Assembly (NCBI GenBank): GCA_046483985.1
Contig: JAWOCD010000107.1
Location: forward strand, 1 to 41,299
Direction of reading: 5' to 3'
DNA length: 41,299 nucleotides
DNA from: Promethearchaeia archaeon
GTDB lineage: Archaea; Asgardarchaeota; Lokiarchaeia; Sigyniarchaeales; SOKP01
Both the position numbers and the translations under genes were made by a program. A model generated the notes under the pieces. The model worked only from the letters and a program-made list of their open reading frames with translations, did not search any database and was not told where the DNA came from. Positions within the stretch are counted from its first letter, which is position 1. Each line of letters begins with the position of its first letter. Positions 1 through 41,299 of the stretch are shown one piece after another.

Positions 1-2
1 TC

Positions 3-92
3 TAAAAAATAGAATATAAAAAATAGAATATAAAAAATAGAATATAAAAAATAGAATATAAAAAATAGAACAGAAAAAATAGAATATAAAAA
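3..92. repeat. 14-bp tandem repeat (TAAAAAATAGAATA)n, about 6 copies
   Basis: Period-14 array visible directly, with one degenerate unit near 70-74. It lies just 3' of the minus-strand TauE gene, where it reads as T-rich tracts. Confidence 0.9.
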
Positions 93-128
93 AAAGATTA
101 GGTTAATTAAATGCTAATATATTGAATT

Positions 129-1052
129 CTATACCCACCCTATATCAAATACCATTAAAAACATCACAAAACCTGCATAGAGAACAATCAAACTAAAGAT
201 CTTTTGTACCTGATCTCCCTTAATCCTTTTACAGATTCCTACTCCTAATTGCGCCCCAATGACTGTTCCAGTACTTACTAAAAGCGGCCAAATAAAAACC
301 CCATTAAAATTCCCTAGAAATAAATGAAAGACCGCTGCAAATACAGCAGTAAAGGTCATGGAAAGCTCGCTCGTTCCGGCGGCGGTTTTTGGTTCTACTC
401 CAGCTAAAAGCATCGAACTTGTTTCAATGGTGCCTCCTCCTAAGCCAAGCATTCCCGCTATCATTCCCCCTGAGAAAGAACTAAAGGCGACTACTTTAAG
501 GTTATCTACTCCCAATTTTTCATACTTATATTCTTTATTTGACTCTGATCTCTCAATCTCCGACTCTTCTTTGAGTTCTTCATCGTGTAAGCTTTCTTTT
601 TTTTCTGCCGCTTCTAATTCACAAGATTCGTTCTCTAAATCCGACTTTCCTTCAACAATCTCGGTCGCTTTATGTTTATCCCTTGTTTGAAATAACTTAG
701 TCCCTAAAAGTATCATAATTACACCGCATAACCCAGCTAACACATTTTCAAACAAGAAAGATGCTATAAATCCCCCCAATATCACACCTGGGTAATCCAA
801 AACCGAATACACGGCAGCAAGATGATAATTTACATATCTATTTTTCATATAACTTAAAGCTGCCGAGACCGTTAATCCCATCATCCCAATTAGAGACATA
901 AATATAGCGTCCGTCATCGGAAATCTGAAGATAAATAACAAAGCGGGGATGAGTAACATACCACCGCTTATGCCGATTAGAGCCGCGATTAAGCCGATTC
1001 CTATGCAGACTAACATAAATAAAAGAACCATACCTAATGTTGGATTTATCAT
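129..1052 (-). CDS. Sulfite exporter TauE/SafE (TSUP) family membrane protein
   Basis: Duplicated motifs GISGGMLLIP and GMLGLGGG; about 8 hydrophobic segments; AAGTS and GAQLG motifs; charged central loop. Confidence 0.88.
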   Translation of the reverse strand: MINPTLGMVLLFMLVCIGIGLIAALIGISGGMLLIPALLFIFRFPMTDAIFMSLIGMMGLTVSAALSYMKNRYVNYHLAAVYSVLDYPGVILGGFIASFLFENVLAGLCGVIMILLGTKLFQTRDKHKATEIVEGKSDLENESCELEAAEKKESLHDEELKEESEIERSESNKEYKYEKLGVDNLKVVAFSSFSGGMIAGMLGLGGGTIETSSMLLAGVEPKTAAGTSELSMTFTAVFAAVFHLFLGNFNGVFIWPLLVSTGTVIGAQLGVGICKRIKGDQVQKIFSLIVLYAGFVMFLMVFDIGWV

Positions 1053-1380
1053 ATCCTTTTAGGATGTCAATGAATTATTTTTCATTTTTAATTGTTATTA
1101 AAAGATTTTTTAATTCAATTAATAATTTTTTTTAATTAAATATTCTCTTGATTAAATAAAATAAGCATTACTATTTAAATCTTTGAGTTTAGAATTATCT
1201 GATAAATATTTAGTTGAAGAAATTAACTAAAACTTAATTATAATTGAGTAAAATTGATTATAATTTAAATGAATTAATTTGAATTAATTATAATTAAGAT
1301 TAATTAAGCAATATTATGAATTATAAAACACATTCTCTTCAATAGAGAGCAAACAATTTTATAAGATTGAAAAAATAAAT

Positions 1381-1880
1381 TTATCTCTTTTTTTCAGTAA
1401 ATCCCTCGATTTGGGCTGGAAATCCATCTCCATTCGAATAAAGGAAAGGATTAGCATGGCCTCCTATAAATTGTTCTCCTATGGAATCGTTGTTAGGATT
1501 GGAATTACTCTCGCGCTTTCATTAATAATACATTGGTCCATGAATCCCTCACTTCTGACTGTTCGAAAACTCGGTACCTAGTTCAGAATAGTTCTCTTAT
1601 TCTTTTCATTTCCCATGATTAAGAACTTTAACCTCCGGTTGATTCAAAAACATCTAAGCATCGAGAATTCCACTTTCCATAACGGCAGTCCTCATTATAT
1701 CCGTAATTCAGTATGTTCTAGTTACGTAGGTCTGCATGTTCTTCAGACGGAATATTAGAATCAGCTATGTTCTATTGTATCCTCTACGGTTGGATTATCG
1801 TCAACTTTTTCCCAGTTGGAATGAATTCTGGATTTTTTTAGAATTGGTGAGAATACTGTAACAATCTCAATGAAATCCTT
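1381..1880 (-). pseudogene. Possible decayed coding remnant, product unidentified
   Basis: About 500 bp that is more GC-rich than the flanking spacer. Short protein-like minus-strand segments (e.g. IGEQFIGGHANPFLYSNGDGFPAQIEGF) are broken by stops and frame changes. Confidence 0.3.
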
Positions 1881-1901
1881 TCTTTTTTTTTGAACTAGTC
1901 T

Positions 1902-2618
1902 CTACTCAAATTCCAGTATGCCATCAACGTATGTGCTTTCAGGAGTATCGCCTACATTAATATCAGTCATTTCACATGAAACCTTTCGCCGAAGCTTTTT
2001 GCTTAGTAAGGCTTCGACATAACCACCAATGATTTCCAAATGATACGAGAAATCCTTTTTTTCTTGTAAAATCGAAAAATTTGAATAGCGGAAAGAATAT
2101 GACTTTTTCGGTTCGATGACTTGCACGCCTGAAAGAATTGTATTTTCATCAAAAATTTCATTATAGACATTAAATTGCTCAAGCAATTTTACAATGACCT
2201 CTAAAGACGGAGGTTCATCATTTTTCAAGTAGTTCACAAACTTCTGGAATCCGGGTAGGGGGATTTCAAAAAATTCGGCGATATGTTTGCCTAATAGTTT
2301 AACTTTATTTTCTTCATTCGGAAATTGCTTTTTCAGTCCGTAAATAAGTCCTTTATAGAGAGAGATAAAGACCGACTTGGACACGATCTGATCTTCATTG
2401 GTGCCGTAGTATAGGGTATAGGCACCCACCTTTTTCGAGGAGATGGCATTTGTATCTTCCAATTTCGTAAGATACTTGGAGACAGTATTTCTAGAAGCGG
2501 TAATCCCCTTAGCAATATCGGTAATTGTCGAGCCTTCAGCATTTGATTTTAAAAAACTAAGGATTTGCTTTTCAAATCCATTTCTCGTAATAGTTTCTTC
2601 TTCTGAATAGACTTTCAT
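1902..2618 (-). CDS. Winged HTH transcriptional regulator with C-terminal V4R/ligand-binding-like domain
   Basis: N-terminal wHTH ILSFLK...TITDIAKGITASRNTVSKYLTKLE...KKVG; C-terminal HLEIIGGYVEALL segment typical of V4R/H-NOX-like folds. Confidence 0.8.
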   Translation of the reverse strand: MKVYSEEETITRNGFEKQILSFLKSNAEGSTITDIAKGITASRNTVSKYLTKLEDTNAISSKKVGAYTLYYGTNEDQIVSKSVFISLYKGLIYGLKKQFPNEENKVKLLGKHIAEFFEIPLPGFQKFVNYLKNDEPPSLEVIVKLLEQFNVYNEIFDENTILSGVQVIEPKKSYSFRYSNFSILQEKKDFSYHLEIIGGYVEALLSKKLRRKVSCEMTDINVGDTPESTYVDGILEFE

Positions 2619-2621
2619 TAT

Positions 2622-2669
2622 TGATCAGTATTTTGTGAATGAATGAACCTTTATTCACAATAGTGATCA
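2622..2669. promoter_or_regulatory. Inverted repeat, candidate operator between divergent genes
   Basis: TTGTGAAT (2633-2640) and ATTCACAA (2653-2660), flanked by TGATCA at 2622-2627 and 2664-2669, immediately upstream of the regulator start. Confidence 0.45.
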
Positions 2670-2963
2670 TTAAGTATTTAAATATTTTGAATTAATCTAT
2701 TTTTGCTTAATTGTATGTGCAATAATGTTCAATTTAACAGCATTGTTGAAATTTTAGAAAGGGATCTTTCTGTTTAAGGAACATCTTTAGAGATCTTAAG
2801 TAATACTTGGAAAAAAATAATGTATTATGGACCTTTCCAGATAATTCTCGGTATGTTAGCTTTACTGCTCATTCTCCCCAATCTTTTTAAGGTTATTTGT
2901 CTAGGTAATAAGATAGAATGAATCTTCATTCGCGATTTTAAAAAAATTTTAAGGTTTAAAAAA

Positions 2964-5900
2964 ATGTCAAAAAAACTCGCAATGGCTTCCATTGTTCTTT
3001 TAATAATTGGAGGTATTGCATTACCAGGCGGATTTGTACTAAATACAATAATTGATGATACAGTTGCAGATGAAGTGGATACAGGACTTACTGGTATAAA
3101 AGACCAAGCAACGCCCATTATTGAAAGCATGGTGACGGATTTAGGATCAGCAGAGGTACTATCGCAGATACGAGGCGCAGCTGTCCCAGTTATCGAAGAT
3201 ATGGTTACCGAATTGGGGGTTAGCGAGGTACTCAATCAAGTAAATGAAACAGCTATCCCTATAGTGGAACAAATGGTATCCGAATTGGGGGTTAGCGAGG
3301 TACTCAACCAGGTAAACGACACAGCTATCCCAATTGTTAAGGAAATGGTCGGGCAAATTGGAGTGGCAGAATCTTTATACCAAATTAGGGAGACTGCCCT
3401 CCCATTCGTAGAGGAGATAGTGAATGCCACGTTTCTTACTCAATTACTCTACAATGCTTACTTAGTAGGAGAAGAAGAAAATATAGAAGGAATATTTGAA
3501 GAAGGCGGAAATTGTCTCTTAAATATGTTCTGGGACTATCTTGAGGTCGATTTAGGCTCACTTGCTGGGGGAGTACAGTCATTTAGCCAAAATATCGAAG
3601 ATGCTATTAATATTACAATACTAGGTGTCTCTGAATGGTATGGGAGCGATATAGAATTTGGAAGTTATGAGTCAGGATTTTTACCCGACCCAAATCCCCA
3701 TTTAACATTGTCATGGGGGGACGGTGAGATTCCAGGAGTTATGTCTGAAATAGATGTCGGAACTGGCATTCTTGATCTATTAGCACGCTATGATGAGGCA
3801 AAGGGAAACACTACATTACAAAATGAGATGATTACAGATTATGCAGCTCCCAGTGGTGCTCCCGATATGGAATGGTGGAAGTTAGAGGCATTTGTAAATT
3901 ATTACCGCAATTATTTCGTTCCGACGGTAATACCAATGATGGTAGAAGAATTACAAGATCCCACGTCAGAATTAAGTGATATGATGCCCGAATATGTCGG
4001 AATGGATACCGATGATATAGCCTATTACTCATTTTTAAAACAGTGGGCAAATTGTAGTGAATTCGCGGGCGGCATGGATTTTCATGAAGTGTCCGAAGAA
4101 TTTCCAGCGGGCACCTACGGATTTGAAGTGAATCGTCCCGATGCATCAGGAATTACCATAGATGCTTGTTATTCCTTATGGAATGAGGGCAACGATTATG
4201 CACTAACGAATATGGACGCTATGGAAACTTGGTTTGCAGCAAATACTACTACTGATGCACGAACAACGTTACTAACCCAATTCCCTGTATTAACCGAATC
4301 TCAATTAGATCTCATTTTAGATTGGCTCTGGGGCGGAACAGATTCGTTTAGCGAATACTTAGTTCCGATTCTTGTCGAAAGCGAGCAAGGTTACGGAATG
4401 CCTATTGCAGATCTTGCCCAATTACTATTTATGGAGCAATGGGCTAATGGAACAATACTGGGAGAAGTAATGTATGAAGGTGGAATTGATTTCGGGGAGA
4501 TGGTAGAAGAAATTCCCGAAGGCTCTGTTGGATTTGAAGTTGGGTATCCTACACCTACCAATATAACTGGAGAAGTAGTCAAAGATCTCTGGGATGGAAC
4601 GAATCCGTATTCTTTATTTAATATGGACGGTATGCGTTATTGGGTTGATGCTCAAACTAACACCACTGTTAAAACATTGTTAATCAATGAATTTGACTTA
4701 ACGGAAATGCAAATGGACATGATCTTGGATTGGCTCTGGGAAGGAGAAGATTGCTTTAGCGAATACTTAGTTCCGATTCTTGTCGAAAGCGAGCAAGGTT
4801 ACGGAATGCCTATTGCAGATCTTGCCCAATTACTATTTATGGAGCAATGGGCTAATGGAACAATACTGGGAAAAGTATTATACAAGGGGGGATTAGATTT
4901 TGGAGAAATGGTAGAAGAAATTCCCGAAGGCTCTGTTGGATTTGAAGTTGGAATTCCAAATCCCACTAATATGACAGGAGAGGTAGTCGCACAACTCTGG
5001 AACGGATCAAACCCATTTTCCTTATTTAATATGGACGGTATGCAGTATTGGGTGGATGCTCAAACTGATGATAATGTCAAGATAATGCTGATCGATGAGT
5101 TTGGGCTCACGGAAACCCAAATGGATATGATACTCGATTGGCTCTGGGAAGGAGATAATTGCTTTAGTCAAAAACTTGTTCCTATCTTAGCAGAGAGCGA
5201 ACAAGGATATGGAGTCCCAATAAGCGAATTAGCTGAGCAGCTCCTACTGGAACAATGGGCTAATGGAACAATCTTGGGAGAGAAAATGTATGAGGGCGGA
5301 TTAGACTTCCATGATTTTATTGCAAGCCTTCCAGAAGGGACAACGGGCTTTGAGGTTGGAATTCCTGACGCAACAGGAATTTCTATGGATTCTGCATTAG
5401 CGCTATGGAATGAGACGAATCCAAAATCCTTGTTAAGTATGGATGGAATGGAAAAGTGGCTCGCTGCAAATGAAGATGATCGAGTCAAAGAGAATTTACA
5501 AGAAGAGTTCAGTCTCACAAGTCAGGAAATGGACATGATCCTCGAGTGGCTCTGGGAAGGAGAAAATTGCTTTAGCAAAAAACTTCTTCCACTCTTAATT
5601 GAAAGTGACTACGGATACGGGATTCCAATTTCCGAATTTTCCTTCCAACTCTTGCTGGAACAGTGGGCTAACGGAACCATTATGGGGAACAAAATGTACC
5701 CCGAGGGATTAGATTTTGGAGATTTTATTGACGCAATCCCCAAAGGCACCATTGGTTTTGAAGTAGGAATTCCAGAACCAACTGGTATGAGTCAGAAATC
5801 CGCATTAGCATTATGGGACCAAGATAGCGATTATGCCTTGGTTTCAAGTGAAGGATTAGAGAAATGGTGGAACGTCGTCGAATCTAAAGATTCTGAACAT

Positions 5901-6383
5901 TATACAGAATTGAAGGAAGCAAACTTCTTGACCGACAAACAAATGGACATGATCATTGAATGGTTACCCGAATTCAAAGATGATGTAATGCCGCAATTGG
6001 CAAAATATGAGATGGATTTGCCAACCGATACGACTACCTTGGGGAATTATGTCCAGTTTGGCGGAATGGTAATTGGGGGTGCATGTATAGGTCTTGCATC
6101 CGTAGGATTTATGAGAAACAGATCCATAAAAAAGAAAGCGATTAAAAAAGGGAAGAACAAAAAATCAAAAAAAAGGGTCAAATCTCCCTCAGAGGAAAAT
6201 AAAGACAAAGTTAGCAAAGGGAACATACTGATTGAAAAGAAACAACCGCCCAAGTCGGATACAGATATCGAAAGGGCGGAAGGGCTCAGCATCGAAGGAG
6301 GAGACACAAACAAAAAAGGCGACCAAAAAGAAACCGAGTTCGAATTTATGCAAGACGTGGATTATGATGAAGAAATGGGATAA
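2964..6383 (+). CDS. Large membrane-anchored surface (glyco)protein with internal tandem repeats
   Basis: N-terminal TM/signal anchor; C-terminal TM (VQFGGMVIGGACIGLASVGFM) followed by a Lys-rich then acidic tail; many N-x-S/T sequons; 24-aa and about 136-aa repeats. Confidence 0.85.
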   Translation: MSKKLAMASIVLLIIGGIALPGGFVLNTIIDDTVADEVDTGLTGIKDQATPIIESMVTDLGSAEVLSQIRGAAVPVIEDMVTELGVSEVLNQVNETAIPIVEQMVSELGVSEVLNQVNDTAIPIVKEMVGQIGVAESLYQIRETALPFVEEIVNATFLTQLLYNAYLVGEEENIEGIFEEGGNCLLNMFWDYLEVDLGSLAGGVQSFSQNIEDAINITILGVSEWYGSDIEFGSYESGFLPDPNPHLTLSWGDGEIPGVMSEIDVGTGILDLLARYDEAKGNTTLQNEMITDYAAPSGAPDMEWWKLEAFVNYYRNYFVPTVIPMMVEELQDPTSELSDMMPEYVGMDTDDIAYYSFLKQWANCSEFAGGMDFHEVSEEFPAGTYGFEVNRPDASGITIDACYSLWNEGNDYALTNMDAMETWFAANTTTDARTTLLTQFPVLTESQLDLILDWLWGGTDSFSEYLVPILVESEQGYGMPIADLAQLLFMEQWANGTILGEVMYEGGIDFGEMVEEIPEGSVGFEVGYPTPTNITGEVVKDLWDGTNPYSLFNMDGMRYWVDAQTNTTVKTLLINEFDLTEMQMDMILDWLWEGEDCFSEYLVPILVESEQGYGMPIADLAQLLFMEQWANGTILGKVLYKGGLDFGEMVEEIPEGSVGFEVGIPNPTNMTGEVVAQLWNGSNPFSLFNMDGMQYWVDAQTDDNVKIMLIDEFGLTETQMDMILDWLWEGDNCFSQKLVPILAESEQGYGVPISELAEQLLLEQWANGTILGEKMYEGGLDFHDFIASLPEGTTGFEVGIPDATGISMDSALALWNETNPKSLLSMDGMEKWLAANEDDRVKENLQEEFSLTSQEMDMILEWLWEGENCFSKKLLPLLIESDYGYGIPISEFSFQLLLEQWANGTIMGNKMYPEGLDFGDFIDAIPKGTIGFEVGIPEPTGMSQKSALALWDQDSDYALVSSEGLEKWWNVVESKDSEHYTELKEANFLTDKQMDMIIEWLPEFKDDVMPQLAKYEMDLPTDTTTLGNYVQFGGMVIGGACIGLASVGFMRNRSIKKKAIKKGKNKKSKKRVKSPSEENKDKVSKGNILIEKKQPPKSDTDIERAEGLSIEGGDTNKKGDQKETEFEFMQDVDYDEEMG
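3096..3422 (+). repeat. 72-bp (24-aa) intragenic tandem repeat, about 4.5 copies
   Basis: Unit resembles VNETAIPIVEQMVSELGVSEVLNQ; DNA CCGAATTGGGGGTTAGCGAGGTACTCAA recurs at 3208 and 3280. Confidence 0.9.
4011..5990 (+). repeat. About 408-bp (136-aa) intragenic tandem repeat, 5 copies
   Basis: QWAN motif codons at 4041, 4437, 4845, 5253 and 5661; each unit has GG(L/I/M)DF, GFEV and QMDMILDWLW-like motifs; 117 bp identical at 4347-4463 and 4755-4871. Confidence 0.92.
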
Positions 6384-6645
6384 TAAAAACTCATAGCAAC
6401 GAATTCCATCACTGCAAGAAAAAATTAATTATTTTTTTATTTTTTTTTTATCTTATACTGACTCTGAATGGAAAATAGAGTTTGTAAAGGACCAATTTCC
6501 GTCGTTTTTATTTTCCCATAATTTAAATAATGTTTTTTATTCTATACAATTGTATTAGAACATTTTAGGAAAATATTGGGAGCAATATACTGGTTCTATA
6601 AGATCGATTAAGAATTTACCGTTATACAATAAAAACAATTCTATT

Positions 6646-8886
6646 ATGAATCAAATGGAAAAAAAAGATTATTCTGAAAGGATTTCAAAGCTAAATGCTA
6701 TTTTAGAGGAAAATCCACAATATTTTACCACTTTGTATGAATTAGGACGAGCATTTAGAAAAAGCGGGAACTTGGATCAAGCCTTTTCTACATTTCAGGA
6801 ATGTTTAGAGGTTTCAGAAGAGCATAAGAGCTCTATTTTGATCAATATCAACCTCCTTGGATTGCGTCAATTACGAGAAGAAAAATACAAGAAGGCGAAA
6901 AAGATCTTTAATTACTTAGTTGATTTCCAGCCTGAGAATTCCGCCCACCATAAAAATTTGGGGTTATCCTATGACCGGCTTGGAAAATCTGAAGATGCTA
7001 TCAAAGCCTATCGCAGAGCTTTAGAGAAGGACCCAAAAAACTATATTGTTTCAATCAATTTGGCCAATATATATTATAAAAATGGAAAATTAGATCGGGC
7101 ATTTGATCAATATGCGTCTTTACTAAAGCAAAAAGCCAATGACAATGTCATCCTCAATAATCTTATTATCTTAGGTCATAAATTTGTGGAGAAAAGGAGA
7201 GAAAAGAAAGTCAATAAAATATGTAAGATGGTTGGTAATTCTAATTCAAAAAATCCTATGCTCTGGATTGACTTGGGCAAATTATATCAAAAACTTGAGA
7301 AATATAAGGTTGCAATTAACTCCTATGAACGCGCGCTAACATTTAATCCGAACCATAAACTTTCGCTAAATAGCTTAGGACATACATATTTTCTCCAGCA
7401 AGAATATGACAAGGCGATCCGATATTTTCTGAAATCGCTGTATATCGATTCAAACTCCAGACTCCCGATTAACAATCTCTTGAAAATTGCCTCCGAATAT
7501 TACAAAAGCAAACAGTATAAAAGGGCTATTCGGTTGTTAAAACTCATTTTAAACATAGATGAGTCCGTTACAGAAGCGTGGGTTGACCTTGGACTCGCTT
7601 ATCGGCGACTAAGCCAATTGGAAAACTCGGTTCATGCCTACAAACGTGCATTAAAGTTAGATAAAGAGAATGAATTAGTGTGGAATAATCTGGGGTTCAC
7701 TTACTATAAAATGAAAGATTATCCCAATGCAGTAGACGCATATCATCATGCATTGAAACTAAACTCAAAATTTGAATATCCGTTAAACAACCTCTTAGAA
7801 ATATCAAGATATTACTATAAAAAGGAGAACTTTAAGGAGACAATTACACTCCTGAAAGAAATAGTCCAATTTCAACCGGATAATGCAAGTAATTGGATAA
7901 GGTTAGGACTTTCCTATTCAAAAATAGGGAAATTCGAAAAAGCGCTTAAAGCATATAAGCACGCATCCGTCGAAGAGAAAAAAAGCGAGAGAATCTATAA
8001 TAATTTGGGGTTTGTGCATTATCAATTGAAAAATTATAAGAAGGCGGCAGATAGTTATCTGAAGGCTTTAGAGGTAAATCCTGACTATGCAATCACTATT
8101 GAAAATCTTTCAAATCTCGCATTAGAATTAACCGATAGAGGAAAATATGATCAAGCCACCAAAATCTATAGCGGCTTAGCAGAAAGGGAAAACATCCAAA
8201 TTGGGGATCTCATTAATCTGGGACGCGTATATCGAATCAAGAAAAAGTACAAAAAATCAATTCAAATTTATAAAAAGGCACTAAACCTTGATGAAAAGAA
8301 TGAATTGATCTGGAATAATCTTGGTTATGCGTTTGAATGTAAGGGAGAAATCGAAAAGGCTGTAGAAGCATATTCCAATTCATTAAAGGTTGATTCACAA
8401 TACCCGCTTTCATATAATAACCTATGTAGTTTATCGTTCCACTGTATCGATCAAAACGAATATCAGATAGCTCTTCGCGTATTTAAAACACTATTAGCTA
8501 ACCAAAAAGAAAGGTTCGAGTTTTGGAATGAGTTATTTTCTATGTACAGAAAGACAGAACAATATAAGGAACTTTTAAAACAATATAATCAATACAAGAA
8601 TCTAATATCACTGAATAACTCAATCGGGAATGATGTAGGCTATAGTTACTTCTCAATAGGTAAGTTTTTAAGATGTATTGACAGCTACTATCAAGCACTC
8701 CGATCAGACCCCCACTCTGAAAACACCTCTGAGGATCTTTTAGAAATTACACATCAGTATATTTCAGAACAAAAGATCCAAAAAGCTCTGGAGATATGCG
8801 ATCTTCTTCTTAGTTTCCAACAAGATAATGAAGATGCAGAAAAATTAATGAAAAAAATAAAAAAAGAGAATAAATCGATAACATAA
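6646..8886 (+). CDS. Tetratricopeptide repeat (TPR) protein
   Basis: Repeated W-x-(N/D)-LG-x-x-Y...A...Y-x-x-AL-x-L-(D/N)-P units over the whole length; no catalytic domain seen. Confidence 0.92.
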   Translation: MNQMEKKDYSERISKLNAILEENPQYFTTLYELGRAFRKSGNLDQAFSTFQECLEVSEEHKSSILININLLGLRQLREEKYKKAKKIFNYLVDFQPENSAHHKNLGLSYDRLGKSEDAIKAYRRALEKDPKNYIVSINLANIYYKNGKLDRAFDQYASLLKQKANDNVILNNLIILGHKFVEKRREKKVNKICKMVGNSNSKNPMLWIDLGKLYQKLEKYKVAINSYERALTFNPNHKLSLNSLGHTYFLQQEYDKAIRYFLKSLYIDSNSRLPINNLLKIASEYYKSKQYKRAIRLLKLILNIDESVTEAWVDLGLAYRRLSQLENSVHAYKRALKLDKENELVWNNLGFTYYKMKDYPNAVDAYHHALKLNSKFEYPLNNLLEISRYYYKKENFKETITLLKEIVQFQPDNASNWIRLGLSYSKIGKFEKALKAYKHASVEEKKSERIYNNLGFVHYQLKNYKKAADSYLKALEVNPDYAITIENLSNLALELTDRGKYDQATKIYSGLAERENIQIGDLINLGRVYRIKKKYKKSIQIYKKALNLDEKNELIWNNLGYAFECKGEIEKAVEAYSNSLKVDSQYPLSYNNLCSLSFHCIDQNEYQIALRVFKTLLANQKERFEFWNELFSMYRKTEQYKELLKQYNQYKNLISLNNSIGNDVGYSYFSIGKFLRCIDSYYQALRSDPHSENTSEDLLEITHQYISEQKIQKALEICDLLLSFQQDNEDAEKLMKKIKKENKSIT

Positions 8887-8910
8887 CATTTTACAGGAAT
8901 TTTTACTATT

Positions 8911-9071
8911 GAAGCCTTCCCTCCCTAAAAAAAAGGTGATTCCTACGAGTCCAATAGGCGTTGGCTGGTGGCATGTCTTAGGGCTGTGTCGTAGAAAACC
9001 TTTTCCATCTATCCAAAAAGGATTCCTCATTCAAAGAGGATTGCTGCGATAGGTTAACAGACTAGGCTTTT
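8911..9071. ncRNA. Candidate structured RNA between convergent genes
   Basis: About 45% GC by hand count, well above the other spacers. Nested complementary segments: AAGCCT/AGGCTT, CTACGA/TCGTAG, CCAA/TTGG, CCTTTT/AAAAGG, TCCTC/GAGGA. Confidence 0.3.
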
Positions 9072-9079
9072 GCTATAAG

Positions 9080-9544
9080 TTAAAGATCTGGAAATTTATT
9101 GTCGTGTTCTCTGACATAGACACGGTAGATATTTTTTACTTCTACACCGCACTCGATACATTTATCATTAAGGAAGACGACTCTTCCTCCACAGTTCGGA
9201 CATCGCCATAATTCATCTTGTTCTTCTATCCATTTCTCGGGTCCTATGAACACGATTGTGGTGAGATTATAAAATATTTTATGACGATATTCATATTTGC
9301 TTTCGGTAAGATGGGTATTTCGGAATTTTATAAGCGCAGTGCATGGGTAGTTGGGGCATTCACAGCAATACTCTAATTCTTCTTTTTCTACAGCACATTT
9401 CCGGACTTCACACTCCCATTTAGGGTTAGAATCTTTATAGTGAGTATTTTTTGCTGATTTACACCCTTGACATTTCTCCACTTGAAAGAGGGGACAAGCA
9501 TTACAAAAGATCCCGCAATAGCCTGCATGGTTTTCTTTTGTCAT
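9080..9544 (-). CDS. DUF3795-like Cys-rich protein with C-terminal zinc ribbon
   Basis: YCGIFCNACP...CQGC...CEVRKC...YCCECPNYPC motif, then CPNCGG...CIECG. Confidence 0.82.
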   Translation of the reverse strand: MTKENHAGYCGIFCNACPLFQVEKCQGCKSAKNTHYKDSNPKWECEVRKCAVEKEELEYCCECPNYPCTALIKFRNTHLTESKYEYRHKIFYNLTTIVFIGPEKWIEEQDELWRCPNCGGRVVFLNDKCIECGVEVKNIYRVYVREHDNKFPDL

Positions 9545-9547
9545 GAC

Positions 9548-10519
9548 CTAATCGAATTTGAGATTTTCTGAAGAGATTGGCAAATCAAAAAAATTAATCG
9601 CATTTCTAACAGTCCGCTCTGCAACTCGTTTTTGTGACATATTATGAGTATAGGCGATAGCTGCAACCGAATATTTTACATTAGAGGGAATATTATAGGG
9701 TCCGCGTTTATAGGGATGTTGATAATAGCTATCTGTCTCAGTTACTAATGAAGTAAGAGGGGTATGACGTGTATTCTCCCGCCATCTTTTAAATCCATAG
9801 GCAGAACTGGGAACAGATAAAGTAAAACCCTTTTCAGGTAAGGAACGACCATATTCTTCCGGACCCGAGAAACAATGAAACATAACTCTGTTCGGGTCAA
9901 GGTCAAACTCTTCCATAATTTCCAAAATGGTCTTGGTGGCGCCATCTTCCTTATTAAATCGATGTTTTGGATTCCGTTTATCTAAATCTCGGGAAGAGGG
10001 ATTTCGTACATGAATAATATAGGGTTTTCCTAAATCTATTGTTTCCCGAAAAATCCTTTTTAATTCAGAGATTTGCCGTTTACGTTTTTTGAGCGTTTTA
10101 GCATGATGAAAGTCTAATCCAATTTCTCCAATTGCAAGGAATTTGTCCGGATTATTCCTTACAAAATCTAACCATTTCTTCGATTCTTCCACATATTGTG
10201 ATTTTGGGGTATAGGTAACGGTCTGCGGTGCCCACCCGCAGGTGAAACCGTAATTTTCGGTATGATTCTCCATAAACTCTAACGTTAATTGTAACCCCTC
10301 CCAGTCAATCGAGCATGAAATCAGATACAAACCCCCATCTTCAAAATATTGCGTGTATTGCTTACTTGCGGAAGGAACTGTGTTTTTTTTCTTAGGGTAA
10401 GGCATGTGGCAATGAACATCAATAAACTTTATATCTGTTTCTGGGTCTGGTACCTTTGATTTGTTCGTCAAAATCTTCACTATCCTATTATTTTTATTAT
10501 TACAATTGTTTCTAATCAA
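9548..10519 (-). CDS. tatD: TatD family metal-dependent hydrolase/DNase
   Basis: DVHCH, AIGEIGLD, IHVR, FHCFSG and ETDS motifs. The start is uncertain and may lie downstream of 10519. Confidence 0.88.
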   Translation of the reverse strand: MIRNNCNNKNNRIVKILTNKSKVPDPETDIKFIDVHCHMPYPKKKNTVPSASKQYTQYFEDGGLYLISCSIDWEGLQLTLEFMENHTENYGFTCGWAPQTVTYTPKSQYVEESKKWLDFVRNNPDKFLAIGEIGLDFHHAKTLKKRKRQISELKRIFRETIDLGKPYIIHVRNPSSRDLDKRNPKHRFNKEDGATKTILEIMEEFDLDPNRVMFHCFSGPEEYGRSLPEKGFTLSVPSSAYGFKRWRENTRHTPLTSLVTETDSYYQHPYKRGPYNIPSNVKYSVAAIAYTHNMSQKRVAERTVRNAINFFDLPISSENLKFD

Positions 10520-10757
10520 TTTAATTTTACGTCTAAATTTCCTAATTTTTTAGAAAGAAATTTTAAGCCTATAAACAAGAAAACTCTATGAAATGCGAGT
10601 CAAAACGACTAATCCAACAAAATTAGGTTCGTACTCCTTAATACGTAATACATACATTAGACAATACAGGGTTGAATAAGTATTTAAATCAAAAATTTCT
10701 CATGGTCTATTTTTTTATATAGTTCAAAAATATATACTAAATAAGAACGTGATTTAA

Positions 10758-10955
10758 ATGAGTTCCCAATCGCTCGAACAAACCCACCTCACATTAGATA
10801 GGTTCTTCCAAACTCAACCCCAAGAGATCTTAGAGAAAATCAAAAAAATAAATAAAATCCTTCAAGGAAGGAAACATCTTTCTAAAGCTCAAAAATCCTT
10901 CTATTGTAAGGAAGAACGGAAGTATATGAAACTTTATTTAAAAAGGTTGATTTAG
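10758..10955 (+). CDS. Small basic hypothetical protein
   Basis: 65-aa ATG-initiated ORF after AT-rich promoter-like sequence; has a HLTLDRFF motif resembling a PIP box (QxxLxxFF). Confidence 0.55.
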   Translation: MSSQSLEQTHLTLDRFFQTQPQEILEKIKKINKILQGRKHLSKAQKSFYCKEERKYMKLYLKRLI

Positions 10956-11052
10956 AAGGGAATATATTAAATGTGCCATAATATTAAATCACCTCCCATA
11001 CGAACTAAACTATATTTTTAAAAGATGATTTTTTATTTAATTAGAGTAAAAA

Positions 11053-11724
11053 ATGGCTAATTGGGATAATATAGAAAAACAATACCAAGATGTAATAGAA
11101 CAGTTTCCCTCTATCCAATTAATCGATAATAAAATCTACCACTTTCGGCTACCACTCCTTAATCAAGTTTCTTTAGAGGTCAATTTCGAATCATATCCAC
11201 GTAAACCCGATATTGTACTTGTTAAACCCTCTGGTGAGCAATATGATAAAATACAGAACCAAGTACCCACCTTAAAAAGATGGAAAAGAAGAGACCCAGG
11301 AAATATTGCCGAAGTGATTCAAGAAATATTAATGATAATTGAGTCCATGAAATCGGAGGAAATTATGATTAAAAAGGAATTAATGAATGGATTGTTTGCA
11401 CTTTGTCAGGAGCAGCACCCAAATGAGATTTTGGGGTTCTTAAGAGTCGAAGGAGGGGTAGTTTCAGAATTCATTCTCCCTCCAGGGGCCAGTACCAATG
11501 AGCGTTCTGGGATTTTCAGTCCTCGGAGAATGGGGATTGACCACTCGATACGAGGGAGCGTTCATTCCCACCCTACTGGTAATCCATTCCCTTCTCAAGC
11601 GGATTTAAGAGGCGTTTTTCGGAAAAAGGAGTTCAATTTTATTATCGCCTCCCCTTATAATTCCTACTCTTGCGTGAAATGTTTCGATCAATTGGGAAAT
11701 GAATTAAAATTTCGTACCGTATGA
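11053..11724 (+). CDS. UEV/E2-like domain fused to JAMM/MPN+ metalloprotease
   Basis: C-terminal JAMM motif E(HPNE)...HSHPTGNPFPSQAD. The N-terminal ~100 aa show a UBC-fold pattern (YPRKP, L-x-x-W, IAEVIQEI) and have no Cys. Confidence 0.8.
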   Translation: MANWDNIEKQYQDVIEQFPSIQLIDNKIYHFRLPLLNQVSLEVNFESYPRKPDIVLVKPSGEQYDKIQNQVPTLKRWKRRDPGNIAEVIQEILMIIESMKSEEIMIKKELMNGLFALCQEQHPNEILGFLRVEGGVVSEFILPPGASTNERSGIFSPRRMGIDHSIRGSVHSHPTGNPFPSQADLRGVFRKKEFNFIIASPYNSYSCVKCFDQLGNELKFRTV

Positions 11725-11800
11725 GATTTTCCGATCGAATTTGATTCGAATTAATCCTCTTGACTGGACTTTTTTTGACTTCTTTGCTTGCATTTTATCA

Positions 11801-12079
11801 TTAAAGGCAAAAGAATACCCCGTCCTTTAGGACCCATTCGAACTCGAATTAATCGCAATTGATTAGTCCTATACTTCATCTACTTGTCCAGAGTGTCAAG
11901 CTAAAATATCGAAATGACCGAGATGTGGTGGGAAGCATAAAATCCTTAAAAAGTATAATCAAGTTCACCCTCCCTTCGGGGACGACCTTTTCTGGCTGGA
12001 ACACCACCTTGTATTGTCCACTGTATGTATTAAGTAATAAGAACTTTGAATCCTACGCCTTTAGGCGTGAGTGGTTCAA
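11801..12079 (+). mobile_element. tnpB: Internally deleted IS200/IS605-family element (TnpB C-terminal relic plus ends)
   Basis: Left-end-like hairpin GAATACCCCGTCCTTTAGGAC (11813-11833); CPEC zinc knuckle at about 11885, frameshifted by 1 nt from NDRDVVGSI (RuvC-III-like); right-end hairpin GAATCCTACGCCTTTAGGCGTGAGTGGTTCAA ending at 12079. Confidence 0.75.
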
Positions 12080-12133
12080 GTAGGTCAAAAGGACTAAAAT
12101 TTTTTTAGAGTGAAAATCTAAAATAAAATAATC

Positions 12134-13270
12134 ATGGAATTAAAAGCTAAACTTAAACAAATAGCAGAACCTTTTCAAGAAGTAAAGATATGTGAAGATT
12201 CCGGGATCGTCGTAATGGACGAAAAAGCCGATCCTCAATATGTAAAGAAAATTCGGTGGTGGAATCTTATCGAGGCTTTTACGGTTTATGGTTTAATCTT
12301 ACTTATTGTATGGGTAAGCATGTTGGATACTGCCTTGTGGTGGATGTGGGCAGGATTAGGAGCATTATTATTTTGGACTTTTATATTCTCTCCGATTGTT
12401 CATTATAAATATGAAAAAAATATTTATTTAACTGAGCAGCAGCAAAAACGCGGAGTTTGGTTTTATGTATTTGAATGTAGGGGGTTAGGGTCTCCTAAGA
12501 GATATTATTATTCAGAAGATGGCGAACAGCCGTATCTTAAAAAATATTTTAAACAAATCATAGTCGTTACATTATTTTTAGATATTCTTTTTATCGGAGC
12601 ATTAATTGGGTATGATGCAGAAGTATCAGAGATTTTGGGCACACTTGCTGACAATGTGGTGGCGAAAATTTCTTTAGAAATATCACTTATCGCCTTAGTA
12701 GATTTCTTACTCATTTTTTTGGCTTATCCTGTCATGCTTCGATTAGATAATTTTAATGGCAGCGTAAAATTCATGATTGCCTTTATTCTTTTTACGATTC
12801 CTTTTATTTTATTATTTAACCTCTTTTTTCAGTTAGTCCAACCAGGTCTTGGTCCCATTTTGGGGGATAATCCATTTTTTGGTTTTCAAGGAGATACGGC
12901 AGCAGAGCGGCTTGCCAGTTTGAATTTGATTGAAGTGATGGGACAATGGGCAGGATACGTTTTTTGGGGGTGGCTGCAGCAGATGTTGTTCCTTGGAGTA
13001 TTTAATACCTATTTTGCCCGTGGATTTGAGATTCGAGAGAAAAGGCCAAGACATCTTGCTTGTTTTTGTTCGGGATTATTCTTTGGTTTAATTCATCTTC
13101 CTAATTTCTGGTTATCGTTCTTCACATTTATCTCTGGATATATTTGGGCATTATTCTTCATGCAATCCCGAAATCTATGGGTTATGGGCATTATGCACGG
13201 ATTAGGTGGGACTTTACTTAATAAGTTAGTACCCATTAATTTCTCGGTGGGACCTTCAGAGGTTGCTTAA
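12134..13270 (+). CDS. Polytopic membrane protein with degenerate CPBP/Abi (CAAX protease-like) domain
   Basis: About 10 TM segments; QQMLFLG in place of EExxxRG; FFGLIH; SRNLWVMGIMHGLGG in place of HxxxN. Confidence 0.72.
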   Translation: MELKAKLKQIAEPFQEVKICEDSGIVVMDEKADPQYVKKIRWWNLIEAFTVYGLILLIVWVSMLDTALWWMWAGLGALLFWTFIFSPIVHYKYEKNIYLTEQQQKRGVWFYVFECRGLGSPKRYYYSEDGEQPYLKKYFKQIIVVTLFLDILFIGALIGYDAEVSEILGTLADNVVAKISLEISLIALVDFLLIFLAYPVMLRLDNFNGSVKFMIAFILFTIPFILLFNLFFQLVQPGLGPILGDNPFFGFQGDTAAERLASLNLIEVMGQWAGYVFWGWLQQMLFLGVFNTYFARGFEIREKRPRHLACFCSGLFFGLIHLPNFWLSFFTFISGYIWALFFMQSRNLWVMGIMHGLGGTLLNKLVPINFSVGPSEVA

Positions 13271-13302
13271 AGGAATTTTATTTTTCTTCTTTTCTCTTAA
13301 AC

Positions 13303-13818
13303 TTATTTTTTTAATTTAAATTCCCAGGCACAGTAATATTCCTCTGGATGGTCATCGGGTGGACAACAGATACATTTTGTTTCGATTCGAGGATCAACGG
13401 TCTTAGCAAATTTTCTATACTCGATAATGCCAACTTGTTTGCATGGAAAATCAGATAATCCTTTTTGGTTTCTCTTGGTTTGCACTCTGCACTTATTCAT
13501 TCGAAAGATACATTTATTATGGGATACTTGTATTATCTCTTGTTCATTAATATTAGCATACACCCGATATCGTAAAGCCTTCATAAGGGCGGGGATACCT
13601 CCATTCTTTTCAATTCCGAAGCGTCTCATGATCCGTTTTGCCTCAACGACCGTGAATACTTTCCATGATTCTTGATCGCACCTGATGGCAGCCTCCATGC
13701 CAAACTCTTTCTCAACCGCTTGGAACCACGTGCCGTCAATGGCTAACCAATTCTTCGAGATATCCTCAATATAATCCAGTAATTCTTCCTTTGATAACTT
13801 TTCTAAATCTTTTCTCAA
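13303..13818 (-). CDS. DUF6125-like protein (V4R/EctA-like fold, Cys-containing)
   Basis: WLAIDGTWFQAVEKEFG, CRVQ, PCKQVG and CCPPD-H...CAWEF motifs; TTG start. Confidence 0.72.
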   Translation of the reverse strand: MRKDLEKLSKEELLDYIEDISKNWLAIDGTWFQAVEKEFGMEAAIRCDQESWKVFTVVEAKRIMRRFGIEKNGGIPALMKALRYRVYANINEQEIIQVSHNKCIFRMNKCRVQTKRNQKGLSDFPCKQVGIIEYRKFAKTVDPRIETKCICCPPDDHPEEYYCAWEFKLKK

Positions 13819-13925
13819 TTTCCTGCTCCTTATACTTTATTCAAAAATAAAATAGTGATTTAAATAATTAAAATTATTGAAACCTAAAAAATTGAAAGGA
13901 TTTTTAAATCGAGTAACTAAAGTAT

Positions 13926-14846
13926 TTAATCCTTAGAAATCTGTTGAGCTATGTAATCAGGTAAGAAATACTCATATGAAAAGCCAAGATTCTGTATTTT
14001 CGTGGTATCTGCAATATTTCTCTGGAGCTCGTCGACCTCTGATTCTTCATATATAACATCAGTTGTATTGTTTAGCTGTTGGCTCATCATCTCGACTAAA
14101 TCATTTACAGAATATTCTTCAGGTCCAGAAAGGTTAAATTCTTCATGGAAAGCCCTCTTATTTCCTAAAACTAGATTTATTGCAGCACAGATATCCTTGA
14201 TATGCATAAAGGCTCTTTTTTGAGTGCCATCTCCGAAAATGGTGAGCGGTTTGTTATTTTTGATCTTATTTCCAATAATACTAATGATATTGGTCTGACC
14301 CCGCCCATACACCGAAAATGGCCTCACTATAGTATAGTTTAAACCTAAAGTCCCAAAAGATTTGATTACTTCTTCGCTCATTAACTTTGTGAAGCCGTAT
14401 ATATTAATCGGCTCCTTAGGAGTATGTTCATTGATGGGAAAAGATCTAGGTTTTCCATAGATTTGCCCGGACGAGAAATGTAAAAAATGCGAAATTCGGT
14501 AAGTAAGTGCTTTTTGTGCCAATTTTTTGGTGCCAACCACATTAACTTTAAAATATTCATCATAATGTTCCCGAGTCCCTTGTCGGACACTGGTCAATGC
14601 AGCGCAGTGAATAACAAAATCAATTTCCCTAAAATCGGGAAAATCCCAAGATTGGCTGCGAAAATCTTGTTCCCAGTACTCGATCTTTTTGTCCGTATAG
14701 CCCTTTTCTTTAATACGTTGCCTTAGTCGGCTAACACTCTTCTTTGAACTTCCATGAGCGAAAATTCGAAAACCTTGCTTTAGAAAGTTTTTCAATAGCC
14801 ACGAACCAATAAATCCAGTTGCTCCAGTAATAAGGACGGTTTTCAT
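13926..14846 (-). CDS. NAD-dependent epimerase/dehydratase (extended SDR)
   Basis: ITGATGFIG, HCAA, SS, YGFTK (YxxxK), RPFSVYG and GDGTQKRAFMHIKD motifs. Confidence 0.92.
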   Translation of the reverse strand: MKTVLITGATGFIGSWLLKNFLKQGFRIFAHGSSKKSVSRLRQRIKEKGYTDKKIEYWEQDFRSQSWDFPDFREIDFVIHCAALTSVRQGTREHYDEYFKVNVVGTKKLAQKALTYRISHFLHFSSGQIYGKPRSFPINEHTPKEPINIYGFTKLMSEEVIKSFGTLGLNYTIVRPFSVYGRGQTNIISIIGNKIKNNKPLTIFGDGTQKRAFMHIKDICAAINLVLGNKRAFHEEFNLSGPEEYSVNDLVEMMSQQLNNTTDVIYEESEVDELQRNIADTTKIQNLGFSYEYFLPDYIAQQISKD

Positions 14847-14945
14847 CGTTTATTCTGTAATAATAATCATTTTATAATGTAGTATTTTTGCTAATATTAA
14901 TGCAAATTAGAAAGAGAAAAAAGAGAGTTTTGCAAGTCGAAAAGT

Positions 14946-16556
14946 TTACCACACTAAATTATTAATCACATCGCGTGCTTTTTTTGCTGTTTTCTTTTTG
15001 ATGATCTTCTTAATTCGTAGGTCGTTAATGGATTCCTCAAGCCTGGTGTCTAAATTTTTGATGGTTTCCATTAAGTTCGATTTTTGACCTTCTCGCTCGA
15101 CTAAATTCACCATGGGAGTCAATTTGTTCATATATTTCGACAGTTGATCCCGGAAATTGTCTTTTACTTTTGGACTGACCACGCTGCCTTCATCAATCAT
15201 AACTGGGAGGATAGGGGCTCTTTCATTAGTCTTGTTGGTTTTCGTATCGATAAAATAAAAGATAAAGATAGGTATGCCGACTACCACGTTGTCAGTCTTG
15301 ATTTCAATGGTGTAATCGTTAAAGAATTCTTGTACGGCATTCAATTCATCATCTTTTATACTCTCAATATTTTGAAGGGCTTCTTGTTTTGCTTCCTTAA
15401 TTTTGACAATAATTTCCTCCGCTGAAGCAATGTTTTGATTAAGATTTTGATGTTTCGCATCAATATCACTCTCAACTTCACCAATTTTTGTTTCTAACTC
15501 TGATATTTTTTGCTGGTGCATTCGTGCAATATCTCGTTGTTCTTTTTCCAAGTTACTTTTTAGTTGATCAAGTTCATTTTGATATCGGGTAATTGCATTT
15601 CCCATATTTTTATATTGACGATTTAGGTCTTTCATTGCCTCATCCAGAAGAAAGAGGTTCTTTTTGGTAATTGCTTTTTCAAGACGGGAAACGCTGTTTT
15701 TCAGGGAATTGATATTGTTATAAAATTCCGTTGTCTTATCATTTATTTTGTATTTCCCCGATTTTATCAGCTCTTCTGGAGAATTTTTCAAATCTCGTTC
15801 CTTTTCTTTTTTTAACTCTTTGTTGAGCATTTCCAATTTCTTTTCTTCTTCACTGGTATCTACCTTGGTTCCTTTAAATTTTTGAGCTTTATTTTTCCCT
15901 TGTTCTATCCACTTATCACATAACTCTACGATAATATCTACGTAATTATCCAGCATTTTTACGTCTTTCAACGCCACAAAATCGTAAATCTCAGGCGCTA
16001 TTTTTATTTGATCCACGCTTTTGGCAATTGGTTCCCCTTCAAGTAAAAAGTAAGGCTGATTATAGTTGTCTAAATTATATTGATTACGAAAGAAATTGCG
16101 AAAATATCCAATTTGCTCGGTATTAAATAAGGCTTCTTGCACTATTTTATTTCTTTTAAATTTCTTAAAGAAAGTCCTCTCTTCTAAATATTCGTCATTA
16201 TATTCCTTAAGAGATTCCAAGAAAGACTCCGGATCAGAACCACTGATGATATTATCCGGTTTAGCTGGGATTTGGTTCCATTTCCCGACGCGTATTTTCT
16301 CTTGGGAATTCAGTAAATATGAACACACACAAGCTCTTGTATCACTAAGAGGTATTAACTGTACCGGCCAGAAGGCCTGAGCAATCTGTCCAATTTTCCC
16401 ATAAGAATCAATTTTTCTGCCATACACATCAATTAATTCCACTAACGCCATAGCTATTTCATTTAAGAGGGTTGCTTTTGACCTTGCTGGCAAGACATCA
16501 CCGAGGTTAACCAAAAAAGGAATTGTTTTTTTCGGTGCCATTTTTTTTCCACTCAA
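14946..16556 (-). CDS. Hypothetical protein with long central coiled coil
   Basis: 536-aa ORF with TTG start; heptad-rich K/E/L segment at about aa 230-410 between two globular parts. Confidence 0.75.
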   Translation of the reverse strand: MSGKKMAPKKTIPFLVNLGDVLPARSKATLLNEIAMALVELIDVYGRKIDSYGKIGQIAQAFWPVQLIPLSDTRACVCSYLLNSQEKIRVGKWNQIPAKPDNIISGSDPESFLESLKEYNDEYLEERTFFKKFKRNKIVQEALFNTEQIGYFRNFFRNQYNLDNYNQPYFLLEGEPIAKSVDQIKIAPEIYDFVALKDVKMLDNYVDIIVELCDKWIEQGKNKAQKFKGTKVDTSEEEKKLEMLNKELKKEKERDLKNSPEELIKSGKYKINDKTTEFYNNINSLKNSVSRLEKAITKKNLFLLDEAMKDLNRQYKNMGNAITRYQNELDQLKSNLEKEQRDIARMHQQKISELETKIGEVESDIDAKHQNLNQNIASAEEIIVKIKEAKQEALQNIESIKDDELNAVQEFFNDYTIEIKTDNVVVGIPIFIFYFIDTKTNKTNERAPILPVMIDEGSVVSPKVKDNFRDQLSKYMNKLTPMVNLVEREGQKSNLMETIKNLDTRLEESINDLRIKKIIKKKTAKKARDVINNLVW

Positions 16557-16666
16557 TTTGCATTATAATTTTGATCTTATTAATTAATTGGTTAAAAAAG
16601 AAATTTAAATTTTGTTTTTCTTTTAGATTAAATAATAATGAGTGTTAAGAATTTTGGTTTGAATCC

Positions 16667-17377
16667 ATGAAAAAATTAACCCTATCTGTGTTTATTGGTT
16701 GTATTATTCTATATACTACCATATTCTCCCCATTTGCTTTCTCTATAGAAAGCAGTATTGATGTCACGGAAGGAGAGGAGTTTATTTGGAAGGTCGAAAC
16801 ATTTAAGGAAGAGATATATAATACATATTTCACTGAAGATGCGGATTTTATCGAAGGGGTTCAAGAGAAGAAAGCAATTACCGGAATTGAAGAGAGATCA
16901 GAGTATTGGGAGGTATCCTTTGAGTATTGGAATTATACGCTCAATACAGATAAATTAACAGAGGAAGCGGACTCCAAAAAAAGTTATATCATTTATAAAG
17001 ATCCCGAAGTCCAAGCAAATAAAACTCTCACCATAGAAGATATATTAAATTTATGGCTCATTCCCACGCCGATCTCAAATTATCTGACGGAATACCGGGA
17101 CCACTTCAATATCTCCTATGTTGCTCTCACTACCACAGATAATGGAGTAACATATGTCATTAGTCCGGTGGATTATGAGATTCAGATTCAGTATACGCCT
17201 AATGGAGTAGCAAAAAACATCAAATATGTGGAGACAGACGGTAATGTGTTTGTAGAAATCGGATTGTATTCCGAATTGATTCATGGATACCCTCTTTTAC
17301 CGCTCCTTATCTCAGTTCTCGCAGCGCTTTCGTATCTTTTTATTTGGATGAGGATAAAATATATAAGCAGAGATTAA
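16667..17377 (+). CDS. Secreted/surface protein with C-terminal Loki-CTERM-like anchor
   Basis: Signal peptide MKKLTLSVFIGCIILYTTIFSPFAFS; C-terminal IHGY motif, TM helix and basic tail. Confidence 0.75.
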   Translation: MKKLTLSVFIGCIILYTTIFSPFAFSIESSIDVTEGEEFIWKVETFKEEIYNTYFTEDADFIEGVQEKKAITGIEERSEYWEVSFEYWNYTLNTDKLTEEADSKKSYIIYKDPEVQANKTLTIEDILNLWLIPTPISNYLTEYRDHFNISYVALTTTDNGVTYVISPVDYEIQIQYTPNGVAKNIKYVETDGNVFVEIGLYSELIHGYPLLPLLISVLAALSYLFIWMRIKYISRD

Positions 17378-17445
17378 GAAGATAGATGGTTTTTTATTGC
17401 TATCATTCCTAAATTATAGTATAAAAAACAGAAAATGATTATGAT

Positions 17446-18258
17446 ATGAGAGAAAATTTTTTAGAAGGAAAAGGCGCCTTAATTACCGGTGGGGCATCTG
17501 GGTTTGGAAAGGGATTTGCGAAGGGTTATGCCGAGCGAGGAGCTGATTTAGTCTTGGTGGATATTAATGAAGAAAAACTGGAAAAAACTGTAAACGAATT
17601 AACCTCAAAATTTAATTGCAAGGTATTACCCATTGTCTGCGATGTTTCTAAGTCTGATGAGGTGAAGGCAATGGCAAAACAAGCGTTTAATGAACTGGAT
17701 AACATTTATATCTTGAACAATAATGCAGGAGTCGGTGATCCGTATGGAAAAACGCTGTTGCGAATTAAAGAGAAGTCGTGGGATAGAATTATGAACATTA
17801 ACTTGAAAGGGCAATGGCTGGTCAGTAAGTTCGTATGTAAGCAAATGAAAAAGCAAGACTTCGAACCTCTAACCGGAAAGGTTATCCATACCGCCTCCAT
17901 TGCTGGGATGGTTTCAGATAAAAAATTAAGCGCATATAGCATCGCGAAAACGGGGGTCATTGCAATGATGCAAACGCTTGCCAGAACGCTCGCACCTGAA
18001 ATAACGGTGAATTCCATCTCCCCCGGATATCATGTCACGGGAATCTATAATAATTCAAAAGAAGTCATGAAATTTACCATGGATGATGGAAATGTTAAAA
18101 CTCCCTTAAACCGATTGGGGACAGTAGATGATGTGGTGAAGGTATCATTATTTCTGGCATCGCCCGCATCCAATTTCATCACGGGTCATAATTTCCCGGT
18201 GGATGGGGGAATAGCCGAGGTTGGTGTTCCTCCCAATTACTTAGAAACCGACGTGTAA
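17446..18258 (+). CDS. Classical SDR oxidoreductase (FabG-like)
   Basis: TGGASGFG, NNAG, YSIAK, NSISPG and ITGHNFPVDGG motifs. Confidence 0.92.
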   Translation: MRENFLEGKGALITGGASGFGKGFAKGYAERGADLVLVDINEEKLEKTVNELTSKFNCKVLPIVCDVSKSDEVKAMAKQAFNELDNIYILNNNAGVGDPYGKTLLRIKEKSWDRIMNINLKGQWLVSKFVCKQMKKQDFEPLTGKVIHTASIAGMVSDKKLSAYSIAKTGVIAMMQTLARTLAPEITVNSISPGYHVTGIYNNSKEVMKFTMDDGNVKTPLNRLGTVDDVVKVSLFLASPASNFITGHNFPVDGGIAEVGVPPNYLETDV

Positions 18259-18547
18259 TCAATCTTTTCTTCTTTTTTATTTTCTTTATGGATTTCACAA
18301 TAATTTTAGGGTTAATTATCTCGATCTCCTTTTTTAAGATTTCCTTTGGAAATTTTTGGTTTTGTTTTTATGAAATAATTTCTGGGGTAAGAAGCTAATT
18401 ATAAAAAGACCGAAAGATATCTTGTAAGTCTTCGGAAATCTATTGGAAAATAAGCCGCTCGGCGTTCGAGAAGGAGTTTTAAAGAATTGAATTAAAAATT
18501 TAAAATTTAAAAAAATATTAATTAAATAATCGGAGATTAATACATAT

Positions 18548-18943
18548 ATGATAAATATAATTTTAGCAGTATTTCAGATTCTGATAGCCTTAGGAATTGT
18601 TGGGTTTTGGATTGGGTTCTTTATCGGTGGAAAAGACAAGATGGATGAAATCGAATTAGTCCATGAAAAAACGTTTCCATTACCTGATTTGGGTTGGATA
18701 GTTCCGCTGTTGATTATTGCTGCGATTGGACTCATTTTAGAAGTTGGATTCGGATACCTCTTCTCAGCGGTAGCAGGTGGAGGGATGATGTTTTTGGGTT
18801 TAATAGATTTCGCCTTCCACGTACAAAATGACAAATACAAAACAAAAGACTTCGATGCCTATTTCAGCATATTCATAGACGGAGTTAACATAATCTTTAG
18901 CATAATTTTCATCGTATACGCTTACTTTAACCTACAAATCTAA
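18548..18943 (+). CDS. Small 4-TM membrane protein
   Basis: Four hydrophobic helices; HEKTFPLPD loop motif. Confidence 0.75.
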   Translation: MINIILAVFQILIALGIVGFWIGFFIGGKDKMDEIELVHEKTFPLPDLGWIVPLLIIAAIGLILEVGFGYLFSAVAGGGMMFLGLIDFAFHVQNDKYKTKDFDAYFSIFIDGVNIIFSIIFIVYAYFNLQI

Positions 18944-19109
18944 CTATTATTTATTTTTTCTTTTTCACTTTTTATTTTTCTAATCGTGTTTTTCCCTCTT
19001 ATTTTTCGTTATACTTTCATATTGGAAGGGGCTTTATATTATAAAATTGAATATCTTGCCTTCAGAGGGGATGGAAATCTTTAAATGAAAAAAGAATTCA
19101 ATAAATAAT

Positions 19110-19967
19110 ATGGTTAATCAAAAATTAATAGATAAGCAACCTTTTAAAGATAAGATAGTAATAGTAGTGGGGGGTTCAAAAGGAATTGGGAAAGCTACTG
19201 CAATCCTCCTTTCTCAATTAGGGGGAAATATCTGCGTTATCGCAAGAACGGAAGAAACACTAAAAAAAGCGACTCAAGAAATTAAGGAAAACTTGTATTC
19301 GGAAAACCAATTTGTAGAATATATTTCCTGCGATGCAACGGATATGGATAAACTCAAACCATTACTCGAAGATTTCATTATAAAACATCGTGTGCCGGAT
19401 TATCTTATAAATGCTGTGGGGTATGCTTATCCAAATTACGTTCAAAATCTCAAGCTTAAAGATTTCAAAAGAAATATGGATATTAATTATTATGGACAAC
19501 TTGTACCGATTCTTATCCTTTTACCGTATTTTATGAAAGCAAAAACGGGTTATATTGTGAACGTGTCTTCAATGATGGGATATTTCGGCATCATGGGATA
19601 TGCAACCTATGCTCCAACAAAATTTGCCATTGTGGGGTTGACAGAAGTGTTGCGTCATGAATTGAAGCCCTACAATATTAAGTTTTCACTCCTATATCCG
19701 CCGGACACGGATACTCCCGGGTTCCATGAGGAGAATCAAACCAAACCTCCTGAATGTAGAATTATGTCTGAGCAGACAGATCTTTTATGTCCAGAGGAGG
19801 TCGCGGAAGAGTTGGTCGAAGGGATATTAAACGAACGGTTTGAAATATTACCAGGAAAAGCAAAATCTACTTGGCGGATGTTTCGGCACTTTCCTAAATT
19901 GGTAAGAAAAATAATTGATCGAGATTACAAGAAAGCGATGGACCAAATCAATAGAAAGATTGAATGA
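19110..19967 (+). CDS. SDR, 3-ketodihydrosphingosine reductase (KDSR/Tsc10)-like
   Basis: GGSKGIG, YAPTK and the KDSR-type signature YPPDTDTPGFHEENQTKP. Confidence 0.8.
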   Translation: MVNQKLIDKQPFKDKIVIVVGGSKGIGKATAILLSQLGGNICVIARTEETLKKATQEIKENLYSENQFVEYISCDATDMDKLKPLLEDFIIKHRVPDYLINAVGYAYPNYVQNLKLKDFKRNMDINYYGQLVPILILLPYFMKAKTGYIVNVSSMMGYFGIMGYATYAPTKFAIVGLTEVLRHELKPYNIKFSLLYPPDTDTPGFHEENQTKPPECRIMSEQTDLLCPEEVAEELVEGILNERFEILPGKAKSTWRMFRHFPKLVRKIIDRDYKKAMDQINRKIE

Positions 19968-20020
19968 AATCTTAAATAAAAAAAGAGAGAAAGCGAAAAG
20001 AAGTGAAAGGGGCGATTTCT

Positions 20021-20404
20021 TTATTTTCCTTTTGTTGCTTTTCCCTTGAAATTTGAGAATTGGTCGAATATTTTTGGGTCTTTATTTACAATTTTAGCGA
20101 ATACATTTATTGGTGAAGCAGCTTTCGGCTTTTCAGATGTGCTTGCGGGAGTTTTTCCGAAAAAAATGCAAAATCCCGAACCTGAAAGCCAGTAACCTAT
20201 ATCTCCTATTTCACATTCTTCTTGAGAATTTTCTTCCTCAATCTCAACAGGAATTGACCCATATAATTCTTTCCCCCACCGCGAGAGATCTAAATCCAAA
20301 GGTAAATTTTGCCAAATCTTCTCGCACGTTTTGGGGTTTTTCTCGGTTAAGAGTTCGGCTTTTACTTTACCAATATCTTCATTTTCAATGTATATATATT
20401 TCAT
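20021..20404 (-). CDS. Cyclophilin-like fold protein (TM1367/DUF369 type)
   Basis: RWGKELY, GDIGYW...FCIFFGKTP and ASPINVF motifs. Confidence 0.85.
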   Translation of the reverse strand: MKYIYIENEDIGKVKAELLTEKNPKTCEKIWQNLPLDLDLSRWGKELYGSIPVEIEEENSQEECEIGDIGYWLSGSGFCIFFGKTPASTSEKPKAASPINVFAKIVNKDPKIFDQFSNFKGKATKGK

Positions 20405-20601
20405 AATTTCTCCTTATTTCTGACTATTTAAAAATATTGGTCTTTAGATTCCCGACCTAAAAAAACGGGAATTGGGGGTATTTATTTTAAACTCGTCCAT
20501 TATAATAGAATTGTTTTTTATTTTTATTTATCCTCTTTTACATTATAAAGCTTATTTTTTCCTACTAATTTAACAGCAGCCTAATCGGCTTATTCTCTCT
20601 T

Positions 20602-20629
20602 TTTGTTAGAATTTATTTGTTAGAATTTA
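20602..20629. repeat. 14-bp direct repeat TTTGTTAGAATTTA x2 upstream of thrS
   Basis: Exact tandem duplication about 65 bp upstream of the thrS start. Confidence 0.7.
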
Positions 20630-20691
20630 TTACAATTATTACTACTACAAATATTTAATTTAGAAATATACTTTATAATCGTTGATAGGAT

Positions 20692-22767
20692 ATGAAGATC
20701 TTATTAATTCATTCAGACGGCGTGGAAGTTGAGAAACACCAAGAAGCAACTTCTAACCCCCAAGAATTTCCCGAAGACAAGATTAAAATGGATGGGCTTG
20801 TTCTGGTAGCATTTGTATCAGTAGAAGATCAAGATACCTACGATACGGATATTATCGCAAAGCAAGGAGCAGATGTAATTGAAGAGGCTATTCTTCAAAT
20901 TGCACAATTTCCGGAAAAAATACGGCAAAAGAATGAAGAAATCAGGAAACATAATCAAAAAATTAAGCAAGGTAAAAAGCAAGGTAAAAAAAGAGAACTG
21001 AGAGAGCTCATCAGAGATCGGAGCATGTATCAGGTTGATAAAGTATTGGTCTATCCTTGGGCTCACTTGAGTAAATTTTTGAGTAAAGATGATAATGCCG
21101 TTGAGGTATGCCCGAAAATCGCCGAATATTTAGAAGAAAAAGGGATTAAATCTAACTTTTCTCCTTTTGGCTGGTATAAATCCTTCAATCTTAATTGTAT
21201 TGGACACGAATTGGCTGAAATGTACAGAGATGTAAAACTATATATCCAGCCTGAAGAGCACATTAAAAATGCCGTTTTTAAAGTGATTACTCCTGAAGGG
21301 AAAGAAATTGAAATCGAAAAAGAACAAGGAGATAAGGTAGAGGATATTTCAGAATTAGATGAATATAATGATTTTACTAAATTTCTCAAGTCTGAATTGG
21401 GATCCCGACGTGTTGATAAAAATGAAGAACCAGCACATATAAAATTTATGCAACAAAATGAGTTGGTCGATTTTGAGCCAAACAGCGATGCGGGAAATTT
21501 AAGATGGTATACAAAAGGAGTAATCATGAAAAATTTAATTAAACGGTATCTAGAAGACCGAATAATCGACTTTGGAGCCTTATTGGTCGATACCCCCATC
21601 ATGTACACGGTTAAGAATAAAAAACTAACAGCACAGACGGCACGGTTCCCCGCCCGGACCTATTGGGTGGAATCAGGGAGAGATCGTTACCTCCTTCGGT
21701 TTGCTGGAGATTTCTTACAATTTGATATGCTGAGTGATATGAATTTAAAACCAGAATATTTCCCTCTACGAATGTATGAATGGGAACAATACGATTTTAG
21801 ACGCGAACAAGAAGGAGAGTTAACGGGTTTAAGAAGATTACGGGCGTTTGTGATGCCGGATTTTCATACACTATGTAAAGATTTAGATAATTCCATAAAG
21901 GAGTTCAAGAAGCAATATTATTTAGATAAGCAGCTTATGGATGAACTGGGGTTAAAATCGTTTATTATCTTTCGAACTACTCAAGATTTTTACAAAGATA
22001 ATAAAGAATGGATTATTGACTTAGTGAAAAAAGAAAGTAAACCCGCGATGTTGGAACTCTGGGAAGAGCGATATTACTACTTCGTGTTTAAATTCGAAAG
22101 AGGGGTTTTATCAGCTCAAGATAAAAGTGGAACTTTAGCCACCATTCAAGTAGATGTCGAAAGTAGTCAAAAATATATGGTAGACAATGAAGGAAAAAAG
22201 CGCCAAAAATATAATATCTATTATGAAGATGAAGAGGGCGAAAAAAATTATCCCATCATTTTGCATAACGCCCCTGCTGGAGGGCTTGAAAGAATCCTCT
22301 GGGGATTAATTGAAAATGCACACAGAGAAATAGAGGATATCGTACCCGGATTTAAAACATGGTTATCCCCTATACAAGTAAGAATTCTAACTGTATCCGA
22401 GGATCAAGATGCACTGGCAGAAGATCTTCTTCAAAAGATTAATAGAGCAGGCTATCGAGCCGATTTTGATGATAGAGACGAAAGCGTTGGAAAAAAAATA
22501 AGACAAGCTGAAATTGAATGGATTCCTTATACAATCATAATTGGCCCCAAGGAAGAGGAAAAAGGAACCATTTCGGTACGAAAACGGTTGACCGGAGAGA
22601 AACTCGAGAAAAATGAGAAAGGATATAAAATAACCTCAAAGAATATAAAAAATATCAAACTCGAAAAACTGTTTGAAATGTTAGACGAAGAATGCAGAGG
22701 ATTTCCGAGATATAAGCTTCCCGTTCCATTCAGACACTTTTCTACAAAAGTATCATTCAGAAAATAG
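20692..22767 (+). CDS. thrS: Threonine--tRNA ligase, archaeal type
   Basis: Archaeal editing domain MKILLIHSD...YPWAHLS...PFGWYK...GH; class II motif FRREQEGELTGLRRLRAFVMPDFH; GGLER; anticodon-binding domain. Confidence 0.96.
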   Translation: MKILLIHSDGVEVEKHQEATSNPQEFPEDKIKMDGLVLVAFVSVEDQDTYDTDIIAKQGADVIEEAILQIAQFPEKIRQKNEEIRKHNQKIKQGKKQGKKRELRELIRDRSMYQVDKVLVYPWAHLSKFLSKDDNAVEVCPKIAEYLEEKGIKSNFSPFGWYKSFNLNCIGHELAEMYRDVKLYIQPEEHIKNAVFKVITPEGKEIEIEKEQGDKVEDISELDEYNDFTKFLKSELGSRRVDKNEEPAHIKFMQQNELVDFEPNSDAGNLRWYTKGVIMKNLIKRYLEDRIIDFGALLVDTPIMYTVKNKKLTAQTARFPARTYWVESGRDRYLLRFAGDFLQFDMLSDMNLKPEYFPLRMYEWEQYDFRREQEGELTGLRRLRAFVMPDFHTLCKDLDNSIKEFKKQYYLDKQLMDELGLKSFIIFRTTQDFYKDNKEWIIDLVKKESKPAMLELWEERYYYFVFKFERGVLSAQDKSGTLATIQVDVESSQKYMVDNEGKKRQKYNIYYEDEEGEKNYPIILHNAPAGGLERILWGLIENAHREIEDIVPGFKTWLSPIQVRILTVSEDQDALAEDLLQKINRAGYRADFDDRDESVGKKIRQAEIEWIPYTIIIGPKEEEKGTISVRKRLTGEKLEKNEKGYKITSKNIKNIKLEKLFEMLDEECRGFPRYKLPVPFRHFSTKVSFRK

Positions 22768-22781
22768 AGCATAGGATGTTC

Positions 22782-25700
22782 TTAGGAAATGTTAATCACG
22801 GCAAAACCCGTGAGATTCGTGTAATATTCCGATAAATTTCTTTTTTTCATTTCATTTTTCATATCTTCGTATTCAAAGGCAAGATCATCCAATTTTCTCT
22901 TAATAAGTTTTATATCTTTTATAAGAACCTCAATATCTTCTTCAATGCTTTTAATTTCCTTAAGCTTCTTTTGTCTTTTATCTTCATCCGTAATTCTATA
23001 GATTCGATCAAGTTGTCTTTTTGAGGGTTTTTCAGTTTCTTTCTGTTTCTTTTTCTGTTTAAGAGACTCTCGTTTCAGTTTTAGAATCTCTCTTTTATGA
23101 GCATATATTTTTTTCTTTTTTTCTTGTTCTTTTTTAAAGATCTTATTATTCAAACGTTTTATCTCCGTTTTCCATGTCGAATTTCTCTGCTTTATTCGGT
23201 TTTTTGCGTTTTGCTTTAATTGCTGGAGATGAGCCTTCTTGAGATTGATGTGGGATGGAATTTTTTCTTGAAAATTGATAATCTCCCGAAGCTTCTCCAA
23301 ATCAAATAGGACCTCATTCAAACCATTTATTTTGTTTCCATTTTTATCCAGCACAATTGAAGAGATGCGGTTTTCAACGATATAACCTTGAAATTTTATT
23401 TTAAAAATAAAAAGATATAATTCTTTTGCATCTTGTATTCGCTTCCGGAATTTTTGAGGAAATTGGTCCCTATCAACATTGAGAATAGTAAAGTCCCCTT
23501 CAAACTCGTCTTCCCTACATAAATTCAGGACTTTATTAATCAGCGGATGACCCAGGGCGAAAAAATCGATTTCCTCTCTCTTTTGCGCCAAATCCACATC
23601 AAAGGTGCCAATATACTCCTCTTTAGAAAATTTGAACTTTTTATTCTGCAAAAGAGGTTTATGGAGAATTATGTGAGAGGTGCCATTCTCCATATTGTGC
23701 TTTTTTTTATCTTCTGGAGAGTTTAATTTGCCGTATTTATGATCACCAATGGCAAAGAAAAACTGAATCCATTCAAAGAGATCGTCATTTGTGAGTTCAA
23801 TTTCCCGACAAGAGGCAAGTGACGAAATCAAGCCATCCATCTGGAAGGATTTTTTATCAATTACTAAATCATCCAATTGCATTTCAATCTCATTTGCCTT
23901 TTTAATCCTATTTTCTAATTTGCGATTAAATTCTCTTAATTGCTTTTGCTGATTACCGTCTTGAGTAAAAATTATATCTTTCAGGTCTTTTTCAACCCTG
24001 CCGATGATTGGCTCTAAGTAGCCAATAGACTCCTCAAAAAGATTGATCCGTTTAATTAAAGCATAAACCACATCCGTTTCAACAGTCCCCTCCAAAAAGA
24101 AATTATAAATAAAAATCTCATTTGACTTCTGACCGATTCTGTCCAAGCGACCAATTCGCTGTTCCAATTTCATAGGATTCCACGGTAAATCATAGTTGAT
24201 CAAAACGCGGCAAAACTGGAAATTCCTTCCCTCTCCTCCAATTTCTGTTGACAACAGCACAGAGAATTTCTCAGAGTTGCGGAATCGTTTTACTGCTTTA
24301 CTTTTTTGATCCTTATTTAATCCTCCATAGAATTCTTGGACGAAGAAATCTTCATTTTCAGATTCTAAGAGATTTTTAAGATAAAACAAAGTGTCGATGA
24401 ATTGGGTGAATATTAAAATTTTTTCTTGGGGATTTTGCTCATAGATTCCCTTCAGTAAATCTATTAATTTTTTTGCCTTTGAATCATAGGGAATCTTCCG
24501 TAGGCGTTTTACAAAATCTCGCAACATTTTTTCTTGGTTTAGTAATTCTAATTCTCTTTTTTCATTATCTTGGTCAAGTAGCTCCATATATTTCTCTTCA
24601 TCAATATCTATAGATTTATCCGTTAACTCAAACTCAAAATACTCGGGATCTTCCTCTTTTATCTTCTGAATTTCTTGAATGACATTTCTTGAGTCCTTAA
24701 TCTTTTCTAAACGCCGTTCTATGCTTTTTAGTATTGCATGTTTTGAGGAGGTTAGCATTTTTTGAAGTGTAGTGATAACAAATCCCAAACCAATATTATT
24801 CCCTCCCTTAAGGGAGGTATTGTAGATTTTTGCGAGATAAAGTCGGATTGCTCGGTATACATTCAATTCTTCCGTAGTGGGCTCAACGGTGATAGTCTTA
24901 ACTATTCGTTTATTGAGATGGTCTTCGGAAAACACATTTTTTTTCCGGTTTCGAATAAGAAACTTGGAAAGTGTATGGTCATCTTCAATTTTTTGAATTA
25001 GCTGCTTTCTCCAGTTATCGTCGCTCAATTTTTGAATTATCTCTGTTCTCGGCACAGATTTATCCGCATATTCCAAGTCCTTAAGTAAATTTAGGGTATT
25101 CTTCGATTCAAATGTATTTAGTTTTCCGAATTTGGAGAGATTTTTGATAAGTAAATTAATAAAAGGAAGGTTTTTCCGAAAGTGTTCAAAATCTGAAAAG
25201 TTTTCAAATGCAGCTGGTTTGATGAGTTCAATTAATGAGTACAATTCAAAAGAATGAAGTTGGAGGGGCGTTGCCGTAAGTAACAATAGACTTTCGGAAT
25301 TATGACTAATATTTTTTGCAAGTTTATAATTTAAAGTTTCTCGATAATTGCCGGTGGATTTATTTACTAAATATCTTCTTAAATGATGCGCCTCATCGAA
25401 CACGGTTATATCCCAAGAGATCTGAGAAAGTAAGTCAATATATTTTGGGTTTCTCGCAAATTGAAGTGAGCAAATAATAAGATTGTCATAATAAAACGGA
25501 TTTTGATAAATCTTTGAGCTGCTATGGTGTCCTTTTTGAAGGTTTTTTATTTTTTTTCCGTCATAAACTGTGAATTTTATATTAAATTTATTTTTCAATT
25601 CAAATTTCCATTGCTTGACGAGGGAAGCGGGAACGATGATTAACGCCCTCTCCACAATATTACGTGCCATCATCTCCTTAATATAAATTCCTGCTTCAAT

Positions 25701-26384
25701 TGTTTTACCTAACCCCACCTCATCGGCCAAAATGACGCGGGGGAAGTAATCCTCGGATAGACGATGAGCAACATTTATTTGATGCGGGAGTAAAGAAAGA
25801 CGAGAGTTGGTGATACATTTAATTTGATACGAAGTATAATATGCGTGGAATTTGTGAGCAAGTTGCTTCACTATAAACTTCTCGGGCAGTGCGGGTTTTT
25901 TTTCAGTAATTTCCTCCTCCAAGTACGGTTTATATTCCCGTTTGATTTCTGTTTCTTGAATTTGCTCCTTCTTGCCATCTGAAAATAACACTTCATAGGA
26001 AATAATTCCATCTTGGATCATGAAATCTCTTGAGTTAATTACACCGACCCCATATTGGGTCACAACCTTTTCATTCACTCCAAAAATATAATGAATCAAA
26101 TCAATGGGATGGATAATTTTTGTGATATTATTCCCAAAAGAGACCTTGTATTTTGTGATCTCATACGTGTCAGGCTCATCCAATTGTTCTGAAGCGGGAA
26201 TATCCAATTGTTTGATAACACGTCCCATCCCCAACTGCGGATTTAGGCGATTAATGACCAAGTTTCCTAAATTAAATTCTTGTCCCTTACAATACTGATT
26301 AAAGCATTTGGAAAATCTCGAGGGAAGATCATTCCCGCAGAATGGACAATGATAAGTATTAGAAGTTGAATTGCTTATTGTCAA
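22782..26384 (-). CDS. RapA/HepA-like SNF2-family ATPase
   Basis: LADEVGLGKT, DEAHH, LTATP, GGEGRNFQ and DLPWNP...EQRIGRLDRIGQ motifs; N-terminal zinc ribbon and RapA-like Tudor/SH3 segment; C-terminal coiled coil. Confidence 0.9.
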   Translation of the reverse strand: MTISNSTSNTYHCPFCGNDLPSRFSKCFNQYCKGQEFNLGNLVINRLNPQLGMGRVIKQLDIPASEQLDEPDTYEITKYKVSFGNNITKIIHPIDLIHYIFGVNEKVVTQYGVGVINSRDFMIQDGIISYEVLFSDGKKEQIQETEIKREYKPYLEEEITEKKPALPEKFIVKQLAHKFHAYYTSYQIKCITNSRLSLLPHQINVAHRLSEDYFPRVILADEVGLGKTIEAGIYIKEMMARNIVERALIIVPASLVKQWKFELKNKFNIKFTVYDGKKIKNLQKGHHSSSKIYQNPFYYDNLIICSLQFARNPKYIDLLSQISWDITVFDEAHHLRRYLVNKSTGNYRETLNYKLAKNISHNSESLLLLTATPLQLHSFELYSLIELIKPAAFENFSDFEHFRKNLPFINLLIKNLSKFGKLNTFESKNTLNLLKDLEYADKSVPRTEIIQKLSDDNWRKQLIQKIEDDHTLSKFLIRNRKKNVFSEDHLNKRIVKTITVEPTTEELNVYRAIRLYLAKIYNTSLKGGNNIGLGFVITTLQKMLTSSKHAILKSIERRLEKIKDSRNVIQEIQKIKEEDPEYFEFELTDKSIDIDEEKYMELLDQDNEKRELELLNQEKMLRDFVKRLRKIPYDSKAKKLIDLLKGIYEQNPQEKILIFTQFIDTLFYLKNLLESENEDFFVQEFYGGLNKDQKSKAVKRFRNSEKFSVLLSTEIGGEGRNFQFCRVLINYDLPWNPMKLEQRIGRLDRIGQKSNEIFIYNFFLEGTVETDVVYALIKRINLFEESIGYLEPIIGRVEKDLKDIIFTQDGNQQKQLREFNRKLENRIKKANEIEMQLDDLVIDKKSFQMDGLISSLASCREIELTNDDLFEWIQFFFAIGDHKYGKLNSPEDKKKHNMENGTSHIILHKPLLQNKKFKFSKEEYIGTFDVDLAQKREEIDFFALGHPLINKVLNLCREDEFEGDFTILNVDRDQFPQKFRKRIQDAKELYLFIFKIKFQGYIVENRISSIVLDKNGNKINGLNEVLFDLEKLREIINFQEKIPSHINLKKAHLQQLKQNAKNRIKQRNSTWKTEIKRLNNKIFKKEQEKKKKIYAHKREILKLKRESLKQKKKQKETEKPSKRQLDRIYRITDEDKRQKKLKEIKSIEEDIEVLIKDIKLIKRKLDDLAFEYEDMKNEMKKRNLSEYYTNLTGFAVINIS

Positions 26385-26596
26385 AATAGGATCAATTCAT
26401 CAAGTAGATTACTAATAATATAATCTTCACATTAGTTTAATTTTTGGGTTATATTAGATAAATTGATTAGAGATCGTGAAAGTATTTCATGCTCTTAAGG
26501 ACAACATGGATTTCTTATTTTTTAAGATTTATTAAAATCTATTCCTATAATTAATTATAAGTAGACTAATATTTTAGTAATGATTTATGAATAGTA

Positions 26597-27448
26597 ATGC
26601 CTAAAGTGGGAATTGAGCCAACCTTTATCGGACGGAACAAGGACTTTCAATTTGTTGTTCCAAAAAAGTTATTTAAACTAAAACCGCCTGAGGAAGATAT
26701 TGAGAGAGCCACAGCAAGAAAATTCAGCAAATATCTTAGAGGAACATTTAAGGGATTTCAAAATGCCAGAGAAACAAAGTATCATAATAAAAGTAATACA
26801 AAAACAAGGACGGAAGATGGATTTTGGAAAGAATTTGAGAAAGAAGCTCATTCGCTTGGAATAGATCTGATAGGCTATACAGCCGTGCGAGAAGAGTTTG
26901 TCTTTTATGATTTGAAGGTATACGGAAAAAATGCCATTATTTTAGGAATGGAAATGAAATGGGAAGAAATAAAAAAGGCGCCTAGTGTATTTTGTGAAAT
27001 TGAATGCTTTAGGGTTTACTATAAGTTAGGGGAGATTACCATACAGTTAACCGAGTTTCTAAAGGGTAAAGGATATAAAAGTGAAGCTCATCATCCTTTT
27101 GGAGGAAAGCTTTTATATCCCCCCCATGCTGTTTCAGCTCACTTAGGTATTATGGGAAGGAATGGGCTGGTAATTACTCCAGAATTTGGTCCAAGACAAC
27201 GATGGAGCATTATAACTACAGATGCTGAGATCCCAGAACCGCCAGTAAAAGATTTTAATGAAATGAAAAAGTTTTGTAAACAATGCGAATCATGCATAAG
27301 AAATTGCAAAGGAGGGGCAGCTCATGAAAATCCAATTAAAAAAGATTGGGGTCAAATTACTCATATCAATCGGTCAAAATGCATCCAGAGTATTCTAGAT
27401 AATAATTATTGTTCTGTCTGCTTGAAAATTTGTCCTCAAGGGAAATAA
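26597..27448 (+). CDS. Reductive dehalogenase / epoxyqueuosine reductase-like cobamide Fe-S protein
   Basis: HLGIMGRNGLVITPEFGPRQRWSIITTD; CKQCESCIRNC and C...CSVCLKICP cluster motifs; no Tat signal. Confidence 0.82.
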   Translation: MPKVGIEPTFIGRNKDFQFVVPKKLFKLKPPEEDIERATARKFSKYLRGTFKGFQNARETKYHNKSNTKTRTEDGFWKEFEKEAHSLGIDLIGYTAVREEFVFYDLKVYGKNAIILGMEMKWEEIKKAPSVFCEIECFRVYYKLGEITIQLTEFLKGKGYKSEAHHPFGGKLLYPPHAVSAHLGIMGRNGLVITPEFGPRQRWSIITTDAEIPEPPVKDFNEMKKFCKQCESCIRNCKGGAAHENPIKKDWGQITHINRSKCIQSILDNNYCSVCLKICPQGK

Positions 27449-27540
27449 TGCAAAATCAGAAGAATTCTCAAGATTTTTCACATTTGAGTTGGACTTTTTC
27501 TTTTAAATTCGTGTATTTTAATTCATAATTATTGAACCCA

Positions 27541-27595
27541 TTAAGTTGAACTTAACTTAAGGATTAAGTTAAAATTTAGAAAAATTTTTTATAAA
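27541..27595 (+). promoter_or_regulatory. Palindromic operator-like site and putative BRE/TATA of the Cys-hdrA operon
   Basis: TTAACTTAA-GGA-TTAAGTTAA (27552-27572) overlapping TTAAGTT-G-AACTTAA (27541-27555); AGAAAAA...TTTTATAAA at about 27578-27595. Confidence 0.45.
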
Positions 27596-27643
27596 TTTAG
27601 AATATTCTAATCTAATTATTAATTAGTTCTGGTCAAGTATAAT

Positions 27644-30600
27644 ATGTCACAATTACAAAGTAGTGTCTTGGTTATTGGCGGGGGAATTGCAGGCATTCAA
27701 ACCTCATTAGATCTAACTGAGCTCGGCTTTAAAGTTTACATGGTGGAAAAGAAATCCACTATAGGTGGAGCAATGGCGCAATTAGACAAAACTTTCCCCA
27801 CTTTGGATTGTTCTTTATGCATTTTGGCTCCTAAAATGGTAGAAGTCTATAGAAACCCCAATATCGATCTATTCACTTATTCATATGTAGACAAAATTGT
27901 GGGTGAAGCTGGGAATTATGAAATAGAGGTTATAAGGAAACCTCGATATGTAAAAGAAGGGATCTGCAAAGGTTGTGGTGATTGTGCAGATATTTGTCCT
28001 GTAAGAGGAATACCAAGTAATTTCGATGAGGGGTTAAAGACTCATTCTGCGGCGCACGTACCATTCCCCTCAGCTGTACCGCCCGTCTATTTAATTGATG
28101 ACAGTAAATGTTTACAAATAAATTACGGGATTTGCGGTCTTTGTCAACAAGCATGTCAAGCAGATGCCATAGATTTCACACAAGAAGAAGAAAAAATCTC
28201 ACTTAAAGTGGGGGCGATAGTCATTGCAACTGGGTGGATTCAAGATAATCCAGAAAATTATCATCGTTTAGCAGGATCCTCTCCCAATGTAGTGTCTAGT
28301 ATGCAATTTGAACGATTACTCTCAGCAAATGGACCTACGGGAGGAGAGTTAATTCGTTTAAATGATAAAAAGCACCCCAAAAAAATTGCCTTCATCCAAT
28401 GTGTAGGATCGCGTGATTTTCACCATCCCGAATGTAAAAAATATTGTTCTGCTATTTGTTGTATGGGAGCCGCTAAACAAGCAATAATTGCTACTGAACA
28501 CGCTCCAGATACCGAGACATTTATATATAATACAGAAATTAGAGCAAAGGGTAAAAACTTCTATGAATTTATCGAAAAGAGTCAAGAGGAGTATGGAGTC
28601 GAATATATTAATGGAAGAGCCTCCCAAATCAAGGAGGACCCTAAAACGGGTGAGCTTTTAATATCTTATGAAGATATGGATAAGGGAATTGTGACAACAG
28701 ATAGAGCAGATATGGCTGTATTGGCCAGTGCGCTATATCCAGATAAATCATATTATAAATTATTAAACTGTTTAGATGCAGGAATAAATGAATTAGAATT
28801 CGTCCATGATGACGATGTAATTAAATTAGAAGAACAAAACATATTTTTTACCGGTTATTCTCGTACGCCAAAAGATATTCCTACCTCTGTAGCAGAGGGA
28901 TCAGCATGTGCCGCAAAGATTAGTGAAAAATTGTATCCCGTTAGATTTGAGGATACGGTTGAATTAGAATTCCCTCCAGAAAAAGAAATCAAAATTGAGG
29001 ATGAACCACGTGTTGGAGTATTAGTCTGTCAATGCGGGATAAATATTGGTGGAGTTGTAGATACAACTGCGGTTGTTGACTATATTGAAAGTTTACCGTA
29101 TGTTGTTCATGCTGAAGAAAATATGTATTCATGCAGTTCCGATTCCCAAGAACGTATAAAAGAAATGATTGAGGAATACGACCTTAATCGGTTTATTGTA
29201 GCCTCTTGTACTCCTCGTACGCACGAACCTCTGTTTCAAAATACCTTACGAGAAGCGGGGTTAAATCCCTTTTTATTCGAATTGGTAAATATTAGAGATC
29301 AAGATTCTTGGGTCCATCAAGATGAACCGGAAGCTGCCACAGAAAAAGCGAAAGATCTCATTCGGATGTATTTAGCGAAAGTTGTTAATTTAAAGCCCCT
29401 CAAAAGACTTAAAGTTGATGTTAAAAAGACAACTTTAGTAATTGGGGGTGGCGTGGCTGGGATTACCGCAGCCCACAATTTGGCTGAACAAGGTTTTGAA
29501 GTCTATATTGCAGATATGAAACCAAAATTAGGGGGGAATTCAATCGAGTTTATTGATTTATATAATCTCCCCATCCATAAACGAGATATTATAGAGGAAA
29601 TTAAGGATTTAAAACGGCTTCCCAATGTTCATGTACTAACTAATCACAAAGTAAACAAGGTATATGGTTATGTTGGTAATTATCATATTTCTGCTCAAAA
29701 TTTGAAAGAAAGTAGGAGTAAGGAATTCGATGTGGGTACGATAATTGTTGCTACTGGATCAAATCAAGGCCAAACTGATCGATGGCAAAAAGTAGCAGAG
29801 AAATACCCCGAGAGAGTTATGACACAAAGTGAATTGGAAGCTAAAACAGAAGACGAACTTCTTGAATTTCAAGATGCTACGATTGTGCTCTGTGTTGACC
29901 AACGTAAAAATGAATACAATAAGGGTGAAAATGTAAAAACATATTGTTCTAATATTTGCTGTATGGTGGCACTGAAAAATATTGAAAAATTATTACAAAT
30001 AAACCCAGAAGCTAATATTCACATATTGTACCGTGAATTACAATTTTCTGACTTGAATTCGGAAAGATTGTGGCGAGAATTAAGAAAAAAACCGAATGTT
30101 TCCTTTGAACGCTATCGCTCTATTGATAACATACAAATTACAGGCAGAAAGAAGCATCTGCACGTTAATTATCCCAACGTGGGAGCTGGATGTAACGTGG
30201 AATATGATTCAGATTTATTAATCATGGCAACTCCCGAAATACCTGCAAAGGGAACGGAAGATTTAGCAAAGATGCTAAAGGTGCCGACAACAAAAGATGG
30301 GTTCTTCTTAGAAGCCCATGTGAAGCTGCGCCCTGTTGATTTTGCAACAGAAGGAATATTTTTATGTGGAGGTGCTCATTGGCCAAAATGGATTGATGAA
30401 AGCAGAATTCAAGCGTATGGAGCTGCGGGAAGAGCGACAATTTTAATGGCGAAAGGAGAAGTAGAAACGGAAGGAATTACCTCTTACGTACAAGAAGAAA
30501 AATGCGTTGGCTGCGGACGATGTGAAGACGCATGTCCATATAGCGCCATAGAAATGATTGAAATTAAGAAAAAAATGGGACTTTATGAAGTTACAGAATT

Positions 30601-30766
30601 AAAAGCCCGTGTAATTAACGCTGTTTGTAAGGGATGTGGAGTTTGTGTTGCTGAATGTCCTTTAGGAGCAATAGATCAAAATCATTTCAGCAAACATCAA
30701 ATTAGCAAGCAAATTGATCTCCTACCTGGAATTAAACAAGAATCCATTGTAAAAGAGGGAAACTAA
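27644..30766 (+). CDS. hdrA: Heterodisulfide reductase subunit A-like, tandem double-module form (all-Cys)
   Basis: Two GGGxAG FAD motifs; QLDKTFPTLDCSLC; inserted 2x[4Fe-4S]; YCSAICC and YCSNICC; internal VCQCGINIG N-domain; C-terminal ferredoxin; EAHVKLRPVDF. Confidence 0.93.
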   Translation: MSQLQSSVLVIGGGIAGIQTSLDLTELGFKVYMVEKKSTIGGAMAQLDKTFPTLDCSLCILAPKMVEVYRNPNIDLFTYSYVDKIVGEAGNYEIEVIRKPRYVKEGICKGCGDCADICPVRGIPSNFDEGLKTHSAAHVPFPSAVPPVYLIDDSKCLQINYGICGLCQQACQADAIDFTQEEEKISLKVGAIVIATGWIQDNPENYHRLAGSSPNVVSSMQFERLLSANGPTGGELIRLNDKKHPKKIAFIQCVGSRDFHHPECKKYCSAICCMGAAKQAIIATEHAPDTETFIYNTEIRAKGKNFYEFIEKSQEEYGVEYINGRASQIKEDPKTGELLISYEDMDKGIVTTDRADMAVLASALYPDKSYYKLLNCLDAGINELEFVHDDDVIKLEEQNIFFTGYSRTPKDIPTSVAEGSACAAKISEKLYPVRFEDTVELEFPPEKEIKIEDEPRVGVLVCQCGINIGGVVDTTAVVDYIESLPYVVHAEENMYSCSSDSQERIKEMIEEYDLNRFIVASCTPRTHEPLFQNTLREAGLNPFLFELVNIRDQDSWVHQDEPEAATEKAKDLIRMYLAKVVNLKPLKRLKVDVKKTTLVIGGGVAGITAAHNLAEQGFEVYIADMKPKLGGNSIEFIDLYNLPIHKRDIIEEIKDLKRLPNVHVLTNHKVNKVYGYVGNYHISAQNLKESRSKEFDVGTIIVATGSNQGQTDRWQKVAEKYPERVMTQSELEAKTEDELLEFQDATIVLCVDQRKNEYNKGENVKTYCSNICCMVALKNIEKLLQINPEANIHILYRELQFSDLNSERLWRELRKKPNVSFERYRSIDNIQITGRKKHLHVNYPNVGAGCNVEYDSDLLIMATPEIPAKGTEDLAKMLKVPTTKDGFFLEAHVKLRPVDFATEGIFLCGGAHWPKWIDESRIQAYGAAGRATILMAKGEVETEGITSYVQEEKCVGCGRCEDACPYSAIEMIEIKKKMGLYEVTELKARVINAVCKGCGVCVAECPLGAIDQNHFSKHQISKQIDLLPGIKQESIVKEGN

Positions 30767-30779
30767 GAGGCAAATAATT

Positions 30780-31265
30780 ATGAAAAAATCTAAAGAAAGT
30801 GAAGAACAAGAATTTCAACCAGAAATATTAGTTTTTTGTTGTAATTGGTGTAGTTATGCTGGGGCGGATTTGGCTGGAGTATCTCGATTTCAATATCCAC
30901 CGAGCATTAGAATTGTACGGGTTATGTGTTCTGGTCGGGTACAGCCTTCCTTTATATTGGAAGCGTTCTCTAAGGGTATTGACGGTGTATTAGTTACCGG
31001 ATGCCATATTGGAGATTGCCATTACATTTCTGGAAATGAATATACTTTAGAGAGAATGGAGCATATGGAAAAGTTACTCGAAAAGTTGGGAATCGAAAAA
31101 GAGCGATTTCGGTTACATTGGATATCGGCATCAGAAGGAAAGCAATTTGCAGAATTGATAAGAGAATTTACGAGGGATGTTAAGAAAGTCGGACCTTCCC
31201 CCATCTCAAAAAAGCTTGGTCAAATAGAATTTCACAGAGAAAGTATAAAACAAGAATCAACCTAA
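30780..31265 (+). CDS. mvhD: MvhD [2Fe-2S] subunit (Cys form)
   Basis: FCCNWCSYAGADLAG, RVMCSGRV, GCHIGDCHY and WISASEG motifs. Confidence 0.95.
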   Translation: MKKSKESEEQEFQPEILVFCCNWCSYAGADLAGVSRFQYPPSIRIVRVMCSGRVQPSFILEAFSKGIDGVLVTGCHIGDCHYISGNEYTLERMEHMEKLLEKLGIEKERFRLHWISASEGKQFAELIREFTRDVKKVGPSPISKKLGQIEFHRESIKQEST

Positions 31266-31286
31266 AAGGAGGAAAAATGAAAAAGA

Positions 31287-32399
31287 ATGGTTGAATCAAA
31301 AAAAAAGACTATGCAAAAAAAAGATGTAAAGACCTTCGAAGATTTAGAAAAGGAAGTAATCCATAATGATCTATGCTGTGCTTGCGGTGCTTGTGTGAGC
31401 TATTGTGAAAGTCAAGCATTTGATGTAATTAAAATGGTGAATTATACCCCCCAATTTAAATCCGATAAAAATGCCGAAAATTGCACTGAGTGCGGTGTAT
31501 GTTATTATATCTGCCCTCAAACAGAACCAATTTTAGAGCAAATAACTCAAAAATATAAAATTGAAGATGAAACTGGGCATATTGAGGATGTTTTGGCGGC
31601 AAAAACGACTAATGAGAAAATAAATGAATTGGGTCAAGATGGAGGAGTCGTTACCACCTTGCTTACATATTTATTTGATAGACATTTGATCGATGCAGCC
31701 GTAGTATCTCAATACGACGAAAAGTTAGAACCAAAGCCAAAACTGGTCTTCAATAAAGAAGAACTACTCAAATCGGCAGGCACTCGCTATTCGGTTTCTC
31801 CCCAGTTTCTCCCGCTTAAGGATCTCTATAACCTTGGACCAGAATCTCTGAAAGAGGGGAATATCTATGATATCAATTCTTTGCGGGTGGCATTTGTTGG
31901 AACTCCTTGCCAACTTCGTGCATTAAGAAAAATGCATTATCTTAATATCAGTCCAGCTCATGTAATTAAATATGTTATTGGGTTGTTTTGTTTTGAGAAC
32001 TTCGATTACAAAAAACTCTACGATATATTAAAGAAAAAGACCAAAACAGAGCCTTCAGAGATTCAAAAAACATGGATTAAAAAGAACTTCTTTTTGAAAA
32101 CAAAGGAGGGGGACGAGCATGAGGTAAATATCAAAAAATTAGATCCGGCAGTCCGGAGCAATTGCCACGAATGTGATGAGTTCACCTCAATGTTTTCTGA
32201 TATCAGCGTGGGTGCGTCCGGAGCGCCTCAAGGATACTCAATGATAATCATCCGTACAGAAACAGGGGAGGAATTGGTAAATCATGCCCTCGCAAACGAA
32301 TATATTGAACGGTATATTGTCCCACCCGAAAAGGGGCAAGAATGGAAGCAGAAAAAGAAGGAATGGTTTAAGAAGATGGTCTCATTTAAAACAAAATAA
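31287..32399 (+). CDS. Coenzyme F420 hydrogenase/dehydrogenase beta subunit (FrhB/FpoF-like)
   Basis: N-terminal 2x[4Fe-4S]; GQDGGVVT, AGTRY, VGTPCQ, GLFCFENF and CHEC...DISVG motifs. Confidence 0.9.
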   Translation: MVESKKKTMQKKDVKTFEDLEKEVIHNDLCCACGACVSYCESQAFDVIKMVNYTPQFKSDKNAENCTECGVCYYICPQTEPILEQITQKYKIEDETGHIEDVLAAKTTNEKINELGQDGGVVTTLLTYLFDRHLIDAAVVSQYDEKLEPKPKLVFNKEELLKSAGTRYSVSPQFLPLKDLYNLGPESLKEGNIYDINSLRVAFVGTPCQLRALRKMHYLNISPAHVIKYVIGLFCFENFDYKKLYDILKKKTKTEPSEIQKTWIKKNFFLKTKEGDEHEVNIKKLDPAVRSNCHECDEFTSMFSDISVGASGAPQGYSMIIIRTETGEELVNHALANEYIERYIVPPEKGQEWKQKKKEWFKKMVSFKTK

Positions 32400-32661
32400 C
32401 GAATGTGCGCCATAATGTCCTAATAAACTTATTTCTTATTCTTTAAATGCCCTTTTAATTATCTTCCTAAATAGTATAGAGATTTTGTTGTAATTTTAAA
32501 TATTTTCAAAATAATCTATAAACAAGGTTATTTTTTAAAAAATCTTTAATTATTATAATTAAAGCTGAATATTGTTCGAAAGATAACAAGTAAACATATA
32601 AATATAGAATCTCTATTATTAATTGAAGAAAAAATATACAAAAAAAAGTGAAAAGTGAAAA

Positions 32662-34584
32662 ATGAGTAAGGCTGAAGAGAAAACTCTTCCGGAAGAAATC
32701 AAAGGTTATTCTCAAAAGCGACTTGACATCGATTTAACTAATGGTTCGATCAAGGAAACTGAACTCTCAGAAGAATTCTGTCGTGATTGGATCGGCGGAT
32801 ATGGATTTGGTGCTAAAGTCCTCTGGGATGAGTTGGAGCCTGGTGTTGATCCTTTAGGGCCAGATAACGTTTTTGTTTGGGCAATAGGACCTTTTCCCAC
32901 AACTATATTACCAACAAGTTCAAAATATGGAGTATTTGCTAAATCCCCTTTAACAGGAATGTTCGGGATGTCAATCTCCTCGGGCTCAGTTGGTGCTCAA
33001 GCACGACGCGCTGGCGTCAATATGATTGTAATTAAAGGAAAGGCTCCAGAACCAGTATATTTAGTAGTGGACGGCGATGATAGATATCTGAAACCGTGCG
33101 AGGATACTGTGTGGGGGAAAGGATGTTGGGAAACCGAAGAGATGATTAGGGAGGAATTCCAAGACCAGAGAATGGCTGTTATGGCTATTGGCCCCGCTGG
33201 AGAACGGACAAGCCGAATGGCATGTATCACCAATGATAGAAATCGCCAAGCTGGTAGAACGGGGATGGGTTCTGTCATGGGAAGCAAAAATCTGAAAGCA
33301 ATGGCGTTTCGGGGAACAGAAGGAATAAAGGTTACCAAGCCAGTAGAATTTTACCAAAAAGCAAAAAAGCTAATTAAAATTGCTAATGGACCAGCAACTG
33401 GAAAATACCGCGATTTAGGAACTCCCGCGGGTTTGACAATTTATAATAAGCTGGGGATGATGCCTTCTTACAATCACCGGGAAGGAGTATTTGATGGAAT
33501 TGATGTAATAAATGGAGAAACTCTCAATGAGGAATGGGTTGAGAAGAAGGTTGCTTGTAGCCAATGTCCCGTTGCATGTGATCACCTTGCCAAGGTCCCG
33601 AAATCTCATCCAGATTATCCTGGATTAGTAGCTAGCGTCGATATTGAACTTATTTATGGTTTCGGCACGGGCACAGGTTGTTCTGATTGGCCGACAATCT
33701 TCAAATGCATTCAACTTTGCGATGATCTAGGAATTGATGCTATTTCTGGTGGCGTTACCGCTCAGATGGCGTGTGAATTGTATGAACTCGGGATAATTAC
33801 CAAAGATGATTTGGGATATGAACTACCTTTTGGCTCCACCCATAATTTGGTGCGATTTACCAGAGAAATGATTCTTGGTGAAGGATTTGCAGGGGAAATT
33901 TTTGGAGATGGAACCAGAAAGGCTGGAAAGCGACTTGAGGAAATGGGTCGTGAAAATGCAAGTTATTATGGAATGAATATTAAAGGTTTAGAGATGCCCG
34001 CTTTTGATCTCCATGGCATGAGTTCTTTTGCTGTTGGTGAAAGTGTAGCCATACGAGGTGCTTGTCATCTTCGAAACGGAGCATACGGTCTAGACAGAGA
34101 TGGTAAATTTGATCGGTTTGCTTATGACAAGCCTCTTAAACGGGGAAAAGCAATAATGGGAAAAGAGGACATATATACAATCATTGACAGCTTTATTATT
34201 TGCAAATTTACCCGTGGAATCTACGAAGACGAAAGTGAAATGGCCGAAGTCTATGAATTAGTAACCGGCATTCCAATGACTGAAGAATTCCTGCTGAAAA
34301 GAGGAGAAGCGATTACCAACTTGTCTAAGTGTTTTAATATCAGAGAAGGGTGGACACGTGATGATGATCATCCCCCAGAAAGACTTTTTGAGGAGGCCCA
34401 TTCAAAAGGACCCGCAAAAGGAGTCACCTTAGAGGAAGAAGGTTTCCAAAAATTGTTATCGGGATACTATGAAACGAGAGGCTGGGATACAGAAACCGGC
34501 ATTCCAACTGATGAAAAATTAAAAGAACTCGGATTAGAGTTTACAATTGATGAAATGAAAAAAGCGAGGGAGAATGTTAAATGA
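32662..34584 (+). CDS. aor: Tungsten-dependent aldehyde:ferredoxin oxidoreductase family protein
   Basis: KSPLTG, IGPAGE, AGRTGMGSVMGSKNLKA, CSQCPVAC, DDLGIDAIS, RGACH, ICKF and YYETRGWD motifs. Confidence 0.95.
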   Translation: MSKAEEKTLPEEIKGYSQKRLDIDLTNGSIKETELSEEFCRDWIGGYGFGAKVLWDELEPGVDPLGPDNVFVWAIGPFPTTILPTSSKYGVFAKSPLTGMFGMSISSGSVGAQARRAGVNMIVIKGKAPEPVYLVVDGDDRYLKPCEDTVWGKGCWETEEMIREEFQDQRMAVMAIGPAGERTSRMACITNDRNRQAGRTGMGSVMGSKNLKAMAFRGTEGIKVTKPVEFYQKAKKLIKIANGPATGKYRDLGTPAGLTIYNKLGMMPSYNHREGVFDGIDVINGETLNEEWVEKKVACSQCPVACDHLAKVPKSHPDYPGLVASVDIELIYGFGTGTGCSDWPTIFKCIQLCDDLGIDAISGGVTAQMACELYELGIITKDDLGYELPFGSTHNLVRFTREMILGEGFAGEIFGDGTRKAGKRLEEMGRENASYYGMNIKGLEMPAFDLHGMSSFAVGESVAIRGACHLRNGAYGLDRDGKFDRFAYDKPLKRGKAIMGKEDIYTIIDSFIICKFTRGIYEDESEMAEVYELVTGIPMTEEFLLKRGEAITNLSKCFNIREGWTRDDDHPPERLFEEAHSKGPAKGVTLEEEGFQKLLSGYYETRGWDTETGIPTDEKLKELGLEFTIDEMKKARENVK

Positions 34585-35114
34585 GTTCACAAAAAAAGAA
34601 AAAGATGCACGAATATATCTTTGTTGACCCCGAACTGTGTACGGGATGCGAAACGTGTGAATCAGTTTGCTCCTTTGTGCATGACGGAGAATTTAATCCC
34701 ATCAATACGCGAATCCATCGGGTACGTATTGAGCCGTTAATTAATATCGCCTTGTCATGTCAAAAGTGTGAAGATGCCCCGTGTATCCGTTCTTGCCCTG
34801 AAAAAGCCTTGGAAAAGGATGCAGAAGGATCGATCATTGTGGATGAAGATAAATGTAATGGTTGCGGATTTTGCGTACGAGCGTGTGATTTTGGTGTAAT
34901 TTCCTTGCATTTAGAGACTCAGAAAGGAATTGTTTGTGACCTCTGTGAGGGAATGAAAGAAGAGTTTATCGACCCTGAAGTGGGAGAAAGAGAGCCACAG
35001 TGTATTGAAGTATGTCCTAAAGAGGCTATTTCGTTGAAGAGCGTGGAGCAAATCGGAGAAGGGACGCGAATAGATGCAGTTCGTCGATTATTCGCCGAAG
35101 AATTAGAACAATAA
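34581..35114 (+). CDS. 4x[4Fe-4S] ferredoxin-like subunit associated with AOR
   Basis: CTGCETCESVC, CQKCEDAPCIRSCP, CNGCGFCVRAC and CDLC...CIEVCP motifs; ATGA overlap with aor. Confidence 0.9.
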   Translation: MSSQKKKKMHEYIFVDPELCTGCETCESVCSFVHDGEFNPINTRIHRVRIEPLINIALSCQKCEDAPCIRSCPEKALEKDAEGSIIVDEDKCNGCGFCVRACDFGVISLHLETQKGIVCDLCEGMKEEFIDPEVGEREPQCIEVCPKEAISLKSVEQIGEGTRIDAVRRLFAEELEQ

Positions 35115-35266
35115 TTGTTTCTCTCTTAATTTTAATTATTCTTTTTTTAATTTATTCTATTCCTTTTATTTTTTTTGATGTCAAGATGAAATCCTAACTT
35201 CTTACATTTAATGATTTTCAAATATAATCAAATTTTTCGAATAATTTATCCCCAAGTATCTAGTCT

Positions 35267-35425
35267 ATGAATGACTCTAAAAAAGAAAGAGCACCCATTC
35301 GGCTTTCCAAAGCAGATTATGAAAGAGCATATGAAAAAGCAAAGGAATTCAAAAAATTAGTTGAGAAGGGGAAAACAAAGGAAGAAATCTTTAAGGATTT
35401 ACTCAGGTTGATATCTGTTGACTAG
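35267..35425 (+). CDS. Small 52-aa protein, putative antitoxin partner (not in ORF track)
   Basis: MNDSKKERAPIRLSKADYERAYEKAKEFKKLVEKGKTKEEIFKDLLRLISVD; overlaps the downstream NTase-like ORF by 8 nt. Confidence 0.5.
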   Translation: MNDSKKERAPIRLSKADYERAYEKAKEFKKLVEKGKTKEEIFKDLLRLISVD

Positions 35426-35720
35426 TGAATCTTTATTACAAATTATTTTTCAGAAAGCTAACCAATTAGAAATACCTATAGTGATTCTTGGAGGATTGGC
35501 ATTACCAGCTTACAATGCTGCTAGAACAACGTTTGACATAGATATTGTACAAATTATAATTAACAATTATAAAGAAATAGATTGGGAATACCTGCGATTC
35601 AGACTAGAGTGGGGTAATGTTAAAAAAGACCTAAAAAAGATTCTAGAAGGACCCGAGGCAACTATGAGAGATGAATTAAAAGATATTTTAGATAAGGCTT
35701 TAAAGCAAACCGAATGCTAA
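35418..35720 (+). pseudogene. Internally shortened nucleotidyltransferase (AbiEii/DUF6036-like)
   Basis: ILGGLAL...RTTFDIDI motif joined directly to C-terminal IDWEYL helices; the usual middle of the domain appears to be missing. Confidence 0.6.
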
Positions 35721-36014
35721 CTTAAAACCAATTATAATAATATAAGAATTGGTATTATTCGACAAAATGCCATTTAAAAAAGGTTTTATCTGATTTTATG
35801 GTTATATTTTTAATGGTTTTCAAATATACCTAATTTCTCCGAATAATTTACCGAATAGAAAATTAATTTTTTAATAGTTAGACTATTTTCATAAATAATA
35901 ATATTCTTATAAAAAAAACAAATAAACTATATAACAACAACTACTAAGAATAATTTTTGTTAGAATCTGAATAAATAATATTCTTCGGAGGAGAAAAGAA
36001 CAAGGTATAGAATA

Positions 36015-37982
36015 ATGTCTGCTAAAGAACAGACCAAGGAAAGTGAACAAAGAATTGGAGTTTTCGTTTGTCGTTGAGGTATAAACATTGCTGGTATATT
36101 AGATGTTCCAGAGATTGTAGAACGGATTAATAATCTGGATGATGAGAACGTTCGAGCCTATGAGTATTTATCTATGTGCACGGAAGGAGGATCTACATAT
36201 ATCAAAGAGCAAATTGAGGAATTCGACTTAGACCGGATAGTCGTGGCCGCATGCACCCCAAAAACGCATCAACCCGTATTTCATGCTATTTTGGATGAAG
36301 CAGGTTTACCACCTCGATACTTAGAGTTTGTCAATATCAGAGAACATTGTTCATTTGTACATCAACAACAAAAGGAAGTTGCCACGGAAAAAGCCATTGA
36401 ATTAATTAAAGCGGGAATTGCACGAGCAAGATTATTAGAAGATGTTCCAACCAAGACTGTGTCGGTAAAAAATAAGGCATTAGTAGTTGGCGGCGGAATC
36501 GCGGGATTATCCTCGGCTATAGATCTTGCAGATGCAGGATATCAAGTTCATTTGGTTGAGAAAAAAACCACTATCGGTGGCAGAATGTCTCAATTGGATA
36601 GAACATTCCCGACTGACGATTGTTCCATCTGAATCCTCGGACCAAAGATGCTTGAAGCTAATCGTCATCCAAATATCAACATATTATCGTATAGTGAAGT
36701 CGTAGAGGTAGATGGGTTTATTGGGAATTTTGAAGTAAAAGTAAAACGGAAGCCCCGATATGTTGAGGAAGATTCATGTACCGGATGTGGTCAATGCACT
36801 GATGTATGCCCGATTTATGTTCCAAATTATTTCGATGAAAACTTATCGGCTCGTAAGTGTATTGATATCTCATTCGCGCAAGCGGTGCCAGCAATTTATG
36901 ATATCGACCGAGAATCATGTGTCGAATGTTTTGCATGCGTAGATGCATGTGATCAAGAATCCATAGATTTCAGTCAGAGAGAGTGGTTTGTTGATCTCGA
37001 AGTGGGTACAATTATAGTCGCAACGGGCTGGGATCTCTATCAAGGAGATGATTACGGTTATGGCGTCTATGATAATGTCATTAGCCAAATCCAGCTTGAA
37101 CGGATACTTGCCCCGAATGGTCCAACCTTCGGACATTTAATACGGCCTTCGGATAGAAAACGACCAAAACGAATACTTTTCATCAACTGCGTTGGTTCCA
37201 GGAACCTCAATACTAATGAGTATTGCAGTGTAGTGTGCTGTAACCTTTCGGTTAAAAACTCAAAACTCATCAAGTCAGAATATCCAGACTCAGAAATAAT
37301 AGTTTCGTATATAGACATGCGTTGCGCTGGGAAAGATTATGAGGAATATTTTAGACGAGCTCGTGACGCGGGAATTGTCTTTACCAAGGGAAAAGTAGGG
37401 GAAATCGAAGAGGACACCGAAACAAAAAATCTCCGTGTGAAAATGGAACCAGTAGGGACAGACACCGTCTTAGAATCTGAATTTGATCTGGTTGTTTTAT
37501 CATCGGCCTCTCTACCATCCCAAGGCACGAAAGAGATCGCACAAGTACTCAATATTGAAAAAAGTGCGGATGGATTTCTAAAAGAGTATCATGCTCGCTT
37601 AGATCCTATTAATACGAAAGTACCCGGAATCTATTTGGCAGGATCTTGTCAAAGCCAAAAAGGAATTGACAAAACGGTTTCTCAAGCAAAAGGTGCCGCC
37701 TCATCGGCTGCAATTCCCATGGGAAAGGGAGAATTCACAATGGAACTAATCCGAGCAAAGCCCTTAGATGAGAGATGCGCGAAATGTTATAAATGCATAG
37801 AATCTTGTCCATACAGCGCTATTTCAGTCAATGAAAAAGGAAATTTGGTCGTTGATATCATTAAATGTAGAGGATGCGGAACGTGTGAGAGTGTATGTCC
37901 TTCTAAGGCGATTGAACTAACCTATTATCGAGATGACCAGTATATGGCATATATTGACGAATTATTACCGATCGAGGATTAA
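36015..37982 (+). CDS. hdrA: Selenocysteine-containing HdrA (655 aa; Sec21, Sec206)
   Basis: ATG 36015 is in frame with ORFs 36174-36632 and 36648-37982. TGA 36075-77 in RIGVFVCR-U-GINIAG aligns with RVGVLVCQ-C-GINIGG of the paralog. TGA 36630-32 in DCSI-U-ILGPKM aligns with DCSL-C-ILAPKM. Confidence 0.93.
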
Positions 37983-37986
37983 AGAG

Positions 37987-38421
37987 GTGTCAAATATTAC
38001 AAATAATGGAGATATTAGAATAATTGCTTTCTTGTGCTGGAAATGAGGATATGGTGCAGCGGATATGGCCGGAACCATTCGAGCTCAATATCCTCCATCA
38101 ATCCGGACTGTTTTAGTTCCATGCACTGGACGAGTAGGTTCTGAAGTGATTATGAGAGCATTTGGACGGGGTGCCGACGGCGTAATGGTCGTGGGATGAT
38201 ATCCAAAAGAATGTGATTATGAAACCGGAAATTACTTCGCACATCGGCAAGTAGAGTACCTCAAAAATGTATTAGAGACCGCAGGACTGAGCAGTAAAAG
38301 AATCATAATGGAGTTTTGCAGTGCTGCAGAAGGTCAGAAATTCCAAAAAGTCGCTACGCAATTCGACAAGGAAATTAAGGAACTTGGTCCTTCCCCTTTG
38401 CGGGCGGATGACAAACGATAA
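37987..38421 (+). CDS. mvhD: Selenocysteine-containing MvhD/VhuD (about 144 aa; Sec20, Sec71), missed by ORF track
   Basis: GTG start (ATT 37996 after GAGGTG is an alternative). FLCWK-U-GYGAADMAG (TGA 38044-46), VPCTGRV, VVG-U-YPKECDY (TGA 38197-99), FCSAAEG; TAA 38419-21. Both TGAs match Cys of the MvhD at 30780. Confidence 0.93.
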
Positions 38422-38430
38422 AAGAAATAA

Positions 38431-38507
38431 AATGTGCTCCTAATGAGGCCAGATTACAAAATGTTAGAATTTGGCTGAAGAATAGGAAGCCCCTTTTAAC
38501 GCACATT
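38431..38507 (+). promoter_or_regulatory. Eukaryote-like SECIS element in 3' UTR
   Basis: Helix I TCCTA/TAGGA; core ATGA (38443-46) and TGAA (38476-79); helix II GCCAGATT/AATTTGGC; apical AAAA (38458-61); outer stem AATGTGC/GCACATT. Confidence 0.88.
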
Positions 38508-38665
38508 TATTTATCCACATTTACCATCAAGAAAAAATATAAAAATCATAACAAAAAGTTCCAAAATATTAAAATTTAAAGAAACAAGGTTTAAAGTATA
38601 GTTGAGAAAACTAATTTATCATTATTATTAAAAAAATTTATTAAAAATTAAAGAGTTGGAGTCAA

Positions 38666-39805
38666 GTGAAAGTTAAAGGAGAATATCTTATAAAATATGA
38701 AGATTTTCCACAATTGTTAAAAACATTATTAGATGAAGGAATAATCGATAAAATCATTGGTGCAAAACCCAAGATCAGCCGAAAAACTGAAGAGGAGGAT
38801 AGATTATCCATCTCTCCTGAGGTTTACGAAGAGTCAAATGATATTGAATCTTTTCCTCTCTCAAACCTCATAGCATATGGCTATGCCAGAACAGACTCTG
38901 CTGCCAAGTATCTCCAGTCGAAACTAAACGGCGCCAAAGAGGAAAAGATCGGCTTAGTAGCACGACCATGTGACACGCGCGCGATAGTCGAACTGGTCAA
39001 GATTCGGCAAGTCAATTTGGATAATCTGTTCATTATCGCAATGGAAGATAGAGGGTTAATCCCGAAGGTCTCCCGTTCTATGCGAAAACACAAGGATATT
39101 GACACGACCGAAGTGGTTCGGGAAAAGATCGTGGACGATGGATTCCAATTTTTATTTGAAGGCGGAGATACTAAAACAGTAGATTTAGAAATTGCTGATA
39201 ATTGCTCCCGTTGCGTTAGCAAGACTCCTGCTATTGCTGATATTTCGGTTTCCAATGTGGGCGTGCCCATTGATTCGGACTCGCTCATCTTGAAAGTGTA
39301 TTCGGAAAGCGGACAATCTATCCTCGATAAGGCTGGATTGGATCTTGACGCCTTACCGGATGATTTGAAAGAGAGCCACACTGAAAAGATGGAAGAATTA
39401 TTGCAGAAGGCACAAGAAAAACGGGAAGGTGATTTAGAAGAATGGAACAAGCTCTCGCAGGAAGATAAAATTGAAAAGTTACAGAAATGCACAATGTGCG
39501 GAATGTGTATACGCGCATGTCCCGTCTGTTATTGTGTCGATTGCATCTTGCAGAAGAAACGGAAGGAAAAAACGATCAATAATGAAACTTATCAACTGAC
39601 GCGAATTGCTCATGTTGCAGACAGATGTGTTGAATGCGGAAGCTGCGACAATAACTGCCCCATGAGTTTGCCACTATCATTATACTTCCAGTCACTCAAT
39701 GACGCATTTAAGGAGAAGTTTAACTATGAAGCCGGAAAGTCCGTGGATGACGTACCTTTCCGTTCAGGTGAGGCAATAAAGTCGATGGAATTAGAGAGAA
39801 CATAA
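38666..39805 (+). CDS. FdhB/FrhB-family Fe-S flavoprotein with C-terminal 2x[4Fe-4S]
   Basis: ARPCDTRAIVELVKIRQVNLDNL, NCSRC...ADISV, CTMCGMCIRACPVCYCVDC and CVECGSCDNNCP motifs; GTG start. Confidence 0.85.
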   Translation: MKVKGEYLIKYEDFPQLLKTLLDEGIIDKIIGAKPKISRKTEEEDRLSISPEVYEESNDIESFPLSNLIAYGYARTDSAAKYLQSKLNGAKEEKIGLVARPCDTRAIVELVKIRQVNLDNLFIIAMEDRGLIPKVSRSMRKHKDIDTTEVVREKIVDDGFQFLFEGGDTKTVDLEIADNCSRCVSKTPAIADISVSNVGVPIDSDSLILKVYSESGQSILDKAGLDLDALPDDLKESHTEKMEELLQKAQEKREGDLEEWNKLSQEDKIEKLQKCTMCGMCIRACPVCYCVDCILQKKRKEKTINNETYQLTRIAHVADRCVECGSCDNNCPMSLPLSLYFQSLNDAFKEKFNYEAGKSVDDVPFRSGEAIKSMELERT

Positions 39806-39896
39806 ATATCTTTTTTACTTTTTTATTTATTGTCTCTTATTTAATATTAATAAGAAAAACCAACTATAATATATATCAAGCTAAGAAGTGTTTTAT

Positions 39897-40685
39897 ATGA
39901 GTCTTCCAAAAAAAGAAGCAATTAAAGAAGGACGTGTGACCAAATATATCTATAAAATGCTCAATCACATTCAAACGCTGAAATATGATGACGATAAGTG
40001 CATTGAATGCGGTTTTTGTCATCGTGTATGTCCTGTCACGACCATGGAAGAGGATGGAAAAGAACGGGTTATTAAGCGAACGGCAATCGGAACACCAGAG
40101 GATATGAAAATCGATAGCGATCAAAAGACCGTTGTGGACTTAGATAAATGTATCTGGTGTGGGTGTTGTACATGGATTTGCCCAGGTTATACGTTAGAAT
40201 TGGATGTTAACGGGGAAGAGAAAGTAAATTTAGTCGAAAATGGATCTCTGCCCGAATTCAAGGAAGAGGTGCGAGAGTTAGAAGATGGTCAAAAGGTACG
40301 GAAAGTGGTGGAAGGAAGTATTACCATCACTAGCACCGAAGAGGACCCAGAAATAGTGGAGAGATTTGCCGATGAATGTTCTGTCGGCGCGTTATCGGTA
40401 AGTGAAGATAATGAAATCGTGGTAGACGAAGATAAATGCATTCTCTGTTTTAAATGTACCGAAGCCGCAGAAAACTACGAGAATATTGATGTAGATATCC
40501 ACCGTGATCGATTTATGGATGTGAAAGGAGAAGTATCTTCCGTCTGGAACGGCATTATGCTTCGAGTGACCGGTAAGGAAGGAAAGATTAAAGGAATTAA
40601 GAGTCTTAGCCAAAATAAACTCGCCGATTCGGTCATGCGTTTATTAGGCCGGTTAGAAGAGGAAGAAGAAGAGGAAGAATCCTAA
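39897..40685 (+). CDS. Polyferredoxin (FwdF-like)
   Basis: CIECGFCHRVCP, CIWCGCCTWICP and a degenerate pair (EC...CILCFKC). ATG 39897 is preferred over GTG 39888. Acidic tail. Confidence 0.8.
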   Translation: MSLPKKEAIKEGRVTKYIYKMLNHIQTLKYDDDKCIECGFCHRVCPVTTMEEDGKERVIKRTAIGTPEDMKIDSDQKTVVDLDKCIWCGCCTWICPGYTLELDVNGEEKVNLVENGSLPEFKEEVRELEDGQKVRKVVEGSITITSTEEDPEIVERFADECSVGALSVSEDNEIVVDEDKCILCFKCTEAAENYENIDVDIHRDRFMDVKGEVSSVWNGIMLRVTGKEGKIKGIKSLSQNKLADSVMRLLGRLEEEEEEEES

Positions 40686-40809
40686 ATAACCTTTCCTTAT
40701 TTATTCTATTTATTTGGACGGAAAGGAACTTTCACTCATCCGGAAATTGATGGTCTAACCCTTCGAGATAATTTTTTTCTTTTTCATTTAAATTTCATTT
40801 TTCCTTATT

Positions 40810-40843
40810 CTTATACTTTCTTACATCTTATACTTTCTTACAT
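40810..40843. repeat. 17-bp tandem duplication CTTATACTTTCTTACAT x2
   Basis: Exact repeat overlapping the stop of the truncated minus-strand ORF. Confidence 0.8.
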
Positions 40844-41157
40844 CTGGCAAAATAAATAATTAGCAACGTGGTAACGAGAGATGAGAAACCAAATGTCAGA
40901 AAAAACGAATTAATCAAAATTCCCAACCCGATCCATAGGAAGATATAACCGAAAATCATTGCCCACCCCGCCCAGAAAAAGCCCCAGATTAAAAAAGGAA
41001 TGCCGAAAATGAAATTCAAGGGATAATTAAATAATCTCGGCAAGGAAAGAGCATTATCACCATATAGTGAAATAAGAGTGCCTACCAGGGGAAAAATGAC
41101 AAGTACTAAAAACTCGCTCCATAGAAAAACCGACATTTTCTCTGTTTTACCCCTCAT
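40828..41157 (-). pseudogene. Truncated ICMT/PEMT-like membrane methyltransferase remnant
   Basis: TM helices where FFWAGW joins AMIFGY; the expected GTP...LVxxGPYxxxRNPM segment and the C-terminal EE...FG..Y motif are absent. Confidence 0.5.
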
Positions 41158-41225
41158 AGGCTCTCACCTCCAATTTTTCCACTCTTCTTGTTTTTCTTCT
41201 ACCTAAAATAATCATAGCTCACTAT

Positions 41226-41299
41226 TTGAACAACCACGCCCTAAAGGGCGGTGGATTCGTGCTCCCTAATGTGCTATACACACTATTACTCTTGTGTCT
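41226..41299 (-). mobile_element. IS200/IS605-family right end; element probably continues beyond the window
   Basis: Minus strand reads GAATCCACCGCCCTTTAGGGCGTGGTTGTTCAA, the same hairpin plus TTCAA pattern as at 12048-12079. Confidence 0.7.

Follow-up and report, generated by a model that had tools for sequence, protein, structure and literature searches.

Aldehyde oxidoreductase genes among HdrA-MvhD units of a Lokiarchaeia archaeon: a possible link between aldehyde oxidation and flavin-based bifurcation

Ten redox genes of a Promethearchaeia archaeon (Lokiarchaeia), among them two for HdrA and two for MvhD, raise the question of which catalytic partner these subunits serve, and whether it is the aldehyde oxidoreductase (AOR) encoded between them. 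All ten lie on the + strand at positions 26597-40685 of the window, i.e. the entire 41,299-base contig (C42), so that the cluster ends about 600 bases from the contig end. Gene identities were derived from Pfam, NCBIfam and PDB sequence searches (Table 1). The original observation of about 14 kb of co-oriented redox genes without hdrB, hdrC, mvhAG, fdhA or frhAG holds, as none of these genes was detected in the window, and the identification of HdrA, MvhD, FrhB/FdhB-type subunits, AOR and polyferredoxin was borne out by family and structure-sequence matches. Pfam revealed no hydrogenase or Hdr subunits among the 18 larger ORFs of positions 1-26384. The stretch looks like four neighbouring, separable gene units divided by AT-rich gaps of 196-900 bp; T runs also occur in those of 263 bp (upstream of AOR) and 900 bp (downstream of the Fe-S gene).

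Table 1. Features of the redox gene cluster and its spacer.
Feature	Unit	Positions	Strand	Remarks
RdhA-like Fe-S protein	1	26597..27448	+	283 aa; TIGR02486, PceA 8q4h_A
Fused-dimer (type II) HdrA	2	27644..30766	+	1040 aa; 5odc_A in three pieces
MvhD (Cys form)	2	30780..31265	+	PF02662 193.8 bits
FrhB-type F420 reductase subunit	2	31287..32399	+	PF04422, PF04432
AOR large subunit (WorL/AorB type)	3	32662..34584	+	PF01314, PF02730
Four-cluster Fe-S small subunit (WorS/AorA type)	3	34581..35114	+	9mqx_E, 8c0z_C, 6x6u_B
Spacer with two small ORFs (52 and 100 aa)		35267..35720	+	no Pfam match
Type I HdrA with two Sec	4	36015..37982	+	TGA at 36075 and 36630; NF040770
MvhD/VhuD with two Sec	4	37933..38421	+	TGA at 38044 and 38197; start codon uncertain
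FdhB-like Fe-S subunit, degenerate N (flavin) domain	4	38666..39805	+	7bkb_E, 8rvu_E
FwdF-like polyferredoxin	4	39888..40685	+	5t5i_F, 7bkb_K

The large subunit of unit 3 scored far above the cut-offs of PF01314 (335 bits) and PF02730 (228 bits). Compared with solved chains it reached 352 bits for 8c0z_A, 332 bits each for 9mqx_D and 1aor_A, and 172 bits for BamB (4z3w_A). T243, E313 and H448 (PfAOR numbering; PMC13328260, section 5) and the [4Fe-4S] cluster cysteines are present and Y427 is replaced by Phe. Judged by these features, the protein is an aldehyde-oxidising member of the AOR/WOR family with putative tungsten use. The Fe-S gene overlaps the AOR gene by 4 bp. The nearest solved counterparts of the two subunits (together AOR-FeS) are AorAB (8c0z) and WorLS from the bifurcating class IV WOR1 (WorABCSL; Acetomicrobium mobile 9MQX, Eubacterium limosum), with WorL and WorS among the best matches (332 bits and E 1.3e-26). 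In WOR1, ferredoxin and NAD are described as the acceptors coupled to aldehyde oxidation (PMC13328260, section 11), and the idea of aldehyde electrons split between ferredoxin and a higher-potential carrier would be common to both systems. The WorABC module of WOR1, however, is of the NAD-reducing NuoEF/HydBC type, whereas here the neighbours are HdrA and MvhD with F420-type subunits. Class IV WOR was rejected, as no WorABC module lies beside AOR-FeS; NuoE/NuoF-like genes were seen on contig C45, next to an FdhA, and none in the window.

In unit 2, HdrA is a fusion of type II, with two thioredoxin-reductase domains per chain and complementary accessory domains (5odc_A match and alignment). The N-half contains the DCSLC motif and an inserted ferredoxin domain without N-terminal or C-terminal domain, the C-half shows the reverse, and equivalents of K409 and E356 are present in both. 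Type II HdrA clusters in archaea that metabolise methane or alkanes (PMC12054007, PMC9012536) likewise combine a fused HdrA, its halves lacking the N-terminal domain and Cys197 in complementary fashion, with MvhD and an FrhB/FdhB homologue. In contrast to the ANME HdrA3/4 described there, the halves are reversed (Cys197 motif in the N-half, N-terminal domain in the C-half), neither HdrBC nor a non-catalytic molybdopterin protein is encoded in cis, and the host is an Asgard archaeon. MvhD starts 14 bp after the HdrA gene, and its FlpD domain scored above the cut-off.

The FrhB-type subunit is composed of an N-terminal 2x[4Fe-4S] domain and FrhB N and C domains, with passing scores for PF04422 (74.7 bits) and PF04432 (135.5 bits). 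Since it stays below the cut-offs for FrhB (TIGR03289, 177.8 vs 331.5) and FpoF (159.6 vs 475), it is a family member and neither FrhB nor FpoF proper. Its closest solved relatives, 8rja_E (E 3.6e-56) and 8riu_B, are the F420-reductase subunits of Fwd and CODH from Ca. Ethanoperedens thermophilum (8RJA, 8RIU; PMC11493965), likewise combining ferredoxin and F420-reductase domains in 359-370 aa, and they suggest that the unit 2 protein binds F420. Unlike the Ethanoperedens subunit, which is bound to Fwd/CODH, it is encoded 22 bp from MvhD and the fused HdrA, 263 bp upstream of AOR.

HdrA of unit 4 possesses the full domain set of type I: N-terminal cluster, thioredoxin-reductase core with FAD motif, and inserted and C-terminal ferredoxin domains. 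With 773.8 bits for NF040770 (model positions 1-641) it falls below the equivalog cut-off of 1100 and therefore represents a paralogue class. The K409/E356 pair is invariant in the alignment and Sec occupies the Cys197 position; equivalents of both residues, which are named for HdrA in PMC12054007, are kept in all four HdrA thioredoxin-reductase units compared. All four TGA codons (two in HdrA, two in MvhD) align with Cys of the Cys paralogues in the window. For Sec-MvhD (NF045873 VhuD, 150.6 bits) both U positions correspond to Cys of the unit 2 MvhD. RNA-library contigs span 36606-36753 of Sec-HdrA, identical to the window, and 38045-38228 of Sec-MvhD with zero differences. No Rfam family reached its gathering score in the window; a single shared SECIS after VhuD is described for Lokiarchaeota by Mariotti 2016.

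The FdhB-like subunit matched 7bkb_E (E 6.5e-38 over residues 80-359) and 8rvu_E (5.1e-30). Its C domain and Fe-S domain align to residues 81-380 of 7bkb_E, and, like true FdhB, it carries a two-cluster domain resembling HdrC (Fer4_8/Fer4_17). PF04432 yielded just 40 bits, the N-terminal piece does not fit the PF04422 profile (14.5 bits, E 0.041), and the Gly-rich motif present in two FrhB paralogues is deleted. PF04422 is also absent from all FdhB-like homologues among the matches listed (120). F420 binding by this protein thus appears doubtful, which weakens the F420 role originally assigned to it, and without the N-domain profile the subunit probably does not act on a substrate itself. An FdhB of F420-dependent formate dehydrogenase was rejected for the failed N-domain profile and the deleted motif, and because no F420-type FdhA was found in the genome. 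The adjacent polyferredoxin matched 5t5i_F (E 1.7e-16) and 7bkb_K (4.4e-14) and follows the FdhB-like gene in G019, G016, G009 and G008 as well; sister-family genomes have a solitary FdhB-like gene with no HdrA beside it.

The order of unit 4, i.e. FdhB/ElpB, MvhD/ElpC, HdrA and FwdF/MvhB-type polyferredoxin, resembles Fdh-Hdr-Fmd of M. hungatei (7BKB) and ElpABC-HdrABC-MvhB-Fwd of M. marburgensis (8RVU; PMC12350162). In contrast to these systems no FdhA/ElpA was found for unit 4, HdrBC is not encoded in cis, the organism is no methanogen, and AOR is the conserved neighbour. ElpB and FdhB are described as binding FAD and oxidising F420H2 (PMC12350162), whereas the N (flavin) domain of the FdhB-like subunit is degenerate.

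The RdhA-like protein of unit 1 scored 74.7 bits for TIGR02486 (RDH; cut-off 160), is considerably shorter than PceA (283 vs 464-503 aa) and aligns only to residues 235-393 of PceA (8q4h_A, E 3.3e-17); a true reductive dehalogenase was rejected on these three grounds. Orthologues lie upstream of AOR in G019, G016, G010, G020 and G005. The possible cobamide need proposed originally rests solely on this truncated protein below the family cut-off and is weakened accordingly.

Partner genes missing from C42 were found elsewhere in the genome. Family searches gave no hits on C42 for the CCG domain (HdrB/HdrD), the [NiFe] large subunit and the molybdopterin domain, with 42, 4 and 3 hits on other contigs, respectively. 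The three molybdopterin hits are one NuoEF/GltD-linked (NAD-type) FdhA and two FwdB-like genes, so that no F420-type FdhA was found; nor was an ElpA homologue. Fwd genes are present. In agreement with the expected F420 pathway, the genome encodes CofD (153.6 bits), CofH (458.1 bits, above its cut-off of 374.1, with a radical-SAM neighbour) and two copies of CofE (252.8 and 217.4 bits). A self-contained Mvh/HdrABC set on C98/C2 has its own HdrA and MvhD and therefore does not need those of the present cluster. About 21 CCG-domain genes occur in the genome, including HdrC-HdrB pairs on the HdrA-free contigs C2, C75 and C25. Canonical HdrABC was rejected for the cluster itself, as the only CCG candidates are in trans (C82, C2, C75, C25).

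For unit 2 these candidates matter. Orthologues of the unit were found only within the same family (24/36 genomes), and its type lies near AOR-FeS in 4 of 36 related loci. A CCG-type neighbour (HdrD or HdrCB type) accompanies it at 5/6 loci away from AOR, as against 0/5 beside AOR. Genome G027 contains unit 2, with no AOR orthologue found there. In the present genome the HdrD orthologue is located on C82, at a syntenic site now without unit 2. Unit 2 is mobile and moved next to AOR in the present lineage. Given the HdrD/HdrCB neighbours and the C82 HdrD, its partner is likely encoded elsewhere. The possibility that canonical partners elsewhere account for the subunits applies to unit 2, but not to the Mvh/HdrABC set with its own HdrA and MvhD.

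The synteny sample consisted of 36 of the 61 places where an AOR match reached 45% identity or more; relatives in this and the co-occurrence counts are non-independent samples. The Fe-S subunit adjoins the AOR orthologue in 32/36 loci. HdrA or MvhD lies at most 10 kb from AOR-FeS in 17/36 loci and is missing from the retrieved stretch in the other 19. Conservation of synteny therefore applies to AOR-FeS near HdrA-MvhD and not to the complete layout: both Hdr units surround AOR-FeS only in G009 (1/36), and there without the RdhA-like gene. Unit 4 type genes accompany AOR-FeS in 8/36 loci, and in G008 unit 4 is on a different contig from AOR-FeS. Five of the 36 loci show an operon-like HdrC-HdrA-MvhD-X-AOR-FeS string, as seen in one sister family, with gaps of 17-67 bp (3/5 from single-contig genomes); its HdrA and MvhD are orthologues of the canonical C98 copies (68.6% and 71%) and so represent a third paralogue. 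Across lineages three different HdrA paralogues accompany AOR-FeS. The other AOR paralogues of the genome, 8 in number, served as a control, and all are on contigs without HdrA. Among 60 relatives AOR and the FdhB-like gene were both present in 44 and both absent in 8, with AOR only in 6 and FdhB-like only in 2. Their co-absence is weak evidence, since neighbouring genes disappear jointly irrespective of function; in 13 same-family genomes (G000 included) the two lie 3.4-24 kb apart on one contig. Unrelated genes of 0.2-5 kb often separate the units in relatives.

We tentatively infer that AOR-FeS is a catalytic arm of HdrA-MvhD complexes, comparable to class II benzoyl-CoA reductase and the bifurcating WOR1, with complex, direction and acceptors all part of the proposal, and rate this slightly below an even chance. 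Unit 3 would be a two-subunit tungsten AOR whose small polyferredoxin subunit passes electrons to a flavin module. Unit 4 would form an electron-transfer spine as in the methanogen Fdh/Elp-Hdr-Fmd supercomplexes, lacking an arm of its own, which AOR-FeS would supply, and unit 2 would be an F420-linked Hdr module. Aldehyde electrons would pass from W via [4Fe-4S] and the Fe-S subunit to the Fe-S chain of the FdhB-like protein, which aligns to the FdhB/ElpB chains contacting MvhD in 7bkb and 8rvu, and on via the MvhD [2Fe-2S] to the HdrA flavin. There they might be split, one share reaching ferredoxin by way of the HdrA ferredoxin domains and polyferredoxin, the other an acceptor of higher potential: F420, via the unit 2 FrhB-type subunit, or a CCG-type HdrB/HdrD encoded elsewhere. 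Precedents are class II benzoyl-CoA reductase, in which a fused HdrA and a Sec-MvhD are connected to an AOR-family W enzyme with its Fe-S subunit (10.64898/2026.04.10.717634), WOR1, and the FrhB-like subunit joined to Fwd and CODH in Ethanoperedens. Such a pairing may be an undescribed coupling of aldehyde oxidation to energy metabolism. Of the original proposal of an F420- and ferredoxin-linked bifurcating system tied to aldehyde oxidation, the genes, the F420 pathway and the linkage in 17/36 loci stand, while the separable units and the single locus with both Hdr units around AOR-FeS count against it. The coupling is weakened by the units not being one operon. Methanogen hdrA and hdrCB are usually unlinked, so the missing hdrBC in cis says little. 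The aldehyde/acid couple is as low as the ferredoxin potential or lower, so that on standard potentials bifurcation is unnecessary.

There is a plausible, if on balance improbable, alternative: AOR-FeS may be an ordinary ferredoxin-reducing AOR with the Hdr units as independent neighbours using partners elsewhere. Unit 2 and the C82 HdrD would then be an F420H2-dependent bifurcating reductase and unit 4 a selenium isoform for MvhAG/HdrBC, having only the ferredoxin pool, and perhaps regulation, in common with AOR-FeS. The AT-rich gaps, the unrelated inserts in relatives, the HdrD/HdrCB genes beside unit 2 off AOR, the HdrD at the emptied C82 site and the HdrC-HdrB pairs without HdrA all agree with it. 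Elp-Hdr and type II HdrA-FdhB clusters are described as F420H2-dependent Hdr with HdrBC (PMC12350162, PMC12054007), and Mariotti 2016 reads Loki HdrA-VhuD pairs as Vhu/Hdr parts. Against it speak the position of AOR-FeS beside three HdrA paralogues in different lineages, including the tightly spaced string, the control of the other AOR paralogues, and a canonical Mvh/Hdr set already equipped with HdrA and MvhD. Furthermore, the FdhB-like protein apparently cannot bind flavin, and no FdhA/ElpA homologue was found for it.

We consider it unlikely that the complex works in reverse, making an aldehyde from a carboxylic acid in the manner of class II benzoyl-CoA reductase. F420H2 (via the FrhB-type subunit) or reduced ferredoxin would feed the HdrA flavin, the low-potential electron reaching the W site through the Fe-S subunit and the high-potential electron a CCG-type subunit or F420. 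Acid reduction requires electrons below the ferredoxin potential, which speaks for this direction. So does the wiring described for Bam[(BC)2DEFGHI]2 of Geobacter metallireducens, where an AOR-family W subunit with poly-[4Fe-4S] partner, in the low-potential branch, is joined to a fused HdrA (BamE) and Sec-MvhD (BamF) (10.64898/2026.04.10.717634); HdrA of unit 2 is also fused, with one inserted ferredoxin domain. Unlike BamB, the present catalytic subunit is of the aldehyde type (352 bits to AorB vs 172 to BamB; E313, H448 and T243 kept). Instead of a BamD-like CCG and NuoEFG-like BamGHI, FrhB-/FdhB-type subunits are encoded in cis, and the genes form several units, not one operon. Class II benzoyl-CoA reductase (BamB-I) was itself rejected on these scores and the missing CCG/NuoEFG-like genes. 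Two further points speak against this direction: the cluster has no alcohol dehydrogenase next to it, the two SDR genes at 17446-19967 being 13 kb off, and amino-acid fermentation is the lifestyle described for cultured relatives (PMC7015854). The main text of PMC13328260 mentions HdrA only for benzoyl-CoA reductase; F420, MvhD and Asgard are absent from it. Very improbable in our estimate is that the Hdr units are non-bifurcating ferredoxin:F420 oxidoreductases refilling F420H2 for the methanopterin Wood-Ljungdahl pathway, unrelated to AOR, as the intact FrhB-type subunit and the F420 biosynthesis genes would allow. Soluble FpoF does this job in Methanosarcina, a point in its favour. But the K409/E356 equivalents characteristic of bifurcating HdrA are kept in all units, there would be no need for Sec-MvhD and the polyferredoxin, and the recurrent AOR neighbourhood would be left unexplained.

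The two small spacer ORFs between units 3 and 4 are probably not part of the system. The 100-aa ORF resembles, by eye, a portion of a 203-aa ORF that lies in this spacer in G002. T-rich runs lie 3' of the Fe-S subunit gene, and the last ORF of the contig (40828-41157) is on the opposite strand.

Ten genes, all in the same orientation, were assigned to the redox cluster by Pfam, NCBIfam and PDB sequence searches (see the table). The window is an entire contig of 41,299 bases from a genome of 4.06 Mb that is 97% complete. The original prediction described a supercluster built around an aldehyde ferredoxin oxidoreductase (AOR) and lacking HdrBC, hydrogenase and FdhA. This lack was confirmed, as genome-wide family searches placed no CCG domain (HdrB/HdrD type), [NiFe] large subunit or molybdopterin domain on the contig, and Pfam detected no hydrogenase or Hdr-type subunit in the 18 larger ORFs left of position 26384. 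All four in-frame TGA codons of the selenocysteine unit (Sec-HdrA, Sec-MvhD, FdhB-like protein, polyferredoxin) align with cysteines of Cys paralogues from the same window. Multi-Sec HdrA-VhuD pairs are known from Lokiarchaeota, as described in part of Mariotti 2016.

Four salt-lake metatranscriptome runs from two studies yielded contigs matching the window. RNA contigs without differences covered parts of the AOR, the AOR/Fe-S junction, the Fe-S gene and the polyferredoxin, and spanned one TGA codon each of Sec-HdrA and Sec-MvhD. These independent RNA-library data confirm the TGA codons and suggest that genes of the cluster are transcribed. One stretch that includes the whole fused HdrA gene was covered by no contig from the four runs, which is not readable as silence of the fused-HdrA unit (fused HdrA, MvhD, FrhB-type subunit). 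A transcript start about 18 bases 5' of the AOR start, behind a TATA-like run, was considered and rejected, since the contigs of the two runs X3 and X4 that end there come from the same study and there are loose ends.

Locations of the features discussed. Positions without prefix refer to the window; C, contigs of the source genome; L, loci fetched from related genomes or from the source genome (L083, L089); G, related genomes.
Feature	Location	Strand	Remarks
RdhA-like protein	within 26597-40685	+	truncated
Double (fused) HdrA	27644-30766	+	1040 aa; followed by MvhD and FrhB-type subunit, gaps 14 and 22 bp
AOR	32662-34584	+	4 bp overlap with Fe-S subunit
Four-cluster Fe-S subunit	34581-35114	+	
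Selenocysteine unit	36015-40685	+	HdrA (two in-frame TGA), MvhD (two in-frame TGA), FdhB-like, FwdF-like polyferredoxin
TGA spanned by RNA contigs	36630; 38197		Sec-HdrA; Sec-MvhD
AOR/Fe-S junction in RNA contigs	34474-34689		
No RNA contig	26400-30872		
Ends of X3/X4 contigs	32642-32646		
Spacer ORF	35418-35720		100 aa
ORF in same spacer of G002	L043:1433-2044		203 aa
SNF2-type helicase gene	22782-26384	-	
SNF2-type helicase gene of G009	L045:237-3815		
ORFs of 1139, 536, 238 and 236 aa	2964-6383; 14946-16556; 1902-2618; 16667-17377		no Pfam match at E 1e-5
C85 supercluster	C85:91170-101142 (L083)		Sec-HdrA, MvhD, FrhB, FrhB, HdrD-like, fused HdrA, MvhD; tightly packed
C74 cluster	C74		fused HdrA::MvhD, HdrC, HdrB
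C98 cluster	C98		HdrC, HdrB, HdrA, HdrD-like gene
[NiFe] large subunit, N-terminal piece	C98:24-260; C98:77261-77497	-; +	equal scores
[NiFe] large subunit, C-terminal part	C2:54717-55775		contig terminates inside
NapH-like protein	C66:1621-2964 (L089:1621-2964)	-	447 aa
360-aa protein	L055:7859-8947		counterparts in L056, L058, L071, L074, L075
HdrL-like protein	L047:4083-6845		920 aa; also L048, L050, L052-L054, L070

Searching the whole source genome by tblastn, we found nine HdrA genes, nine MvhD matches and six FrhB-family matches, several of which sit in clusters with CCG subunits (C85, C74 and C98). The C85 supercluster contains the same part types as the window, but with a CCG subunit and without AOR. 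The original prediction had left room for canonical partners elsewhere. A canonical hydrogenase set is indeed present, split over C98 and C2 (MvhD, MvhG and, at the contig ends, MvhA, followed by HdrC and HdrB), and it has its own HdrA and MvhD. The N-terminal piece of the [NiFe] large subunit occurs at both ends of C98, and the gene is probably a collapsed repeat breaking the assembly at C98/C2. An FdhA acting in trans with the FdhB-like protein was rejected, as the three molybdopterin matches of the genome are the sole FdhA (1079 aa, on contig C45 with NuoE-, NuoF- and GltD-like genes) and two genes of FwdB type with FwdD/FwdA-like neighbours. From these placements it follows that the canonical complexes hold their own HdrA and MvhD, and no F420-type FdhA was found for the FdhB-like protein. 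The F420 pathway, on which the original prediction also depended, is represented by CofD, two CofE and CofH above the cut-off.

Among solved chains, the AOR is closest to AorB (8c0z, 352 bits), followed by WorL of the bifurcating WOR1 (9mqx) and the P. furiosus AOR (332 bits each). With 172 bits to BamB, an identity as BamB was dismissed, as was membership in class IV of the tungsten oxidoreductases (WORs), because no WorABC-type genes adjoin the AOR. The enzyme keeps T243, E313, H448 and the cluster cysteines; at position 427 it carries Phe, where PfAOR, AorB and WorL have Tyr. Tyr427 is one of four residues given as characteristic of aldehyde-oxidising WORs in section 5 of PMC13328260. The nearest solved relatives of the Fe-S subunit are WorS, AorA and the WOR5 small subunit. 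In our HdrA alignment, equivalents of K409 and E356 are present in all four thioredoxin-reductase units compared, and the domains of the fused HdrA are distributed in a complementary way over its two halves. A 447-aa protein encoded on C66 combines a NapH-like Fer4_5 domain with a C-terminal domain that shares 73% identity with the Fe-S subunit; this protein may be a membrane-anchored form of that subunit.

The FrhB-type and FdhB-like subunits differ in their likely chemistry. The FrhB-type subunit has its nearest solved relatives in Ethanoperedens, where F420-reductase subunits are attached to Fwd and CODH (described in part of PMC11493965), and it aligns to residues 6-244 of an FdhB chain also matched by the FdhB-like protein. 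The latter aligns only from residue 80 onward to the FdhB and ElpB chains of Hdr supercomplexes (for the ElpB type see part of PMC12350162), and its close homologues in public records belong to Promethearchaeota or Lokiarchaeota. PF04422 reached only 14.5 bits (E 0.041) on its N-terminal piece and 15.2 bits in one of four scanned relatives, with no match in the other three, and none of 120 homologues among the matches listed carries this domain. Furthermore, a Gly-rich motif and a 12-residue stretch found in two FrhB paralogues are missing. Thus the FdhB-like protein is probably without flavin, and, given the weak N-domain score, the missing motif and the alignment of the FrhB-type subunit over residues 6-244, F420 chemistry appears plausible for the fused-HdrA unit and doubtful for the selenocysteine unit.

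AOR orthologues were defined by at least 45% identity (paralogues reach at most 38%) and occur at 61 places outside the source genome, 36 of which were fetched. The conservation of the cluster was only partly borne out. The Fe-S subunit adjoins the AOR in 32 of 36 loci and HdrA or MvhD lies within the fetched stretch in 17, but both Hdr units surround the AOR pair in G009 only, there without the RdhA-like gene. The selenocysteine unit follows the AOR at 0.2-7.6 kb in eight loci (G019, G016, G002, G009, G010, G020, G021, G035), and the fused-HdrA unit precedes it in four (G002, G009, G011, G014). In a sister family the arrangement HdrC-HdrA-MvhD-X-AOR-FeS, with gaps of 17-67 bp, was found in five loci (G054, G050, G055, G040, G044), three of them in single-contig genomes; its HdrA and MvhD are orthologues of the canonical C98 copies. 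X is a conserved, Cys-poor protein of 360 aa without Pfam match or similarity to either FrhB-type protein and without homologue in the source genome at E 1e-20; it could be an adaptor. The eight other AOR paralogues of the source genome served as a control, and all of them lie on contigs without HdrA. In 60 relatives, the AOR orthologue and the FdhB-like gene occur together in 44, the AOR alone in six, the FdhB-like gene alone in two and neither in eight; in 13 same-family genomes with both on one contig, including the source genome, they are 3.4-24 kb apart. This co-occurrence has modest weight, because the relatives do not count as independent samples and genes next to each other are lost jointly. 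Such joint deletion of neighbours is also why the absence of both genes in G001, G024 and G027 was downgraded as evidence of coupling.

Near the AOR orthologue, seven of 36 loci encode a 920-aa HdrL-like protein in which a GltD-like flavoprotein is fused to an Fe-S domain resembling HdrC and a CCG domain resembling HdrB. In the source genome, the search for a full-length orthologue gave only split matches to C82 and C45.

FrhB-type orthologues of the fused-HdrA unit were detected in 24 of 60 relatives, every one in the same family. One genome (G027) has the unit while an AOR orthologue was not found. Away from the AOR, an HdrD or HdrC+HdrB gene directly adjoins the unit in five of six loci, the sixth being at a contig end; beside the AOR this applies to none of five. 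In G008 the unit is flanked by an HdrD gene and an EamA-type gene; at the collinear site in the source genome (C82), the flanks and the HdrD orthologue (58% identity) are still present but the unit is missing.

The AOR and its Fe-S subunit are of the tungsten enzyme type in which the small subunit donates electrons to a module carrying flavin (AorC, WorABC or BamE), and the selenocysteine unit is a bifurcation spine with an FdhB-like arm seemingly without its own substrate. For these two reasons we propose the AOR pair as the catalytic arm of this unit. The HdrA flavin would then split electrons between ferredoxin and a higher-potential acceptor, either F420, reached via the FrhB-type subunit, or a CCG subunit encoded elsewhere. 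For WOR1, part of PMC13328260 (section 11) argues that when aldehyde is scarce and acid abundant, ferredoxin is reduced only if a second, exergonic acceptor pulls the reaction, and by analogy this rationale should apply here. A directional variant would have the same complex run Bam-like acid reduction. The main rival explanation treats the units as neighbours that act independently, their partners being encoded in trans. It is favoured by the gaps between the units and the genes inserted there, by the 19 of 36 AOR loci without HdrA or MvhD and by the HdrD history of the fused-HdrA unit; the tight sister-family operon and the control with the other AOR paralogues speak against it. A further-reaching reading is offered tentatively, as a possibility we hold with considerable doubt. 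It is that Asgard archaea of the Lokiarchaeial class possess a tungsten oxidoreductase complex of a class not described so far, built on an HdrA-MvhD bifurcation core whose usual arm, a hydrogenase or formate dehydrogenase, would be replaced by an ordinary aldehyde-type AOR and its Fe-S subunit. The role of adaptor would fall to an FdhB relic that has lost its flavin or, in the sister family, to the 360-aa protein. Electrons would leave at high potential through either of two interchangeable partners, F420 (FrhB-type subunit) or a subunit of CCG type. For the fused-HdrA module of this lineage, the AOR pair would have taken the place of the CCG subunit.

Every part type in the cluster is already known. 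According to the parts of the literature covered, BCRII already combines a fused HdrA, Sec-MvhD and an AOR-family enzyme, and F420-linked Hdr systems are known from Elp-Hdr and type II HdrA clusters. The main text of the WOR classification of 2026 (PMC13328260) contains no aldehyde-type AOR paired with HdrA-MvhD. In the portions covered of PMC7015854, PMC11291895 and 10.1101/826495, lokiarchaeial archaea are credited with MvhADG-HdrABC, FlxABCD-HdrABC and many AORs, unlinked, and no link of aldehyde-type AOR to HdrA-MvhD was found; supplementary files (Chadwick S2 Data, Mariotti synteny, PMC13328260 Supplementary Dataset 1) may list such neighbourhoods. Electron bifurcation determines how much energy is available to strict anaerobes, and lokiarchaeial metabolism is central to syntrophy models of eukaryotic cell origin. 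Should the AOR pair really feed HdrA-MvhD cores, ferredoxin and F420 would be reduced with electrons from the aldehydes of amino-acid fermentation, the five-class tungsten oxidoreductase scheme would need a further class and Bam-type wiring would be a general design instead of a speciality of aromatic-ring reducers. Since relatives are in culture, the question is testable now.

Rfam (gathering) and tRNA scans of the window gave no matches, and four of its ORFs had no Pfam match. The spacer ORF downstream of the Fe-S subunit resembles, by eye, the N-terminal part of a longer ORF in the same spacer of G002 and is probably the remnant of a gene. Support for the integrity of the contig comes from the SNF2-type helicase gene that precedes the cluster, since in G009 a gene of this type also adjoins the fused HdrA on its upstream side.

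What the first reader, a model, noticed from the sequence alone, without database searches (positions are those of the whole stretch)
36015..38507. Hidden two-gene selenoprotein unit: four UGA-Sec codons, apparently one eukaryote-type SECIS
Seen: hdrA has in-frame TGA at 36075 and 36630, and an un-called mvhD has TGA at 38044 and 38197. All four align with Cys in paralogs within this window. The genes are 4 nt apart, and the only SECIS-like hairpin I can find starts 10 nt after the mvhD stop. Known: HdrA and VhuD are selenoproteins in Methanococcales, and Lokiarchaeota are reported to use eukaryote-like 3' SECIS elements. Inference: one SECIS recodes four UGAs in two cistrons up to about 2.4 kb upstream, across a TAA stop and a re-initiation event. 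That would be eukaryote-style Sec decoding on a polycistronic mRNA.
Basis: partly seen in the sequence, partly recalled or inferred. Interest (0 to 1): 0.9.

Follow-up and report, generated by a model that had tools for sequence, protein, structure and literature searches.

The report
Known shared SECIS behind hdrA-vhuD
Two neighbouring redox-enzyme genes of an uncultured Loki-type (Asgard) archaeon carry four UGA "stop" codons that almost certainly encode selenocysteine, and the only insertion signal lies after the second gene; this is real, but it was published for this lineage in 2016 and 2024.

Summary
hdrA (36015-37982) reads through TGA at 36075 and 36630. A vhuD/mvhD gene that ordinary ORF calling misses (37987-38421) reads through TGA at 38044 and 38197. 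All four codons align with Cys in the Cys-type paralogs in this window. About 80 related Asgard loci keep them as TGA.

The genome (Promethearchaeota MAG, 4.06 Mb) has tRNA-Sec, SepSecS, Sec-containing SelD, and EFSec-like and PSTK-like genes. TGA still ends about 15% of its long ORFs.

A covariance model built from 13 SECIS copies in this genome finds one hit in the 41-kb window (38437-38501, 55.5 bits; next best 11.5). It finds one hit after vhuD in each of about 75 other hdrA-vhuD loci. Synonymous-rate scans and local folds show no hidden RNA element in either gene.

The shared-SECIS reading is therefore supported. It is not new: Mariotti et al. 2016 (PMC4989117) and Huang et al. 2024 (PMC11227280) describe this arrangement, and this scan has already reported it in many other genomes. 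Co-transcription and Sec insertion remain untested by experiment.

Minor additions: the SECIS sits inside a conserved clamp stem next to a mini-hairpin, and a FrhB-like gene always follows on the same strand.

The parts
36015..37982 (+). hdrA, 655 codons plus TAA; heterodisulfide-reductase subunit A type flavo-iron-sulfur protein with two Sec
   Evidence: NCBIfam HdrA2 773.8 bits over profile positions 1-641 of 777; PDB 9sfi_A, 8.7e-214
36075..36077 (+). UGA = Sec21 of HdrA. This Asgard-specific extra Sec site is Cys in methanogen HdrA structures.
   Evidence: conserved as TGA in almost all ~80 loci; aligns with Cys in 9sfi_A
36630..36632 (+). UGA = Sec206 of HdrA, the canonical HdrA Sec site (motif DDCSIU)
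   Evidence: (aligns with non-standard residue X in 9sfi_A)
37974..37978 (+). GAGGA Shine-Dalgarno-like motif 8 nt before the vhuD GTG, inside the end of hdrA
   Evidence: sequence; mild synonymous constraint, ratio 0.84-0.87, over the last ~20 hdrA codons
37987..38421 (+). vhuD/mvhD, 144 codons plus TAA, GTG start, two Sec
   Evidence: FlpD 2.8e-46; VhuD 151 bits; also HdrA2 profile positions 647-774; PDB 9sfi_K, 2.5e-36
38044..38046 (+). UGA = Sec20 of VhuD
   Evidence: (aligns with X in 9sfi_K)
38197..38199 (+). UGA = Sec71 of VhuD
   Evidence: (aligns with X in 9sfi_K)
38430..38508 (+). Whole structured element: outer clamp stem (38430-37 with 38501-08) enclosing the SECIS arm and a small 3' hairpin
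   Evidence: MFE -21.5 kcal/mol, z -3.27; R2 65.6 bits; outer stem 94% paired in 60 sequences
38443..38446 (+). AUGA, 5' half of the SECIS kink-turn core
   Evidence: invariant in all 13-14 genome copies
38447..38476 (+). Helix II (9 bp, 38447-55 with 38468-76) and 12-nt apical loop ACAAAAUGUUAG (38456-67)
   Evidence: (94% paired, 9 of 9 pairs with compensatory changes, slid controls 35-46%)
38477..38478 (+). GA, 3' half of the SECIS core
38483..38495 (+). Position of the conserved mini-hairpin that follows the SECIS (orthologs: AUGG-NNGCA-CCAU). Here it is only 3 bp (38484-86 with 38492-94). It competes with a longer helix I (38438-42 with 38483-87).
   Evidence: (84% paired, 5 of 5 pairs with double changes across families)
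38666..39805 (+). FrhB/FdhB-like iron-sulfur gene that follows the SECIS on the same strand in all orthologous loci (context; possibly the same operon)
   Evidence: FrhB_FdhB_C 4.2e-10; 55-66% identical homolog 70-160 nt after the SECIS in 54 loci
27644..31265 (+). Cys-type paralogs (tandem HdrA-like protein of 1040 aa, and MvhD of 161 aa) that supply the Cys alignment for all four Sec sites

Best explanation
hdrA and vhuD form a two-gene selenoprotein unit of a Loki-type Asgard archaeon. Their four in-frame UGA codons are decoded as selenocysteine by tRNA-Sec and an EFSec-type factor. The recoding signal is the single lokiSECIS, a kink-turn-type AUGA/GA hairpin with an A-rich apical loop, that starts 21 nt after the vhuD stop. 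It acts at distances of 246, 399, 1813 and 2368 nt on ribosomes translating either cistron of one shared mRNA. vhuD is started at its own Shine-Dalgarno and GTG, 4 nt after the hdrA stop.

Shown here: the genes, the conserved UGAs, the machinery, the uniqueness and covariation of the SECIS, and the lack of any other conserved RNA element.

Inferred: Sec is actually inserted, both genes are on one transcript, and the distal SECIS serves hdrA.
For: - Reading frames and families.
- Sec sites align with Cys in the window's paralogs. Three of the four align with the non-standard residue X in the solved Hdr-Vhu complex 9sfi.
- HdrA U21/U206 and VhuD U20/U71 are kept as TGA in nearly all of ~80 loci from other Asgard MAGs.
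- Machinery: tRNA-Sec is at C17:67637-67729, next to SepSecS (390 bits), with an EFSec-like GTPase about 4 kb away (235 bits on selB; next best family EF-1alpha at 137 bits). A PSTK-like gene scores 158 bits. SelD has an in-frame TGA.
- TGA remains a stop in about 15% of long ORFs.
- SECIS model R1, with filters off, gives one hit in the window at 55.5 bits; the next best is 11.5 bits. It gives one hit per pair in the three other hdrA-vhuD pairs of this genome and in 72 of 80 related loci, always after vhuD. R2 adds one more.
- Stem covariation.
- No suppressed synonymous variation inside hdrA or vhuD beyond mild dips (minimum ratio 0.75-0.89).
- No unusual folds after any UGA or in the leader (z from -1.0 to +1.05).
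- The hdrA stop is TAA or TAG in every complete locus, never TGA. Some vhuD stops, which lie too close to the SECIS, appear to be TGA. This fits a SECIS that recodes any distant upstream UGA.
- The same conclusion is published.
Against: - There is no experimental evidence anywhere for Sec insertion, for the transcript structure, or for SECIS function in any Asgard archaeon.
- The R1 and R2 models detect only lokiSECIS-like elements. A non-conserved or very different hdrA-specific signal would escape them.
- The EFSec-like and PSTK-like hits fall below NCBIfam's curated cut-offs (235 vs 242 bits; 158 vs 290 bits).
- No SBP2 homologue is known in Asgard archaea, so how the SECIS reaches the ribosome is unknown.
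- The mild synonymous constraint in the last ~20 codons of hdrA could hide an internal promoter rather than only the vhuD ribosome-binding site.
Confidence: 0.8

Rival explanations
1. hdrA is served separately. It would have its own unrecognised recoding signal (a different SECIS type in the coding region or 5' leader), or it would be transcribed apart from vhuD and decoded without a cis SECIS. The element after vhuD would then serve vhuD only.
For: Methanococcales hdrA and vhuD each have their own archaeal SECIS. The R1 and R2 models can only see lokiSECIS-like RNAs. There is mild synonymous constraint at hdrA codons 291-304 and 636-655.
Against: - No second hit above noise in the window with filters off, nor in ~75 related loci.
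- No Rfam SECIS family matches.
- Folds after both hdrA UGAs and in the leader are no better than shuffles.
- The synonymous dips are shallow (0.84-0.89). The real SECIS region has 77% mean column identity.
- A 4-nt gap leaves no room for an element.
- The hdrA stop is never UGA in 84 loci, as expected if a distal SECIS reaches it.
Confidence: 0.08
2. The UGAs are read through without selenocysteine (near-cognate Cys or Trp insertion, or a local code change). The hairpin would be a terminator or stability element.
For: No protein-level data exist. The element is followed by short T runs.
Against: - A complete Sec pathway is present, including a Sec-containing SelD.
- The same hairpin family follows 14 UGA-containing genes and nothing else in 4.06 Mb.
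- The invariant AUGA/AAA/GA signature with a covarying stem is specific to SECIS.
- Three of the four sites match the non-standard residue positions in a solved Hdr-Vhu complex.
- TGA is an ordinary stop in about 15% of long ORFs.
Confidence: 0.03
3. The four TGAs are sequencing or assembly errors, or the genes are pseudogenes.
For: The genome is a fragmented MAG of 128 contigs.
Against: The same four codons are TGA in ~80 independent assemblies, and the proteins are 74-83% identical with no frameshifts. Three further hdrA-vhuD pairs in this genome show the same pattern.
Confidence: 0.01

Closest known systems
HdrA-VhuD tandem selenoprotein gene pairs of Lokiarchaeota sharing one lokiSECIS (Mariotti et al. 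2016, PMC4989117; Huang et al. 2024, PMC11227280)
   Same: - Same two families, order, strand and very short gap.
- Sec at the canonical HdrA site plus an extra N-terminal site, and two Sec in VhuD.
- A single AUGA / 9-bp stem / A-rich loop / GA element just after vhuD and none elsewhere.
- The hdrA stop is never UGA.
   Different: Nothing essential. The apical loop here has 12 nt instead of the published 11 (one extra A). I also describe a conserved outer clamp stem, a mini-hairpin after the core, and a FrhB-like gene that always follows. I did not find these in the main text of either paper; the supplements were not checked.
Methanococcales/Methanopyrus HdrA and VhuD selenoproteins with archaeal (GAA_A-bulge) 3'-UTR SECIS elements; solved Hdr-Vhu complex PDB 9sfi
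   Same: Orthologous enzymes (8.7e-214 and 2.5e-36). Sec is at HdrA ~200 and at both VhuD sites. hdrA lies next to vhuD.
   Different: The methanogen SECIS has a different architecture, and by the papers each gene has its own element. HdrA has one Sec there; residue 21 is Cys in 9sfi_A.
Eukaryotic SECIS (Rfam SECIS_1; multi-UGA decoding as in SelP)
   Same: An AUGA...GA kink-turn core with unpaired As in the apical loop. It acts from a non-coding position on distant upstream UGAs, and UGAs too close to it are not recoded.
   Different: - No match to any Rfam SECIS model, even at E<=10.
- Helix II is 9 bp and helix I is very short.
- No SBP2 in Asgard archaea.
- The mRNA is polycistronic.
HdrA2 of Methanosarcina-type archaea (NCBIfam NF040770), a fused HdrA-MvhD
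   Same: P0001 covers profile positions 1-641 and P0002 covers positions 647-774 of the 777-position model. The pair is therefore the split form of one functional unit.
   Different: Here there are two cistrons in different frames, and the proteins contain Sec. Both scores fall below the family cut-off because each protein is only part of the fused model.

Membership tests
lokiSECIS (Asgard type I eSECIS-like element) | AUGA directly before the main stem and GA (or AA) directly after it | tested here: met
   AUGA 38443-46 and GA 38477-78. Both are invariant or nearly so in 13 genome copies and 57 orthologs.
lokiSECIS (Asgard type I eSECIS-like element) | 9-bp main stem supported by covariation | tested here: met
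   38447-55 pairs with 38468-76 with no mismatch. 94% of cells are paired and 9 of 9 pairs show compensatory change; slid controls give 35-46%. 93% are paired in 73 sequences.
lokiSECIS (Asgard type I eSECIS-like element) | 11-nt apical loop beginning with a run of adenines | tested here: met
   The loop ACAAAAUGUUAG has 12 nt, one A more than the 11-nt loop of the other copies. The A run is present.
lokiSECIS (Asgard type I eSECIS-like element) | Lies within a few tens of nt after the stop of a UGA-containing gene | tested here: met
   21 nt lie between the vhuD TAA and the AUGA. In the complete related loci the distance runs from an overlap with vhuD's end to 26 nt.
Shared-SECIS HdrA-VhuD pair (Mariotti 2016) | hdrA upstream of vhuD, same strand, very short or overlapping junction | tested here: met
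   4-nt gap. The same order holds in ~80 loci.
Shared-SECIS HdrA-VhuD pair (Mariotti 2016) | Only one SECIS, after vhuD | tested here: met
   One hit with filters off in 41 kb. One hit per locus elsewhere. No hidden conserved or stable RNA in the coding regions.
Shared-SECIS HdrA-VhuD pair (Mariotti 2016) | The hdrA stop is UAA or UAG, never UGA | tested here: met
   TAA here. In the complete loci it is always TAA or TAG, against 15% TGA among long ORFs of this genome.
Shared-SECIS HdrA-VhuD pair (Mariotti 2016) | Both genes on one mRNA that carries the SECIS | not testable with these tools
   No transcript data. This is inferred from the 4-nt gap and conserved synteny only.
Sec-decoding trait (archaeal/eukaryotic pathway) | tRNA-Sec, SepSecS, SelD/SPS | tested here: met
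   tRNA-SeC (anticodon tca) at C17:67637-67729. SepSecS scores 390 bits, over its cut-off. SelD scores 169 bits, over its cut-off, with one in-frame TGA.
Sec-decoding trait (archaeal/eukaryotic pathway) | EFSec/SelB and PSTK | tested here: inconclusive
   The best hits are clearly these families (selB 235.3 bits vs EF-1alpha 137; PSTK 158.2 bits), but both are under the curated cut-offs of 242.25 and 290.5. The EFSec-like gene lies about 4 kb from tRNA-Sec and SepSecS.
Eukaryotic SECIS (Rfam SECIS_1 and other Rfam SECIS families) | Match to the curated covariance model | tested here: not met
   No SECIS family is listed at E<=10, either on 4.5 kb or on the 141-nt element alone.
Eukaryotic SECIS (Rfam SECIS_1 and other Rfam SECIS families) | Bound by SBP2 | not testable with these tools
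   The literature reports no SBP2 in any Asgard genome. I did not re-search for it here.
HdrA / VhuD selenoproteins | Sec at the positions used by established archaeal selenoproteins | tested here: met
   HdrA U206 and VhuD U20 and U71 align with X in PDB 9sfi chains A and K. HdrA U21 aligns with Cys there. That X stands for Sec is my inference.

The most novel reading that the evidence does not exclude
The recoding signal is not a simple 3'-UTR hairpin. It would be a three-armed RNA: a conserved clamp stem, the SECIS arm, and a conserved NNGCA mini-hairpin. It would sit between cistrons of a longer conserved hdrA-vhuD-frhB-like(-polyferredoxin) operon. The extra arms would be functional, for example as the docking site of the unknown SBP2 substitute or as a processing or termination point.
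Probability: 0.2. Interest if true: 0.45.

Novelty: already known. Interest (0 to 1): 0.2.

Why it matters
A single distal SECIS serving several UGAs in two cistrons is unusual biology. It bears on how eukaryotic Sec decoding arose from an archaeal system. That point was made in 2016 and generalised in 2024.

This locus adds one more clean example with conserved sites and a complete machinery, plus an independent re-derivation of the 'only one SECIS' claim. The re-derivation used a full-sensitivity covariance-model scan, a synonymous-rate scan and local folding.

Its practical value is for annotation. hdrA is split and vhuD is lost under standard gene calling.

The open question is experimental: no Asgard selenoprotein, transcript or SECIS has been tested.

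Tried and rejected
- Rfam scans found no SECIS family, on 35.0-39.5 kb and on the 141-nt element alone. The only hits were chance-level snoRNA look-alikes (E 4-9).
- A loose pattern search (AUGA/GUGA, 9-bp stem, 10-13-nt loop) gave 95 mostly spurious hits in this AT-rich genome. I replaced it with covariance models R1 and R2.
- R2 placed the window's outer-stem 3' strand in the wrong register. For this copy I took the pairing from the thermodynamic fold instead.
- I looked for a bacterial-type SECIS right after each UGA and for a 5'-leader SECIS. The folds were no better than shuffles.
- I looked for hidden RNA through suppressed synonymous change. Only shallow dips appeared.
- I looked for a conserved promoter or terminator between the SECIS and the FrhB-like gene. 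The spacer is AT-rich and unconserved, apart from a GAGTTGGAA-like motif just before the start codon, so the end of the transcript stays open.
- Translation of hdrA and vhuD as one read-through fusion is unlikely. The genes are in different frames, and the spacing of the junction varies among orthologs.
- A literature search for SECIS + Asgard + polycistronic found no paper.
Full report
**Observation.** With TGA read as U, window 36015-37982 (+) is one open frame of 655 codons. It has U at residues 21 (36075-36077) and 206 (36630-36632) and ends in TAA. Four bases later, GTG 37987 opens a 144-codon frame that ends at TAA 38419-38421, with U at residues 20 (38044-38046) and 71 (38197-38199). 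Under the standard table the first gene appears as 152- and 444-aa pieces, and the second only as fragments of 40-44 aa. 'Hidden' and 'un-called' are therefore fair descriptions.

The first protein is an HdrA. Its domain set is FAD/NAD-binding plus several 4Fe-4S domains. It scores 773.8 bits on NCBIfam HdrA2 and 8.7e-214 to PDB 9sfi chain A. The second is MvhD/VhuD, with Pfam FlpD at 2.8e-46, NCBIfam VhuD at 151 bits, and 2.5e-36 to 9sfi chain K. Together they cover positions 1-641 and 647-774 of the fused HdrA2 model, so they are the split form of one unit.

**The four UGAs are Sec codons, not errors.**
- Each aligns with Cys in the Cys-type paralogs of this same window, the 1040-aa tandem HdrA at 27644-30766 and the MvhD at 30780-31265.
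- HdrA U206 and both VhuD sites align with the non-standard residue X in the deposited sequences of the Hdr-Vhu complex 9sfi. HdrA U21 aligns with Cys there. That X stands for Sec is my inference.
- I fetched 80 related loci from other genomes, nearly all labelled Promethearchaeota or other Asgard MAGs, with 51-83% identical HdrA. HdrA positions 21 and 206 and VhuD positions 20 and 71 are TGA in nearly every complete locus. Some loci carry further TGAs at HdrA positions 55, 80 or 255.
- This genome holds three more hdrA-vhuD pairs with the same pattern.

**The organism can decode Sec.** The window is contig C42 of a 4.06-Mb, 35% GC, 128-contig MAG.
- ARAGORN finds a tRNA-SeC (anticodon tca) at C17:67637-67729.
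- SepSecS lies 230 nt further on (390 bits, over its cut-off).
- An EFSec-like GTPase lies about 4 kb away. It scores 235 bits on selB, just under the 242 cut-off, against 137 bits for EF-1alpha.
- A PSTK-like gene scores 158 bits, under its cut-off.
- SelD is over its cut-off and itself contains one in-frame TGA.
- TGA still ends about 15% of ORFs of 300 or more codons, so this is site-specific recoding and not a changed genetic code.

**The signal.** After the vhuD stop the RNA folds with a z-score of -3.27, and 0 of 200 shuffles are as stable. Its core is AUGA (38443-46), a perfect 9-bp stem (38447-55 with 38468-76), a 12-nt loop ACAAAAUGUUAG, and GA (38477-78). This is the published lokiSECIS signature of AUGA, a 9-bp stem, an 11-nt loop starting with As, and GA, with one extra A in the loop.

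Thirteen such elements from this genome align with invariant AUGA, AAAU and GA. In the stem, 94% of cells are paired, all 9 pairs show compensatory change, and slid controls give 35-46%.

**Is it the only one?**
- The covariance model R1, built from those 13 copies and run with all filters off, gives one hit in the 41-kb window: 38437-38501, 55.5 bits, E 3.5e-13. The next best is 11.5 bits.
- R1 gives one hit after vhuD in each of the genome's three other pairs. It gives 14 hits in the whole genome.
- In the 80 related loci it gives 73 significant hits in 73 loci, all 1-26 nt after the vhuD stop or overlapping its end, and none elsewhere.
- A second model, R2, recovered one more locus whose core reads UUGA. 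The remaining loci are truncated before or near the end of vhuD, or have diverged.

These models see only lokiSECIS-like RNAs, so I ran two model-free tests.
- A synonymous-rate scan over 57 orthologous hdrA and vhuD sequences shows no strong constraint. The window ratio has a mean of 1.00 and an SD of 0.05. The lowest values are 0.75-0.88 at the first codons of hdrA, 0.87-0.89 at codons 291-304, and 0.84-0.87 over the last 20 codons, where the vhuD Shine-Dalgarno lies.
- The 70 nt after each UGA, and the 90-nt leader, fold no better than shuffles, with z from -1.0 to +1.05.
- No Rfam SECIS family matches anywhere.

A further indirect sign comes from the stop codons. The hdrA stop, 461 nt before the SECIS, is TAA or TAG in all complete loci and never TGA. 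Several vhuD frames run through a terminal TGA next to the SECIS. This is what one expects if the element recodes any sufficiently distant upstream UGA on the same RNA. Mariotti et al. made the same argument.

**Mechanism.** The best-supported reading has four parts.
- One mRNA carries hdrA, vhuD and the SECIS.
- Ribosomes start hdrA at ATG 36015, and start vhuD at GTG 37987 with its own GAGGA (37974-78).
- EFSec with Sec-tRNA-Sec is delivered to UGAs 246-2368 nt upstream by way of the kink-turn-type SECIS.
- The factor that reads the SECIS is unknown, since no SBP2 is reported in Asgard archaea.

The stop and restart between the cistrons do not add a mechanistic hurdle for an element that acts at a distance. 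The anatomy and conservation are shown here. Sec insertion, co-transcription and the service to hdrA are inferred. I found no experimental test in the literature I could search.

**Comparison with what is known.** This is the arrangement of Mariotti et al. 2016. [quoted passage not shown] Huang et al. 2024 confirm it across hundreds of Asgard MAGs. This scan has already reached the same verdict on many other genomes, and on another pair of this genome. The finding is therefore correct and already known.

**Small additions.**
- In the orthologous group the SECIS lies inside a conserved outer stem (AUGUGUU with AACACAU). In this copy it is AAAUGUGC with GCACAUUU, which includes a compensatory U-A to C-G change. 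The stem is 94% paired in 60 sequences.
- The core is followed directly by a mini-hairpin, AUGG-NNGCA-CCAU in orthologs. Across gene families it is 84% paired, with double changes in all 5 pairs. In this window that hairpin is weak, and a longer helix I (38438-42 with 38483-87) competes with it.
- I did not find either feature in the main text of the two papers. Their supplements were not checked.
- A FrhB-like gene (38666-39805) follows on the same strand 70-160 nt after the SECIS in all 54 orthologous loci where sequence was available. In the Cys-type module of this window the corresponding three genes are 13 and 21 nt apart. The SECIS may therefore be intercistronic rather than in a terminal 3' UTR. 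The spacer shows no conserved promoter or terminator, so this stays open.

Noticed in passing
window 38430-38508; loci L023-L083 at the matching place: The hdrA-vhuD SECIS is enclosed by a conserved 7-8-bp outer stem and is followed by a conserved mini-hairpin with an NNGCA loop, giving a three-armed fold. I did not find this in the main text of the 2016 or 2024 papers.
   Followed up: partly
window 38509-39805: A FrhB/FdhB-like gene follows the SECIS on the same strand in all 54 orthologous loci examined, 70-160 nt downstream. A conserved GAGTTGGAA-like motif lies just before its start codon. The SECIS may be intercistronic.
   Followed up: partly
window 27644-32399 and 36015-39805: A Cys-type module (tandem HdrA-like, MvhD, FrhB) with 13- and 21-nt gaps lies 4 kb upstream of the Sec-type module (HdrA, VhuD, SECIS, FrhB-like). 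An AOR gene and a ferredoxin gene lie between them.
   Followed up: partly
genome contig C17:62200-69120 (L001, L005): Sec machinery cluster: an EFSec-like GTPase, tRNA-Sec and SepSecS lie within 7 kb.
   Followed up: partly
genome contigs C18, C95, C101 (L105, L110, L106), C37 and C97 (L104, L103), C107, C8: Further SECIS-linked ORFs with in-frame TGA and no Pfam family. Three are 160-173-aa proteins with adjacent U-U. Two are paralogs of 306-322 aa with two U each. Two are small proteins of 98 and 131 aa. Other agents of this scan have already followed several of these as candidate new selenoprotein families.
   Followed up: partly
L025:4422-4512: An orthologous hdrA-vhuD SECIS whose core reads UUGA instead of AUGA. 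Model R1 missed it and R2 found it.
   Followed up: no
L079 (contig labelled Bathyarchaeota): A hdrA-vhuD locus with Cys at HdrA position 21, only one Sec in VhuD (position 71 is Cys), and a weaker, GC-rich SECIS hit (24.5 bits). It may be a binning artefact or a divergent lineage.
   Followed up: no
window 36885-36930 (hdrA codons 291-304): A mild dip in synonymous variation (ratio 0.87-0.89) within the inserted ferredoxin domain. It is too shallow to suggest an RNA element.
   Followed up: no
window 38428-38513: The only Rfam look-alikes of the SECIS are chance-level snoRNA models (best: C/D-box SNORD91, E 4; also H/ACA snoR103, E 6.6). The C/D-box alignment pairs AAUGAGG and CUGAAG with the C and D boxes, in line with a kink-turn core.
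   Followed up: no
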